Source: Oculatellaceae cyanobacterium bins.114 (GTDB lineage: Bacteria > Cyanobacteriota > Cyanobacteriia > Elainellales > Elainellaceae). From it: a DNA stretch of 43,472 nucleotides. Every line of letters begins with the position of its first letter. The stretch's first letter is position 1. Shown here in pieces: positions 1-43,472 of the stretch. The position numbers and the translations under genes were made by a program. Below the pieces are notes generated by a model that did not search any database, was not told where the DNA came from, and worked only from the letters and a program-made list of their open reading frames with translations. The stretch covers positions 1 through 43,472 of the forward strand of contig JANRJA010000125.1 of NCBI GenBank assembly GCA_033764315.1, given 5' to 3'.

Positions 1-110
1 TAGAGGTTTTCCCGATTGCTTCACTTCAGGTCGGCTTTGAGCAATTAACCCGCAAGATGAATACGTTTATTTGTCCACTCGTACATGAGTTAAACCTGCA
101 ACTCATCTTT

Positions 111-476
111 TCATCTGCTTAGAGTGACCAAAGAGGGATATGCTTCACTACCTACTGCTAATGATGTGTCATCTACCAACTCTGAAAGCTGAGTCAACGC
201 CACCATAATTGGATACAACGCCTCAAACAACTGCACATCCTTCCGCAACTCCTCCAGGTCAAACGACCGTGGCAAAAAGTCCGGGTTCTGCGTCGCCACC
301 TCCAACGCCTTGCTGACAAATGCCCGACTCTTATCCCCCATCTTGGGTAGAGCTTTGCGCTCCACTGCATTCAAATCAATCAAAAATGGTAGCTTTGCTT
401 TAATGGTTGCGACGGCATCCATCACAGCATTGCGATCGCTCTGAGTCAATGCTGCACTAATTGGGCTGATGGTCAT
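111..476 (-). CDS. Conserved hypothetical protein, probably C-terminally truncated
   Basis: ATG at 476 preceded by GAGG. The sequence IKAKLPFLIDL..ERKALPKMGDKSRAFVSKALEVATQNPDFLPRSFD resembles a widespread hypothetical family; the ORF ends shortly after GSEAY. Confidence 0.7.
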   Translation of the reverse strand: MTISPISAALTQSDRNAVMDAVATIKAKLPFLIDLNAVERKALPKMGDKSRAFVSKALEVATQNPDFLPRSFDLEELRKDVQLFEALYPIMVALTQLSELVDDTSLAVGSEAYPSLVTLSR

Positions 477-606
477 ACAAAAATCCTCTAATGTGAGTAG
501 ATAGTTGTAGGGTGCCCAGAAGAAAAGAGGCGATCGCAGCAAGGGTTTGAGGCGACGCCATCAGAGCAAGGGAGAATTCCCCATAGAACTCTCCCTCAAT
601 CACTCG

Positions 607-3135
607 TTAGTGGGCGATCGCCCGTTCGGTGTCAGCAATTTCTAGACGAGTTTTGATCACGGTGTCTGGGTTCAAGCTGATCGAGTCAATCCCCAATTCC
701 ACTAAAAACCGCGCAAACTCAGGGTAATCACTGGGAGCCTGACCACAGATACCAATCTTGCGACCTGTTGCCTGTGCCCGTTGAATCACCTGACGCACCA
801 TTTTTTTAACCGCTTCGTTGCGTTCGTCAAAGATGTGAGCCACCAATGCCGAGTCGCGATCGAGCCCTAAGGTTAACTGAGTCAAGTCATTCGAGCCAAT
901 GGAGAAGCCATCAAACACTTCGGCAAACTCGTCTGCCAAAATCACATTACTAGGAATCTCGCACATGACATAAACTTGCAAGCCGTTTTCGCCCCGTTTG
1001 AGTCCATGCTTCTCCATTTCAGCTAAGACTTTGCGTCCTTCATCAGGAGTTCGACAGAAGGGAATCATAGGAATCACATTCGTTAATCCCATCTCATCTC
1101 GAACCCGCTTCAACGCTTTGCACTCCAGCCCATAGGCGGCTGCATAGTTGGGGTCGTAGTACCGAGATGCCCCCCGCCAACCAATCATTGGGTTTTCTTC
1201 TTGCGGTTCAAACTCACGACCACCGAGTAAGTTGGCATATTCATTACTCTTAAAGTCTGACATGCGGACGACCACTGGATTGGGATAGAATGCCGCTGCA
1301 ATCATGCCCACCCCGTTTGCCAACTTATCGACAAAGAAGTCGGCTTTGTCTTCATACAGACCTGTGAGTTGAGCAATTTCCCACTTTGCTGCTTTGTCTT
1401 GCAACTCGTCAAAGTGCATCAACGCCAATGGGTGAGCTTTGATGTGGTTCGCAATGATAAACTCCAGACGTGCCAGACCGACGCCATCACAGGGAATTGA
1501 GGACAGCCCAAACGCTTCTTCAGGGTTGCCCACATTCATCAAAATCTTGGTGCGTGTGACAGGCAGGCTGTCTAACTGAGTCTCTTGAATTTCAAAGGGC
1601 ACTAGTCCGGCATAGACTCTGCCTGCTTCGCCTTCTGCACAAGAAACAGTGACCTCTTGCCCCGTTTTGAGGAGACCCGTAGCATTGCCACACCCTACGA
1701 TCGCCGGAATGCCCATCTCACGAGCAATAATCGCCGCATGACAGGTGCGTCCACCCTGATTAGTGATAATGGCACTCGCTTTCTTCATGATCGGTTCCCA
1801 GTCAGGGTCAGTCTTGTTGGTCACCAATACTTCACCCGATCGAAACTCTTCAATCTTGTGAACCTCTAAAATCACTCTGGCACTGCCCTGACCAATCATT
1901 TCACCCACGGCACGACCCGTCACTAACACGTCACCTGTGCCATTGAGTTTGTAAGATTTGAGGACACTGCCTGATTTTTGTGACTGCACCGTTTCTGGAC
2001 GAGCTTGCACAATAAACAGTTGGTTGGTCAACCCATCTTTTGCCCATTCAATATCCATAGGGCTATCGGTGCCCCGCACAGCGGAGTAGTGGTCTTCGAT
2101 AATGCAAGCCCACTCTGCCAACTTCAAGATCTCATCGTCGGTAATGGCAAATTGATGACGCTCATGTACAGAGACAGGAACGTTTTTGGTGAGTTTGCTG
2201 CCTCCCAGGTCATAGACCATTTTGATTTCTTTGCTGCCCAATCGCTTTTCCAGAATGGGACGAAAGCCTTGTTTGAGCGTGGGTTTAAACACAAAGTATT
2301 CATCGGGGTTGACAGCACCCTGCACCACGTTTTCACCCAACCCATAGGCAGCGGTGATTAAAGCCGCATTCTTAAAACCCGTCTCGGTGTCAATTGAGAA
2401 CATCACCCCAGAGGAGGCCAGGTCAGAGCGCACCATTTTTTGTACGCCAACAGAGAGTGCGACAGCAAAGTGGTCAAAGCCTTTGATCGTGCGGTAGGAA
2501 ATGGCGCGATCGGTAAACAGAGATGCAAAGCACTTGTGACAGGATTCTAGAACGCTTTGAATACCATGCACATTTAGATAGGTTTCCTGCTGCCCAGCAA
2601 AGCTAGCATCGGGCAAATCTTCAGCAGTTGCGCTCGATCGCACTGCTACGTCGATTTCATTGCTATAACGGCGGCATTCCTCTTGATCAGCGACATTGAG
2701 ACGATCACATAGGTCGTCCGCTGCACCATATCGCTCACACAATTTAATATAAGCATCGACGATCGCTGCTTCTAATTCCGCTGGAAAAGGCGTGTTTAGA
2801 ATCATCGAACGGGCTTGCCTACCCCGGTCTTGCAGGTTTCTCACGTCTTCAACATCTAAATCTGCAAATAACTGGCGCAACCGCTCATCTAGCCCTGCTC
2901 GTTGAATAAAGTAACGAAAGGCATAGGCTGTCGTCGCAAAGCCAGTGGGCACATTCACCCCTTTTGCAGTCAGTTGTTGAATCATCTCTCCGAGAGACGC
3001 ATTCTTGCCACCCACCAGGGGAATGTCCGCAATTCCAACCTGCTCAAACCAGAGTACGAGTGCGGTTTCTTTGAAATTTTGATCTAAGGTTGATTGTGAA
3101 GATGAGTTGGCTTCAGGTTTGTTGATGATATACAT
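607..3135 (-). CDS. ppsA: Phosphoenolpyruvate synthase (pyruvate,water dikinase)
   Basis: VGGKNASLGEM, VAVRSSATAEDLPDASFAGQQETYLN, phospho-His motif GGRTCHAAIIARE, FSIGSNDLTQL, GICGQAPSD. AGGAG precedes the ATG at 3135 (ORF track starts at 3156). Confidence 0.97.
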   Translation of the reverse strand: MYIINKPEANSSSQSTLDQNFKETALVLWFEQVGIADIPLVGGKNASLGEMIQQLTAKGVNVPTGFATTAYAFRYFIQRAGLDERLRQLFADLDVEDVRNLQDRGRQARSMILNTPFPAELEAAIVDAYIKLCERYGAADDLCDRLNVADQEECRRYSNEIDVAVRSSATAEDLPDASFAGQQETYLNVHGIQSVLESCHKCFASLFTDRAISYRTIKGFDHFAVALSVGVQKMVRSDLASSGVMFSIDTETGFKNAALITAAYGLGENVVQGAVNPDEYFVFKPTLKQGFRPILEKRLGSKEIKMVYDLGGSKLTKNVPVSVHERHQFAITDDEILKLAEWACIIEDHYSAVRGTDSPMDIEWAKDGLTNQLFIVQARPETVQSQKSGSVLKSYKLNGTGDVLVTGRAVGEMIGQGSARVILEVHKIEEFRSGEVLVTNKTDPDWEPIMKKASAIITNQGGRTCHAAIIAREMGIPAIVGCGNATGLLKTGQEVTVSCAEGEAGRVYAGLVPFEIQETQLDSLPVTRTKILMNVGNPEEAFGLSSIPCDGVGLARLEFIIANHIKAHPLALMHFDELQDKAAKWEIAQLTGLYEDKADFFVDKLANGVGMIAAAFYPNPVVVRMSDFKSNEYANLLGGREFEPQEENPMIGWRGASRYYDPNYAAAYGLECKALKRVRDEMGLTNVIPMIPFCRTPDEGRKVLAEMEKHGLKRGENGLQVYVMCEIPSNVILADEFAEVFDGFSIGSNDLTQLTLGLDRDSALVAHIFDERNEAVKKMVRQVIQRAQATGRKIGICGQAPSDYPEFARFLVELGIDSISLNPDTVIKTRLEIADTERAIAH

Positions 3136-3318
3136 ACTGTGCTCCTGACAACGCATTAAAGGGTGAGTTGTAGTAGGGATGGCACGCGATTTTAAAGAGA
3201 AGTTACAGCACTAAACTTGTACTGTTTGTAGCGATCTGCTGCTTGTGGCGATCTGCTTGTGGCGATCGCACTCCTGCAAACACAGGTGGTCTACAGTACC
3301 GACCCTACCGTGAATCAA

Positions 3319-3372
3319 GAATGAGGTGACTTGAATGAGGTGACTTGGATGGGGGATTTGAATGAGTTATTT
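3319..3372. repeat. Short tandem repeat upstream of ppsA (GAATGAGGTGACTT x2 plus two degenerate copies)
   Basis: gaatgaggtgactt gaatgaggtgactt ggatgggggattt gaatgagttattt read directly. Confidence 0.6.
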
Positions 3373-3452
3373 AGCACTCCAATCACCACCTCTTTTGGTA
3401 TAAGCGAATACTGTGAGGAACTTGTGAGGAAATATGCCGCTTGAGCCAAGTA

Positions 3453-3567
3453 ATACCAACTCCCTAAAGTAGTCTTACAGATGTCCCCTTCGACGACGCT
3501 CCGGGGACGTTGACTGAGCGCAGTCGAAAGCAAGCTGATCAGTAGCTCCAATTTGGAGAATAGGTAT
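3453..3567. mobile_element. MITE-like element with ATACC...GGTAT imperfect terminal inverted repeats and an internal palindrome
   Basis: Left end ataccaactccctaaa; reverse complement of right end atacctattctccaaa; internal ttcgacgacgctc...gagcgcagtcgaa inverted pair. Confidence 0.6.
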
Positions 3568-3615
3568 AACACTTGTACTGGCTCTGTAAATGGCTCTTAG
3601 TCGCAGTGGTCACTA

Positions 3616-6600
3616 CTACCACGGGCTACCCACAAGGGTAAAGCCAGCCCAGTAATAGGGATGGACAAAATCACGATTGCCGCGATCGCCCAGTGTATCG
3701 GGTAAATTTAAAGCAACATCTTCACCATCAGCATTGACAAAGATCAGGCGATCGCCCTGAACCCGCACTCTACCCTCTGCCATTGCCAATTGGGCCTGTC
3801 GCAGAGCTTCTGCCTTAATGGGTTGATGTCGCAACTCTTCATAAAACTCGGTCATCAACCCCAGGGTGCCCTCATCACTGATGCTCCACAGACTAGCTAG
3901 AGCCGTTTTGACTCCGGCTTGTACGGCCAACCCCGCAAAACCCAACTCGGCTGTTTCGCTGCCCAGTGCCATGCGACAAGCACTTAAGACCATCAGATCG
4001 ACGGGAGGGTCATTAAACCCAAGTGTGCGAATCTGGTCGAGCCGTAAGCGAGTATCGCTGAACTGAATATAGGAATTGGACAGATTGCCAGGGACAAACT
4101 CACCGTGGGTTGCCAGATGGACGATGCCAAAGGGACGTTCTAGTCGTGCTGCTTGCAATTGAGCAACTGTGAATTGGTTGCCTTCCAGGGTGCTAGTTTG
4201 TCCTTGCCACAAATCAGAAATTGCTTCTAGTTCAGCGGGAACAGCAGGCAGTGGATCTAACCCAAACCTTTGAAAGTTGGAAGTGCCTGCTGCTAACACA
4301 GAACTGTTGCGGATGTCTCGGTAACGAGTATCCACCAGGTTTAAGCTAGGTATCAATCCAAGGCTGTAATTTTGAATCAGAAAATCCTGTCCATCATGCA
4401 AGGCTGCTAGAGGAATGGTTCGCAGCCCCGAATCAAGAATAAAACCAATATTCTCGATTTCGTTGGCTTTTAGGTCAGCTTCCAGCGGCGTAATGATCCA
4501 TTCATAGAGTTGTTGTGCCGCAGGTAAGTAGGTGCGAGTTCGCACTAAACGGGGGTCAGTTACCGCTGCACGCAGTTGTTGAGAGGCTTGAATCACTCTG
4601 GCACGAGTGGCACCCTGAACCCGATGGTAGATTGTCTCTCCACTGGGGGTGACTAAGAGGAGGGTCAGTTCGTCGGTGTCTTGAGGGGCGATCGCCAGTG
4701 TTGGAGGTTGGGTTGGGTTGGGTCGATCGAGGTGACTGGTAAATTGCTGAGTGGCGATCGCCTCTTGTCGCTCAAATGTAGTGGCGATCGGCACATCAGC
4801 TGAGACAAAACTGACGTAAATCAGAGCGGGTTTAATCCCCGTTTGCTGTTGAATATTGAGCAGGCTGTCATGGGCTAGCGGTTCTTCAATGTCATATTCC
4901 TCTGCATATTCCTCTTCATAGTCATACTCATCGTCATCTCCACAATCAGCAAGCTCACACTCATCGGGGTCTGAATCATCTCCCCCTGTGATCAGTTGCA
5001 GATTACCCCGTGTAATGCTGCCCTCAAACGACTCCCCAACGCTAAAGGTGTCAACTCCATTGGTAATCGCGGCGGCTGTGCCGTTGATTCCAGTAAAGTC
5101 ACTGCCACTAAAGCTTGCCCCAATCACAAACGGTGTCTCGCCATTGCCCCCATGCCGAATGATCACCGTTCCGTTGCCGCTTCCTCCAGCCGCAGAAATG
5201 CTAGACAGTAGACCATTGCGATTGGTAAAAGAGCCTGTTGCCCGGAAGAACCGCTCTGTCGTGATATCAATGATTCCTCCTCTGCCAGTGCTGCTACCAC
5301 TGCTACTACTACTAGTACCGCCATCTGCATTGATGGAGGTCACTTGAATATCGCCATTGGGGTCAAGGGTGACGTTGCCACCATCGCCAAAGGGATTGCT
5401 CGTGTCGATGATTCCGGTGGTGATTGCCTCTCTAGCCGTGATGGTGATATTGCCAGGACTGGCTGCCGCTCTCAAATCACCGGTTGTGACTGAACCAGTT
5501 TGAGAGGTGAGTGTGATTGAGCTGTTATCAGTACTGGAAGTCGTAATATTTCCGACCCGAATATTTTGATTCGCTTCAACTTCAATTTGAATAGCTGCCA
5601 AAGTTGAGCCGATAGAGGTAATGGGGCTAGAGGTAATATTGCCTGTCAAATTGACTGTGGTTCCTGTGAGCCGCAATATACCACCGTAGCCTTCAATGTT
5701 CCCTGCAAATGGTGTATCAGTTGTGAATTGGAAAGTGTCATCTCCTGCTGAACCGCTTAATTCCTGAAAGTTAGTGAAGTCAGTGCGGTTTACAGAGCCA
5801 GCATTTGAACCTGTAATCACCCAGTTATTGTTCTCGTTACTACCAAAACCTCCTCCAACAAGGGTATTGGTGCCATCCCCTCCAGAGATAGCCCCTGTGA
5901 CAAAGCCACTGGAGCTTAAGGTAAATTCATCATTCCCGGATGAACCATTCAAGAGTTGGAATCCAGTGAAGTTGATGAGATTTAGAGAGCCAGCATTTCG
6001 ACCTGTGATAGTCCAGGAATTAATAGAGGAACCTTCTGCTGTCAGAGTGTTTGTACCACCCCCTCCAGAAAGGGTGCCAAAAATGCTGCCACCCTCCTCC
6101 ACCGTGAAGCTATCATCTCCGCCGCCTCCCTGGAGGTCGGAGACTGAGGTAAACCGAATGCCATTAACAGTTCCAGTCTCAACTCCTGTAATTCTCCAAA
6201 CGTTGTCGCTAGAACCGCCGCTGAGTGTAGAAACGCCCTGTACGGACGTAGAGGATGGCACGGAAGGATTGTTACTTTCAACCGTTACCGTATTGCTGCC
6301 ATCAGCTCGCCCGATTAACAGAGAAGTAGTAGCAGTGATATTTTGCAGGTCACTGTTGAGGAGATCTAAAGTGTCAGAGCCGCTGTCTGTGGTGCCACCG
6401 AGGGCGATCGCCTGAGTCGTCGTTCCAGGTTGCAAGGTGACAGTCGTCCCCGTCAGAGAACCCAGTAAATCAATTTCACCCGCTGTCAGGCGAATGTCTC
6501 CTCCTCGAATCGTCCCTCTGGAAATCAGGTTACTGTCGTTGACATTGACCGTTACGTCACCAGACCCTGCATCCAAACGTCCGGGTGTGGCGGTTGCTGA

Positions 6601-8931
6601 AATATAGATCGTCAGTCCCGAATTGGCTCCTGAACCGTTGAGGGCGATCGCACCTCCGTTAGTGGTGATGGGGCTGTCGATCGCCAATCCATCTGGAAAT
6701 ACTTCACCTGTTCTGCCTCCGCTCGTCACAGTTCTGCCAGTACCCGTGCCTGTCGTCGTTCCCGTCAGGCTAATATTTCCTGTGCTTGCGTCAATGCTGC
6801 CATAGGTCAAAATTCCTTCATCCTGGGCACTGGTTCCCGTCAGGGTAATCGTGCCACTAGTAGAGGTGATGTCTCCATCGAAACCCAGTTCAACTCCCCT
6901 GAGTGTGAAATCACCGCTAACCCCACTCCCAGTACTGGTTCCAAATAAGCTGATGTTTCCTGTCCCAGAGTTAATGGCTGAAGAGACGATAACTCCTGTC
7001 CCAAAGGCACTGTCTCCAGTCATGGTAATGTCACCATTGCCTGACGTAACAGATCCTGCAATGCTGATGCCTCGCGGTGACTGATTGGGATCATTTCCAG
7101 TACTGGTTCCTCTCAGGATAATGGCTCCTCCCCCGGAGTTAATCGCTGCCTGCGTAAGAATTCCGTCATTAATGGCACTGGTTCCTGTAAAAGTAATTGC
7201 GCCACCTCCTGAATCAATCGTTGCCGCTCCAAGTGTTCTAATGCCTTGTGCAGAGGAGGCACCTGCAGTTCCTGTGACGGTGATATTACCCCCTTGAGTT
7301 GAGATGGGTTGACGAAGGATGGCTGGACCCGTCGCCAGGAGAGAGAGTGCGCCCCCACTGGTTGTAATGGGTGAACTGACATCGATTGTGTTGGCTTCTA
7401 CCGTCAACCCTACTCCAGGTATGGTGTTAATTGGGGCATTAAATAAAATCAGGTTGGTTGCCTGCAACACTACATTAGTAAGCGCATTATTAATCGTGCC
7501 GTTATTAATGGTGTTCCTGAATCCCGGAGGGTTGGTGTCCGGATCAGCAAACTGGTCGTTAGCGGCGAGTTGTGGGGGTAAATTTGCGCCTACCACAACT
7601 TCAATATCGGTGGGATCTAGCAGCAACGTTCCCACCTGTCCTAAGGGGGCTGTCAGATCCGCAACGCCAGTAAAATCGAGATAGTTCAACCCAGACACTT
7701 CAGCAAAGCCCCCATTGCCGCCGAGGTTGCCGCCCCGAGCCGTCAAGCTGCCATAAAAGCGAGTAGCGTCATCAGCCCAGGTGATGATGCGTCCGCCATC
7801 GCCTTGATTGATGGCATTCGCCGTGATTTGAGAATCAGCACTGACATAGGTACGAGAGGCATTAAACACTGTGCCCTGTCCCTGATAGTCGCCGCCAATC
7901 CGAACCGTACCGCCACCATCGGTTCCAGAGGCATCCAGGTTGGCATTAAGCAGGGCAACGCGATCGCCCAACACATTAATTTGGGGAATCGAAGAGACGC
8001 GATTAGTCACGTCTGTGCGGATGGAGGTATCGAGTGTACCAGAGGCGATGGTTGTTCCGGGTTGGACGGGAACGCTAGTCCCACCCAATTGAATCGTGCC
8101 ATCAGGATTCGTGACGATCGCTGTTGCGGTGGCGATCTCTCCCCCGGTTAACAACTCTGGCAGCGACAGAGGCGAAAATGGCAAGGGATTGATGCCAGCC
8201 TCCCAACTGCCATTGGGTGAGTCTAACTCTAAGCTGAGCAGACTCCCTTCTTGACTGACCCGTAACCGATTGACTCCGGGAATAGCGGCTAAGGTGATCG
8301 TTCCTCCCGGTGCCGATATCGTTCCAGTGTTAACAACTGTTCCCCCAATCAGACCGACACTTTCACCGGGATTCACAGCCAGGTTGCCTGCATTGACGAT
8401 TGCCCCAGCTTGACTCAGGGTAAAGGCAAAACTATCAGGATCGCCGATCAGTGCTGCATAGTTGTTAGAGCCAACGGCATTGAACGTGTTGTTGCCAAAG
8501 CCGATTCCGGTTGCAGTAGTGGCGTAAAAGGAAGCTGGGAGATCTAAGCGGGCATTGGCTCCAAACAAAATTCCTGCTGGATTAAGCAGATATAAATTAG
8601 AGTTGCCGCCAGTGACTTGCAATAAGCCATCGATGAGAGAGGCTTGTCCTCCGGTGACACGTCCCAAAATGTTTTGAATGTCAGGACGCGAGACAAAGGA
8701 GGCAATTTCTGCGGCACTCAAGCCAAACCGCTCAAAACTGTGAAACAAATTGTTGCCAGATTGCGTTCCGCCTGTGATGGTGAAGCGGCTTCCATCCTGA
8801 TCAACCACTGTTCCAGCACTGTTGGGTTCAGACCTGACTGATTGCGCTTGCACTGGCAGTGCTGTTAGTAGGGGCAATATTCCACACGAGACAAGACTGA
8901 GGAACCAGAGGCGGGAGGCGATCGCAGACAT
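3616..8931 (-). CDS. Filamentous haemagglutinin N-terminal (TPS) domain protein with C-terminal CHAT (caspase/HetF-like) protease
   Basis: Signal peptide ending VQAQ; TPS motifs NLFHSFERF and NLYLLNPAGILFG; long Gly/Thr/Ser beta-helix repeats; CHAT dyad IVHLATHG and LMVLSACRMALG; C-terminal HPYYWAGFTLVGSPW. Start ATG 8931 preferred over 8961. Confidence 0.92.
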   Translation of the reverse strand: MSAIASRLWFLSLVSCGILPLLTALPVQAQSVRSEPNSAGTVVDQDGSRFTITGGTQSGNNLFHSFERFGLSAAEIASFVSRPDIQNILGRVTGGQASLIDGLLQVTGGNSNLYLLNPAGILFGANARLDLPASFYATTATGIGFGNNTFNAVGSNNYAALIGDPDSFAFTLSQAGAIVNAGNLAVNPGESVGLIGGTVVNTGTISAPGGTITLAAIPGVNRLRVSQEGSLLSLELDSPNGSWEAGINPLPFSPLSLPELLTGGEIATATAIVTNPDGTIQLGGTSVPVQPGTTIASGTLDTSIRTDVTNRVSSIPQINVLGDRVALLNANLDASGTDGGGTVRIGGDYQGQGTVFNASRTYVSADSQITANAINQGDGGRIITWADDATRFYGSLTARGGNLGGNGGFAEVSGLNYLDFTGVADLTAPLGQVGTLLLDPTDIEVVVGANLPPQLAANDQFADPDTNPPGFRNTINNGTINNALTNVVLQATNLILFNAPINTIPGVGLTVEANTIDVSSPITTSGGALSLLATGPAILRQPISTQGGNITVTGTAGASSAQGIRTLGAATIDSGGGAITFTGTSAINDGILTQAAINSGGGAIILRGTSTGNDPNQSPRGISIAGSVTSGNGDITMTGDSAFGTGVIVSSAINSGTGNISLFGTSTGSGVSGDFTLRGVELGFDGDITSTSGTITLTGTSAQDEGILTYGSIDASTGNISLTGTTTGTGTGRTVTSGGRTGEVFPDGLAIDSPITTNGGAIALNGSGANSGLTIYISATATPGRLDAGSGDVTVNVNDSNLISRGTIRGGDIRLTAGEIDLLGSLTGTTVTLQPGTTTQAIALGGTTDSGSDTLDLLNSDLQNITATTSLLIGRADGSNTVTVESNNPSVPSSTSVQGVSTLSGGSSDNVWRITGVETGTVNGIRFTSVSDLQGGGGDDSFTVEEGGSIFGTLSGGGGTNTLTAEGSSINSWTITGRNAGSLNLINFTGFQLLNGSSGNDEFTLSSSGFVTGAISGGDGTNTLVGGGFGSNENNNWVITGSNAGSVNRTDFTNFQELSGSAGDDTFQFTTDTPFAGNIEGYGGILRLTGTTVNLTGNITSSPITSIGSTLAAIQIEVEANQNIRVGNITTSSTDNSSITLTSQTGSVTTGDLRAAASPGNITITAREAITTGIIDTSNPFGDGGNVTLDPNGDIQVTSINADGGTSSSSSGSSTGRGGIIDITTERFFRATGSFTNRNGLLSSISAAGGSGNGTVIIRHGGNGETPFVIGASFSGSDFTGINGTAAAITNGVDTFSVGESFEGSITRGNLQLITGGDDSDPDECELADCGDDDEYDYEEEYAEEYDIEEPLAHDSLLNIQQQTGIKPALIYVSFVSADVPIATTFERQEAIATQQFTSHLDRPNPTQPPTLAIAPQDTDELTLLLVTPSGETIYHRVQGATRARVIQASQQLRAAVTDPRLVRTRTYLPAAQQLYEWIITPLEADLKANEIENIGFILDSGLRTIPLAALHDGQDFLIQNYSLGLIPSLNLVDTRYRDIRNSSVLAAGTSNFQRFGLDPLPAVPAELEAISDLWQGQTSTLEGNQFTVAQLQAARLERPFGIVHLATHGEFVPGNLSNSYIQFSDTRLRLDQIRTLGFNDPPVDLMVLSACRMALGSETAELGFAGLAVQAGVKTALASLWSISDEGTLGLMTEFYEELRHQPIKAEALRQAQLAMAEGRVRVQGDRLIFVNADGEDVALNLPDTLGDRGNRDFVHPYYWAGFTLVGSPW
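7991..8016. repeat. REP-like palindrome embedded in frame in the TPS-CHAT gene
   Basis: gaagagacgcgattagtcacgtctgt matches intergenic 23563-23588 at 24 of 26 positions. Confidence 0.65.
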
Positions 8932-9088
8932 AAACACCCTCACTATTTTTAAGAAACACACGTTTTAGGAAGCACACGGCTCAATCTTGAAATCTCTCAC
9001 CCTAGTTTTCTATTGCAGGAGAGGCAACAGAAACTTTAAAGCCCTTTTTCTCCAAAAGAAAGGTTGGATGAAGGTAAATGATCCATGC

Positions 9089-9865
9089 CTATCGAGCAGA
9101 ACAGGTTAAGTTAGACTGAGAGGCGATCGCCTCTAGCCCAATCTCGGTTAGGGTCTGATTCCACTTTGTGGTGATCAAATGGTTAGGAGACAGTTGTCTT
9201 GGAGAGGACTGGCAATACGCTGTTCCCAGGGCAGTCATAAATTCGCTCCAGAGTCCGGCTTGTTGGTAAGCGGCGAGTTGGTTTTCTAGTGAAGTTCCGG
9301 TGACAGGGGTTGCGATCGCGGGTGGTGCAATTCGGGATAGTTCCACTTCTGCCACTTTGTTACTAGAGACATCAGTCGAATCACACTGCACCACTAGCAG
9401 CCAGCGATGAGTTGTGCCCACAGTGAGAGCAGGTTCACTATTGGGGAGTCGAATACTAACAATTCCAGCAGGGGTTGGGGGCAAAGATAGAACCTCACGC
9501 TGAGTGTAATAAATGCGACCCGTAGATGGGTCACTGCCGGGTTCGGGTTCTTCGAGCCACAGGGAGGCACTCACAGAGTTGCTAATGGCGTAGGGCACAT
9601 AAAACCAGAGGGTTGGGTGATCTGAAGCGGTTGTGCCTTGAGCAATCAGAGTGCCGTTGGCATCCTGTAGCGGCACCAGGGCAGTTAAAGGAATATCAAC
9701 GTTAGGGCAACTGCCAGCTCGCTGTCCACCCCCTCTGCGATTGCCACTGGGAACTCCCCAGCCCGATGCCATTAAGATAGGTGGTGCAACCTGTGCCAAA
9801 ACAGGGGGAGCTACAACCAAGATTGATAGGAAACAAGTGAGTACCCGTGTTTTCCAGGGGCGCAT
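9089..9865 (-). CDS. DUF928 family exported protein
   Basis: Signal peptide ending VLAQ; RRGGGQRAGSC..PLTALVP, TTASDHPTLWFYVPY, GIVSIRLP, YQQAGLW motifs; typical location between CHASE2 and CHAT genes. Confidence 0.88.
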   Translation of the reverse strand: MRPWKTRVLTCFLSILVVAPPVLAQVAPPILMASGWGVPSGNRRGGGQRAGSCPNVDIPLTALVPLQDANGTLIAQGTTASDHPTLWFYVPYAISNSVSASLWLEEPEPGSDPSTGRIYYTQREVLSLPPTPAGIVSIRLPNSEPALTVGTTHRWLLVVQCDSTDVSSNKVAEVELSRIAPPAIATPVTGTSLENQLAAYQQAGLWSEFMTALGTAYCQSSPRQLSPNHLITTKWNQTLTEIGLEAIASQSNLTCSAR

Positions 9866-9885
9866 AATGTTAAACCTCAGTGACG

Positions 9886-12800
9886 TTATGAGGATGTTTG
9901 GTTAGATAAACGAGCCGTAACGACGAATATACCAGATGCAGAGAAAATCCCAGCTAGAGCAGCCGGAATCAGTGGCAACCACAGACCAGCCAGGATCAGG
10001 CTGAGTAAACAGATGAGATAGAGCAGGGCGATCGCCCCAAACGCGGCTAACCACAGGCGTAGAGGCGATCGAAAGACATACACAATGCTGCCTCCAACTA
10101 TACACCAAACCATAATCCACAGGGCTTCTGCTCCGGTTGACATGACTCGTAGCAAGAGTCGATTGTCTAAAACAGCACTGATCACCTGACTTGTGATTTG
10201 GGCTTGCACCATCACCCCCGGAATTGTGCGATAGGGGGTCGTCAAGATATCTCTGACGTTGTTTTCCGAGGTAACGCCAATGAGAATGATGCGGTCTTTC
10301 CAGGTGCGAGTGACCGATTCAGGAACTTCATCATTTAAAATTTGCCCAATCGTCACTCGCTCAGCGATGTTTTCTGGATCACCATCTGGAGCACGATAGT
10401 TTGCTAATATTTGAAATCCTGATGCGTCAATACCTTGATAGCCATTAGAAAAGCTCATCAGACGTTGAAACTCTACATCTCCCACCCGCAAGCTGCCATC
10501 GGCTGAGGTCACTGGATCTTGAGTCGGGATTCCTCCTCCAGGTTCTAACGCCAAATACTGTTGCGCTACCTGGAAACCGAACGACCATCCTGCTTGACAG
10601 GGAGCGTCTCCAGGTGGAATCGTACGAATTAGCAAGCGACGCACCACTTCATCGTCATCCAGCAAAACATCGTTAAAGGCAACGGTTTCCGGGGCTACTT
10701 CCGGTGGGGGCGCAACCCCACGCTGCTCCACTGACCCATCTTCGCTGATATTTGGGAGTTTACAAATGCTGACCAGACGATCGCTGTTTTGTAACTGTTG
10801 AACTAACGCAGGCACCTCTGGATCAACCGTAAAGTCGCGGTAAAAATCTAACCCAATCACACGAGGTTGGTATTGCTCCAATTTGTCCAGGAGTCGAGTC
10901 AACCCTTCATCGGAGAGAGTTCCCAATCCTTTTTCTCGCCGCTGCACTCGATTGATAATGTCGTCTTCTGTCACTTCAACAATCAAAATTCGGGAGTCAA
11001 CAGGTTCACTGGGGCGCAGTTTTACTAGATGGTCGAATGCCTTTAACTCCCAGGGTTGTAAGATGCCCAGCGATCGCATCATGATCAGCAAAAAAGTTGT
11101 GATCACAGTCGAGATAGCTACAGTACTAACTTTTGCTTGAGGAAAGGGAGATTTGCGGCTGGTCTGAATGTACTTTAACTGCAACGGAGAAGGAGCAGGC
11201 ATCTTGCCGCTTGATTGCGCCAACCACCGTTCTGAGGCAATTAGATCTTTGCCATAGAGCAGATAGCTAGAGTCATAGCCTTCGCGCTCCCACTCGATCG
11301 CGCGTAAGATTAACCGAGTGTGCGATCGCTTGTGTTCTTGATCGCTATCTAAGGTACGAATCAGTTCTCCTAAATTGAGATAAAAGTCATCCTGGCGTTT
11401 ATAAAAATCGATCCATTGCACCGCTGCTAATGCTGGATGTAAGTCAGCTGTGTTCACCGGACGATATAAAACCGTCACAATTCGCTTATTCAACTTCTTG
11501 GCATATTCAACTTCATCCACACAATAGGGAGAATTGATGGAGTTAGGAGAAATCACAAACAAAAAGTGATTGGAGATTTCAATTCCAGCAAAAATCTCTT
11601 TTTGAAAATCAGTGCCAGAGGCAATACTTTCTTGATCAAACCAGGTGCGTTTTCCCTGATTTTGTAAGGCATCATTTAACTTTCGGACAAAATCTGCATC
11701 AGCACGAGAATAGGAAATAAAGACATCCAGCGCAGCTTCATCAGGTTGACGCAAGCTTTCTGCAATAAAGTCTTCTTGCAGAGGGGTAGATGGATGCTGT
11801 GAGTTGTTGTGAGCAAGTTTTAACCAGGCTTCAGCATAACGCAGGTTATTACCTCGCAATAGCAAGCTAGAATTTCGTTGCTGCCGCTGCCATTTTAATG
11901 CTTTTGCTAACAGTAGTTTGTGTTGTCCAAAATAGTCTGCATCATGTCGCAAAATGCGAAATAATTTGCTTTCATCCTGTTGATAGTCTGTGTCTAGTAC
12001 GTTGTCGGTCAGGTCAATATATTGTAGCGATCGCAGTGCTGCTGGAATCTGTTCAGGCTCAGTTTTCTTAATTAATAAAGGAATAATGCGTTTGTTTAAA
12101 GAAAGAGCATAGTCAATTTCCCATTGACAATATTTTGACTGTAATGAGGCTGGAGAGATTAAATAAATAATGTTGTCGGCTTCTTCAATGCCACGGGCGA
12201 TCGCCTCTTGAAAATCGACTCCAGTTTGAATATCGGTCTTACTCCACCAAACAGTGAAACCTTGCCGAATCAGACTTTTAGAAATCAAAGTAGTCGTGAT
12301 GTCGTCTTCTTCTGCATGAGACAGAAACACTTCTGTCATCAAATTATTGGCATTCTTGCGACTTTCTGCGATGTATTCACAGTGCAGATCAGTGGGGATG
12401 CAGGGAGGCTTTTCTTCATGAAACCGAGTCATGAGCCAAGCTTCAGCTTGTTGCCGCTCTGCCCCCAGCAACAAATAGCGAGTCTGTCTGTGTTGCCGCT
12501 CCCACTCTAGTGCTTTTGTAAGCCAGTAGGTGTGTTGTTGCACATAGTCTTGATGTCGCTGAATGACGTTGATCAATCCTGCAAAAGCAGTGTCGAAGTC
12601 ATCCACCTGATCTCGGCAAAAGATCCAGTTGATCTTGGCGATCGCTGGGTGCAAATTGATCAAACTGGAGTGTAATCCTTTTGCTGTAAACTCATCCCAC
12701 TCGGCTGCTAAAGCGTTGGGATGACGCTGTTGCCAGATCTCCTGAGTAATTTGCTCAACGTGCAAAATGGGAATAATCCGCTTATTAAGCTGCACGGCTA

Positions 12801-13047
12801 GTTCAATTTCTTTGCCGCAGTACGAGGAGTTAACAGAGTGCGGCGCAATAATAAATAAAAAATTGTTGGCTTTGGCGATGCCGTCGTCAATCTGGTCTTG
12901 AAAGTCTACCCCTAAAGGAATGTCGTTTTGGTCAATCCAAACTTTATAGCCCTGTTCCGTTAATCTCTGATGGAGTTTGGCAGCAAGGGCTTTGCTATCT
13001 GCCCGTCCGTAGGAAATAAACGCATCTAAAAAATCTCCCACAGTCAC
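9886..13047 (-). CDS. Three tandem TIR domains, a TM helix, an extracytoplasmic CHASE2 domain and three C-terminal TM helices
   Basis: TIR starts DAFISYGRAD, EVFLSHAEED and DVFISYSRAD, each with YCxxE; CHASE2 motifs LQPWELKAFDHL..DSRILIVEVTEDDI, QPRVIGLDFYRD, PGVMVQAQITSQVISAVLD; hydrophobic C-terminus. Confidence 0.92.
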   Translation of the reverse strand: MTVGDFLDAFISYGRADSKALAAKLHQRLTEQGYKVWIDQNDIPLGVDFQDQIDDGIAKANNFLFIIAPHSVNSSYCGKEIELAVQLNKRIIPILHVEQITQEIWQQRHPNALAAEWDEFTAKGLHSSLINLHPAIAKINWIFCRDQVDDFDTAFAGLINVIQRHQDYVQQHTYWLTKALEWERQHRQTRYLLLGAERQQAEAWLMTRFHEEKPPCIPTDLHCEYIAESRKNANNLMTEVFLSHAEEDDITTTLISKSLIRQGFTVWWSKTDIQTGVDFQEAIARGIEEADNIIYLISPASLQSKYCQWEIDYALSLNKRIIPLLIKKTEPEQIPAALRSLQYIDLTDNVLDTDYQQDESKLFRILRHDADYFGQHKLLLAKALKWQRQQRNSSLLLRGNNLRYAEAWLKLAHNNSQHPSTPLQEDFIAESLRQPDEAALDVFISYSRADADFVRKLNDALQNQGKRTWFDQESIASGTDFQKEIFAGIEISNHFLFVISPNSINSPYCVDEVEYAKKLNKRIVTVLYRPVNTADLHPALAAVQWIDFYKRQDDFYLNLGELIRTLDSDQEHKRSHTRLILRAIEWEREGYDSSYLLYGKDLIASERWLAQSSGKMPAPSPLQLKYIQTSRKSPFPQAKVSTVAISTVITTFLLIMMRSLGILQPWELKAFDHLVKLRPSEPVDSRILIVEVTEDDIINRVQRREKGLGTLSDEGLTRLLDKLEQYQPRVIGLDFYRDFTVDPEVPALVQQLQNSDRLVSICKLPNISEDGSVEQRGVAPPPEVAPETVAFNDVLLDDDEVVRRLLIRTIPPGDAPCQAGWSFGFQVAQQYLALEPGGGIPTQDPVTSADGSLRVGDVEFQRLMSFSNGYQGIDASGFQILANYRAPDGDPENIAERVTIGQILNDEVPESVTRTWKDRIILIGVTSENNVRDILTTPYRTIPGVMVQAQITSQVISAVLDNRLLLRVMSTGAEALWIMVWCIVGGSIVYVFRSPLRLWLAAFGAIALLYLICLLSLILAGLWLPLIPAALAGIFSASGIFVVTARLSNQTSS

Positions 13048-13248
13048 AACCGCCTTTCTAAGCTCGTTTAACAGTTCAGGGCAACATTGAAGTATCTCAA
13101 CATTTTGCAGTACCCGTAGTAATATATCAACTGTCTAGACAGCTGATATAGTCCGCGAAGGACGTTTAGCGAAGCTTAGTCGAATCGTGAACTCCGTCTT
13201 GATAGCCGCGAATTCATTCGCAAAAGGCTTAACTTAAATTGATGTTAG

Positions 13249-13923
13249 CTATTCTTGAGTTGTCGTGATCAGCGGATCAGGAACTGGGAAAGAACGCTTT
13301 TCAAGCAACGTAAATTGTCGTAACCCCGCATTATAAGCAAAGACCATGCCTGATTCGATTTCATAGATCCAGGCGTGCAGGTTCAGTTGACCGCTGTGAA
13401 TCTTAGAGCGAATAGCGGGGTAAGTCTCCAGATTTTTAACCTGGGTTAACACGTTCTGTTCAATGGCAATTTTCCAGAGTTGCTCAGGCTCCAGGTCTCT
13501 GTAATTATCTAGAACCAAACGACGAGTCGCTTCACCGTGACGTTTTAGCCAGTCATACACCAGAGGCATTTGCTCTGACAGACTGCCGATTTGTAGCAAC
13601 CCCTTCATTGCCCCACAGTAGGAGTGCCCACAAATAATGACGTCTTTAATATTTAACCCCTGCACAGCATACTCAATTCCAGCGGCTTCAGCACTGTTTG
13701 CAGAGCCATACGCGGGGATGATATTCCCGACATTTCGCATGACAAACAACTCACCCGGTTGGGCTTGAGTAATCAAACAGGGATCAATGCGGGAATCAGA
13801 GCAGGTAATAAATAAAACCTCTGGCGATTGCCCAGCAGATAACCGCTCAAACAACTCACGATGATCGTTGAAGTAATTGTTGTGAAAGGCATTAAGCCCT
13901 TGAATAAGACCTGTGACTGACAT
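13249..13923 (-). CDS. Beta-class carbonic anhydrase
   Basis: Zinc ligands in CSDSR and HSYCGAM; GELFVMRNVGN; AAGGAG ribosome-binding site. Confidence 0.95.
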   Translation of the reverse strand: MSVTGLIQGLNAFHNNYFNDHRELFERLSAGQSPEVLFITCSDSRIDPCLITQAQPGELFVMRNVGNIIPAYGSANSAEAAGIEYAVQGLNIKDVIICGHSYCGAMKGLLQIGSLSEQMPLVYDWLKRHGEATRRLVLDNYRDLEPEQLWKIAIEQNVLTQVKNLETYPAIRSKIHSGQLNLHAWIYEIESGMVFAYNAGLRQFTLLEKRSFPVPDPLITTTQE

Positions 13924-14079
13924 GGTTCTCCTTCCAAAGGTTGGTCAAACACGAGATATATCTAAATTCCCGTTTCTTAACGATGGCGATCCTCAGTCCT
14001 ATCTTTCCCTAACTACAATCACGATATTCCACTTTCCATAGTTTTATTAAAAAAAATAAAGTTTGTCCATGCAAACTCT

Positions 14080-14268
14080 TATATCTCAGTCCTAAATTAG
14101 TTGTGAGATTGGGGAGTGCGCTTCTTACAACCCATCTAGGATTGCTATATAGCAGTACCCTGCTGGGTGAAGTACGGGGTGCAGTGACCGCTGTAAGGTA
14201 CACAATTTGAAGGGGTAAGGGAATTTGCCTTTAACCCCCCTCTCACCAACACGGCTATAGCTGTATAG
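14080..14268. mobile_element. Two abutting MITE-like elements with TATAGC-type ends
   Basis: cagtcctaaattagttgtgaga...tcttacaacccatctaggattgctata inverted pair, then tatagcagta...acggggtgcag...gctata; the acggggtgcag core recurs in the 42524-42629 element. Confidence 0.55.
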
Positions 14269-14276
14269 ACCGTCGA

Positions 14277-15173
14277 TTAATGAGCGATCGCCCCTACTAA
14301 ATTGGCTTGGCTGAGCTGAGTTAACGCATTCTCCGCCAAAATGTGATGGGTAGCCGTAGTGGGATGAATGCCATCCCAAAACAAAAACTGATCAGGCTGC
14401 TTACAAACGGTGAGATTGACCAGACAGGTGTTGGTGACATTCTGAAAGCCAAACTTGGTTGGATAAGCAATCACCGATTGATAGAGTGAATACACATCTA
14501 ATTCGATCAATTGCAGTTCAGCATGAGACTGTTGACCTGAGACCTTGAGTAATCGGCGTAAGTTGGAATTGTGAGTTTTAGTGAGGTCGGTGAGTGCCTT
14601 GGCTCTAGCCGTGTCACGTGTTGCTGGAAGATTGCCTAGATCGGGTAAATTAGCGATCAAAATATGTTTTGCACCTTTAGAGATCAGGGCTTGCAACGCA
14701 CTCGATGCATTCGCGATCGCCTGCTCAGGAGTCGCGATGTCTTGTAGGTAATCGTTGGCACCTGCCCACATAACGTATAACCCCGATGGGTTGAGTGACT
14801 GTCGAGTTGTGATAAAGGTTTCAATTTGGGTGACTACTGGTGGAACTGGTAATGAAGAACCACCTCCCAGAGTGGCTCCACCCCAGGCAGAGTTGGTAAT
14901 CTTGTCAGCAGACAGATTTAACTGCTTGGCAAGATATTCGACCCAGACCAATCCATTTGAGTAACGTCCTTGAAAATAAGGAGGACTAGGAGGAGAAAGT
15001 TTACCAGAGGTTTGAAACACATTGCCAATATCAGAAAGACTATCTCCAAAGACATAGATTTCATCAACGGAATGAGTTTTAGGAATAAGCGTGACGAGTA
15101 AAGTCATAAGTAGTGCCAAGAGTGCGAGACCCACAAGTAAAATTCTTTTTTGAACATGCAACTGTAGCAGCAT
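14277..15173 (-). CDS. SGNH/GDSL lipase-esterase, exported
   Basis: FGDSLSD, GRYSNG, WAGAND and FWDGIHPT blocks; N-terminal hydrophobic segment. Confidence 0.93.
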   Translation of the reverse strand: MLLQLHVQKRILLVGLALLALLMTLLVTLIPKTHSVDEIYVFGDSLSDIGNVFQTSGKLSPPSPPYFQGRYSNGLVWVEYLAKQLNLSADKITNSAWGGATLGGGSSLPVPPVVTQIETFITTRQSLNPSGLYVMWAGANDYLQDIATPEQAIANASSALQALISKGAKHILIANLPDLGNLPATRDTARAKALTDLTKTHNSNLRRLLKVSGQQSHAELQLIELDVYSLYQSVIAYPTKFGFQNVTNTCLVNLTVCKQPDQFLFWDGIHPTTATHHILAENALTQLSQANLVGAIAH

Positions 15174-15238
15174 TTAAGCAGGAATAACGCACCCCTATAC
15201 TGTAACGACTCCTCTTCGAGATGGCAAAATCATGCTTT

Positions 15239-16906
15239 TCAAAAGGGAGTCTGAGTCTTGAGGTGAATGATTTGTTTAGACTGAGGATGGTGAAAGATAA
15301 GTTCCCTGGCATGAAGATATAAACGATCTACATTTACCGCATCACCATAGAGGCGATCGCCCTTGATTGGAGCACCCAGTCCTTGGGCATCTGCTGCATG
15401 AACTCTGAGTTGATGAGTGCGTCCCGTTAAGGGCACAAACTCCATTCGAGTGAATTGCTGTTCTCGTGCCATCACTTGAAACTGGGTAGTACTGGGTTTG
15501 CCTCGGTGCAGATCGACAATTTGATAAGGGCGATCGCTCGGATCTCCCCACAATGGCAACTCAATCACTCCCTGATCTATTGTTACGATACCTGTCAAAA
15601 TAGCTTCGTAGACCTTGTGCACCTGTCGTTGTTGAAATTGTTGGCTCAGTGCCCGATATGTTGGTAAATCGCGTGCTACTAGCAAAATTCCGGATGTATC
15701 TTGGTCAAGTCGGTGAACTGCTCTTAACTTCTGATCCGGAAAAAGCCCTTGCAATCGGCTCACAACACTATCCTGGCGATCGCGATAACGACCTGGAATC
15801 GAGAGTAGCCCAGCAGGTTTGTTCACCGCGATGAACCCCTCATCTTCATACACCGTCGAGAGACTGAACTGAACAGGATCACCTGTGGCAGCTATCAATT
15901 TTTGCGGTAAGCCAGACAGCAAGAAGCCCATGATTGGTTGACACCGCTCAACACACGCCCCATAGAACTCTCCTTGCACTTTGTCCCCACTCGCAAAAGA
16001 TCCCCACCAAAACTCTGCCATCGCCAGAGGTTTCAACCCCTGTGTCGCAGCATAGTGAAGCAGTTTGGGTGCACAGCAATCCCCTGTGCCAGTTGGCAAA
16101 AAGCCATTGGGCATAAGGTGATGTAGAGATACTGATCGCCCTGCAAAATTAGTCAACTGAAAGGTTTCATACATCTGAGTTTGCAGTTGTCGCGACAGTT
16201 CCTTGCGGTGTCGTTTGAGCTGTTGCATCTGAGCATCTGCTTGGGCGATCGCCTGTTTCAACGGTTGTAATATCTGATCGCGGTGTTGTTTTAATCGGCG
16301 TTGTTCGATTCCTTCATGACGACTGCGATCGTTTAATGTCTCCAGAGCAATCTCTAAAGCCTCTCCATTAAGACATGTAAGTAACTCTTGTCGTTGGTGT
16401 TGTCGCTCTATTTTTTGTTGTTGATGACGTTGTTTAAGGTGTTGTAACTGCTGTTCAAATGCTTGAGATACGATCTCAAAATTCTGTCGCTCTGGTAAGT
16501 TGTGGAGTGTAATCAGTTGTTGTTTGATCGTCTCTAATTGAGTTAGCGTCTGAGCCTCTATCAAAGTAATGCGATCGCGCCCCGGTATCGGTGGCACCCA
16601 ACCCTCAAGCACCCCATCGCCATTGAGTAACCCAGAAAAAGCCTTCAGCACTCGCAGTCCTGTGGGTGTTTCGACTAACAGCACCCCATACATTTTGCCT
16701 TCACGGGAATAGCGTTCATCTTGAATCAGTTGGCGCATCAATCCCTGGGCGATCGCCTCTACTAATCTCGTTCGCGGCAAGGTCAACAACTCACCCGTTT
16801 GTGGGCAATACCCTTCATACCAATACTCAATGGCGATCGAGTCTATAACCGTGTCAGGATCAACAAAATCTGTTATGGGATGTAGAGTAACAACGTCACT
16901 TTTCAT
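15239..16906 (-). CDS. RluA-family pseudouridine synthase with long N-terminal extension
   Basis: NKPAGLLS, catalytic HRLDQDTSG and TGRTHQLRVH; N-terminal EGKMYGVL, coiled coil and GTGDCCAPKLL. Confidence 0.92.
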   Translation of the reverse strand: MKSDVVTLHPITDFVDPDTVIDSIAIEYWYEGYCPQTGELLTLPRTRLVEAIAQGLMRQLIQDERYSREGKMYGVLLVETPTGLRVLKAFSGLLNGDGVLEGWVPPIPGRDRITLIEAQTLTQLETIKQQLITLHNLPERQNFEIVSQAFEQQLQHLKQRHQQQKIERQHQRQELLTCLNGEALEIALETLNDRSRHEGIEQRRLKQHRDQILQPLKQAIAQADAQMQQLKRHRKELSRQLQTQMYETFQLTNFAGRSVSLHHLMPNGFLPTGTGDCCAPKLLHYAATQGLKPLAMAEFWWGSFASGDKVQGEFYGACVERCQPIMGFLLSGLPQKLIAATGDPVQFSLSTVYEDEGFIAVNKPAGLLSIPGRYRDRQDSVVSRLQGLFPDQKLRAVHRLDQDTSGILLVARDLPTYRALSQQFQQRQVHKVYEAILTGIVTIDQGVIELPLWGDPSDRPYQIVDLHRGKPSTTQFQVMAREQQFTRMEFVPLTGRTHQLRVHAADAQGLGAPIKGDRLYGDAVNVDRLYLHARELIFHHPQSKQIIHLKTQTPF

Positions 16907-17106
16907 GGCTTGTTGGCTTTCCAGGTGCCACCATATTCATAAAAGGGATTGTTGTGACTGACCCCATCCCAACAGCGACGACAGACAAACACCCACTCTC
17001 TCGACTCATCGTGCTGCACGCGATAGAGCACAGGTTCGAGTTGCTGACAGTGAGCACAGGGTTTTTGCCGCGATCGCACCATGAGAAACGGTTTATGAAG
17101 GTCCAT
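16903..17106 (-). CDS. Small hypothetical protein, putative zinc ribbon
   Basis: CAHC...CRRC and YEYGGTWKA; its stop overlaps the RluA start (ATGA). Confidence 0.65.
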   Translation of the reverse strand: MDLHKPFLMVRSRQKPCAHCQQLEPVLYRVQHDESREWVFVCRRCWDGVSHNNPFYEYGGTWKANKP

Positions 17107-17179
17107 CTTAGATCTTACTCTCGTTCCTAGCCTCCTGCCTGGACTATCCTAGTGATAACTTCCCACTCTCCCGTTGACT

Positions 17180-19315
17180 ATGACCGGACTCGAACCCTGG
17201 ATCGCTGGCTTAGCTGGATTGGCACTCGACACTGTCAAAGAAACCGCCAAAGAAGAGTCGGGCGGTACATTAACTCGCTGGCTCAACACTGACCTCGGCA
17301 AAACGGCAGAGCAAATCTTTTATCGAGCTTCTGGGCAATATGCAGCCAACTATCGCGAGCGACACGGCAAGCTCAAAGTCGCCTGTGTGCGAATGGATGA
17401 GCCAATCGAACTGGATCAAATTTACACCGCTGTGCAACTGCTCGATCGCTCGGTGTTGCCCTACTACGAGTCGATCGATGGGCTTCAGGACTTATATCGA
17501 CAGCAAAACAACCGTAGTTTTGGGATTAATCAAAAGACGAGACAAGATGGCATCGCCATTGCCAATCGGGAATCTTACCTATTGGTGTTGGGTGGTCCAG
17601 GTGTGGGCAAGTCTACGTTCCTTCGCAAAGTTGGGTTAGAGGCACTCAAGCGCAAACAGGGAAGCTATCAACCTCAGTGCATTCCCGTTTTTATTGCTCT
17701 GCAACGGTTTCGATCGAGTGACATCACGTTGGAACAGTTGATCGCCAAAGAATTTGAAACCTGTGGCTTCCCGGAACCCGTTGCCTTTGCTCGAGCCATG
17801 CTCAAAAAGGGCAAGTTGTTGCTGCTGTTGGATGGATTAGATGAAGTGCCCAAGTCAGTCGAAGACCATGTGATTACCCAGATTCAAGATCTGGTCGATC
17901 GCTACAGTACCAATCGCTTCATTGCATCGTGTCGTGTGGCGGCTTACAAAGGCGGCTTTCCTCGCTTCAAAGATGTAGCAATGGCACCCTTTGATGATGA
18001 ACAGATTGAGCAATTTATCCATAAACGGTTTCAATCAGAGAAGGATCGAGAAGCACAAACCGCTGAGAACTGCTGGAGTTTATTGAAACAATCGGAATAC
18101 AAGGCAGCAAAGGAACTGGCTCAAACGCCCCTGTTACTCACCCTGCTGTGTGAGGTCTATGACAAATCGCTGCACTTCCCTAAAAATCGCTCGGCTTTGT
18201 ATGGTGAAGCCTTGGATGTGTTGCTCAAAGAATGGGCGGCAGAAAAACGCATCCAGCGTGATCCCATCTATCAAGAATTGAGCATTGAACTGGAACGAGA
18301 ATTATTAGCTGACATTGCCTTTGACAGCTTCAAGAACAACCAATTGTTCTTTGCTAAACGCGATATTACCAGCCGGATCAAAGCCTTTTTAGTCAGCAAC
18401 TTAAATGCCCCAAAACATTTGGATGGGGAACAGGTGCTAGAAGCGATCGAAGTGCAACAGGGCATTTTGGTCGAACGCGCCAGAGATGCCTATTCGTTTT
18501 CGCATTTGACGTTTCAAGAATATCTCACCGCTCAATACATCGTTGATAATCAGCAAATTGCATGGCTAGTTGAGCATCATCTCACCGATGAACGCTGGAA
18601 AGAAGTCTTTTTACTCGTTGCCGGATTGATCACCGGACGTAAGGGAGCCGATGAATTGTTGTTAGCCGTGGAGCACCAGGCTCAAACGTTTATCAACACC
18701 CCTAAACTCAAAGCCTTATTAACCTGGGCAGAGGTTGCCACCACTGGCTCTGAGGGTGAGCAACAACCTGCTGCCAAGCGAGCCGCTGCTATTTTTCTCT
18801 CCCGCTCCCTCGACCGCTCCCTCGACCTCGACCTCTCCCGCTCCCTCTCCCGCTCCCTCTCCCGCTCCCGCTCCCTCGACCTCGACCTCGACCGCTCCCT
18901 CGACCTCGACTTCTACCTCGACCTCTCCCTCTCCCTCTCCCGCTCCCGCTCCCGCTCGCTCTCCCTCGACCTCTACTTCTACCTCTCCCGCTCCCTCGAC
19001 AAAATAAAAATTTTTAAAGCCGTTCAGTTTGGGGTATTGAGACAACAGCTGGAGGCATTGCGAGATCAGATTCCAAATGATGATCAACCGATTGAAGTTC
19101 GTCGTGCCTTTGTTGAGCAGATCTATCAGTGTTGGTGGGATGCGCTGGGTTTGGAGGCAGAAGTTACAAAGTTATCTGACGATGAGGTAAAAGCTTTGGA
19201 GCAATATCTCTATGGCAATTGGTTAATGGTGCAGTGCAAAGAAGCAGCGGTGCGGGTGTCACCTGACGTGTGGGAGGGGATTGAGGGCAGGATGTTGACG
19301 GTTCAAGAAGGGTAA
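17180..19315 (+). CDS. NACHT-domain (STAND) NTPase with C-terminal low-complexity tract and helical domain
   Basis: Walker A GGPGVGKST, Walker B LLLLDGLDEV, SCR, TPLLLTLLC, FSHLTFQEYLTA, WKEVFLL; C-terminal YLYGNWLMVQCKEAA..VSPDVWEGIE. Confidence 0.93.
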   Translation: MTGLEPWIAGLAGLALDTVKETAKEESGGTLTRWLNTDLGKTAEQIFYRASGQYAANYRERHGKLKVACVRMDEPIELDQIYTAVQLLDRSVLPYYESIDGLQDLYRQQNNRSFGINQKTRQDGIAIANRESYLLVLGGPGVGKSTFLRKVGLEALKRKQGSYQPQCIPVFIALQRFRSSDITLEQLIAKEFETCGFPEPVAFARAMLKKGKLLLLLDGLDEVPKSVEDHVITQIQDLVDRYSTNRFIASCRVAAYKGGFPRFKDVAMAPFDDEQIEQFIHKRFQSEKDREAQTAENCWSLLKQSEYKAAKELAQTPLLLTLLCEVYDKSLHFPKNRSALYGEALDVLLKEWAAEKRIQRDPIYQELSIELERELLADIAFDSFKNNQLFFAKRDITSRIKAFLVSNLNAPKHLDGEQVLEAIEVQQGILVERARDAYSFSHLTFQEYLTAQYIVDNQQIAWLVEHHLTDERWKEVFLLVAGLITGRKGADELLLAVEHQAQTFINTPKLKALLTWAEVATTGSEGEQQPAAKRAAAIFLSRSLDRSLDLDLSRSLSRSLSRSRSLDLDLDRSLDLDFYLDLSLSLSRSRSRSLSLDLYFYLSRSLDKIKIFKAVQFGVLRQQLEALRDQIPNDDQPIEVRRAFVEQIYQCWWDALGLEAEVTKLSDDEVKALEQYLYGNWLMVQCKEAAVRVSPDVWEGIEGRMLTVQEG
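18797..19000 (+). repeat. Coding hexamer array of 34 units (CTC/CGC/TTC)(TCC/GAC/TAC)
   Basis: Read directly; encodes LS, RS, LD, FY and LY dipeptides; the third codon base is C in all but one codon. Confidence 0.95.
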
Positions 19316-19356
19316 AATGGCAGAGGCAAAGCATTTAGCAAATGGCGCATGATTCC

Positions 19357-19384
19357 GTAAGGGCGTTTCGCGAAACGCCCCTAC
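19357..19384. repeat. REP-like perfect palindrome GGGCGTTTCGCGAAACGCCC, possibly also a terminator
   Basis: 20-bp perfect palindrome at 19361-19380, flanked by GTAA and CTAC, just after the NACHT stop. Confidence 0.7.
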
Positions 19385-19543
19385 CCAGCTATTTGCCACA
19401 ATCAAAATTTGTGAATGTAGTCAGGGGTATTCGTGAAGCGATCGCATCCCTCCTCAAGAAAGCATAGTGCAGGAAAAACTGCGACTTGCGTCATAATTGC
19501 AGGTAATGGACTGATAAGAGCATCCCTTAGGGGTCAAGCATAA

Positions 19544-19816
19544 ATGATGACTAACGCCAAAGAACAGCTCATTCAAGAACTGGATCAGACTCCTGATTTC
19601 ATTGTGCAGGAGGTCTTAAATTTCCTGCTATTTATCAAGGTTCGTTTAAAACAGGCAAACAGAGATAGTCAACTCAGCACTGTACAGCAGCCCTCAGAAC
19701 TGCCACCATTTCTACAATTTGTTGGGGAAATTAGTGCTCAAATTCCTGAGGAAGAGTGGAAAAAGATGCCGAGTGATCTCTCCAAGAACTTAGACCACTA
19801 CTTATACCAGTTCTAG
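19544..19816 (+). CDS. Putative antitoxin-like protein (DUF2281-like); C-terminus supplied by an inserted element
   Basis: KEQLIQELDQTPDFIVQEVLNFLLFIK N-terminus and IPEEEWKKMPSDLSKNLDHYLY motif, typical of small genes that precede PIN toxins. Confidence 0.65.
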   Translation: MMTNAKEQLIQELDQTPDFIVQEVLNFLLFIKVRLKQANRDSQLSTVQQPSELPPFLQFVGEISAQIPEEEWKKMPSDLSKNLDHYLYQF

Positions 19817-19919
19817 AAATTATTGCTACAGATCACACCCCACCGCCTGCGGCACCTCCCCTTGGCAAGGGGAGGTTGGGAGGGGTCAGATGTGTAGCAT
19901 TAAAAAATTGCATTGGTAT
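19804..19919. mobile_element. MITE-like element (ATACC...GGTAT ends) with internal GC hairpin
   Basis: Left ataccagttctagaaattattgctacagatc versus reverse complement of right ataccaatgcaattttttaatgctacacatc; internal cctcccctt-ggc-aaggggagg. Confidence 0.75.
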
Positions 19920-19953
19920 TCCATAGTGTTTCAGATGAATATAAAAACCTTTT

Positions 19954-20733
19954 ATGAATCCCTATTCCATCTTGAGTCAAACGCAACGGGAACGGGTTAG
20001 CGATGGCAAACAGGTTTCCATCTTTGAGGGATGTGAATCTGCCGATCGCCTGTTGGTGCTGGTTTTACCTCAACTCGGTGACTTTGACAGTTTAGAATAT
20101 GCCTGGTGGCTGCACCGATCGGCTAACGAACTGAAACAGGCAGGCATTACCGTTCGTGCCGTGGGGATTGGCGATCGCCCCTCTGGAGAACGCTTTTGCT
20201 CTTACACTCAGTTTCCTGAAGAAGCTCTGTTTGTTGACTCCAAAGCCGAGTTGCATCAGCAACTGGGGTTGTATCAAGGACTATCGGTCAAAGTTCCGGT
20301 ACTCTCTGCGGCTCAAAATGCTTGGGTCAACCTGTTGCTGATGTGTGCTGGGTTGGGCAGTCCAGGAACACTGGCAGAAGTGTTTCGAGGGTATAAGGGC
20401 GATCGCCACGCTCCCCAGTTGATTGCCGAGGATGAGGTGGTTCAGGCAACTCTGCTGCCTCCTTTAACGGGATCGACCTTTAACCTGGCAGGTGGAACGG
20501 GGTTTCAGCGTCCCTTTGAACTGGCAACATTGCGCCTACGAAATATGGTTGAAGCATTGAGCCACTGGAAAACCTACGTCCCCGACGCAGCCTACATGAC
20601 GCAACGGGGAGGAACGTTTTTGTTTGATCGCAGTGGCAATCTGCTTTACGAACATCGCGATCGCGGCATTTTAGGTTTCGCCGCTAATATGAGCAATCCC
20701 TTGTCGTTTTTGCCCTTACAGGGACGCGATTAA
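19954..20733 (+). CDS. Peroxiredoxin-like AhpC/TSA family protein
   Basis: PQLGDFDSLEYAWWL, MCAGLGSPGTLAEVFRGY, FQRPFELATLRLRNM and TQRGGTFLF motifs. Confidence 0.8.
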   Translation: MNPYSILSQTQRERVSDGKQVSIFEGCESADRLLVLVLPQLGDFDSLEYAWWLHRSANELKQAGITVRAVGIGDRPSGERFCSYTQFPEEALFVDSKAELHQQLGLYQGLSVKVPVLSAAQNAWVNLLLMCAGLGSPGTLAEVFRGYKGDRHAPQLIAEDEVVQATLLPPLTGSTFNLAGGTGFQRPFELATLRLRNMVEALSHWKTYVPDAAYMTQRGGTFLFDRSGNLLYEHRDRGILGFAANMSNPLSFLPLQGRD

Positions 20734-20745
20734 TCACGTCCCTGT
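20718..20745. repeat. REP-like palindrome between convergent genes; supplies the upstream gene's stop codon
   Basis: acagggacgcgattaatcacgtccctgt; the TAA at 20731-20733 is in its centre. Confidence 0.7.
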
Positions 20746-20762
20746 CACCTATATCCGATTTG

Positions 20763-23534
20763 TCAACGAATCTGACGTAATCGCCCCGATTTTGGGTCTG
20801 CCGGACGACGTTTTGCCAAAACCAGCAACGCGATCGCCACAACTCCCATTCCCAAAACATTGCTCGGTTCAGGCACCGAAGCTACATTCAGCGGATTGTT
20901 GGGTTCTGTCAACTCATCCTGACCGTTCTCGACTTCGCGACTAAAGCGATCGCCACTGGCTTCTGCCTCTCGTAACAATTCGCGTTGGCGATCGTTAACG
21001 AGCACCAACATGGAGGAATAGGGAGTCACAATCTTAGTAGTCTTGGCGATCGCATGGACTTGATCGAGTGCAGCCAGTTGGGTCATATCGTGTTGACGAC
21101 TGAGTTTTAGAATCAATTGCCGTGCGGCGAGAGGGGCGAAGGCTGCATCGGTTGAGGGTGGTGTTGCATCAGTGGTAACAGGCTCTACTGACCAGGCATA
21201 GCCATCGGTGACACTGGCAATGGTTTGCCCTAACTGGGCTTCGGTTGCCAGTCGTTGCATCGCCTCTGCGACATCACCCGCCACACCCCCACGACCATCT
21301 TGAACCGCCTGCAACACCTGGTCTGCATAAGCGTGAGGCAGTTTGCCTCCCAAGTGCACCAGCCAGAGGGGAGGGAGTGTATCGGGCAGGTCAACTTCAT
21401 CTTGTGATAGCTCATAACTGCCTTCATCAGTCAGCAGCAACACCGCATCGTAAGCGGTTTGTTCTCGCAACTGAGCAAATTGCCACACTATCTGATCCAG
21501 TTGCAAACTGCCATAAAACGGGGTTTTTGTGGCATCAAATCCCTGAATGTCATTGATGCGTTGAGGTTCTGCCCCGTTAGCGACTGCAACATATAAATCC
21601 ACATCATTTTGAGTGCCCTGTTGAGTCAACCAGTCAAAGGTTTCTCGTAATTCACGCGTGTGATTTGCCATGCTGCGAGAGCTATCTAACACCAGGGCAA
21701 ACCGTTTGTCGTGGGGCAGGGCATACTCCTCGGCTTTGAGTGGACGAGCCGTAATCTGGTATCCTTCGATAGCAGTTTGATGCAGCGTTGGAGTCTGGTG
21801 AGACGTTGGGAGAGAGGCTTCTAGCCAATCTTCAGTGGGCAGGTTCGTGCTGTGTCCATTGCGCTGACGAACCGTCTTAGAGTTCCAAAACACGTTCCGT
21901 TTTTCACTCAAGTGAGGCAATGCCCACCCATCGGGTTGCTGCATCACTTTGTAGGTCATCCACAGATGCAACTGTCCGGGAGTGTTGGTGATTTGAGCGG
22001 GAATTGGAAAGACGCGCAGGCGATATTGCTGAGGACCGACCTGTTCCAGCAATGCTGGATCTTCGGCAACCATGATCGTCGCCCGTTCTACTTCACCGTT
22101 ATACACCTGTTGAGCAGCCCCGCGTGGCGACACAACAAAGGGGAATCGCTGGCTGCGATCGCCATTTGTGCCCAACCACACCCCTGTCACCACGGCACTT
22201 TCGGGCAACGAAAAAGAATAGAAAATCTCTTGATCTTCAAATGTTGGGTTCTCATATTGCTCATACAGTTCAACCTCTGCCCAATCCCCTTGTTCTGTCA
22301 CATTGACCTGTTGTTGAGCAAGGCGCACCACTTCTTGATTGATATTGAGCAACCCCGCTTTGGTCTCATCTCGATTAGAGGTCGATTGCAGCGCATGTTG
22401 AATGGCCGCTCGTTCTGCCCGTTGAATCGGCGCATCAAAAAATTGGGCATAGAGGTGAGCCGCTTTTTCGCCATCGGTGCGATCGCCATTATAGAGAAAC
22501 GGTGAGATCCAGTGGTTGTGGAAGTCTTGCCAGAACTGGGCTTGGGGTTGGCTCAGCCCAAACACCGCCATATACATTTCGCGTAGTTGGTTGCTCTCGA
22601 CCCATGACCCCAGATAACGATAGGAGTGCAAATAGGCGTTGACTAATCCATCGCGAATCACATCGGATTTGGCGATTAACTCTCGTCGTGCCTGAGGAGT
22701 TTGAGCGGGTTGTGCGAGGAGTTGAAAGGCTTGTACTTGTGGTTGTTGCTGCAACAGGCTGAACACCAGACACCAGGCGATCGCCACACTCACCGTACTG
22801 GCGATCGCTTTATTAACGCCATATCGTTCACCAAAAGCTGAGAACACGCGCCACCAAGAATGGCTGTAGAGGCTAATCATGGCAAACGGCATGGCAAAAA
22901 ACAGCGTGCAACTGACCCCAAACAACAGCATGAAGACAGGCAACCACCAGACCGTGGCGATCGGATTGACAATGAAACTGTTCCAAAAAACCCCAAGCCA
23001 CTCAAACTTCAACAAGTTGTAGAGAAAAACACACAGGGCAGGCACCGTGTAAAACGTCAGCAAGACTCCCAAATAGGTGCCAATAATCAGCAACAAGCTG
23101 TGTCCTGCCACTTGCAACCACGCCAGCGATCGCCGACGAGCCACAAACCCTACTAACAACTCAATGGCAAAAACCCCAATACACACCAACACCGTTCCCA
23201 AAATCTGGCTACTGGCGGGGGTTAACTCTCGAATTATAAAAAGGCGAAAAATGCAGAGGGTAACTAGAGGTGCTTCAACCCCATAAAACAGTCGCATCAG
23301 TTTAACGGGGTCTTGTCGTAGGGCTATCCCAGCTCCTGTGCAAACGGTGGGCACTACTAACAATCCCATCAGGCTCAACGCCAGTGTTGGAGGGACTTGA
23401 CCCGCCAATACTTCTTCAAAGAACCAGACCCCCATGATCGGCAGGAGGACTCCATAGGCGATCGTCAAAAAGGTAAAATTCCACAGCCAGAAGATGAGGT
23501 GATAAAAGGCATGGAGCCGATGGTTAGGTTTCAT
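20763..23534 (-). CDS. PEP-CTERM integral membrane protein (TIGR02921-like): multiple TM helices, VIT and vWA domains, PEP-CTERM
   Basis: About 8 N-terminal TM helices; VIT-like FSLPESAVVTGVWLG..EDPALLEQ..YRLRVFPIP; MIDAS DSSRSM and LLLTDEG; C-terminal VPEP-hydrophobic-KRR. The ORF-track extension to 23582 translates a REP element. Confidence 0.88.
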   Translation of the reverse strand: MKPNHRLHAFYHLIFWLWNFTFLTIAYGVLLPIMGVWFFEEVLAGQVPPTLALSLMGLLVVPTVCTGAGIALRQDPVKLMRLFYGVEAPLVTLCIFRLFIIRELTPASSQILGTVLVCIGVFAIELLVGFVARRRSLAWLQVAGHSLLLIIGTYLGVLLTFYTVPALCVFLYNLLKFEWLGVFWNSFIVNPIATVWWLPVFMLLFGVSCTLFFAMPFAMISLYSHSWWRVFSAFGERYGVNKAIASTVSVAIAWCLVFSLLQQQPQVQAFQLLAQPAQTPQARRELIAKSDVIRDGLVNAYLHSYRYLGSWVESNQLREMYMAVFGLSQPQAQFWQDFHNHWISPFLYNGDRTDGEKAAHLYAQFFDAPIQRAERAAIQHALQSTSNRDETKAGLLNINQEVVRLAQQQVNVTEQGDWAEVELYEQYENPTFEDQEIFYSFSLPESAVVTGVWLGTNGDRSQRFPFVVSPRGAAQQVYNGEVERATIMVAEDPALLEQVGPQQYRLRVFPIPAQITNTPGQLHLWMTYKVMQQPDGWALPHLSEKRNVFWNSKTVRQRNGHSTNLPTEDWLEASLPTSHQTPTLHQTAIEGYQITARPLKAEEYALPHDKRFALVLDSSRSMANHTRELRETFDWLTQQGTQNDVDLYVAVANGAEPQRINDIQGFDATKTPFYGSLQLDQIVWQFAQLREQTAYDAVLLLTDEGSYELSQDEVDLPDTLPPLWLVHLGGKLPHAYADQVLQAVQDGRGGVAGDVAEAMQRLATEAQLGQTIASVTDGYAWSVEPVTTDATPPSTDAAFAPLAARQLILKLSRQHDMTQLAALDQVHAIAKTTKIVTPYSSMLVLVNDRQRELLREAEASGDRFSREVENGQDELTEPNNPLNVASVPEPSNVLGMGVVAIALLVLAKRRPADPKSGRLRQIR

Positions 23535-23562
23535 AGGAAGAGGGTGGAAGGGTAAGAGGGGT

Positions 23563-23621
23563 GAAGAGACGCGATTAATCACATCTGTAGAAGGATAGGA
23601 GAGACGCGATTAATCGCGTCT
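23563..23621. repeat. Two tandem REP-like palindromes (AGACGCGATTAATCGCGTCT family)
   Basis: Imperfect copy at 23563-23588 and perfect 20-bp palindrome at 23602-23621. Confidence 0.8.
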
Positions 23622-23633
23622 GGACTAATTGAT

Positions 23634-24356
23634 CTAAAAGGGTGAAAGTTTTGCCATTTCACGGTGCAAGATTACATTAATTTGCAATATTTCGTTAAAG
23701 AGGTGGCTGTACTCATCCACAGAGGAATGCAAGCCCAACTTCATGAGTGTGGTTAAGCTGTTTTCAAGTAGGGTGGTAGGGTCAGAATGAGCCATCCAAT
23801 GAGAAGGCACTCGGTAGATCTGCTCAGCATTTAACGCCTGAATCAAGTTGTCTCTGGTTAGCCACAACGCCGTGATCGCCTCTTCCCGATGACTGGCGCG
23901 ATCGCCTGATAGCTCAGCGGGAGGCTGCCACTGATCGAGCCACTGCACCCCATGCACTAAACGGTTAAACTGCTGCACTTGAGCTAGTAATTGGATCAAG
24001 ATCTTGAGATGCTGACCCCGTTTCCATAACATCACATTTCCCCAAACAATCGTCACCAGTATAGCTGCACCGACATAAACAGCACCTTGAATCAAGGTAG
24101 GGGGAATGGCTTGAAAGCGGTGTAACACAATCAAATTGATGGGCACAACCAGAATCAGCGACGCACTCATGAGCAAGCATTCAGTCATTAAAACAGAGAA
24201 CAACGATTTCAGGCTTTTATAGGCGATCGCTTGATACAGTGCAATCGCCAACTCATCTCTAAAACTGAGGGCGGCAATCTGGTCTAATTCAGCAGGCGTA
24301 ATCGTCAAATTGTCTAAGGGCGATCGCATCATTTGGTTTTGAGGTTGCACTATCAT
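23634..24356 (-). CDS. Hypothetical membrane protein (two TM helices and a helical C-terminus)
   Basis: 240-aa ORF with two hydrophobic segments; ATGA overlap with the upstream gene. Confidence 0.75.
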   Translation of the reverse strand: MIVQPQNQMMRSPLDNLTITPAELDQIAALSFRDELAIALYQAIAYKSLKSLFSVLMTECLLMSASLILVVPINLIVLHRFQAIPPTLIQGAVYVGAAILVTIVWGNVMLWKRGQHLKILIQLLAQVQQFNRLVHGVQWLDQWQPPAELSGDRASHREEAITALWLTRDNLIQALNAEQIYRVPSHWMAHSDPTTLLENSLTTLMKLGLHSSVDEYSHLFNEILQINVILHREMAKLSPF

Positions 24357-25039
24357 TGGAATCCCAATACATCCGCGATGGTCTTCAACATATGCAGATA
24401 AAAATTGCTGTTCTGTTCACGAAAGAGTGACACGGGTTCTCCAGGGGCACCAAAAAAGGGGCGCAATGTCCACCCCAACTGACTGCCCACAAAGCCATAG
24501 AGCACTAACCAGGCTTTCATGATGCTGACACGGTGGGGATTGTCGTCAACCTCGTGATCTTGACTGGCGATATATGCCATTCCTTGATAAAAGAAGTTAA
24601 TGCCGATCAACCCTGTGGTTGCAAAAATAGCAACGTTCAACAGCTTGAAAAACAAATAGTCGTTGATTGAGAGCCGAAAAAATAAAGTCACAGGTGCAAA
24701 CGCAAAGAGCAAAATGCTAATCGCTGCTGTAGAAGCTAGCAAAAGAGCCAGATATTGCCCGAATGTGCGACGAGAACCGGAAATAACATCAAAGAAATAG
24801 AGGGTGGGCAAACAAATGAGCAAGGTGATCAAGTACAGAGCGGGTAACTTAATCGCAGAGGCAAGCATTTGCAGCCAACCGCTAGATGAGCCAATGATGG
24901 CACCATAGAGGGCAATAAATCCAGAGCTACAAATCAACAAAGAGATGATTTTGTGTTCTAATCGGACGCCTTTATAAACTTCCTCTAAAAACAGTTGGCG
25001 ATCGCGCAAGAACCCCATCAGAATGGCGAAGTGATTCAC
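24353..25039 (-). CDS. Conserved multi-pass membrane protein
   Basis: About five TM helices; SAIKLPALYL and WLVLYGFVGSQLGWTLRPFFGAP motifs. Confidence 0.8.
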   Translation of the reverse strand: MNHFAILMGFLRDRQLFLEEVYKGVRLEHKIISLLICSSGFIALYGAIIGSSSGWLQMLASAIKLPALYLITLLICLPTLYFFDVISGSRRTFGQYLALLLASTAAISILLFAFAPVTLFFRLSINDYLFFKLLNVAIFATTGLIGINFFYQGMAYIASQDHEVDDNPHRVSIMKAWLVLYGFVGSQLGWTLRPFFGAPGEPVSLFREQNSNFYLHMLKTIADVLGFQ

Positions 25040-25264
25040 AACGGTTTCCTCAAAGTAGGTAAACGTGCTTCACTTCTCTGTCGGGCAATCGCTCTTAAAT
25101 TTGGGGATATGACCAATACCTTTACACAAACTTCATCAAAGGGGAGGGTGGAGTGTAGGAGTGTGGATAGGTGAGTTGGCTGATCAAGATTGCTAAGCAA
25201 TCGCTCCAGGCAAAGGTTGTCACTAAACGCAATCAAACTTGATTTTAAGTTGATAATCCACCCT

Positions 25265-26368
25265 TCAAATCTCAATCTCTGCCCAAATTGCTGCATGATC
25301 TGAAGCAGCATGAATCGCTTTTGTCATCTCTGGATAGTGCGGAAACAGAGTCCCGTTTTTGCCTCCCCACACACCCTTGCGGAAAATACTGCCACTTTGA
25401 ACTCGATCAAACAGGGCAGGAGAAAGCAGCAGATAGTCAATTTTGTTGGATGCTGTGCCATTGGCATAGGTTCCTGGACGACCATCGCTAACAAAATTCG
25501 GATGTACTGTAATGTCGTTCAGATCAGACCCCTCCGCCAACAGCGGCTTTAGAGGGTCACTGGTGGGAGTGTCATTAAAATCGCCAGCGATCGCAATCAA
25601 CTCAATGCCTTGCTCTCTACGGTGGTCATAAATTTCTCGTACCCGTTGTGCCTGTGCTCGTCGTTTGGCATTCGAGGTCGCTTGTGAGCCAAATCCCTTG
25701 CTTTTAAAGTGATTGATCATCACGAGTAAGCTGATGTCGCCAACCCGGATTGTAAACTCTGGGCAATCGCGGCTAAAGATAGGAAAGTCTCCCTTCATAT
25801 CATTAATATGACTAACCATCGATTCAATGTGATATCCGGACTTGGTGAGAATGCCAACATCAATGCCGCGTTCATCGTTGCCATCAATCAGCATGACTTC
25901 TCTGTAATCAGCGATTGGTTTGAGGAGCTGGTCATTAAAGCGACTCAACGCAATTCGATCCTCCGCTTCAATTACCGCGAGAATATCTGCATTAACATCT
26001 TGAATCACCCGCGCGGTCATTTTGGTGGCGATCGCATTAACAGGTTCGGTTCTGAGTTCTACCCAGCCAACCCAATCTCCGCGACCCTCAGCAACGATTT
26101 CAGGTAGCCCTTCCTTGGGTCTTTTCAGAAGTTGTCCCCGGTTTTGTCGAAGGGTAGCAAATTTAGAACTATCACTCTCATTTAACCCCAATTTCTCAAT
26201 CGATTTGAGAATGTCAGCCTTGATTGCAGGAGTATAATCAGGCTCTAGCAACAGATTGCTGAGGCGACTATACTCGGTCAATATAGGTGTTCCCTCAGTC
26301 CAATCATCGAGATTCATAGCGCGGACACGGGAGAACAAATTTTCGACGTTAAATGAAGCAATCCGCAT
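25265..26368 (-). CDS. Endonuclease/exonuclease/phosphatase (EEP) family protein
   Basis: ASFNVENL, NHFKSK, AGDFND, IDYLLLS and ASDH catalytic motifs; AGGAG spacing favours the ATG at 26368. Confidence 0.9.
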   Translation of the reverse strand: MRIASFNVENLFSRVRAMNLDDWTEGTPILTEYSRLSNLLLEPDYTPAIKADILKSIEKLGLNESDSSKFATLRQNRGQLLKRPKEGLPEIVAEGRGDWVGWVELRTEPVNAIATKMTARVIQDVNADILAVIEAEDRIALSRFNDQLLKPIADYREVMLIDGNDERGIDVGILTKSGYHIESMVSHINDMKGDFPIFSRDCPEFTIRVGDISLLVMINHFKSKGFGSQATSNAKRRAQAQRVREIYDHRREQGIELIAIAGDFNDTPTSDPLKPLLAEGSDLNDITVHPNFVSDGRPGTYANGTASNKIDYLLLSPALFDRVQSGSIFRKGVWGGKNGTLFPHYPEMTKAIHAASDHAAIWAEIEI

Positions 26369-26559
26369 ACTGTGCATCTCCTGCTTAAGAATGCGTGTTT
26401 TGAGGTAAGAATGCCATAGATTAAAGTGTCAATCTACCCATACTGATAATTTTCTACACAAAAAGAAACAGATAGGGCGCGATCGCCCCTGGTTAAACGC
26501 GCTATCTCAGCACTCCCTTCGTCTCTGAGTTAAGATTGGGTCGTCGCATCGACAGAGAT

Positions 26560-27327
26560 ATGACCGATCGGGATGAGCACCTCCGAAGTTTGATTGAAAC
26601 GGTTCAACAGCAACCGCCCAAAAGTTTGCCTTGGCGCAAGGCAATGCATCGGCTGTTGCTCGAAGTGCAACAGTTGCCAGGGTTGGCGCGATCGCCCCAC
26701 CCCGACTATGCCGAAGCCTTAGATGATGCCCTGTTGCGCTTGGGCGATGCTATTAAAACCTTTGAACCCCGGCAACCGTCGCTCGAAAAGAGCTTAACCG
26801 CCTGGATTAACCTGAAGTTGCGACTCAAATATGAAGTCCGAGAGTTGCATGCACCGCCGCGATCGCGCAGTTTATCAGCGACTCGCAACCCCCAGATTGA
26901 GTTTAAGCAGCAAGCCCAAAAGCCGCCGCTTTCGTTAGATGCTCCCCTGGATGCAACAGGAGGAACGAGTTTTGGCGATCAATTGCCTGCCGCTGGAGCT
27001 TTTACCCTGTGGGATCTCGAAGAAAAAATTCAACAGGAACAAGAGCAGCATCGCACCATTCGCATCGGCGTGCAATTGCAGAAATATATTGAAACAGACC
27101 CTGAACGACAACTCCAGAAATGCCATCCTCAAGCCCATCCTGATTGCCATTGTCAGATGCTGAGCCAACGACTCCTGCTCAAACACCCCCCCGATCGCCT
27201 GTCTGCGATCGCGCGTGAGTTCAATATCAACTACCACACCCTCAACTGGCACTGGAAAAATCGCGGACTGCCTTTATTGCAAGACATCGCCAAAAAAATG
27301 GGCTATCAACCCGATAGAACTATATAA
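26560..27327 (+). CDS. Divergent sigma-70/HetZ-like transcription factor
   Basis: Region-2-like YAEALDDALLRL..FEP..SLTAWIN, linker PLSLDAPL, C-terminal HTH LSAIAREFNINYHTLNWHW; located upstream of a DUF1822 gene. Confidence 0.72.
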   Translation: MTDRDEHLRSLIETVQQQPPKSLPWRKAMHRLLLEVQQLPGLARSPHPDYAEALDDALLRLGDAIKTFEPRQPSLEKSLTAWINLKLRLKYEVRELHAPPRSRSLSATRNPQIEFKQQAQKPPLSLDAPLDATGGTSFGDQLPAAGAFTLWDLEEKIQQEQEQHRTIRIGVQLQKYIETDPERQLQKCHPQAHPDCHCQMLSQRLLLKHPPDRLSAIAREFNINYHTLNWHWKNRGLPLLQDIAKKMGYQPDRTI

Positions 27328-27400
27328 ACCAGCAAGAGACGGTAGAGGAAGAGTGAAGAATGAAGAGTGAATTTCTTTCATCCCATCCATCACCCGCCCG

Positions 27401-27632
27401 AAACTCAAACCCCAAACCCCACCCTCAAAACCCAAATCCAAACCTCAAAACTAAAACCTCAAAACTAAAACCTCAAAACTCAAAACTAAAAACTAAAACC
27501 TCAAAACTCAAAACCAAAACTAAAAACTAAAAACTAAAAACTAAAATCCAAAACCCCACCCTCAAAACTCAAACCTAAAATCCAAAACTCAAAACTCAAA
27601 ACTCAAAACTCAAAACTCAAAACTCAAAACTC
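27401..27632. repeat. Heptamer tandem repeat array (CAAAACT and variants), STRR-like
   Basis: About 230 bp with no G on the + strand; seven perfect CAAAACT copies at 27583-27631. Confidence 0.92.
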
Positions 27633-27641
27633 CCCCTCCCC

Positions 27642-28682
27642 ATGCCTAGCCCTATCTCAACTCACTTAACCGTTCCCTTAACCGCGATCGCCCATGACTG
27701 GGCACGGCACTTTGCCACTGAGCAAGCCAATCCTCAAAAGGGCAAACGGGTATATCTCAACACGTTGGCGGTGTGGGCCGTGCATCGCTATCTCAACTGG
27801 TTGCAGATCGACACTGATCTAGAGCGCAGTGATAGTTGGAATCTGCGGCTCAACACGTTGCTTGATATTGCCGATCTAGTGTTGCCCACCTTAGGACAGC
27901 TAGAGTGTCGTCCGGTGTTACCCCACGAAACTGAGATTCACATGCCGCCTGAAGTAAAAGGCAATCGCATTGGTTATGTTGCGGTGCAACTGGATGAACT
28001 ATTGCACGAGGGGCAGTTATTGGGGTTTATTACTCAGGGGGCGATCGCTGATGAGACTGAAATCGTCTCCCTCTCAGACCTGCAACCCCTCGATCACCTG
28101 CTCGACTATGTCAGTCACTTAGAGGCAGGAGCCGCAGTCACTAGCTCAGGTCAAGAAACGATGACATCTCTCACCCAATTGGGGGGGTGGTTGCAAAATC
28201 AGTACGAAATTGGCTGGCAGAGCCTTGAAGCACTCTTTGACAATCGCACGCCAGTTTTAGCATTTCGGGGGGCAGCCGTGAGACGAGCAAAGCGGTTAGA
28301 GTTACAACAATTACCTCAGATTCAATCAACGGATTGGCAAACCGATCAGCGGGCAGATCCACTAGCATTTCAACAGGTTGACTTTACCGCAGAAACCACT
28401 ACCCAGCGTCTCTCAACTTTGGCATTTGTGGTCAGTCTTACTCCCGAAACCCCAGAGCAAATCTGTGTCCATTTACAGGTTTGCAATCTGGGAGAACGCG
28501 CCGAACTGCCCCCTCAACTGCGGTTACAGGTGTTAACGGCAACTGGGGAAGTGTTCCGAGAGGTGGTTTCTCGCGAGAACGACACCTTTTTGCAATATGA
28601 ATTTACTGGACAACTGGGAGAAGAATTCAGCGTCGAAGTGGCTCTGGGAGATGCCCGCATTCGAGAACTGTTTGTCATTTGA
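27642..28682 (+). CDS. DUF1822 family protein (candidate anti-sigma factor)
   Basis: FATEQANPQKGKRVYLNTLAVWAVHRYL, DSWN, ADLVLP..LECRPV, RIGYVAVQL, LGGWLQNQYEIGWQ, C-terminal GEEFSVEVALGD. Confidence 0.88.
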   Translation: MPSPISTHLTVPLTAIAHDWARHFATEQANPQKGKRVYLNTLAVWAVHRYLNWLQIDTDLERSDSWNLRLNTLLDIADLVLPTLGQLECRPVLPHETEIHMPPEVKGNRIGYVAVQLDELLHEGQLLGFITQGAIADETEIVSLSDLQPLDHLLDYVSHLEAGAAVTSSGQETMTSLTQLGGWLQNQYEIGWQSLEALFDNRTPVLAFRGAAVRRAKRLELQQLPQIQSTDWQTDQRADPLAFQQVDFTAETTTQRLSTLAFVVSLTPETPEQICVHLQVCNLGERAELPPQLRLQVLTATGEVFREVVSRENDTFLQYEFTGQLGEEFSVEVALGDARIRELFVI

Positions 28683-28806
28683 ATCTCGCGCCATTTGAAC
28701 TAATCTAATCTCAGGTGCACCTTTTCTAAAACTCCCGCCAGTTCTCACCTAATCATTTGAATGCATCTCCTGTAATTCAGTCGTGTAACCCGTCTTTGTA
28801 ACCTCA

Positions 28807-31800
28807 ATGGGAGCATTAGTCATCCTCGATTTTGATGGCGATTTGCAGCAGGGTGTCGTCGCGACCCTGGAAATTCGCATGGATGATCTGCTGAGTGATG
28901 GCTCTGTGCGGAGTGTGGTGCAGGCTCGTGCTAAGGGCAAACTCCCTGCTAATCCAAGCTTGCTCAAGCAGTATCAACAGTGGCGATCGCTCTACCACAA
29001 TTTGAGTTTGCTGTTTCGTCTGGGCGATCGCCCCAATCCCTTGCCAAGTGGGTCAAAAGCCGATGTTATTGCGGCTTGTCGGCTCACGGCGACTGAGTTA
29101 GTGACCGAGTTTAATCAGTGGTTAGCCACCGATTCACTCAGAACGATTCGAGAACAGTTCCTTGAAAAGCTCTCTCCGGCAGACACGATTCGCATTATTC
29201 TGCAATCTGAAGATCCACACATTCGCCGCCTGCCCTGGCATTTGTGGGATGTGTTGCAGCGATATGCCAATGTTGAATTGACGCTCAGTGCCCCAGCCTA
29301 TGAACGGATTGTCGTTTCGGGGCGATCGCGCCAAAAAGCTCGAATTTTAGCGGTGTTAGGTAACCGCACAGGCATTGACATTGAAGCCGATCGCCAGTTG
29401 TTGACCACCTTGCCCAATGGGGCAGAAACCTGTTTTTTGGTAGAACCTGATCGGCAGCAGTTGCAGCAATATCTGTGGGATGCAGAAGGTTGGGATATTT
29501 TATTTTTTGCGGGTCACAGTGCCAGTTACCCCAGTAGCAATCACCCCGGCGATGAAGCAGGTTACTTTGAGTTAAACCAACACGATCGCATTTCGGTGGA
29601 TGAGTTGACCTATGCTCTGCGTAAGGCGATCGCTCAAGGATTGCAATTGGCGATCTTTAACTCTTGTGATGGGTTGGGCTTAGCAAACCAACTGGAACGG
29701 CTACACATTCCCCATCTGATTGTGATGCGAGAGCCTGTGCCCGACCGGGTGGCTCAAGCTTTTCTAAAATACTTTTTGGTCAATTTCTCAGGAGGACAAC
29801 CGCTGCATCTCGCTGTAAGAGATGCCCGGGAGCAGTTGCAATCCCTTGAAGATCAGTGCCCCTGCGCCACCTGGTTGCCGATTTTGTGTCAAAATCCTAC
29901 CTCCGATCCCCCGACTTGGTTAGAGTTGAGCGGACATCCCACTCCGCCTTCCATTCGGACTTCTCAGGCTCACTCTGGGCACCGAGCCGATCGATTACAA
30001 GCTCCCTTTGTGATCCCAGCCTGTCCCTATCGGGGGCTAACTGCATTTCAAGAGACAGATGCCCCCTTCTTTTTTGGGCGCGAAGCACTGGCAGAAAAAT
30101 GGGTAGACCTGGTGCAGCAGCGTCCTTTAGTAGCGGTGATTGGGGCATCTGGCAGTGGCAAATCATCGTTGGTGCTGGCGGGGTTGGTGCCTCGGTTGCG
30201 ATCGCAATCCTGTTGGCAAATCGCCATTTTACGCCCCGGCAACCATCCCTTTGCGCGGTTGGCAGAGCAGTTGATCCCCTTGTTAGAACCGGGACTGCGT
30301 GAAACGGATCAGTTGATCGAAGGGAATAAACTGGCGATCGCCCTCCAACAGGGTACTGTGGCTCTGGCAGATGTGATCGATCGCATTATACAAAAACAAA
30401 CGGTTCACTCCCAAACCCGTCCTCAACGGGTGTTGTTAGTGGTCGATCAATTTGAGGAACTATACACCCTCTGCTCTAACAACGAGGAGCGTCAACAGTT
30501 TCAGGATTGCTTGTTAACAGCAACGTCTAGAACGTCAGCCCTGACGCTGGTGCTGACCCTGCGAGCTGATTTTTTAGAGTATGCGCTTGCCCATCGCACG
30601 TTTGCTCAAGCTCTACAACAGTTTTCGCCAGAATTGTTAACCCCCATGACACGAGCCGAGTTGCAGGCCGTAATTGAAAGACCAGCCGCAAGCTTAGGCA
30701 TACACTATGCGGAAGGGCTGACGGAACGGATTTTAGATGCAGTAGAAGCGGCTCCTGGATACCTGCCATTGCTAGAATTTGCGCTGACGTTGCTGTGGGA
30801 GCAACAGAGTCAGGGATATCTCACCCATGCCGCTTATGAAGCGATCGGCGGAGTAGAACGAGCCTTGACCACCTATGCTGAACAGGTCTATAACAGTTTG
30901 GATGCACCCACTCAACGACAGGCACAGCAAATTTTTACGCAACTGGTGTGTCCGGGTGAAGGCACGGCTGATACCCGTCGGTTAGCCACTCGCAGCGAGA
31001 TTGGCTCTGAAAATTGGCACTTAGTCACCCGTCTGGCGGATACCCGCTTGGTCGTGAGTCGTCATGACGACACTGCCCACGAAGATATTGTGGAGATCGC
31101 TCATGAGGCACTGATTCAAGAGTGGCAACGGTTGCGCCAATGGCTAGAAGACGATCGCAGCTTTCGTACCTGGCAAGAGCGGTTGCGCGGGGTGGTGCGT
31201 CAGTGGGAGATCAGTCAACGAGATGAGGGAGCTTTATTGCGCGGTGCTCCCCTGGTCGAGGCAGAGCACTGGTTTCAAGAACGCCAAACTGACTTGAGCC
31301 AGAGTGAACGGGAGTTTATTCACGCCAGCCTGAAACAACGCCATCTAGACCAACATCGGCGCGATCGCCAACGTCGTTTTCGCATCACTGCCCTGTCTAG
31401 CGGCATCACAGCGGCTCTTTTGTTGATCGGAGTTGCCGCATGGCAGTGGCAACGTGCCGAAATTATCACCAGTAATGCTCAATTGGATTCATTAAGTGCT
31501 GCCTCAGAGGAATTGTTTGCCTCTGGTAAACAACTCGAAGCGTTGTTAGAGAGCTTGCGGGCTGGCAAACAATTGAGCCAACTGAGTGAGGCTCATCCTG
31601 ATACTCATATTCATGTGATCACAACCTTGCAACAAGTTATCTATGGTGTTCGAGAATATAACCGCCTGATTGGACACGAGCGCAGTGTCATTCACGCTAG
31701 CTTTAGCCCCGATGGGCAAATGATTGTGTCGGGCAGCGACGATGACACCGTTCGTTTGTGGCGACGAGATGGCACGCTGATTAATACGTTGAGAGGACAC

Positions 31801-33588
31801 CGAGATCACGTCCGCAGTGTTAGTTTTAGCCCCAATGGGGCGATGATTGCCTCTGGCAGTTATGACCACACGATTCGCCTATGGCGACGAGATGGCACAG
31901 CGATCGCCACCCTAACTGGACACACTGACAAAGTCACCAGCATTAGTTTTAGTCCCAATGGACAGTGGCTTGCCTCTGCCAGTGCCGATGGCACCGTCAA
32001 ATTATGGCAACTGAATGGCACCAACCCTCAGGTTTATGCCACCTTGTTGGGTCACAAAGGGTGGGTTATGACCGTCCGCTTTAGCCCCGATGGGCAGCTT
32101 CTCGCCTCGGCGGGTAACGATGGCATTATTCGCCTGTGGCGATCGTCTGATGGGCAACTGGTGGAGACCTTCCCGCGACAAATGACATCCATTGATGGTT
32201 TGAGCTTTAGCCCTGATGGAGCCATGCTGGTCGCGGCTACCAAAGCTGGAAATCTCTTGTTGTGGCGTCGTTTGGGCGATCGCTTCACCCTCACCCAAAC
32301 AATGACAGGGCACACCGACCGCGTTTGGGGAGTCAGTTTTAGTCCCGATGGTCAGTTGATTGCCTCTGCCAGTGCCGACAATACGGTGAAACTGTGGCAA
32401 CCCGATGGCAGATTGATCGTCACCTTAGAGGGTCACAACTCATCAGTTTACAGTGTTAGCTTTAGCCCCGACGGTGATACGTTGACCTCCACCAGTGCTG
32501 ACAACACCGTCAAATTGTGGCACCCCAACAGTCCCTATCTAGAGCGGTTACAGGCTCATGTCAACAAAGTGCGAGACATTAGCTATAGCCCCGATGGTCG
32601 CATGTTTGCCACGGCTAGCGATATGACTGCCAATCTCTGGCAGACCACATTACCCCTGCCACAAGGCTCACCCACTGTGCCCCCGACGACTGCTCAGCCC
32701 ATCCTATTGAGTGGTCATCAAGAAAATGTCAACCAACTTAGCTTTAGCCCCGATGGACAATGGGTAGCCACAGTCAGCAACGACACCACCGTTAAACTGT
32801 GGACAGTAACAGGGCAGTTGGTACAGACCTTACAGGGCTATACTCAGAACGTTTTAGACGTGCAATTTAGCCCCGATGGCAAGCTTTTAGCGATCGCCGG
32901 AGAGGCTAATACGATTCAACTTTGGCAACGCGATCACACCGGACGGTTTGCATCTACCCCTGTGCAAACGCTGCTGGGGCACTCTAAAGAAATCACCTCT
33001 CTGGCATTTAGCCCAGATGGGCAATGGTTAGCCTCCAGCAGTGACGACCACACGATTCGACTGTGGCGACATCAAGGCAACGGTTCCTTTGAGGCTAACT
33101 CTACGCAAATCTTGACCCATACTAGCCGAGTTACCTACGTCAGCTTTAACCCCAATGGTCAGACCCTCGCCTCAGCCACTGCCGATGGCAACGCTATCCT
33201 ATGGAACCAGGATGGAACCTTGATCGCCCGCCTCAGTGGACACCGCGATCGCATCAACAGCATTATCTTTAGTCCCGATGGTCGCCTGGTTGCTACGGCC
33301 AGCGACGATGGAACGGTCAAACTCTGGAACACCAACGGCACCCTACTCAAAACCTTGCAGGGAGAGTCTTCTGCTTTAACAGCTCTCAGTTTTAGCCCCG
33401 ATGGACAGACCCTTGCTTCAGCCAATGCCAATGGACAAGTCATCTTCTGGAACTTTAATCTCGATAACTTAATGACTCAGGGATGTGATTGGCTCAGCGA
33501 CTATTTGCGCACCAATGCCATCTTGTCACCGAGCGATCGCAACGTTTGCTCAACCTATTCCACTAGATATCAAACGACACCCCGTTAG
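28807..33588 (+). CDS. CHAT protease + STAND NTPase (nSTAND1-like) + TM helix + about 14 WD40 repeats
   Basis: CHAT dyad ILFFAGHS and AIFNSCDG; CPYRGLTAF..FFGRE; Walker A GASGSGKSS, Walker B VVDQFEE, LTLRADF; TM segment GITAALLLIGVAAWQW; repeated GH..V..VSFSPDG..ASAS.D.TVKLW. Confidence 0.94.
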   Translation: MGALVILDFDGDLQQGVVATLEIRMDDLLSDGSVRSVVQARAKGKLPANPSLLKQYQQWRSLYHNLSLLFRLGDRPNPLPSGSKADVIAACRLTATELVTEFNQWLATDSLRTIREQFLEKLSPADTIRIILQSEDPHIRRLPWHLWDVLQRYANVELTLSAPAYERIVVSGRSRQKARILAVLGNRTGIDIEADRQLLTTLPNGAETCFLVEPDRQQLQQYLWDAEGWDILFFAGHSASYPSSNHPGDEAGYFELNQHDRISVDELTYALRKAIAQGLQLAIFNSCDGLGLANQLERLHIPHLIVMREPVPDRVAQAFLKYFLVNFSGGQPLHLAVRDAREQLQSLEDQCPCATWLPILCQNPTSDPPTWLELSGHPTPPSIRTSQAHSGHRADRLQAPFVIPACPYRGLTAFQETDAPFFFGREALAEKWVDLVQQRPLVAVIGASGSGKSSLVLAGLVPRLRSQSCWQIAILRPGNHPFARLAEQLIPLLEPGLRETDQLIEGNKLAIALQQGTVALADVIDRIIQKQTVHSQTRPQRVLLVVDQFEELYTLCSNNEERQQFQDCLLTATSRTSALTLVLTLRADFLEYALAHRTFAQALQQFSPELLTPMTRAELQAVIERPAASLGIHYAEGLTERILDAVEAAPGYLPLLEFALTLLWEQQSQGYLTHAAYEAIGGVERALTTYAEQVYNSLDAPTQRQAQQIFTQLVCPGEGTADTRRLATRSEIGSENWHLVTRLADTRLVVSRHDDTAHEDIVEIAHEALIQEWQRLRQWLEDDRSFRTWQERLRGVVRQWEISQRDEGALLRGAPLVEAEHWFQERQTDLSQSEREFIHASLKQRHLDQHRRDRQRRFRITALSSGITAALLLIGVAAWQWQRAEIITSNAQLDSLSAASEELFASGKQLEALLESLRAGKQLSQLSEAHPDTHIHVITTLQQVIYGVREYNRLIGHERSVIHASFSPDGQMIVSGSDDDTVRLWRRDGTLINTLRGHRDHVRSVSFSPNGAMIASGSYDHTIRLWRRDGTAIATLTGHTDKVTSISFSPNGQWLASASADGTVKLWQLNGTNPQVYATLLGHKGWVMTVRFSPDGQLLASAGNDGIIRLWRSSDGQLVETFPRQMTSIDGLSFSPDGAMLVAATKAGNLLLWRRLGDRFTLTQTMTGHTDRVWGVSFSPDGQLIASASADNTVKLWQPDGRLIVTLEGHNSSVYSVSFSPDGDTLTSTSADNTVKLWHPNSPYLERLQAHVNKVRDISYSPDGRMFATASDMTANLWQTTLPLPQGSPTVPPTTAQPILLSGHQENVNQLSFSPDGQWVATVSNDTTVKLWTVTGQLVQTLQGYTQNVLDVQFSPDGKLLAIAGEANTIQLWQRDHTGRFASTPVQTLLGHSKEITSLAFSPDGQWLASSSDDHTIRLWRHQGNGSFEANSTQILTHTSRVTYVSFNPNGQTLASATADGNAILWNQDGTLIARLSGHRDRINSIIFSPDGRLVATASDDGTVKLWNTNGTLLKTLQGESSALTALSFSPDGQTLASANANGQVIFWNFNLDNLMTQGCDWLSDYLRTNAILSPSDRNVCSTYSTRYQTTPR

Positions 33589-34222
33589 CCAAAAAGATCA
33601 CCTGGTCAATGCTATAAACAGGTTGAGTCAACAGGGTTTCTCGAATTGCTTCAAACAAAACAAATTGATTGGCACTGCTGAGACTCTGCAACGCCCCTGC
33701 TCCACGGGGGTGATCAACATTGAAATTAATTTCAGCCTGATGGTCGATCGGGTCAACATTCACCTCATATCCTTCAATTCCAGGATTATCACCCTCATAG
33801 GACTGCATAATCTGGTCAACAGCTCCAGCCACAGGTTCATCTGCATCCAGCAACACCGACTGTGGCACCAACTGTTGGGTTTGAGGGTCAGGAAGATAGA
33901 CCACAGCCGGTTCATAATCCCTTGATACAGACGTGTCAATTTCTTGAGGCGACGGGGTAGTGGGAGCCGTGTTGGGTGCTACAGGTTCAGCGGTTTGGGC
34001 GATCGCCCCAGTCGTAAAGCTAAGGGTTAAGGCAACACTGGCGATCGTCGCCGTCAACCACTGAGTGAGCAGGGGATAGTTTAAAGACATTGGTAAAGAT
34101 ATTGGTTTTAAAGCCATGAGTTTTAAGGGAATTCCTTGAGAGTGAGAAGGGTAGCGTTGAGCGATGGGTTGGACGGTCAATGCAGATGCCAATTGTGAAG
34201 AAAAATTGGATTTTAGAGTCAT
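33563..34222 (-). CDS. Exported protein with GerMN-like (spore germination) domain
   Basis: Signal-like segment ending AIAQ; VYLPDPQTQQLVP and LQSLSSANQFVLFEAIRETLL motifs. Start uncertain (34222 after AGGAGG, or 34090). The 3' end overlaps the WD40 gene by 26 bp. Confidence 0.65.
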   Translation of the reverse strand: MTLKSNFSSQLASALTVQPIAQRYPSHSQGIPLKLMALKPISLPMSLNYPLLTQWLTATIASVALTLSFTTGAIAQTAEPVAPNTAPTTPSPQEIDTSVSRDYEPAVVYLPDPQTQQLVPQSVLLDADEPVAGAVDQIMQSYEGDNPGIEGYEVNVDPIDHQAEINFNVDHPRGAGALQSLSSANQFVLFEAIRETLLTQPVYSIDQVIFLANGVSFDI

Positions 34223-34647
34223 AATAACCACCCTCCTCGATTTGCTTGATCTTGAGCTGGATCTGACTGAGCTTTAATTTGCTTTAGCTCAGCAACGATC
34301 TATTAACCAACTATTAACAACATCCATCACAACCTCGAATAACTGAGGTTTACTCAGATCGGTTTAATCAGATTCACCCCTCTGTTGGCTTGCCGCTTCA
34401 CCAAGCTATAAACAGCAGCAGTGCAGCCTCCTAGCCCTATTATAATTTCAGTTTTAAGCCTCTAACAGCTTCTTTACATCTAGCTAAGGTAAAGCTTTTT
34501 AGCGGGTTTGAAGTTAAAAGTGTCTCTTAATGTAAAAGTTACGCCTTTGTTTTTATAAAGTAGTTTGTGAAGCGGCAATACCCTACTTGGATGAAGATTA
34601 ATAATAATTCACAGGGTAGTCTGAAATTCAATTTGCATTGTTTTGCA

Positions 34648-35148
34648 TCACTTTGATACCGTTTCCAAAATAGTTCTAATCAGAGCGATCGCAGCTTCAG
34701 CCTGATCCGCTATAAATGTTTGTTTTTGTGAGAGATGGGTGAAAAAATTTTGACTATTGGTATCAGAATTCAACAACACAATTGGTTTACCTGCTTTAAT
34801 GGCCAATGCGGCTTCTGATGCTGTACCAGCTCCCATTCCACAGATCACAACAACGTCACTCGACAACACATTGATGTTGTTTCGAGCACTTCCCATATCC
34901 GTAAAAATAGCAATGTCGATCGCCGTTGAGAGATGCTGCCCAACCGCATCGGGCAAGATGCCAACCGTCAAACCACCCCCCGATTTTGCGCCTTGACTGG
35001 CTGCCTGCATCACCCCTTCGTCTCTGCCACCCGTCAATAATACCCATCCTGCTTGAGCGACCAGATATCCTAGATTCCAGGCAACGTCACGATCTGCTGG
35101 AGTAGCAGTGCCTCCAGGCCCCATCACCCCAATCATGGTTTTTCTCAT
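34648..35148 (-). CDS. LOG/SLOG-family Rossmann-fold nucleotide-binding protein (TIGR00725-like)
   Basis: IGVMGPG, LLTGGRDEGVMQAASQGA, VGILP, MGSARNNINVLSSD, GAGTASE. Confidence 0.85.
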   Translation of the reverse strand: MRKTMIGVMGPGGTATPADRDVAWNLGYLVAQAGWVLLTGGRDEGVMQAASQGAKSGGGLTVGILPDAVGQHLSTAIDIAIFTDMGSARNNINVLSSDVVVICGMGAGTASEAALAIKAGKPIVLLNSDTNSQNFFTHLSQKQTFIADQAEAAIALIRTILETVSK

Positions 35149-35224
35149 AACAGAAGGGTTAGATTAAATTTTTAGCGTTTTTCCCTACCATTTTGCATCT
35201 TTAAACGGCTTACAATGAGGCGTT

Positions 35225-35343
35225 ATACCAATTCCCAAACAATTTCCAAATCGTAGGACACCAAATTCCGGGAAGGATGCTTTGCAAAACGCCTTCAGAG
35301 AAACGTTTATACGTTGTCCACAGGGAAAGAAAGGGGATTGATA
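35225..35343. mobile_element. Degenerate ATACC-type MITE remnant
   Basis: Left end ataccaattccc, internal gaagg..tttgcaaaacgccttc hairpin, eroded right end ggggattgata. Confidence 0.4.
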
Positions 35344-35598
35344 GCTTCATTAATCTCAACAGTACGTGCTCTACGGTAAATCTCAAGACGTATTTCTTAA
35401 TATTTCTTATGGCATAGCTACGCCTTCTGAGACTTGCCGATATTAAGCAAAGTTGACTAGGTTTGATATCAGGTTCATCCTGATGTGTCCGCTTCGGCAG
35501 GTGTTGCTGAAATAGAAAAAGCGTTTTGAATATAAAACCTTAGGGTGATATTCAAATGTTTTACCATCGACCCAACTTCCTCAGCAGTGATATTAAAC

Positions 35599-36606
35599 AT
35601 GACGGCTTTTGCAGTGGATACTCCAAGTGATCAACCTTTTTTGCCTCGCGTATCTGTCATTATTCCGATCTATAACGGTGAACAAGATGTTCCCCCTTTG
35701 CTCGACTGCTTAAACGCCCAAACCTATCCTCGCGATCGCGTAGATTATTTGCTGGTTGATAATGCCAGTCGCGATCGCACCCTCACCCTCTTAAAAGAAG
35801 CGGCTGAACAGAGCGCAACTGAAGGGCTGATCCTGCGGTGTCTGAGTGAAACTAAGATTCAAAGCTCGTATGCGGCTCGCAACACAGGCATCAAAGCCAC
35901 TCAAAGCGAAATCTTGGCATTTACCGATGCTGATTGTCGCCCCCAAGCCAACTGGCTCTATGACCTGGTGCAACCTTTTGTGGATGAAACCGTAGGGATT
36001 GTTGCCGGAGAAGTTTTGGCGTTAGAGGGAAACTCACTGTTAGAGGAGTATTCAGGGCGACGGGAGACACTGTCTCAAAAGCACACTCTGGCGCATCCGT
36101 TTTATCCCTATGGTCAAACCGCAAATCTAGCTGTTCGACGACAAGCATTTGAGAAAGCAGGGCTATTTCGCCCCTATTTGACGACCGGAGGGGATGCCGA
36201 TCTGTGTTGGCGAATTCAGCAACAGGGCAACTGGAAAATCATTTTTGCCGAACAAGCGGCGGTACAACATCGACATCGCGCCACGCTGGAGGAGTTACGT
36301 AGCCAGTGGCGGCGGTATGGACGATCGAACCGCTATTTGCACGAGTTACACGGAGTCAGTCTGGCACGAGAGCTAACCTCCAAAGACTATGCCTATCGCT
36401 GGAGTCGGTGGTTGCTCAAAGAGGTGCCCCTGACGGCTCAAAAAATCCTGACTCGTCGTGCCCATTGGTCTTTTTTGCTAGACACTCCGCTCGACTTGCT
36501 GTGTACTCAAGCCCGTGCCAAGGGACAACGAGATGCGCGACTGTCAGAGCAAGCTCGGCAAATTGAGTGGATGCCGCCCTCTGCCAGTGATCCCTCTGGT
36601 GATTAG
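35599..36606 (+). CDS. Glycosyltransferase family 2
   Basis: VSVIIPIYN, VDNASRD, SYAARNTG, FTDAD, GGDADLCWR, QWRRYG. Confidence 0.92.
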   Translation: MTAFAVDTPSDQPFLPRVSVIIPIYNGEQDVPPLLDCLNAQTYPRDRVDYLLVDNASRDRTLTLLKEAAEQSATEGLILRCLSETKIQSSYAARNTGIKATQSEILAFTDADCRPQANWLYDLVQPFVDETVGIVAGEVLALEGNSLLEEYSGRRETLSQKHTLAHPFYPYGQTANLAVRRQAFEKAGLFRPYLTTGGDADLCWRIQQQGNWKIIFAEQAAVQHRHRATLEELRSQWRRYGRSNRYLHELHGVSLARELTSKDYAYRWSRWLLKEVPLTAQKILTRRAHWSFLLDTPLDLLCTQARAKGQRDARLSEQARQIEWMPPSASDPSGD

Positions 36607-36776
36607 GGTAAATTCACAGAACTTGAATTAAATCAAAACGCTAGGTTGATGTTTCTGCAAAACATCCAGGGAAAGATTAGTTCAAGCACTGAGTTCACTC
36701 TATAGCGGTGGGTGGTTGGAATTTTTAGATATCGCTTTTAGTCTTGTCGCTTTTTGTAGTGTTTTAGCCCGGTGAA

Positions 36777-38750
36777 ATGCCCGTGAATCCATTTCAGTCG
36801 CCCTCACACCAAATTTGCGAGTCTATCATCCACGCTCACCCCGACCCATCGCCGGGGGACAACCCTCCCTTGCATCCACCGCTTGTACTTCAACGGCGAT
36901 CGCGCACTCAGTCATGGATAACGAGTTTTATCTCTGGGCTAATGTTAGCCGTGGCAGGCGGAGTCGCGTTTCCAGCATTAGCCGCAGAACAGGTCGCTGT
37001 CCGCTTTGGCCCAGTCAGACAATCAGTGGCGATCGCCGATTTAGAACACTTTGCCAAAACTGGTGAGATCTCACCTGCCTTACGTCCGTATACCCCATTT
37101 CTCAGTGCAGATGTGCAACAGGCACTCAACAGTCGTTTACAGCTTGATCCACAGGTGGGGGATGAGTTGGTCGCTGATCTGCTCAACTCTTCTGCTGGAG
37201 AACGCCTATTGAATACATTGCAATTGGTGATTTCAGATAGCGATGCTGATCAACTCAATGCCGCTTTGATCACAGCCACTCAAGAACCCAATGGCTTAAG
37301 TGTGTTGGGCTTTTTACAAGCCTATCCGGCTGAAACGATCACGATTGAAGGTAGTTCAGCGATCGCCCTGGCCTCTCAAATGAATTTGCCCTATTGGCAA
37401 AGTCAAGCTCTCAGCTCTGTGTTAGAACGTGAACTGACTGTGCCAACCGACCCCGCCACTCCATCCTCAACGGCGACAGCCTCAACCGTGGATCTTGATC
37501 CCAGTCTTGCTGGTAATCAGTGGGTGCGCCAACAAACCTTGATGTTTCGCGACTATGAGCGCAATCGTACCATCCCTGTTGATCTCTATTGGAGCAGTCG
37601 TACTACGGGGCCTCTGGTCGTTTTATCTCACGGGTTTGGAGCCGATCGCCGCTTTTTAGGCTATCTAGCCCATCATCTCGCCTCTCATGGGTTTGCAGTT
37701 GCCGCTCTAGAACATCCCGCCAGCAATGTCACCTGGCTGACTGAGATCACGGCAGGTCAGGCTTCTCCCAATGGATTTAGCGATATTCTGCCTGCTACTG
37801 AATTCATCGATCGCCCCAAAGATGTCACCTTTTTACTCAATGAGCTAGAACGGCTTAACCGTCATTCCACCATTTTGCGTGGCAAGCTCAATACAGATCA
37901 GGTCGTGGTGTTGGGGCATTCATTAGGCGGCTATACTGCCCTCGCCCTGGCAGGGGCAGAACTCGATCTCGATCATCTACGCCAGTTTTGCAACAGTTTG
38001 GGGGCGGTCGGGCTGTCTCCGGCAGACTGGTTGCAATGCACTGCGGCAGACTTGCCGCAAACAGGTCGAGTCAATCTACGAGATGACCGTGTAGTGCAAG
38101 TGATTGCCCTCAACCCAGTGATTGGGCACCTGTTCAATGACGAGAGCTTGAGCCATCTCTCGACTCCTATCTTGATTCTCTCTGGCACTGATGATGCAAT
38201 CATGCCAGCAGTGAGTCAGCAGTTGCTCCCCTTTGCACAGCTACAAACCCCTGACAAATATTTGTTGACTGCGATCGGCGGCACCCACCTGAGTGTCGGC
38301 GATCCCGCTAACTTAAACTATGCACTGACCAACAGTTTATTTGTTCGCGAACGCCCTGGAGAAGAGACAGAAGCTCTGCGTCATTTACTGAGGGCAGTCA
38401 GTTTGGCGTTCATCAAGCAACTCACTCCAGAGGCAGATCGGTATAAACCTTTTCTGACGTCTGCGTATGCTCAATCTTTCTCTACACCAACGCTACAACT
38501 ACGCCTCAACTCTGAGCTACCCCCCAACCTGTCAAACTGGCTCAAGATGGCAGCGTTGCCGCTAGAACAGTTAGTCTCCAGTTCATTGCAAAAGCAATCA
38601 AACGCGCAGTTGCAAGCCAAAAACCACGACTCCAGTGTCTATGAGCTACTAAAGCGACTGCCAGTGGTGATGTTTATCCTGCCTGGTAATTTTTCTCTGT
38701 TAGGCAATCAACTCTTTAAATTTAATCGTCGTCGCAGAAAACACGGGTGA
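36777..38750 (+). CDS. DUF1400 domain + alpha/beta hydrolase
   Basis: ALAAEQVAVRFGP..LEHFAKTG N-terminus; VLSHGFG, FIDRPKD, nucleophile GHSLGG, GTDD, GGTH. Start uncertain. Confidence 0.88.
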   Translation: MPVNPFQSPSHQICESIIHAHPDPSPGDNPPLHPPLVLQRRSRTQSWITSFISGLMLAVAGGVAFPALAAEQVAVRFGPVRQSVAIADLEHFAKTGEISPALRPYTPFLSADVQQALNSRLQLDPQVGDELVADLLNSSAGERLLNTLQLVISDSDADQLNAALITATQEPNGLSVLGFLQAYPAETITIEGSSAIALASQMNLPYWQSQALSSVLERELTVPTDPATPSSTATASTVDLDPSLAGNQWVRQQTLMFRDYERNRTIPVDLYWSSRTTGPLVVLSHGFGADRRFLGYLAHHLASHGFAVAALEHPASNVTWLTEITAGQASPNGFSDILPATEFIDRPKDVTFLLNELERLNRHSTILRGKLNTDQVVVLGHSLGGYTALALAGAELDLDHLRQFCNSLGAVGLSPADWLQCTAADLPQTGRVNLRDDRVVQVIALNPVIGHLFNDESLSHLSTPILILSGTDDAIMPAVSQQLLPFAQLQTPDKYLLTAIGGTHLSVGDPANLNYALTNSLFVRERPGEETEALRHLLRAVSLAFIKQLTPEADRYKPFLTSAYAQSFSTPTLQLRLNSELPPNLSNWLKMAALPLEQLVSSSLQKQSNAQLQAKNHDSSVYELLKRLPVVMFILPGNFSLLGNQLFKFNRRRRKHG

Positions 38751-39032
38751 TGGTGAGTTCCTCTCCTTGCAGGACTGCCGTATGCTAGAAGGGTAAGTAA
38801 GCAAGACATGAGTCACGTGTAACAACCTAGAGGCACCCCGATTGGCATTGGGGCAATGCTGCTCTTGCAGGGTTTGTCCTGTCAGTTGAGGAATGGTGTG
38901 AGAGCGAACACTGTCTCTCAGTACGGGAAATTAGGGAAATTGCCTTCTAGGGTTTGATTCTATTCATCAAAGCCACCCATCTATTGCTATTGTTTACGGC
39001 TATTTTTCACTGACCTAACAGGGAGGTCTGTT

Positions 39033-39497
39033 GTGAATCTTGTAGATCTGCTTCAAAGTCAGCCTGCTTATGGGTTATGGCTGATAACAGGGCTGGTGTT
39101 CTTAGGAATTGCGATGCTGGCATTTGAGCCAACCATCGTAGCATTAGGGTTTGCTGCCATTATTACCGGGATCGCGGCTATCTCCGTCAAAGAGTTCAGC
39201 ATTCAATTGCTGATCTGGGGAGTTTTAAGTGTGTCGTTGGCGATCGTGCTGCGGGGGTTTGTGCCCCGACCGTCTAAAGATTTAGGCCCAGTTACTCAAG
39301 CGACAGTATCTCAACCCATTTCTCCTGGAGGTGTGGGCGAAGTGACTTATGAGGGGTCTTTTTGGACGGCGCGGTGTCAGATCTCAGATGTGGCGATCGC
39401 CGTTGGGCAAATTGTGCAGGTTGTGGGGCGACAAGGCAACACTCTGATCGTTCTTCCTCATGACTTTCCCCATGATTCCTATGATCGAACCGCTTAA
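39033..39497 (+). CDS. NfeD-like C-terminal (OB-fold) membrane protein
   Basis: Three TM helices then GEVTYEGSFWTARC..VQVVGRQGNTLIV; adjacent to the SPFH gene; GGAGG before the GTG start. Confidence 0.9.
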   Translation: MNLVDLLQSQPAYGLWLITGLVFLGIAMLAFEPTIVALGFAAIITGIAAISVKEFSIQLLIWGVLSVSLAIVLRGFVPRPSKDLGPVTQATVSQPISPGGVGEVTYEGSFWTARCQISDVAIAVGQIVQVVGRQGNTLIVLPHDFPHDSYDRTA

Positions 39498-39620
39498 GCT
39501 AGTTTAAAGAGTTAGCAGTCAGATTAAAATCAAACAGCTAGATTAGTATTACTACCATTAGTATTACAAGCGTTAGCACTCAATTTAGGCAAAACCCGGT
39601 TTTGCAGGATATATCTGCTT

Positions 39621-40463
39621 ATGATGGAGTCTATTTTTGCCGCGATCGCCCTTTTGATTATTGGCTATACCGTCGGCTCCGTAAAAATTATTAATCAAGG
39701 TAATGAAGCATTGGTTGAGCGATTGGGGCGTTATAACCGCAAACTGGTGCCTGGTCTAAACTTTATTGTTCCTTTCCTCGACACGATCGTGCTGGAAGAG
39801 TCAATGCGGGAACGGGTGCTAGACACTCAACCGCAAGAAGCCATCACCAAAGATAACGTGTCTGTGACGGTAGACGCGGTTATGTATTGGCGGATCTTGC
39901 AACTGGAGCGCACCTACTATGCGGTTGAAGATGTTGAAGAAGCCCTGCGAAATCTGGTGACAACCACCCTGCGATCGGAGATCGGGCGGATGCAACTGGC
40001 GCAGACCTTTTATTCTCGCTCTGAAATCAACCATGCGCTACTGCAACAATTGGATGATGCAACCGCAACCTGGGGAGTAAAAGTAACTCGGGTTGAGGTA
40101 GAAAACATCTCTCCTGCTAAGTCTGTGTTGGATGCAATGGAGCTAGAACGAGCCGCCGAAAGTAAAAAGAAAGCCGCGATCTCTGAGGCAGAGGGTAAAA
40201 AACGAGCGGCGATCGAAGAAGCAGAGGGAACCGTGCAATCTATGAAGATGATTTCTGAAGCTCTCAAAGCCCAATCTAATAGCCAAGATATTCTGCGTTA
40301 TCTGGTGGCTCAACGCTATGTTGATGCTAACTATCGTTTGGGTGACAGCCAAAACTCGAAGATCATCTTTATGGACCCCAAAGCCTTGACAGAAGCTCTG
40401 GGTGAGCTGATGAATGATCCCAACGCCGAAAACAACAACGGTAAATCAAACAATAACGGTTGA
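39621..40463 (+). CDS. SPFH/Band 7 stomatin-like protein
   Basis: ALVERLGRY, AITKDNVSVTVDAV, TTLRSEIG, WGVKVTRVE, AISEAEG. Confidence 0.94.
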   Translation: MMESIFAAIALLIIGYTVGSVKIINQGNEALVERLGRYNRKLVPGLNFIVPFLDTIVLEESMRERVLDTQPQEAITKDNVSVTVDAVMYWRILQLERTYYAVEDVEEALRNLVTTTLRSEIGRMQLAQTFYSRSEINHALLQQLDDATATWGVKVTRVEVENISPAKSVLDAMELERAAESKKKAAISEAEGKKRAAIEEAEGTVQSMKMISEALKAQSNSQDILRYLVAQRYVDANYRLGDSQNSKIIFMDPKALTEALGELMNDPNAENNNGKSNNNG

Positions 40464-40576
40464 CCTTGCTGTAAAAGGGTTTGGTCTACTGTGTAGATGC
40501 ATCTGACTCAACAATTTAGGGTTGGCAAACGGCTAAACCATAGGTTAGTTTGGCTCCAGAGATAGGAGCTGACTCT

Positions 40577-40966
40577 ATGGGATATGCCGTATTTGTTACG
40601 TTCGATCGCCTTATCCCTAATGTTGAGGCGTGGAATATGTGTGGCAAAATACTTGCTCACAATCTGGATGCTCTGGATGACGTTGCCAACCGTCTCAATC
40701 TGCACCCCTTGACGGAGATGATTAGCATCAGCGCAGAGGACTTAGAGAACTTATTGGATGAACCTGTAGAGGATGCTCTCGAAGAACAATGGTTTTCTCC
40801 CCAAGTTGGTTTAGCGACAGTGACGGCTCTCAGCACGTTTGTTGAGGCAAATGCAGATCAGTTTGATCACTCTCCTCAGCTATTAGAAGATTTAGCCGAA
40901 GTCAAACATTATCTTGAGTTAGCTGAGCAACATAACGTGCAATTTCACTTCAGCGTAGACATCTAG
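40577..40966 (+). CDS. Hypothetical acidic protein
   Basis: AGGAG before the ATG at 40577; EEQWFSPQVGLATV..FHFSVDI. Confidence 0.75.
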   Translation: MGYAVFVTFDRLIPNVEAWNMCGKILAHNLDALDDVANRLNLHPLTEMISISAEDLENLLDEPVEDALEEQWFSPQVGLATVTALSTFVEANADQFDHSPQLLEDLAEVKHYLELAEQHNVQFHFSVDI

Positions 40967-41059
40967 ATTGTTGCAAGCCCTACTCATCTGCCCATGCCTA
41001 AAAGATTTCAGCTAAGATAGCTCTGGCTTCGGCCAGACGTTGTGTTAGTGAGAGTGGGT

Positions 41060-42463
41060 ATGACAATTGCGGTGAACCCTATCTCTGACCTGGTGGTTAG
41101 AGAAGCTGAGAATCGAACCGTTAACCTCATTAGTAATTTTGACGATCCGCGAACAACGGGATTGGTAGCACGGTTTGAGCTTTACAACACAGCTTTTGCT
41201 GGTGGAGTGACCCAGGTATTGCTGTTTGACCAGAGTGGGGCAGGTGCTCCCCTGACCGTGCAAAATTTTCGGAATTATGTCAACGATGGTGACTACACCA
41301 ACTCCATTATTCATCGGTCTGAGCCGGGGTTTGTCGTTCAAGGGGGTGGGTTCACGGGCAATGGACTCAGTACTGTGTTAGCACAGACTCCCAATAGTGG
41401 AGCGGCGGCGATTGGGGTGATTCCGACCGATCCGCCTGTGCAAAATGAATTTAGCCCCAACCGCTCTAATCTGAGGGGCACGATCGCGATGGCTAAGTTG
41501 GGCAACAATCCGAATAGTGCTACTAACCAATGGTTCTTTAACTTAGCCAATAATTCTGGTGGTTCGGCTAGCCTAGACACCCAAAATGGTGGCTTTACAG
41601 TGTTTGGTCAAGTCTTGGGAGCAACGGATTTAGCTGTGATTGATGCGATCGCCACTGTTCCTCGATTTAATGCTACTGGCTTTTTCGGTCAGGGTGCTTT
41701 CACTGCCCTCCCCCTAGCTAATTTTAATCCCTCTACGGCTCCTGTCAGTTCACTGACCGATGATAATTTCATCCGCTATCGCAGTATCACGATTTCTCAG
41801 TTTGATGAGTTGCAATTTACGATAGTCAATAACTCAAACCCTGACCTGGTAGCCGCCAGCATTAGCAACAACCAACTGCTGCTCACAGCGGGGGTGGGTC
41901 AACGAGGAACGGCCACCCTCACCATTCGCGCTACCAATTTGTTAGGAGAAGCGGTAGACGATACTTTCTCCATCTCAGTTGGCAATATACCCACCGCCAG
42001 TAGTGACCTGTTGGAGGGAACAAACAGCAACAACGTGATTAATGGACTGGGAGGGAATGATCGTATTTCAGGGTTGGGGGGCAATGATCGTCTTGTGGGT
42101 CTAACCGGAGCAGATACCCTAATCGGGGGAGTAGGGAATGATACGTTGCAGGGGGGTGTTGGAAACGATGTGCTGGATGGGGGTATCGGTAACGATCGCA
42201 TTGAGGGGGGTGCAGGTAGAGATGTGATCACCACTGGAGCCGGACGCGATACGATCCTGATTGGGTTACGCGAAGGCATCGATACAGTTCGAGACTTCGG
42301 CGATCGCCGCGATCGCATTCAACTGACAGGACCCCTGTCCTTTGACCAATTGACCATTCGCCAACGGGGCAGAAGTGCCTTCATTGGAGTCAGTGGAGCC
42401 ACGTTGTTGGTGCTACAAAACGTCAACGCTGACGTATTAACTCAAGCCGATTTTATTTCGTAA
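41060..42463 (+). CDS. Cyclophilin-type peptidyl-prolyl isomerase with RTX calcium-binding repeats
   Basis: APLTVQNF, IHRSEPGFVVQGGG, NLRGTIAMAK, SATNQWFFN; about seven GGxGxDxLx nonamers; C-terminal LTQADF. Confidence 0.9.
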   Translation: MTIAVNPISDLVVREAENRTVNLISNFDDPRTTGLVARFELYNTAFAGGVTQVLLFDQSGAGAPLTVQNFRNYVNDGDYTNSIIHRSEPGFVVQGGGFTGNGLSTVLAQTPNSGAAAIGVIPTDPPVQNEFSPNRSNLRGTIAMAKLGNNPNSATNQWFFNLANNSGGSASLDTQNGGFTVFGQVLGATDLAVIDAIATVPRFNATGFFGQGAFTALPLANFNPSTAPVSSLTDDNFIRYRSITISQFDELQFTIVNNSNPDLVAASISNNQLLLTAGVGQRGTATLTIRATNLLGEAVDDTFSISVGNIPTASSDLLEGTNSNNVINGLGGNDRISGLGGNDRLVGLTGADTLIGGVGNDTLQGGVGNDVLDGGIGNDRIEGGAGRDVITTGAGRDTILIGLREGIDTVRDFGDRRDRIQLTGPLSFDQLTIRQRGRSAFIGVSGATLLVLQNVNADVLTQADFIS

Positions 42464-42523
42464 TGGCGGTTCTCTAACCGAGTCAGGACATGACATAGCA
42501 TGCCCCAACCACAGTATTGTTTT

Positions 42524-42629
42524 TATAGCCGTAGTTATTAAGGTTAGGACGGGGTGCAGGGGTGGAACTCCTGGCTGGGGGCACCGCCCCCACACCCCCT
42601 GTGTCCTAAGTTAGCTGGCTACAGCTATA
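42524..42629. mobile_element. MITE-like element with TATAGC(C/T)GTAG terminal inverted repeats
   Basis: tatagccgtag...ctacagctata (10 of 11 match); nested ttaggac/gtcctaa and gggggtg/caccccc inverted pairs. Confidence 0.75.
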
Positions 42630-42695
42630 CAAGATGACTGAGGGTAGTCCTTCCTCAAAAATCATTACTCTTAAAGGACTACCATGACTGAGAAA

Positions 42696-43085
42696 TTAGT
42701 GATTTTGGGGTATTTCTCCCTTACCAGAGGGACGAGGTTCCTCGATCTCGACAGGTTCGCCCTTAATCTGCTTAAAAAAGTCCTTCGTGCTTTCGGGCAA
42801 GGGTTCATCTAAATTCAACTTTTCACGCACATTTTCCAGCAGACCTCCCCCGTTGTTATCTGCTGCTTCAGATCTGGCTTTGGTTTGTTCTGAACGAGTT
42901 CGAGAATCTGAGCTTTGATCAACCTGATAGCTGCGGGCTTCAGGGGTCACTGATTCAGCAAAAGCAGGGCGATCGCCACTGACAATTCCTAGACTAGTAA
43001 TCACTAAAAACAGAACTCCAATGCAAGTATTGGCTAAAACCTGACGTAATTGTTTTGTCCACAGTCTTGATATCAACCTGTTCAT
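42696..43085 (-). CDS. Hypothetical exported protein
   Basis: Signal peptide ending PAFA; ENVREKLNLDEPLPESTKDFF motif; AAGGA upstream. Confidence 0.78.
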   Translation of the reverse strand: MNRLISRLWTKQLRQVLANTCIGVLFLVITSLGIVSGDRPAFAESVTPEARSYQVDQSSDSRTRSEQTKARSEAADNNGGGLLENVREKLNLDEPLPESTKDFFKQIKGEPVEIEEPRPSGKGEIPQNH

Positions 43086-43472
43086 AAAAAAATCCTTAAT
43101 TGAGCTACGTTATTGTTGTGTGGATGTAGGGATCAAGACATCGTTCTAAGGGCAGAGCATACAATAGTTTTGAGTTTTAAGTATTGAGTTTTGAGTGGTA
43201 AGTGGTGCGGGCTGAGTGAGGATCATAAGGAGTGCTGAGTTGAGTACAACCCTAGAGGGGCTTTGTTTTGATAGCTTGCCGTTTGCACGCGAGTGAAAAA
43301 TGATAGGAGAAACTTCTCACAGGTCTATTGCACTTAGAGCCTATCCGAAAACCTGAATTGCCCTTATAGCAATACATGCAAAAGCAAGGTGGATCATCGC
43401 TAGATAGTTTTGTGGTTTCTTCTCCCAACGAATTAATAACCGTCGAAAGCGGTTCATCCATGAGTGTGTTCG

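Follow-up and report, generated by a model that had tools for sequence, protein, structure and literature searches.

A TIR3-CHASE2 receptor cassette with DUF928 and an exported CHAT protease as one output variant of a general cyanobacterial module

The 43,472-nucleotide stretch of DNA analysed here (the window, from Oculatellaceae cyanobacterium bins.114) carries on its minus strand three co-oriented genes encoding a receptor with three TIR domains and a CHASE2 domain, a DUF928 protein and a TPS-CHAT protein. The cassette is not specific to TIR: it represents one of the output variants of a general TpsA/TpsB/CHAT/DUF928/CHASE2 module. This picture is established in its gene content, its conserved linkage, the exported location of three of its parts, the retention of catalytic residues and the covariation of the exported parts; in addition, we infer binding of DUF928 to CHASE2, CHAT cleavage of DUF928, a direction of signalling and an NADase output. 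Tentatively, and with slightly less than even confidence, we read the locus as the version with TIR output of a cyanobacterial envelope-sensing module that is conserved and so far undescribed, in which a signal would pass from the surface to CHAT, DUF928, CHASE2 and finally TIR. The receptor gene set may in this way turn cell-surface events into an NAD-consuming alarm.

Gene organization and the receptor

Open reading frames, translations and Pfam matches placed the receptor gene at positions 9886..13047 (1053 aa; this and all following features lie on the minus strand), the DUF928 gene at 9089..9865 (258 aa) and the TPS-CHAT gene at 3616..8961 (1781 aa from a GTG, the likely start being the ATG at 8929-8931). 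DUF928 lies downstream of the receptor with 20 bp between the receptor stop codon and its ATG, and the gap between DUF928 and the TPS-CHAT reading frame is 127 bp, or 157 bp with the more plausible ATG. The co-orientation and the 20-bp spacing of the original prediction were thereby reproduced to the base.

The receptor was matched by Pfam TIR_2 in three stretches (276 bits, E 5e-83) and by CHASE2 (PF05226) with 186.6 bits against a cut-off of 26.3. The TIR_2 matches delimit TIR domain 1 at 12748..13020 (residues about 10-100), TIR domain 2 at 11980..12330 (residues about 240-356) and TIR domain 3 at 11389..11724 (residues 442-553), and the TIR fold is indicated by sequence-level matches to TIR structures in the PDB. 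All three domains keep a glutamate three residues after a conserved cysteine: Glu80 (codon 12808-12810), Glu310 (codon 12118-12120) and Glu512 (codon 11512-11514). Among 73 homologues the first is present in 73, the second in 72 and the third in 63, with Gln in the other 10. In alignments to PDB entries these residues coincide with the Glu of TIR domains from TLR, Cat1 and a bacterial TIR protein, a position which we take to be that of the catalytic residue of TIR NADases. Identity as a Thoeris component (ThsB with ThsA) or a retron-TIR was rejected, the NCBIfam equivalog scores being well below their cut-offs (Thoeris ThcB4, 112 against 220; retron-TIR, 96 against 600). The TIR block is about 60% identical to that of TIR3-WD40 paralogues.

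Topology was estimated from Kyte-Doolittle hydropathy, a heuristic used here in place of a dedicated predictor. The receptor N-terminus lacks a signal; a first predicted transmembrane helix, preceded by basic residues, lies at 11062..11130 (residues 640-662), followed by the CHASE2 ectodomain at 10090..11100 (PF05226 match; AF2 model pLDDT 90.9) and three predicted transmembrane helices at 9907..10128 (residues 974-1047). One helix before CHASE2 and three after it is the layout of CHASE2 sensors. Since CHASE2 falls between the first helix and the following three, the TIR domains are predicted to lie inside the cell and CHASE2 outside, and the arrangement proposed originally fits these helix positions.

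DUF928 and the TPS-CHAT protein

The DUF928 match (PF06051) scored 115.9 bits against a cut-off of 26. The protein starts with a hydrophobic segment ending in VLAQ, in keeping with the predicted signal peptide, followed by a flexible N-terminal tail with an Arg/Gly motif, and the AF2 model (pLDDT 85.2) shows an Ig-like sandwich and a helical bundle. The basic, glycine-rich sequence singled out by the original prediction, NRRGGGQRAGSC, proved to be the conserved N-terminal motif of the whole family, G-x-P-x-G-R-R-x-G-G-G-x-R-x-G-x-C (9707..9757, residues 37-53). In column counts over 114 sequences, R49 (codon 9719-9721) was found in 104, C53 (codon 9707-9709) in all 114 and C161 in 110, so that a Cys pair is kept; together with the model, these counts identify the flexible Arg-rich tail as the best conserved region of DUF928. 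The cyanobacterial CHAT protease HetF cuts PatU3 only after Arg117 and is strictly post-Arg according to the available part of the report (PMC9457339), which makes the Arg-rich DUF928 motif a plausible cleavage site.

The TPS-CHAT protein combines an N-terminal TPS (two-partner secretion) domain (8239..8820; PF05860, 130.9 bits; TIGR01901, 76.2 bits), carrying an LFHSF motif and the NPxG-type motif NPAG at residue 127, with a long beta-helix and a C-terminal caspase-like CHAT protease domain (3625..4524; PF12770, 228.8 bits). Its N-terminus is a hydrophobic segment ending in PVQAQ, and both members of the catalytic dyad, His1619 (codon 4105-4107) and Cys1662 (codon 3976-3978), are present and invariant in 36 of the 36 CHAT domains compared; the signal peptide and the His/Cys dyad of the original prediction are thus borne out. 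TpsA and CHAT are separate adjoining genes in most loci and are fused in the window, in a same-genus genome (G101) and at locus L091, whose fused CHAT is sister to that of the window.

The description of this protein as a secreted protease held as far as export is concerned and gave way as to the site of action. In the majority of relatives the CHAT protease lacks a TPS domain and is exported by Sec as a TPR-CHAT (the TPR-CHAT paralogues inspected had an N-terminal signal or anchor in 5 of 5 cases); its site of action is therefore probably the periplasm and not the cell exterior. Were the whole TPS-CHAT protein to leave the cell, its protease would be out of reach of periplasmic DUF928, a point against our reading. 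No TpsB (ShlB-type) transporter gene was found within the 43-kb window, a further such point, and secretion would thus depend on a transporter from another locus; five clear ShlB genes are present elsewhere in the same genome.

The TPS domain, the C-terminal enzyme and the long beta-helix, which is variable (49% identity, with indels, between G101 and the window), also resemble the CdiA-type layout. The locus could on these grounds serve contact-dependent competition, with TPS-CHAT as a CdiA-like delivered toxin, DUF928 as a periplasmic immunity protein or decoy and the receptor as an alarm on foreign protease. We consider this highly improbable: the separate TPR-CHAT of most cassettes could not be delivered, the CHAT domain is well conserved (87% in the same comparison), unlike polymorphic toxin tips, and DUF928-CHASE2 pairs also occur away from any CHAT.

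Conserved linkage across relatives and genomes

Gene neighbourhoods were compared in 79 related loci using custom HMMs, with calls checked by Pfam on three of them (L028, L086, L091). Among the 32 TIR3-CHASE2 loci, DUF928 was adjacent in 30 (27 immediately downstream on the same strand and 3 divergent), an exported CHAT was found in 21, TPS in 18 and an adjacent ShlB in 16, and all five genes lay on one strand in 9. Among the 47 TIR3 loci without CHASE2, DUF928 was a neighbour in 1 and CHAT in 2. The commonest full order was TpsA-TpsB-TPR-CHAT-receptor-DUF928. A literature search found no paper describing the TIR3-CHASE2/DUF928/CHAT cassette.

In five other complete genomes, 25 of 43 DUF928 matches lay no more than 3 kb from a CHASE2 match (random placement, 1000 trials: mean 0.6, maximum 4) and 23 of 43 no more than 10 kb from a CHAT match (random placement: mean 3.2, maximum 9). 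Linkage of DUF928, CHASE2 and CHAT is far above chance, supporting the view that DUF928 is a specific neighbour of CHASE2 receptors. Two counts in the same genomes speak against our reading: 11 of 43 DUF928 genes were near neither CHASE2 nor CHAT, and 37 of 61 CHASE2 matches had no DUF928 within 5 kb.

Within the genome of the window, 8 of 12 DUF928 genes adjoin 7 of 14 CHASE2 genes, and the cytoplasmic parts of these seven receptors vary: cyclase, His kinase, caspase-like, none recognised, and TIR3 in two cases. As one accessory set here serves cyclase, kinase and caspase-like CHASE2 receptors, TIR is one interchangeable output. The proposal of a TIR cassette thus stands as regards the conserved linkage of its genes, and its specificity to TIR does not.

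The three genes of the window are supported as a conserved functional unit. In G101 the order receptor-DUF928-TPS-CHAT is kept (87, 74 and 61% identity, respectively), and the PPDK and carbonic anhydrase genes flanking the window cassette were not found in the 20 kb examined there. It could nevertheless be argued that the receptor and DUF928 alone form the unit, with TPS-CHAT a neighbour descended from a larger island that has no signalling role here. The window CHAT belongs to a TPS-CHAT clade, outside the TPR-CHAT clade of canonical cassettes, and of the four TPS-CHAT genes in the genome three (C27, C41 and C205, members of the same clade) are solitary, with no CHASE2 or DUF928 nearby, which also counts against our reading; the gap of 127-157 bp between TPS-CHAT and DUF928 points the same way as the clade. 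This explanation appears improbable given that the gene order persists in G101 despite different flanks, that the sister CHAT of L091 also adjoins a TIR3-CHASE2 and DUF928 pair, that two further loci (L026, L027) show receptor-DUF928-TPS up to their contig ends, and that an exported CHAT of some kind lies beside 21 of the 32 TIR3-CHASE2 receptors.

A stronger contender, though one that we still regard as rather unlikely, is that DUF928 is a permanent, unprocessed co-receptor that sets the ligand specificity of CHASE2 or links CHASE2 to the cell wall or the outer membrane. CHAT would then mature or release the TpsA filament, in the manner of the proteases dedicated to other two-partner-secreted adhesins, and the receptor would sense another signal. 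CHASE2 receptors elsewhere have periplasmic partners that look unprocessed, among them the LysM-FecR proteins of the Burkholderia operon (PMC5192318) and MtxA (PMC4439547), as far as the available parts of these papers describe them, and the FecR protein at locus L011 of this genome. DUF928-CHASE2 pairs also occur with no CHAT nearby, on contig C97 of the same genome and for 9 of the 43 DUF928 genes in the five other genomes; conversely, CHAT occurs with TpsB or TpsA and without DUF928 or CHASE2 on four contigs of this genome (C166, C250, C71, C90). Against a co-receptor, DUF928 is tied to CHAT about as often as to CHASE2 (the 23 of 43 within 10 kb, with 7 of 43 near CHAT only), and its best conserved part, the flexible Arg-rich tail, would suit a structural subunit less well than a protease site or a docking peptide.

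Association of DUF928 with the CHASE2 ectodomain

Across 31 pairs, the partial correlation between DUF928 and CHASE2 given TIR was 0.755, a value reached in 0 of 2000 permutations, and that between DUF928 and TIR given CHASE2 was 0.148. When CHAT was included (20 loci, given TIR), it showed partial correlations of 0.73 with DUF928 and 0.85 with CHASE2, and given CHAT the DUF928-CHASE2 value fell to 0.35. Since CHAT covaries as strongly with both proteins, DUF928 and CHASE2 do not stand out as a pair in the covariation: the predicted co-evolution of cognate partners was seen beyond the TIR part of the receptor, without being specific to these two. Shared rate shifts of exported proteins, or homogenization of the TIR block with TIR3-WD40 paralogues, could also have caused the pattern.

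The strong CHASE2-CHAT covariation would also suit signalling from inside to outside, in which the cytoplasmic domain is the input and the receptor and DUF928 sequester or release a periplasmic CHAT that cuts the TpsA filament off the surface; a periplasmic protease gene with a two-partner-secreted filament and a membrane protein resembles a system of the LapD/LapG type, which controls surface adhesins. In this genome, however, CHASE2 is fused to cytoplasmic parts that are typical outputs (cyclase, kinase, GGDEF, TIR), none of them a known second-messenger receiver, and TIR domains are not known to act as signalling inputs. Such a reversed flow is accordingly very improbable.

Complex prediction for the CHASE2 ectodomain with mature DUF928 gave a score of 0.54 (runs 0.54, 0.49 and 0.59), the best of three controls scoring 0.00, with a partner pLDDT of at least 73 and contact agreement among runs of at least 51%. 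Of 157 solved complexes 116 attain the mark that was passed, as do 2 of 215 mismatched pairs; 0.54 lies in a weak band, scores of 0.60 or under comprising 18 of the 157 solved complexes and both passing mismatches. The prediction gave no interface. Structure prediction therefore favoured the proposed DUF928:CHASE2 complex over its controls with a score from the weak band. The best fold match of the DUF928 model was MtxA (4z29_B; Z 8.6, rmsd 4.0, 150 aligned residues), barely exceeding the background of 7 to 8 given for the tool; a search of the DUF928 profile against PDB sequences gave no match, MtxA included. Taken together, these data point indirectly to binding of the CHASE2 ectodomain by DUF928.

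A proposed signalling route

The module would comprise a filament secreted by the two-partner route (TpsA), a CHAT cysteine protease that is exported, DUF928 as a small protein of the periplasm, and a CHASE2 membrane receptor. In the route from surface to TIR that we favour, the TpsA beta-helix would pass through a TpsB channel, encoded elsewhere in this genome, to be displayed at the surface of the cell, and CHAT would be active in the periplasm, as a separate Sec-exported TPR-CHAT in most relatives and in the window as a C-terminal fusion to TpsA, perhaps retained there in the way that FhaB and CdiA keep their C-terminal parts. Surface changes would alter CHAT activity, and CHAT would act on DUF928, most likely at the conserved Arg/Gly N-terminal tail, thereby changing how the Ig-like sandwich and helical bundle engage the CHASE2 ectodomain. 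Altered receptor association would bring the three N-terminal TIR units together. The TIRs would then hydrolyse NAD+ or generate a nucleotide signal, and the cell within the filament would stop growing or die as a result.

A more far-reaching version, which we put forward as a doubtful speculation, is a true receptor-type TIR pathway in filamentous cyanobacteria. Here the filament would sense contact or damage (e.g. phage, predator, shear), a filament-tethered or filament-fused periplasmic caspase-like protease would cut the Arg/Gly tail of DUF928, processed DUF928 would oligomerize CHASE2, and the triple TIR would form an active NADase assembly, so that the affected cell is killed or silenced and the filament protected. 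Were this correct, DUF928 would be the long-sought ligand class for CHASE2 sensors generally, and the logic of protease, pro-ligand and TIR receptor would have arisen independently in bacteria.

Comparison with known systems

The Drosophila Easter-Spaetzle-Toll pathway consists of an extracellular protease, a secreted protein of small size and a receptor of the single-pass type whose TIR is cytoplasmic. The parallel drawn in the original prediction survives at the level of this logic (protease, small secreted protein, TIR receptor) and fails as pathway membership. Pfam found no LRR match in the receptor, whose ectodomain is CHASE2; the DUF928 model contains an Ig-like sandwich and helical bundle and no cystine knot; and the protease is a CHAT clan CD cysteine protease according to Pfam, not a clip serine protease. 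Membership was thus rejected on every defining feature but TIR, and no evidence of common descent was found beyond the TIR fold. Bacterial TIRs that have this Glu are expected to be enzymes and not adaptor scaffolds.

The bacterial and archaeal TIR NADase effectors (Thoeris ThsB, Cat1, AbTir) and SARM1 share with the window receptor the TIR fold and a Glu at the position aligned with Cat1 and other TIRs. They are soluble proteins that respond to signals in the cytoplasm or to filament assembly, whereas here three tandem TIRs are tethered to an extracytoplasmic sensor.

FhaB/FhaC and CdiA/CdiB are two-partner secretion systems with periplasm-retained C-terminal parts. TPS-CHAT resembles FhaB and CdiA in its N-terminal TPS domain, which carries NPxG and LFHSF-type motifs, in its long beta-helix and in having a functional domain at the C-terminus; it differs in that this domain is a CHAT protease and no cognate TpsB gene lies alongside, and its retention in the periplasm is presumed by analogy.

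HetF of Anabaena PCC 7120 is likewise a cyanobacterial CHAT protease with a specific protein substrate, PatU3. As described in the available part of the paper, the CHAT domain of HetF has a cytoplasmic target, an inhibitor of cell division, and the HetF TPRs lie in the periplasm (PMC9457339), whereas the window CHAT is exported. In the EACC2-caspase-CHASE2 systems with an ECF sigma factor and DUF1822 (Kaur, Burroughs, Iyer, Aravind 2021, PMC8195603), CHASE2 is again the variable extracellular sensor of a conflict- or apoptosis-type effector. There the effector is a cytoplasmic caspase with EACC2 and not a TIR, and the available part of that account mentions no DUF928, CHAT or two-partner secretion (PMC8195603); two sister loci of this type in the genome of the window (L003, L005) also carry DUF928.

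Close known layouts also include those in which a TM-CHASE2-3TM sensor lies beside, or depends on, an exported protein, as in the window. According to the available parts of the respective papers, mtxA is followed by a CHASE2-cyclase gene in the mtx cluster of magnetotactic bacteria (PMC4439547), the Burkholderia 'BiofilmReg' operon pairs a LysM-FecR protein with a CHASE2 kinase (PMC5192318), and CyaD1, CyaD2 and CyaK of Sinorhizobium meliloti work with the outer-membrane protein NsrA in response to a protein signal (PMC13001267). In structure, the DUF928 model matches the solved Ig-like and helical domain of MtxA best, with no detectable sequence relation between the two. These receptors signal through cAMP or regulator phosphorylation and, in the portions of the sources available, are described with no protease or two-partner secretion pair, whereas the window receptor carries three TIRs N-terminal to its sensor and its cassette includes a protease. 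At L011 in the genome of the window, a FecR protein adjoins a CHASE2 kinase.

Domain content and topology of the cassette

Three consecutive, co-oriented open reading frames were recovered on the minus strand, in keeping with the original prediction. Pfam identified three TIR_2 stretches (276 bits) and a CHASE2 domain (186.6 bits) in the receptor (9886-13047; 1053 aa), DUF928 in the second product (9089-9865; 258 aa; 115.9 bits against a cut-off of 26), and an N-terminal TPS domain (130.9 bits) with a C-terminal CHAT domain (228.8 bits) in the third, TPS-CHAT (3616-8961; 1781 aa), where NCBIfam also found an NPxG haemagglutinin-type domain. The CHASE2 sensor and the DUF928 protein are genuine members of their families, and the third product is a CHAT protease joined to a TpsA-type protein (a TPS-domain exoprotein). 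The receptor stop lies 20 bp from the DUF928 start, confirming the close spacing proposed earlier, and the gap between the DUF928 and TPS-CHAT reading frames is 127 bp, or 157 bp with the start ATG at 8929-8931, which yields a cleaner signal peptide for TPS-CHAT. Scanning of 3200-13400 returned 7 promoter-like sites (10.3 expected from shuffles) and 7 terminator-like sites (9.8 expected), both fewer than chance and uninformative; in this same scan, with fewer matches than shuffles, no terminator-like site fell in either intergenic gap.

In a hydropathy scan the receptor lacks an N-terminal signal and has a single helix at 640-662 followed by three more at 974-1047; this predicts cytoplasmic TIRs and an external CHASE2, which agrees with the topology first put forward. 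The same scan bore out the signal peptides claimed for DUF928 and TPS-CHAT, as both N-termini are signal-like. The CHAT His/Cys dyad is also retained (His1619 and Cys1662), each residue being invariant in 36/36 CHAT domains compared. A strongly acidic stretch (1328-1361) precedes the CHAT region.

Each TIR carries a Glu three residues past a conserved Cys (73/73 homologues for TIR1, 72/73 for TIR2 and 63/73 for TIR3), and PDB alignments place it opposite the Glu of TLR, Cat1 and one bacterial TIR. A Glu at this position is established as the catalytic residue of TIR NADases, and the cassette TIRs bear the hallmarks of enzymatic TIRs. They score far under the NCBIfam cut-offs for Thoeris and retron-TIR proteins. 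A defence-system search with PADLOC left DUF928 and TPS-CHAT unmatched and matched the receptor at the TIR level only, so the receptor is assigned to no listed defence system. After each TIR there is a helical spacer of ~75-130 residues (about 100-230, 360-435 and 555-630) with a recurring W...LL.G..L..A..W pattern, kept across the 73-sequence alignment and giving no Pfam match.

DUF928 adjoins CHASE2 receptors with diverse outputs in the host genome

The host assembly (251 contigs, 90.7% complete) was examined by Pfam on reading frames around family matches and by a whole-genome pass with our own HMMs. This yielded 12 matches to DUF928, 15 to CHASE2 (14 genes), 21 to CHAT, 16 to TPS, 43 to TIR_2 and six, five of them clear, to ShlB, the family of the ShlB/FhaC-type TpsB transporter. 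Eight of the 12 DUF928 genes adjoin seven of the 14 CHASE2 genes. The outputs of these DUF928-linked receptors comprise TIR3 (the three-TIR block) in the window and on contig C81, an adenylate cyclase (C97), a His kinase with receiver (C113) and a caspase/CHAT-like domain with DUF1822 ahead of it (C85 and C199), while the receptor on C215 has no recognised cytoplasmic domain. Because the accessory set is common to cyclase, kinase, caspase-like and TIR receptors, one solved system would inform many. Ser/Thr kinase and GGDEF types are among the CHASE2 genes that lack DUF928.

The C81 locus is a paralogue of the window cassette in which the TPS protein (2186 aa) and a TPR-CHAT protein (904 aa) are encoded by separate, overlapping genes. 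On C113 the row runs ShlB, TPS, TPR-CHAT, truncated DUF928 and CHASE2-kinase; the match of this DUF928 copy (134761-135369; L006:12782-13321) crosses three stop codons. All five TPR-CHAT paralogues inspected in the host genome have an N-terminal signal or anchor segment. Four genes encode TPS-CHAT fusions, and only the window copy lies near DUF928 and CHASE2. On C177 (L011:4490-8681) the gene immediately ahead of a CHASE2 hybrid His kinase without DUF928 encodes a FecR-domain protein; the pair echoes the Burkholderia LysM-FecR/CHASE2 operon as far as the available part of its description goes.

The cassette is conserved among relatives

A word-based search with the receptor gave 1472 matches. 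Those listed included many TIR3-CHASE2 proteins of ~1045 aa (Nostoc, Anabaena, Trichormus, Calothrix, Coleofasciculus, Symploca and others), versions of ~1500 aa, and TIR3 blocks (~60% identical) fused to WD40 repeats. The same type of search with DUF928 returned 13 matches, versus 2113 representative clusters by exhaustive HMMER search; DUF928 evolves faster than the receptor. Among the matches listed, DUF928 occurred in 30 of 101 sampled genomes of the phylum and in 0 of 35 in one family (f18).

From a receptor-alignment search, 79 loci were annotated with HMMs built from Pfam-verified host-genome domains, with Pfam cross-checks on L028, L086, L091 and others. DUF928 was present in 30 of the 32 TIR3-CHASE2 loci, directly downstream on the same strand in 27 and divergent in three; the two loci lacking it are L054 and L033, whose contig stops 233 bp past the gene. 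CHAT was found in 21 of these 32 loci, TPS in 18 and ShlB in 16, with all four accessory genes in 10. Nine loci carry the five genes on one strand, eight in the order TPS-ShlB-CHAT-receptor-DUF928 and one (L050) with ShlB first. Among the 47 TIR3 loci without CHASE2, DUF928 was found in one (L086) and CHAT in two (L060 and L086). L086 is an exception that does not fit the receptor model: at L086:3296-14131 a TPS gene, DUF928 and TPR-CHAT adjoin a cytoplasmic TIR3-WD40 protein, and the locus lacks CHASE2.

A same-genus genome (G101) holds receptor, DUF928 and TPS-CHAT in the window order, at 87, 74 and 61% identity respectively, and the genes flanking the window cassette were not found in the 20 kb examined there. 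Catalytic and sensor domains are 83-93% identical between the two and the DUF928 body 74%. Within TPS-CHAT, identity is 49%, with indels, in the beta-helix middle (251-1370) and 87-93% at the TPS and CHAT ends. A CHAT-domain tree places the window CHAT as sister to that of a fused TPS-CHAT protein (L091) that likewise adjoins a TIR3-CHASE2 and DUF928 pair; the two belong to a clade of TPS-CHAT proteins, separate from the TPR-CHAT clade of canonical cassettes. A fused protease has thus replaced the trio of TpsA, TpsB and TPR-CHAT in the window lineage. No ShlB/FhaC-type transporter gene was found within the 43-kb window.

Linkage was also measured in five other complete cyanobacterial genomes. 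Of their 43 DUF928 matches, 25 lay within 3 kb of a CHASE2 match (random placement: mean 0.6, maximum 4 in 1000 trials) and 23 within 10 kb of a CHAT match (mean 3.2, maximum 9). Sixteen were near both, nine near CHASE2 only, seven near CHAT only and 11 near neither. Linkage of DUF928 to both CHASE2 and CHAT is the pattern expected of a go-between.

Predicted structures of DUF928, CHASE2 and their complex

The DUF928 model (pLDDT 85.2, pTM 0.80) comprises, past the signal peptide, a flexible tail with the motif G-x-P-x-G-R-R-x-G-G-G-x-R-x-G-x-C, an eight-stranded Ig-like sandwich (66-178) and four helices (193-248). R49 is conserved in 104/114 sequences, C53 in 114/114 and C161 in 110/114, and the two cysteines likely form a disulfide. 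The best structural match was the C-terminal domain of MtxA (4z29_B), aligned over 150 residues spanning both subdomains at an rmsd of 4.0; its Z of 8.6 is slightly above the background stated for the tool. Foldseek gave weak, generic beta-sandwich matches only (TM <0.5), and a DUF928 profile against PDB sequences gave three chance-level matches (E 0.3 to 2.3) with MtxA absent. The available part of its description gives MtxA a signal peptide and places a conserved CHASE2-adenylate cyclase gene after mtxA (PMC4439547), the same genomic context as that of DUF928.

The CHASE2 ectodomain model was confident (pLDDT 90.9). Against the PDB, Foldseek found no match at E <= 0.001 and VIA-align reached a Z of 4.5 at best; the domain was assigned to no solved fold, an absence of match that does not establish a new fold.

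For the complex, the ectodomain (660-975) and mature DUF928 (27-258) scored 0.54, 0.49 and 0.59 in separate runs, with 0.00 the best of three controls, partner pLDDT of at least 73 and at least 51% of contacts shared between runs. Of 157 solved complexes, 116 reach the scoring mark, as do two of 215 mismatched pairs; only 18 of the 157, and both passing mismatches, do so at 0.60 or below. The DUF928-CHASE2 interaction proposed at the outset is thus clear of its controls and lies in the band classed as 'weak support'. Given the strong prior from gene linkage, we read this score as modest support for predicted DUF928-CHASE2 binding.

Concerted evolution of the exported parts

Distances were compared across 31 pairs of receptor and DUF928, whose mean pairwise identities are 0.44 (DUF928), 0.54 (CHASE2) and 0.70 (TIR block). 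With TIR distances controlled for, the partial correlation between DUF928 and CHASE2 was 0.755, with 0/2000 permutations as high; that of DUF928 and TIR given CHASE2 was 0.148. In the 20 loci with TPR-CHAT, covariation beyond the TIR block extends to all three exported parts: given TIR, partial r was 0.735 for DUF928-CHASE2, 0.725 for DUF928-CHAT and 0.849 for CHASE2-CHAT. However, the DUF928-CHASE2 value dropped to 0.35 given CHAT, and covariation was rejected as proof of a specific DUF928-CHASE2 contact. The co-evolution anticipated for cognate pairs thus holds for the exported parts together and isolates no single contact. The covariation could in part reflect shared rate shifts, or recombination between the TIR block and its paralogues. 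Among six DUF928-CHASE2 pairs of the host genome the Mantel r was 0.70 (15/720 permutations as high), which is suggestive only, as co-duplication would give the same.

A proposed model for outside-in signalling

The original prediction held that the exported protease processes DUF928 into a ligand that clusters CHASE2 and activates the TIRs, by analogy with Toll/Spaetzle. This mechanism is plausible and partly supported, though unproven; the cassette is not a member of the Toll/Spaetzle pathway because ectodomain, ligand fold and protease class all differ. Judging from the parts of the sources available, the closest described systems are CHASE2 receptors with the exported partners MtxA and LysM-FecR, together with NsrA-dependent signalling, and the EACC2-caspase-CHASE2 systems of Kaur et al. 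2021 are also close. A CHASE2-DUF928 neighbourhood in Nostoc punctiforme is already in the literature, where CHASE2 ligands are still termed unknown (PMC10581220; and PMC5192318, in its available part). In the literature searched, part of it available only as excerpts and with subscription journals and supplements outside the search, no description was found of this CHASE2 and TIR architecture, nor of a CHAT domain with filamentous hemagglutinin in cyanobacteria or with two-partner secretion. The cassette is conserved and apparently undescribed.

In the model, signalling would run outside-in from a surface TpsA filament to a putative periplasmic CHAT protease, encoded by a separate gene in most genomes and fused to TpsA here; this fusion is Rosetta-stone-type evidence that TpsA and CHAT work together. 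DUF928 would be the candidate substrate or adaptor of the protease, CHASE2 the candidate receptor for DUF928, and TIR3 the effector, a putative NADase. Among cyanobacterial CHAT proteases a cleavage site has been mapped for HetF only; in the available part of its description, HetF requires an Arg immediately before the cut (PMC9457339), which fits the Arg-rich DUF928 tail as a candidate site.

In different CHASE2 proteins the output lies either ahead of TM1, on the N-terminal side, or beyond the last TM helix, on the C-terminal side, which argues for a mechanism of proximity or oligomerisation. TIR enzymes are activated by proximity or oligomerisation. The occurrence of the TIR3 block on cytoplasmic WD40 proteins marks this block out as a portable effector. 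DUF928 is a concrete and testable candidate partner for CHASE2, with CHAT a candidate upstream protease. The cassette receptor would be a bacterial transmembrane receptor with TIR output, a class of which we know no characterised member and for which literature searches found none. Experiments are feasible, since some members of the receptor family come from strains open to genetics (cluster members ABA23783.1 of Trichormus variabilis ATCC 29413 and BAB77941.1, listed under Nostocaceae).

Surroundings of the cassette

The cassette is flanked by housekeeping genes (a pyruvate phosphate dikinase-type enzyme, beta-carbonic anhydrase, GDSL lipase and pseudouridine synthase), with other STAND/NACHT and caspase-type genes farther away. 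At 27642-33588 (plus strand) a DUF1822 gene is followed by one for a 1593-aa protein with a weak CHAT/caspase match, an nSTAND1 NTPase and WD40 repeats, a pair resembling the EACC2-caspase systems with DUF1822 in the available part of Kaur et al. 2021. A 713-aa NACHT and NCH2 STAND protein is encoded 4 kb from the cassette (17174-19315, plus strand). The minus strand at 20763-25039 carries a gene for a 939-aa VIT-domain protein and then reading frames of 240 and 228 aa without Pfam match. An SLOG cluster-4 (LOG-like) protein is encoded 21 kb from the TIR receptor (34648-35148, minus strand); some TIR systems use SLOG domains to bind nucleotide-derived signals. The gene at 41042-42463 (plus strand) encodes a cyclophilin-type peptidyl-prolyl isomerase joined to RTX calcium-binding repeats.

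Follow-up and report, generated by a model that had tools for sequence, protein, structure and literature searches.

Three co-oriented genes at positions 26,560–33,588 of the window (the whole stretch of 43,472 nucleotides analysed, from Oculatellaceae cyanobacterium bins.114) encode a sigma-like protein (ORF1), a DUF1822 protein (ORF2) and a receptor-protease (ORF3) composed of a CHAT domain, an nSTAND1 NTPase, a hydrophobic helix and WD40 repeats. On balance, we read them as a three-protein module that would turn a signal into transcription by way of proteolysis, with DUF1822 acting as an anti-sigma factor. The domains, a conserved gene linkage, the sigma fold of ORF1 and a strongly scored sigma–DUF1822 interface were computed here. 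As a kind, the module is already known, having been catalogued computationally in 2021 in the part of Kaur et al. that concerns these genes (eLife, PMC8195603); literature searches returned no experiment on any member of it. An earlier note on this DNA had described the three co-oriented genes, which the ORF calls bear out. The novelty of the system was overstated, given the gene set in Kaur et al. and the cutting of a sigma-binding inhibitor by a CHAT protease in HetF–PatU3–sigmaHetZ, as set out in the relevant parts of PMC9457339 and PMC13342950.

Table 1. Features of the sigma-like/DUF1822/receptor-protease locus (nucleotide positions are those of the window).
Feature	Nucleotides	Residues	Strand	Basis or description
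ORF1	26560..27327	255 aa from ATG at 26560	+	Divergent ECF-like sigma factor
ORF1 sigma2-like domain		~8–108 (263-aa numbering)	+	Model/fold
ORF1 sigma4-like HTH		~162–259 (263-aa numbering)	+	Model/fold
Heptamer tandem repeat CTCAAAA, 30.4 copies	27424..27632			TRF and the sequence itself
ORF2	27642..28682	346 aa	+	DUF1822 protein; Pfam PF08852
DUF1822 N-domain	27666–28151	~9–170	+	PD-(D/E)xK-like fold; predicted sigma-binding face
D78...E88-C89-R90 motif	27873..27911		+	Conservation; beta-hairpin in model
DUF1822 C-domain	28155–28679	~172–346	+	Ig-like beta-sandwich; Ig-like structural matches
Arg209 codon	28266..28268		+	Candidate CHAT cleavage site (inferred)
ORF3	28807..33588	1593 aa	+	Receptor-protease
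ORF3 N-terminal constant module and CHAT	28807..29874	1–~110, then CHAT	+	1–~110 positionally equals 'EACC2' in the relevant part of Kaur et al.
CHAT caspase-like domain		113–356	+	PF12770, E 1.3e-13
His237 (FFAGH)	29515–29517		+	Motif located, re-translated
Cys287 (FNSC)	29665–29667		+	Motif located, re-translated
nSTAND1 NTPase	30025..31227	407–807	+	PF20703, E 1.7e-120
Walker A GASGSGKS	30142–30165	446–453	+	Motif
Walker B LLVVDQFEE	30433–30459	543–551	+	Motif
Hydrophobic helix	31384..31443	860–879	+	Kyte-Doolittle 2.0; N-flank HRRDRQRRFR
WD40 repeats	31651..33477		+	PF00400, E 1.3e-154, 13 stretches

The spacer between ORF1 and ORF2 is unusually long (314 nt) and occupied by the CTCAAAA repeat, a departure from the tight gene coupling of other loci, where the sigma and DUF1822 genes mostly lie −4 to +53 nt apart (77 related loci). 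The repeat probably has no functional role in the module.

The gene order is conserved among related loci. DUF1822 lies directly downstream of the sigma-like gene, often with a 4-nt overlap, in 77 of the 80 loci found with an ORF1 profile, and a CHAT gene comes next in 52 of the 71 with room to judge it; these loci are kin, many from Nostoc and Microcoleus, and the counts overstate independence. The 52 CHAT genes comprise CHASE2 (19), TPR-CHAT (15), PBP_like_2 (6), STAND-TM-WD40 (5, plus 1 broken), WD40 (1) and NACHT (1) classes, with 4 cut by contig ends. Such a neighbourhood, with a sigma-like gene upstream and CHAT downstream carrying variable sensors, is what the earlier note had anticipated. 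In another genome a C14 caspase takes the place of CHAT after the pair, so the constant partner is a clan-CD protease and the sensor is the variable part. Within the genome studied here, each of the five DUF1822 genes is preceded by a sigma-like gene and four are then followed by a CHAT gene. It is therefore very improbable, and already disfavoured by these linkage counts and by the complex score described below, that the three genes are chance neighbours with no common pathway; the long repeat-filled spacer would fit such a reading, as would the 17 of 71 judged loci at which no CHAT gene adjoins. Those 17 loci indicate that sigma and DUF1822 genes can occur together with no protease gene beside them.

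The ORF1 frame as called (26536–27327, +) begins at a TTG and encodes 263 residues, and homologues start at the ATG at 26560 (MTDRDE). The ORF1 sequence has no match in Pfam or NCBIfam at E ≤ 1, the Sigma70_r2, Sigma70_r4 and TIGR02937 models included, and none in the PDB. Its AlphaFold2 (AF2) model (pLDDT 86.7) nevertheless adopts a two-domain fold with sigma2 and sigma4 in the correct order. In a Foldseek search of the PDB, all the matches listed were sigma factors (E 2.6e-3 to 0.11). Fold matches also include chains of the solved ECF anti-sigma complexes 1or7, 5wuq and 4nqw. The sigma fold that the earlier note supposed for the first protein is thus present. A PLSLD sequence constitutes a region-3.2-like motif, and 'PLSLDaPi' was aligned to SigA region 3.2 by profile (E 0.17). 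Sigma-like paralogues beside other DUF1822 genes match TIGR02937 with E-values of 2.1e-29 (above the cut-off), 1.3e-5 and 2.6e-4, and a family search covering the sigma-like paralogues also brought up NCBIfam NF041236 ('type III-E CRISPR-associated RpoE-like sigma factor'). As ORF1 itself has no family match, the label 'sigma-like' rests on fold and paralogues, on which basis we propose a very divergent sigma factor of ECF type.

ORF2 matches Pfam DUF1822 over its full length (E 7e-72), and its AF2 model (pLDDT 88.4) has a two-domain architecture. The modelled N-domain contains the alpha-beta-beta-beta-alpha-beta core fold of the PD-(D/E)xK nuclease superfamily, in which strands 78–81 and 85–92 form a hairpin bearing D78...E88-C89-R90. 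This motif resembles the PD-(D/E)xK signature, its Lys being replaced by Arg, and is conserved among 48 DUF1822 sequences (D78 in 43, E88 and C89 in 44 each, R90 in 37). Neither a four-helix class I anti-sigma domain nor a zinc-binding HxxxCxxC motif is present in the model, and no zf-HC2 or RsiW-type Pfam match was found. The label of TPR protein, applied to DUF1822 in the relevant part of Kaur et al. (PMC8195603), does not agree with the model, which comprises a nuclease-like alpha/beta domain and a beta-sandwich and has no TPR.

The binding of DUF1822 to the sigma factor, put forward in the earlier note, is supported by complex prediction. ORF1 and DUF1822 gave ipSAE values of 0.86, 0.86 and 0.88, compared with 0.01 for the best control; of 157 solved complexes, 116 attain the mark applied to this score, as do 2 of 215 mismatched pairs, counts that are rough here since our own alignments were used. 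The runs had at least 80% of contacts in common, with a partner pLDDT of 76. In the predicted interface, DUF1822 contributes residues 7–158 only and contacts sigma residues 28–70, 156–182 and 213–256, touching both sigma2 and sigma4, as the partners do in ECF anti-sigma complexes of solved structure. Across five paralogous pairs, an anecdotal sample, the DUF1822 N-domains vary in step with their sigma factors and the C-domains are more widely common. Bound by this N-terminal nuclease-fold domain, the sigma factor is most likely kept inactive, and DUF1822 would then be an anti-sigma factor of a new structural type.

Binding alone does not imply inhibition, and DNA binding or a co-factor role would suit a nuclease-fold domain that has conserved acidic residues just as well. 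DUF1822 might be a positive partner whose N-domain supplies DNA recognition or promoter opening of which the minimal sigma factor is incapable, while the CHAT protein processes itself or cuts another target. We consider this unlikely, although sigmaHetZ offers a parallel, in that recognition and opening of the −10 element fall to its extra domains, in cis, rather than to sigma2 (PMC13342950), and the autopeptidase activation proposed in the pertinent part of Kaur et al. (PMC8195603) would agree with it. One natural sigma–DUF1822 fusion (P0310) also speaks for a positive partner; it forms, however, a cluster of its own, seen on 2 contigs, and an assembly error or a frameshift could have produced it. 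Moreover, the predicted interface spans the sigma2 and sigma4 surfaces as in anti-sigma factors, and PatU3, which among experimentally studied proteins is the nearest analogue of DUF1822, inhibits.

ORF3 retains its catalytic and nucleotide-binding motifs, as the earlier note had read from the caspase-like dyad and the Walker A and B sequences. PF20703 scores 403.6 bits on the NTPase (cut-off 27.1). FFAGH and FNSC are retained in the CHAT paralogues of the same genome, and AGHS, NSC and GSGKS each occur in five of five ORF3 orthologues. The first ~110 residues resemble those of paralogues by eye. The 13 Pfam stretches of WD40, consistent with the roughly 14 repeats counted earlier, probably form two seven-bladed propellers. 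The single hydrophobic helix of that note (residues 860–879) is the sole 19-residue window reaching a Kyte-Doolittle value of at least 1.6. Orthologues carry a hydrophobic segment at the same site (five of five, 1.39–2.21), preceded by an Arg-rich flank and followed by one of WQWHRAE type, and a TM helix precedes the sensor in all the sister proteins with an N-terminal CHAT domain that were examined. The segment is therefore a probable single transmembrane helix. Because it parts STAND from WD40 with its Arg-rich N-flank, and because the sister proteins are alike, the propellers, which are the proposed sensor, probably lie outside the cytoplasm.

In the Apaf-1/CED-4 apoptosome, a STAND NTPase with WD40 repeats activates a caspase. 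ORF3 likewise brings a STAND NTPase, WD40 propellers and a caspase-fold protease into one pathway, with NTP-dependent oligomerisation as the likely activation step. However, its protease is fused to the NTPase rather than recruited by an adaptor, the NTPase is nSTAND1 rather than NB-ARC, sensor and switch are probably on opposite sides of the membrane, and the proposed output is a sigma factor rather than cell death. With a conserved helix between STAND and WD40 and propellers that are probably extracytoplasmic, the 'apoptosome-like' picture drawn in the earlier note is doubtful, and an Apaf-1-like apoptosome was rejected as an assignment.

Our model infers inhibition by DUF1822, its cleavage at a particular site, the topology of ORF3 and the kind of signal that is sensed. 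The CHAT and nSTAND1 domains of ORF3 would lie in the cytoplasm, followed by one transmembrane helix and two WD40 propellers outside, and ORF1 would be clamped by the DUF1822 N-domain between sigma2 and sigma4. On sensing of a ligand or an envelope event by the propellers, NTP-dependent STAND assembly would bring the CHAT domains together and thereby activate them. CHAT would then cut DUF1822 and set the sigma factor free. A candidate site follows Arg209, which no other Arg in the family equals in conservation (44 of 48 sequences) and which lies within an F-R-x5-R-x-K motif, in coil (pLDDT about 62) and away from the predicted sigma interface; an Arg also precedes the cut that HetF makes in PatU3 (PMC9457339). 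CHAT may use the conserved Ig-like domain at the C-terminus of DUF1822 as a docking handle.

The locus has the composition given, in its account of caspase genes, by the purely computational study of Kaur et al. (PMC8195603): a constant N-terminal module with a caspase or CHAT domain, a C-terminal sensor that varies widely (those listed include STAND NTPase, CHASE2 and repeats) and ECF sigma and DUF1822 genes alongside. Here, CHAT lies near the N-terminus of ORF3, the C-terminal part is exchangeable, and ECF sigma-like and DUF1822 genes adjoin. That account proposes stimulus-induced autopeptidase activation with transcriptional output, not DUF1822 cleavage, and contains no statement that DUF1822 binds sigma or is a substrate.

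The experimentally shown analogue is HetF–PatU3–sigmaHetZ of Anabaena sp. PCC 7120, in which a CHAT protease of the membrane cleaves, behind an Arg residue, a soluble protein that binds an atypical ECF-type sigma factor and inhibits it. R117 of PatU3 is the residue after which the CHAT domain of HetF cleaves, and HetZ is sequestered by PatU3 (PMC9457339; Xing et al. PNAS 2022); HetZ is an ECF-type sigma factor of which PatU3 is the likely anti-sigma (PMC13342950; Hu et al. PNAS 2026). There, the inhibitor gene adjoins the sigma gene and is transcribed together with it, and in the genome studied here hetZ and patU overlap by 8 nt, like sigma/DUF1822 pairs. PatU equals DUF1822 in size, and both carry a conserved Arg close to position 204–209. 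In contrast to the present locus, hetF lies away from hetZ–patU, HetZ has three insertion domains, and HetF has periplasmic TPRs and no STAND or WD40. ORF3 was rejected as HetF itself (NCBIfam NF045509, an equivalog), scoring 16.7 bits against a cut-off of 1200 (E 0.0017), over the CHAT region only. PatU does not match Pfam DUF1822 even at E ≤ 10, and its hhalign comparison with DUF1822 is not significant (probability 0.9–1.2%, E 0.045–0.059, 49–59 colinear C-terminal columns); HetZ against the ORF1 profile gave a probability of 1.2%. In ESM Atlas features, PatU and DUF1822 are reciprocal nearest neighbours (0.82–0.84, below the tool's 0.9; 171–178 of 256 features in common), and we treat their kinship as a lead only.

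Type III-E Craspase, made up of Csx29 (TPR-CHAT), Csx30 and RpoE, and the type III CalpL–CalpT–CalpS system each use a signal-activated protease that cuts a sigma-binding protein and changes transcription. The proposed logic from protease to sigma-binding protein to transcription is the same here, and the III-E protease is also CHAT; activation, however, would come from STAND and WD40, where the CRISPR systems rely on an RNA-guided complex or a cyclic nucleotide. The window showed no CRISPR-Cas genes, no repeat arrays and no Rfam CRISPR families, nor was there any cas-like domain in the neighbours scanned (part of the ORFs), and Craspase membership was rejected for want of this CRISPR-Cas (gRAMP) context. 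Classical ECF pairs such as sigmaE–RseA (PDB 1or7) are similar in that the partner is predicted on sigma2 and sigma4 and release is proposed to be proteolytic. DUF1822 differs from that type in being soluble, in having a PD-(D/E)xK-like binding domain and neither a four-helix anti-sigma domain nor a zinc motif, and the protease would be a caspase-like receptor rather than a site-1/site-2 protease pair.

A role in abortive infection or programmed death, in which STAND assembly on an invader would free CHAT as a broad protease, DUF1822 might be a nuclease effector and the sigma factor would only tune expression, seems to us quite unlikely. The nuclease-like DUF1822 fold with its conserved acidic motif is compatible with such a role, as are the multiple divergent paralogues per genome (five here and 2–7 in each of five Nostocaceae-like genomes), and Kaur et al., in the part on such architectures, class STAND, caspase and repeat combinations as conflict systems (PMC8195603). 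PADLOC, however, gave no match for ORF1 or DUF1822 and matched ORF3 through its WD40 repeats only. The sister sensors, CHASE2 and periplasmic binding protein, typify small-molecule or envelope sensing outside the cell, and the probable TM helix would place WD40 beyond the cytoplasm, away from intracellular invaders. The trio is, furthermore, an orthologous unit: full-length ORF3 orthologues (1,559–1,622 aa) occur in five other genera, where the whole trio is kept at similar identity, the WD40 sensor (45–59%) diverging just a little more than STAND (63–71%).

To the known kind of module, the present analysis adds the modelled domain folds of DUF1822, restriction-endonuclease-like and Ig-like rather than TPR, the probable extracytoplasmic placement of the WD40 propellers and, as a lead only, the language-model neighbourhood of PatU and DUF1822. 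In its conservation as a unit across six genera, the trio resembles a core signalling module, which on our preferred reading would convert a signal into transcription through proteolysis of DUF1822.

The three co-oriented genes encode a sigma-like protein (ORF1), a DUF1822 protein (ORF2) and a receptor-protease (ORF3) comprising CHAT, nSTAND1, a hydrophobic helix and WD40 repeats. They constitute a real, intact and conserved module, whose kind earlier in-silico work had already catalogued, and every point that the earlier note had read from the sequence was borne out, including the ORFs, domains, dyad, Walker motifs and helix. The ORF1 call opens with the TTG codon at 26536, but each of the 75 homologues retrieved has its start where ORF1 has an ATG (26560). 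The spacer between ORF1 and ORF2 measures 314 nt, compared with mostly −4 to +53 nt in related loci, and is filled by a tandem CTCAAAA repeat, similar to the short tandemly repeated heptamers of cyanobacteria. Just downstream of the trio, on the opposite strand, lies a gene for an LDcluster4 (SLOG cluster4) protein, which also gives a weak PADLOC match to PsyrA (E 1.2e-4). PADLOC returned no defence-system match for the module except through its WD40 repeats, and there were no Rfam matches within the window.

Coordinates of the module, its parts and related loci (G000, own genome; L-numbers, loci; C-numbers, contigs)
Feature	Position	Strand	Details
Three-gene set	26560-33588	+	Co-oriented; ORF calling
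Upstream hexamer	about 26527-26532		TAAGAT (or TAGGAT, GAAGAT); equivalent sites in L030, L031, L042, L049, L033
Heptamer repeat	27424-27632		CTCAAAA; 30.4 copies, 80% matches
ORF2	27642-28682	+	Full-length DUF1822, PF08852, E 7e-72
ORF3	28807-33588	+	1593 aa; three Pfam-defined parts
ORF3 CHAT	aa 113-356		Pfam, E 1.3e-13
ORF3 nSTAND1	aa 407-807		Pfam, E 1.7e-120
ORF3 WD40			13 stretches (Pfam)
ORF3 catalytic dyad	His237; Cys287		FFAGH; FNSC
ORF3 Walker A			GASGSGKS
ORF3 Walker B			LLVVDQFEE
ORF3 single hydrophobic helix	aa 860-879
SLOG cluster4 gene	34648-35148	-	E 3.8e-51
L008, 112-aa ORF	G000:C222, 7550-7888	-	After fifth own-genome pair
L011, pair and C14 caspase	G014:C23, 4495-9873	-	Nostocaceae-like genome
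L033, split CHAT-STAND-WD40	4135-9353		Coleofasciculus sp. H7-2
L029, hetZ and patU	G000:C65, 3195-5373	-	Genes overlap by 8 nt
HetZ paralogue	G000:C97, 11131-12387
HetZ paralogue	G000:C251, 12039-13178

The recurrent arrangement is a sigma factor followed by DUF1822 and a clan-CD protease, and the sensor is interchangeable. Each of the five DUF1822 genes in the own genome is preceded by a co-oriented sigma-like gene. CHAT-CHASE2 and then DUF928 follow at three of these loci, and CHAT-STAND-WD40 follows at the window locus. At the fifth (L008), only a 112-aa ORF comes after DUF1822, ahead of a GMC oxidoreductase gene; by eye it resembles the N-terminus of CHAT proteins and therefore appears to be what is left of a former protease gene. 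A scan with the ORF1 profile, using one genome per species, gave 97 relatives, from which 80 loci were kept. As the earlier note had anticipated for a survey of gene neighbourhoods, DUF1822 lies immediately downstream of the sigma-like gene in 77 of the 80, and a CHAT gene comes next in 52 of the 71 loci where the third gene could be judged (nine end too soon). These counts do not represent independent events, because Nostoc and Microcoleus species that are related to one another contribute many of the loci.

The CHAT proteins fall into several classes: CHAT-CHASE2 (19 loci), TPR-CHAT (15, one via phmmer only), CHAT-PBP_like_2 (6), full CHAT-nSTAND1-TM-WD40 (5; Crinalium, Oculatella, FACHB-471, Oscillatoria and Lusitaniella), a broken version of the latter (1; Coleofasciculus), CHAT-WD40 (1) and CHAT-NACHT (1), with four more cut off by contig ends. 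The third gene is a TPR-only ORF at two further loci. Among the 17 judged loci without an adjacent CHAT gene, one has a same-strand CHAT gene approximately 5 kb upstream, and two have an opposite-strand CHAT gene a few kilobases downstream. At L011, where the sigma-like protein has 512 aa and the DUF1822 protein 431 aa, CHAT is replaced by an 'EACC1-associated type' C14 caspase (NF047832, E 3.9e-31). The orthologous gene of L033 is split into two ORFs (406 and 819 aa) and begins 1.45 kb after DUF1822, which suggests insertion and disruption at this locus. The proteins at this position in Microcoleus and relatives (L054-L075; 1037-1586 aa) have the reverse architecture, with long TPR repeats at the N-terminus and CHAT at the C-terminus, and share this overall layout with CRISPR-associated TPR-CHAT proteins. 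In P0310, a 692-aa metagenomic protein, an ORF1-like sigma factor (residues 1 to ~340) is joined to a full DUF1822 (residues 373-692); as a singleton cluster from two contigs, it could represent either a genuine fusion or artefactual read-through.

ORF1 has no sequence matches in Pfam, NCBIfam or the PDB, and no Pfam domain was found in its 75 homologues, of which those with a source name are all cyanobacterial. Its AlphaFold2 model, built from 37 homologues, has a pLDDT of 86.7, and the Foldseek matches listed from the PDB are all sigma factor chains (E 2.6e-3 to 0.11, none reaching 0.001). The invariant PLSLD motif of the family profile aligns with region 3.2 of SigA (E 0.17). Own-genome paralogues that occupy the equivalent place next to other DUF1822 genes match TIGR02937 (at 2.1e-29, 1.3e-5 and 2.6e-4); a sequence search of three paralogous sigma-like proteins against PDB chains gave nothing useful. 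Sequence alone gives no proof; the fold matches and the paralogues make the assignment of ORF1 as a sigma factor with a two-domain ECF-type fold well supported, in line with the earlier description of a sigma-like first protein. Alignment of the upstream regions of nine orthologous loci revealed no conserved ECF-type promoter before ORF1, and a scan for consensus promoters and terminators gave chance-level results only. The sole conserved upstream element is a TAAGAT hexamer close before the ORF1 start in about six of the nine loci, which could be the −10 box of an ordinary promoter.

The DUF1822 model (48 sequences; pLDDT 88.4) has an α/β N-domain (residues ~9-170) and a β-sandwich C-domain (residues ~172-346). 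Foldseek gave only generic Ig-like matches, all to the C-domain. VIA-align matches the N-domain to PD-(D/E)xK nucleases, with NhoI and DpnI among them at lower rank. The conserved motif D78 ... E88-C89-R90 occupies a hairpin, matching the location in these nucleases, albeit with Arg instead of Lys. Searches against PDB chains gave one chance match with the DUF1822 sequence (E 0.25) and only chance matches with profile A3 (E ≥ 0.41). In the ESM Atlas (rows for protein P0002), the DUF1822 C-domain occurs in one cluster together with a TRADD-like N domain (PF20694 on 96% of members). The N-domain is matched by two further clusters, whose members have 179-192 aa and derive mostly (over half) from tailed phages (TM 0.71-0.72, normalised to the shorter chain).

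An interface between ORF1 and DUF1822 is predicted, as the earlier note had proposed. With alignments A1 and A3 made in this analysis, the complex scored 0.86, 0.86 and 0.88, versus 0.01 for the best of three controls. Of 157 solved complexes, 116 pass the mark applied, compared with 2 of 215 mismatched pairs; these counts are rough here, as our own alignments were used. The runs share at least 80% of contacts, with a partner pLDDT of 76. The sigma side comprises sigma2 (residues 28-70) and sigma4 (residues 156-182 and 213-256), and the DUF1822 side involves the N-domain only (residues 7-158). Because DUF1822 is without a solved relative, the predictor is unlikely to have passed the mark by reproducing a known structure of this partner, although the sigma side does resemble solved sigma/anti-sigma complexes. 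Across the five paralogous pairs, similarity of the DUF1822 N-domain tracks that of the sigma factor, and C-domains are shared more widely. Together with the N-domain-only interface and the TRADD-like cluster, this pattern suggests that the output lies with the N-domain, whereas the C-domain would serve as a shared handle that the protease may use.

The hydrophobic helix of ORF3 is at the same place in all five orthologues (Kyte-Doolittle 1.39-2.21), with an Arg-rich N-terminal flank. Transmembrane helices separate the cytoplasmic CHAT part from the sensor in all three CHAT-PBP proteins examined and in the single CHAT-WD40, CHAT-CHASE2 and CHAT-NACHT proteins examined, the last with nine transmembrane segments in all; neither of the two TPR-CHAT proteins examined has a convincing one. 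Given this conservation and the arrangement in the sister proteins, the WD40 propellers are probably extracytoplasmic. A receptor model thus fits better than an Apaf-1-like cytosolic sensor, weakening the apoptosome analogy drawn in the earlier note.

Kaur et al. 2021 (PMC8195603) describe proteins with a constant EACC2 and caspase module and a variable C-terminus, with an ECF sigma factor and DUF1822 also encoded in most such neighbourhoods, and propose stimulus-induced autopeptidase activation with a transcriptional output. This weakens the claim of novelty; our model is at odds with their naming of DUF1822 as 'a TPR protein'. Literature searches for CHAT with anti-sigma and cyanobacteria, and for CHASE2 with CHAT and sigma factor, found no experimental study of the module. 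An experimentally studied analogue is the HetF-PatU3-sigmaHetZ circuit of Anabaena. The CHAT domain of HetF cuts PatU3 after R117, and PatU3 is proposed, with citation of earlier interaction work, to sequester HetZ (Xing et al. 2022, PMC9457339); cryo-EM identifies HetZ as an ECF-type sigma factor with three insertions, and PatU3 inhibits it and can be cross-linked to it (Hu et al. 2026, PMC13342950). This analogue and the predicted interface strengthen the mechanism first suggested for the trio, in which CHAT would cut DUF1822 and free the sigma factor, and which we consider the most likely one.

The own genome also encodes HetZ and PatU (L029). They were traced by protein search, after a Nostocaceae-like genome had been scanned with TIGR02937. 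HetZ (380 aa) shares, at one offset, 12 of the 15 residues singled out in PMC13342950; the full-length PatU has 347 aa, and two homologues carry the NCBI name PatU. A 774-aa transglutaminase-like membrane protein (TgpA_N, Transglut_core, DUF4129) follows patU, and two further HetZ paralogues are present. PatU has no Pfam matches, even at E ≤ 10, and sigmaHetZ was not found in the PDB chain set searched. Comparison by hhalign was not significant for PatU and DUF1822 (probability 0.9-1.2%, E 0.045-0.059, only 49-59 colinear C-terminal columns) or for the ORF1 profile and HetZ. BLASTP among the own-genome sigma-like proteins, HetZ and DUF1822 paralogues and PatU gave no cross-match involving HetZ or PatU below E 1. 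None of the 401 genomes searched contained a match to a degenerate DNA pattern built from the sequence around the published PatU3 cleavage site.

PatU and DUF1822 are nevertheless alike in size (~346 aa each), and each follows and overlaps its sigma gene. With DUF1822 clusters excluded, the top three ESM Atlas feature neighbours of ORF2 are PatU clusters (0.82), and reciprocally DUF1822 clusters fill the first ten places among the named neighbours of PatU (0.83-0.84), scores below 0.9 being leads only and ten concordant matches also occurring for one third of shuffled proteins. Both have a conserved Arg near residues 204-209, in SPxR204-S for PatU (21 of 25) and F-R209 for DUF1822 (44 of 48); from the R-S motif alone, PatU R204 may correspond to the published R117 of the split PatU3. 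Common ancestry is possible. On a joint reading that we offer tentatively and consider rather doubtful, DUF1822 (1689 clusters at 50% identity) and PatU would form one soluble anti-sigma superfamily of restriction-endonuclease-like fold. Each would hold its own fast-evolving minimal sigma factor and be cut by a cognate caspase-like receptor after the conserved Arg, R209 here and about R204 in PatU. HetF-PatU3-sigmaHetZ would then be one domesticated member of a large family of transmembrane 'receptor-caspase' switches, to which the window copy would add an NLR-type NTPase gate between the extracytoplasmic WD40 sensor and the protease.

All parts of the trio are accessible to standard biochemistry in E. 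coli. If the proposed cleavage mechanism is true, cyanobacteria own a large family of signalling pathways (five sigma/DUF1822 copies in the own genome, two to seven in each of five Nostocaceae-like genomes) in which a membrane receptor with a built-in caspase-like protease frees a dedicated sigma factor by cutting its soluble partner. The single studied case, from heterocyst development, would become general, and DUF1822 would gain a function, a nuclease fold having been co-opted for sigma binding. As the window copy couples the module to a STAND NTPase, it would be a bacterial example where transcription, not cell death, may be under the control of NLR-type assembly.
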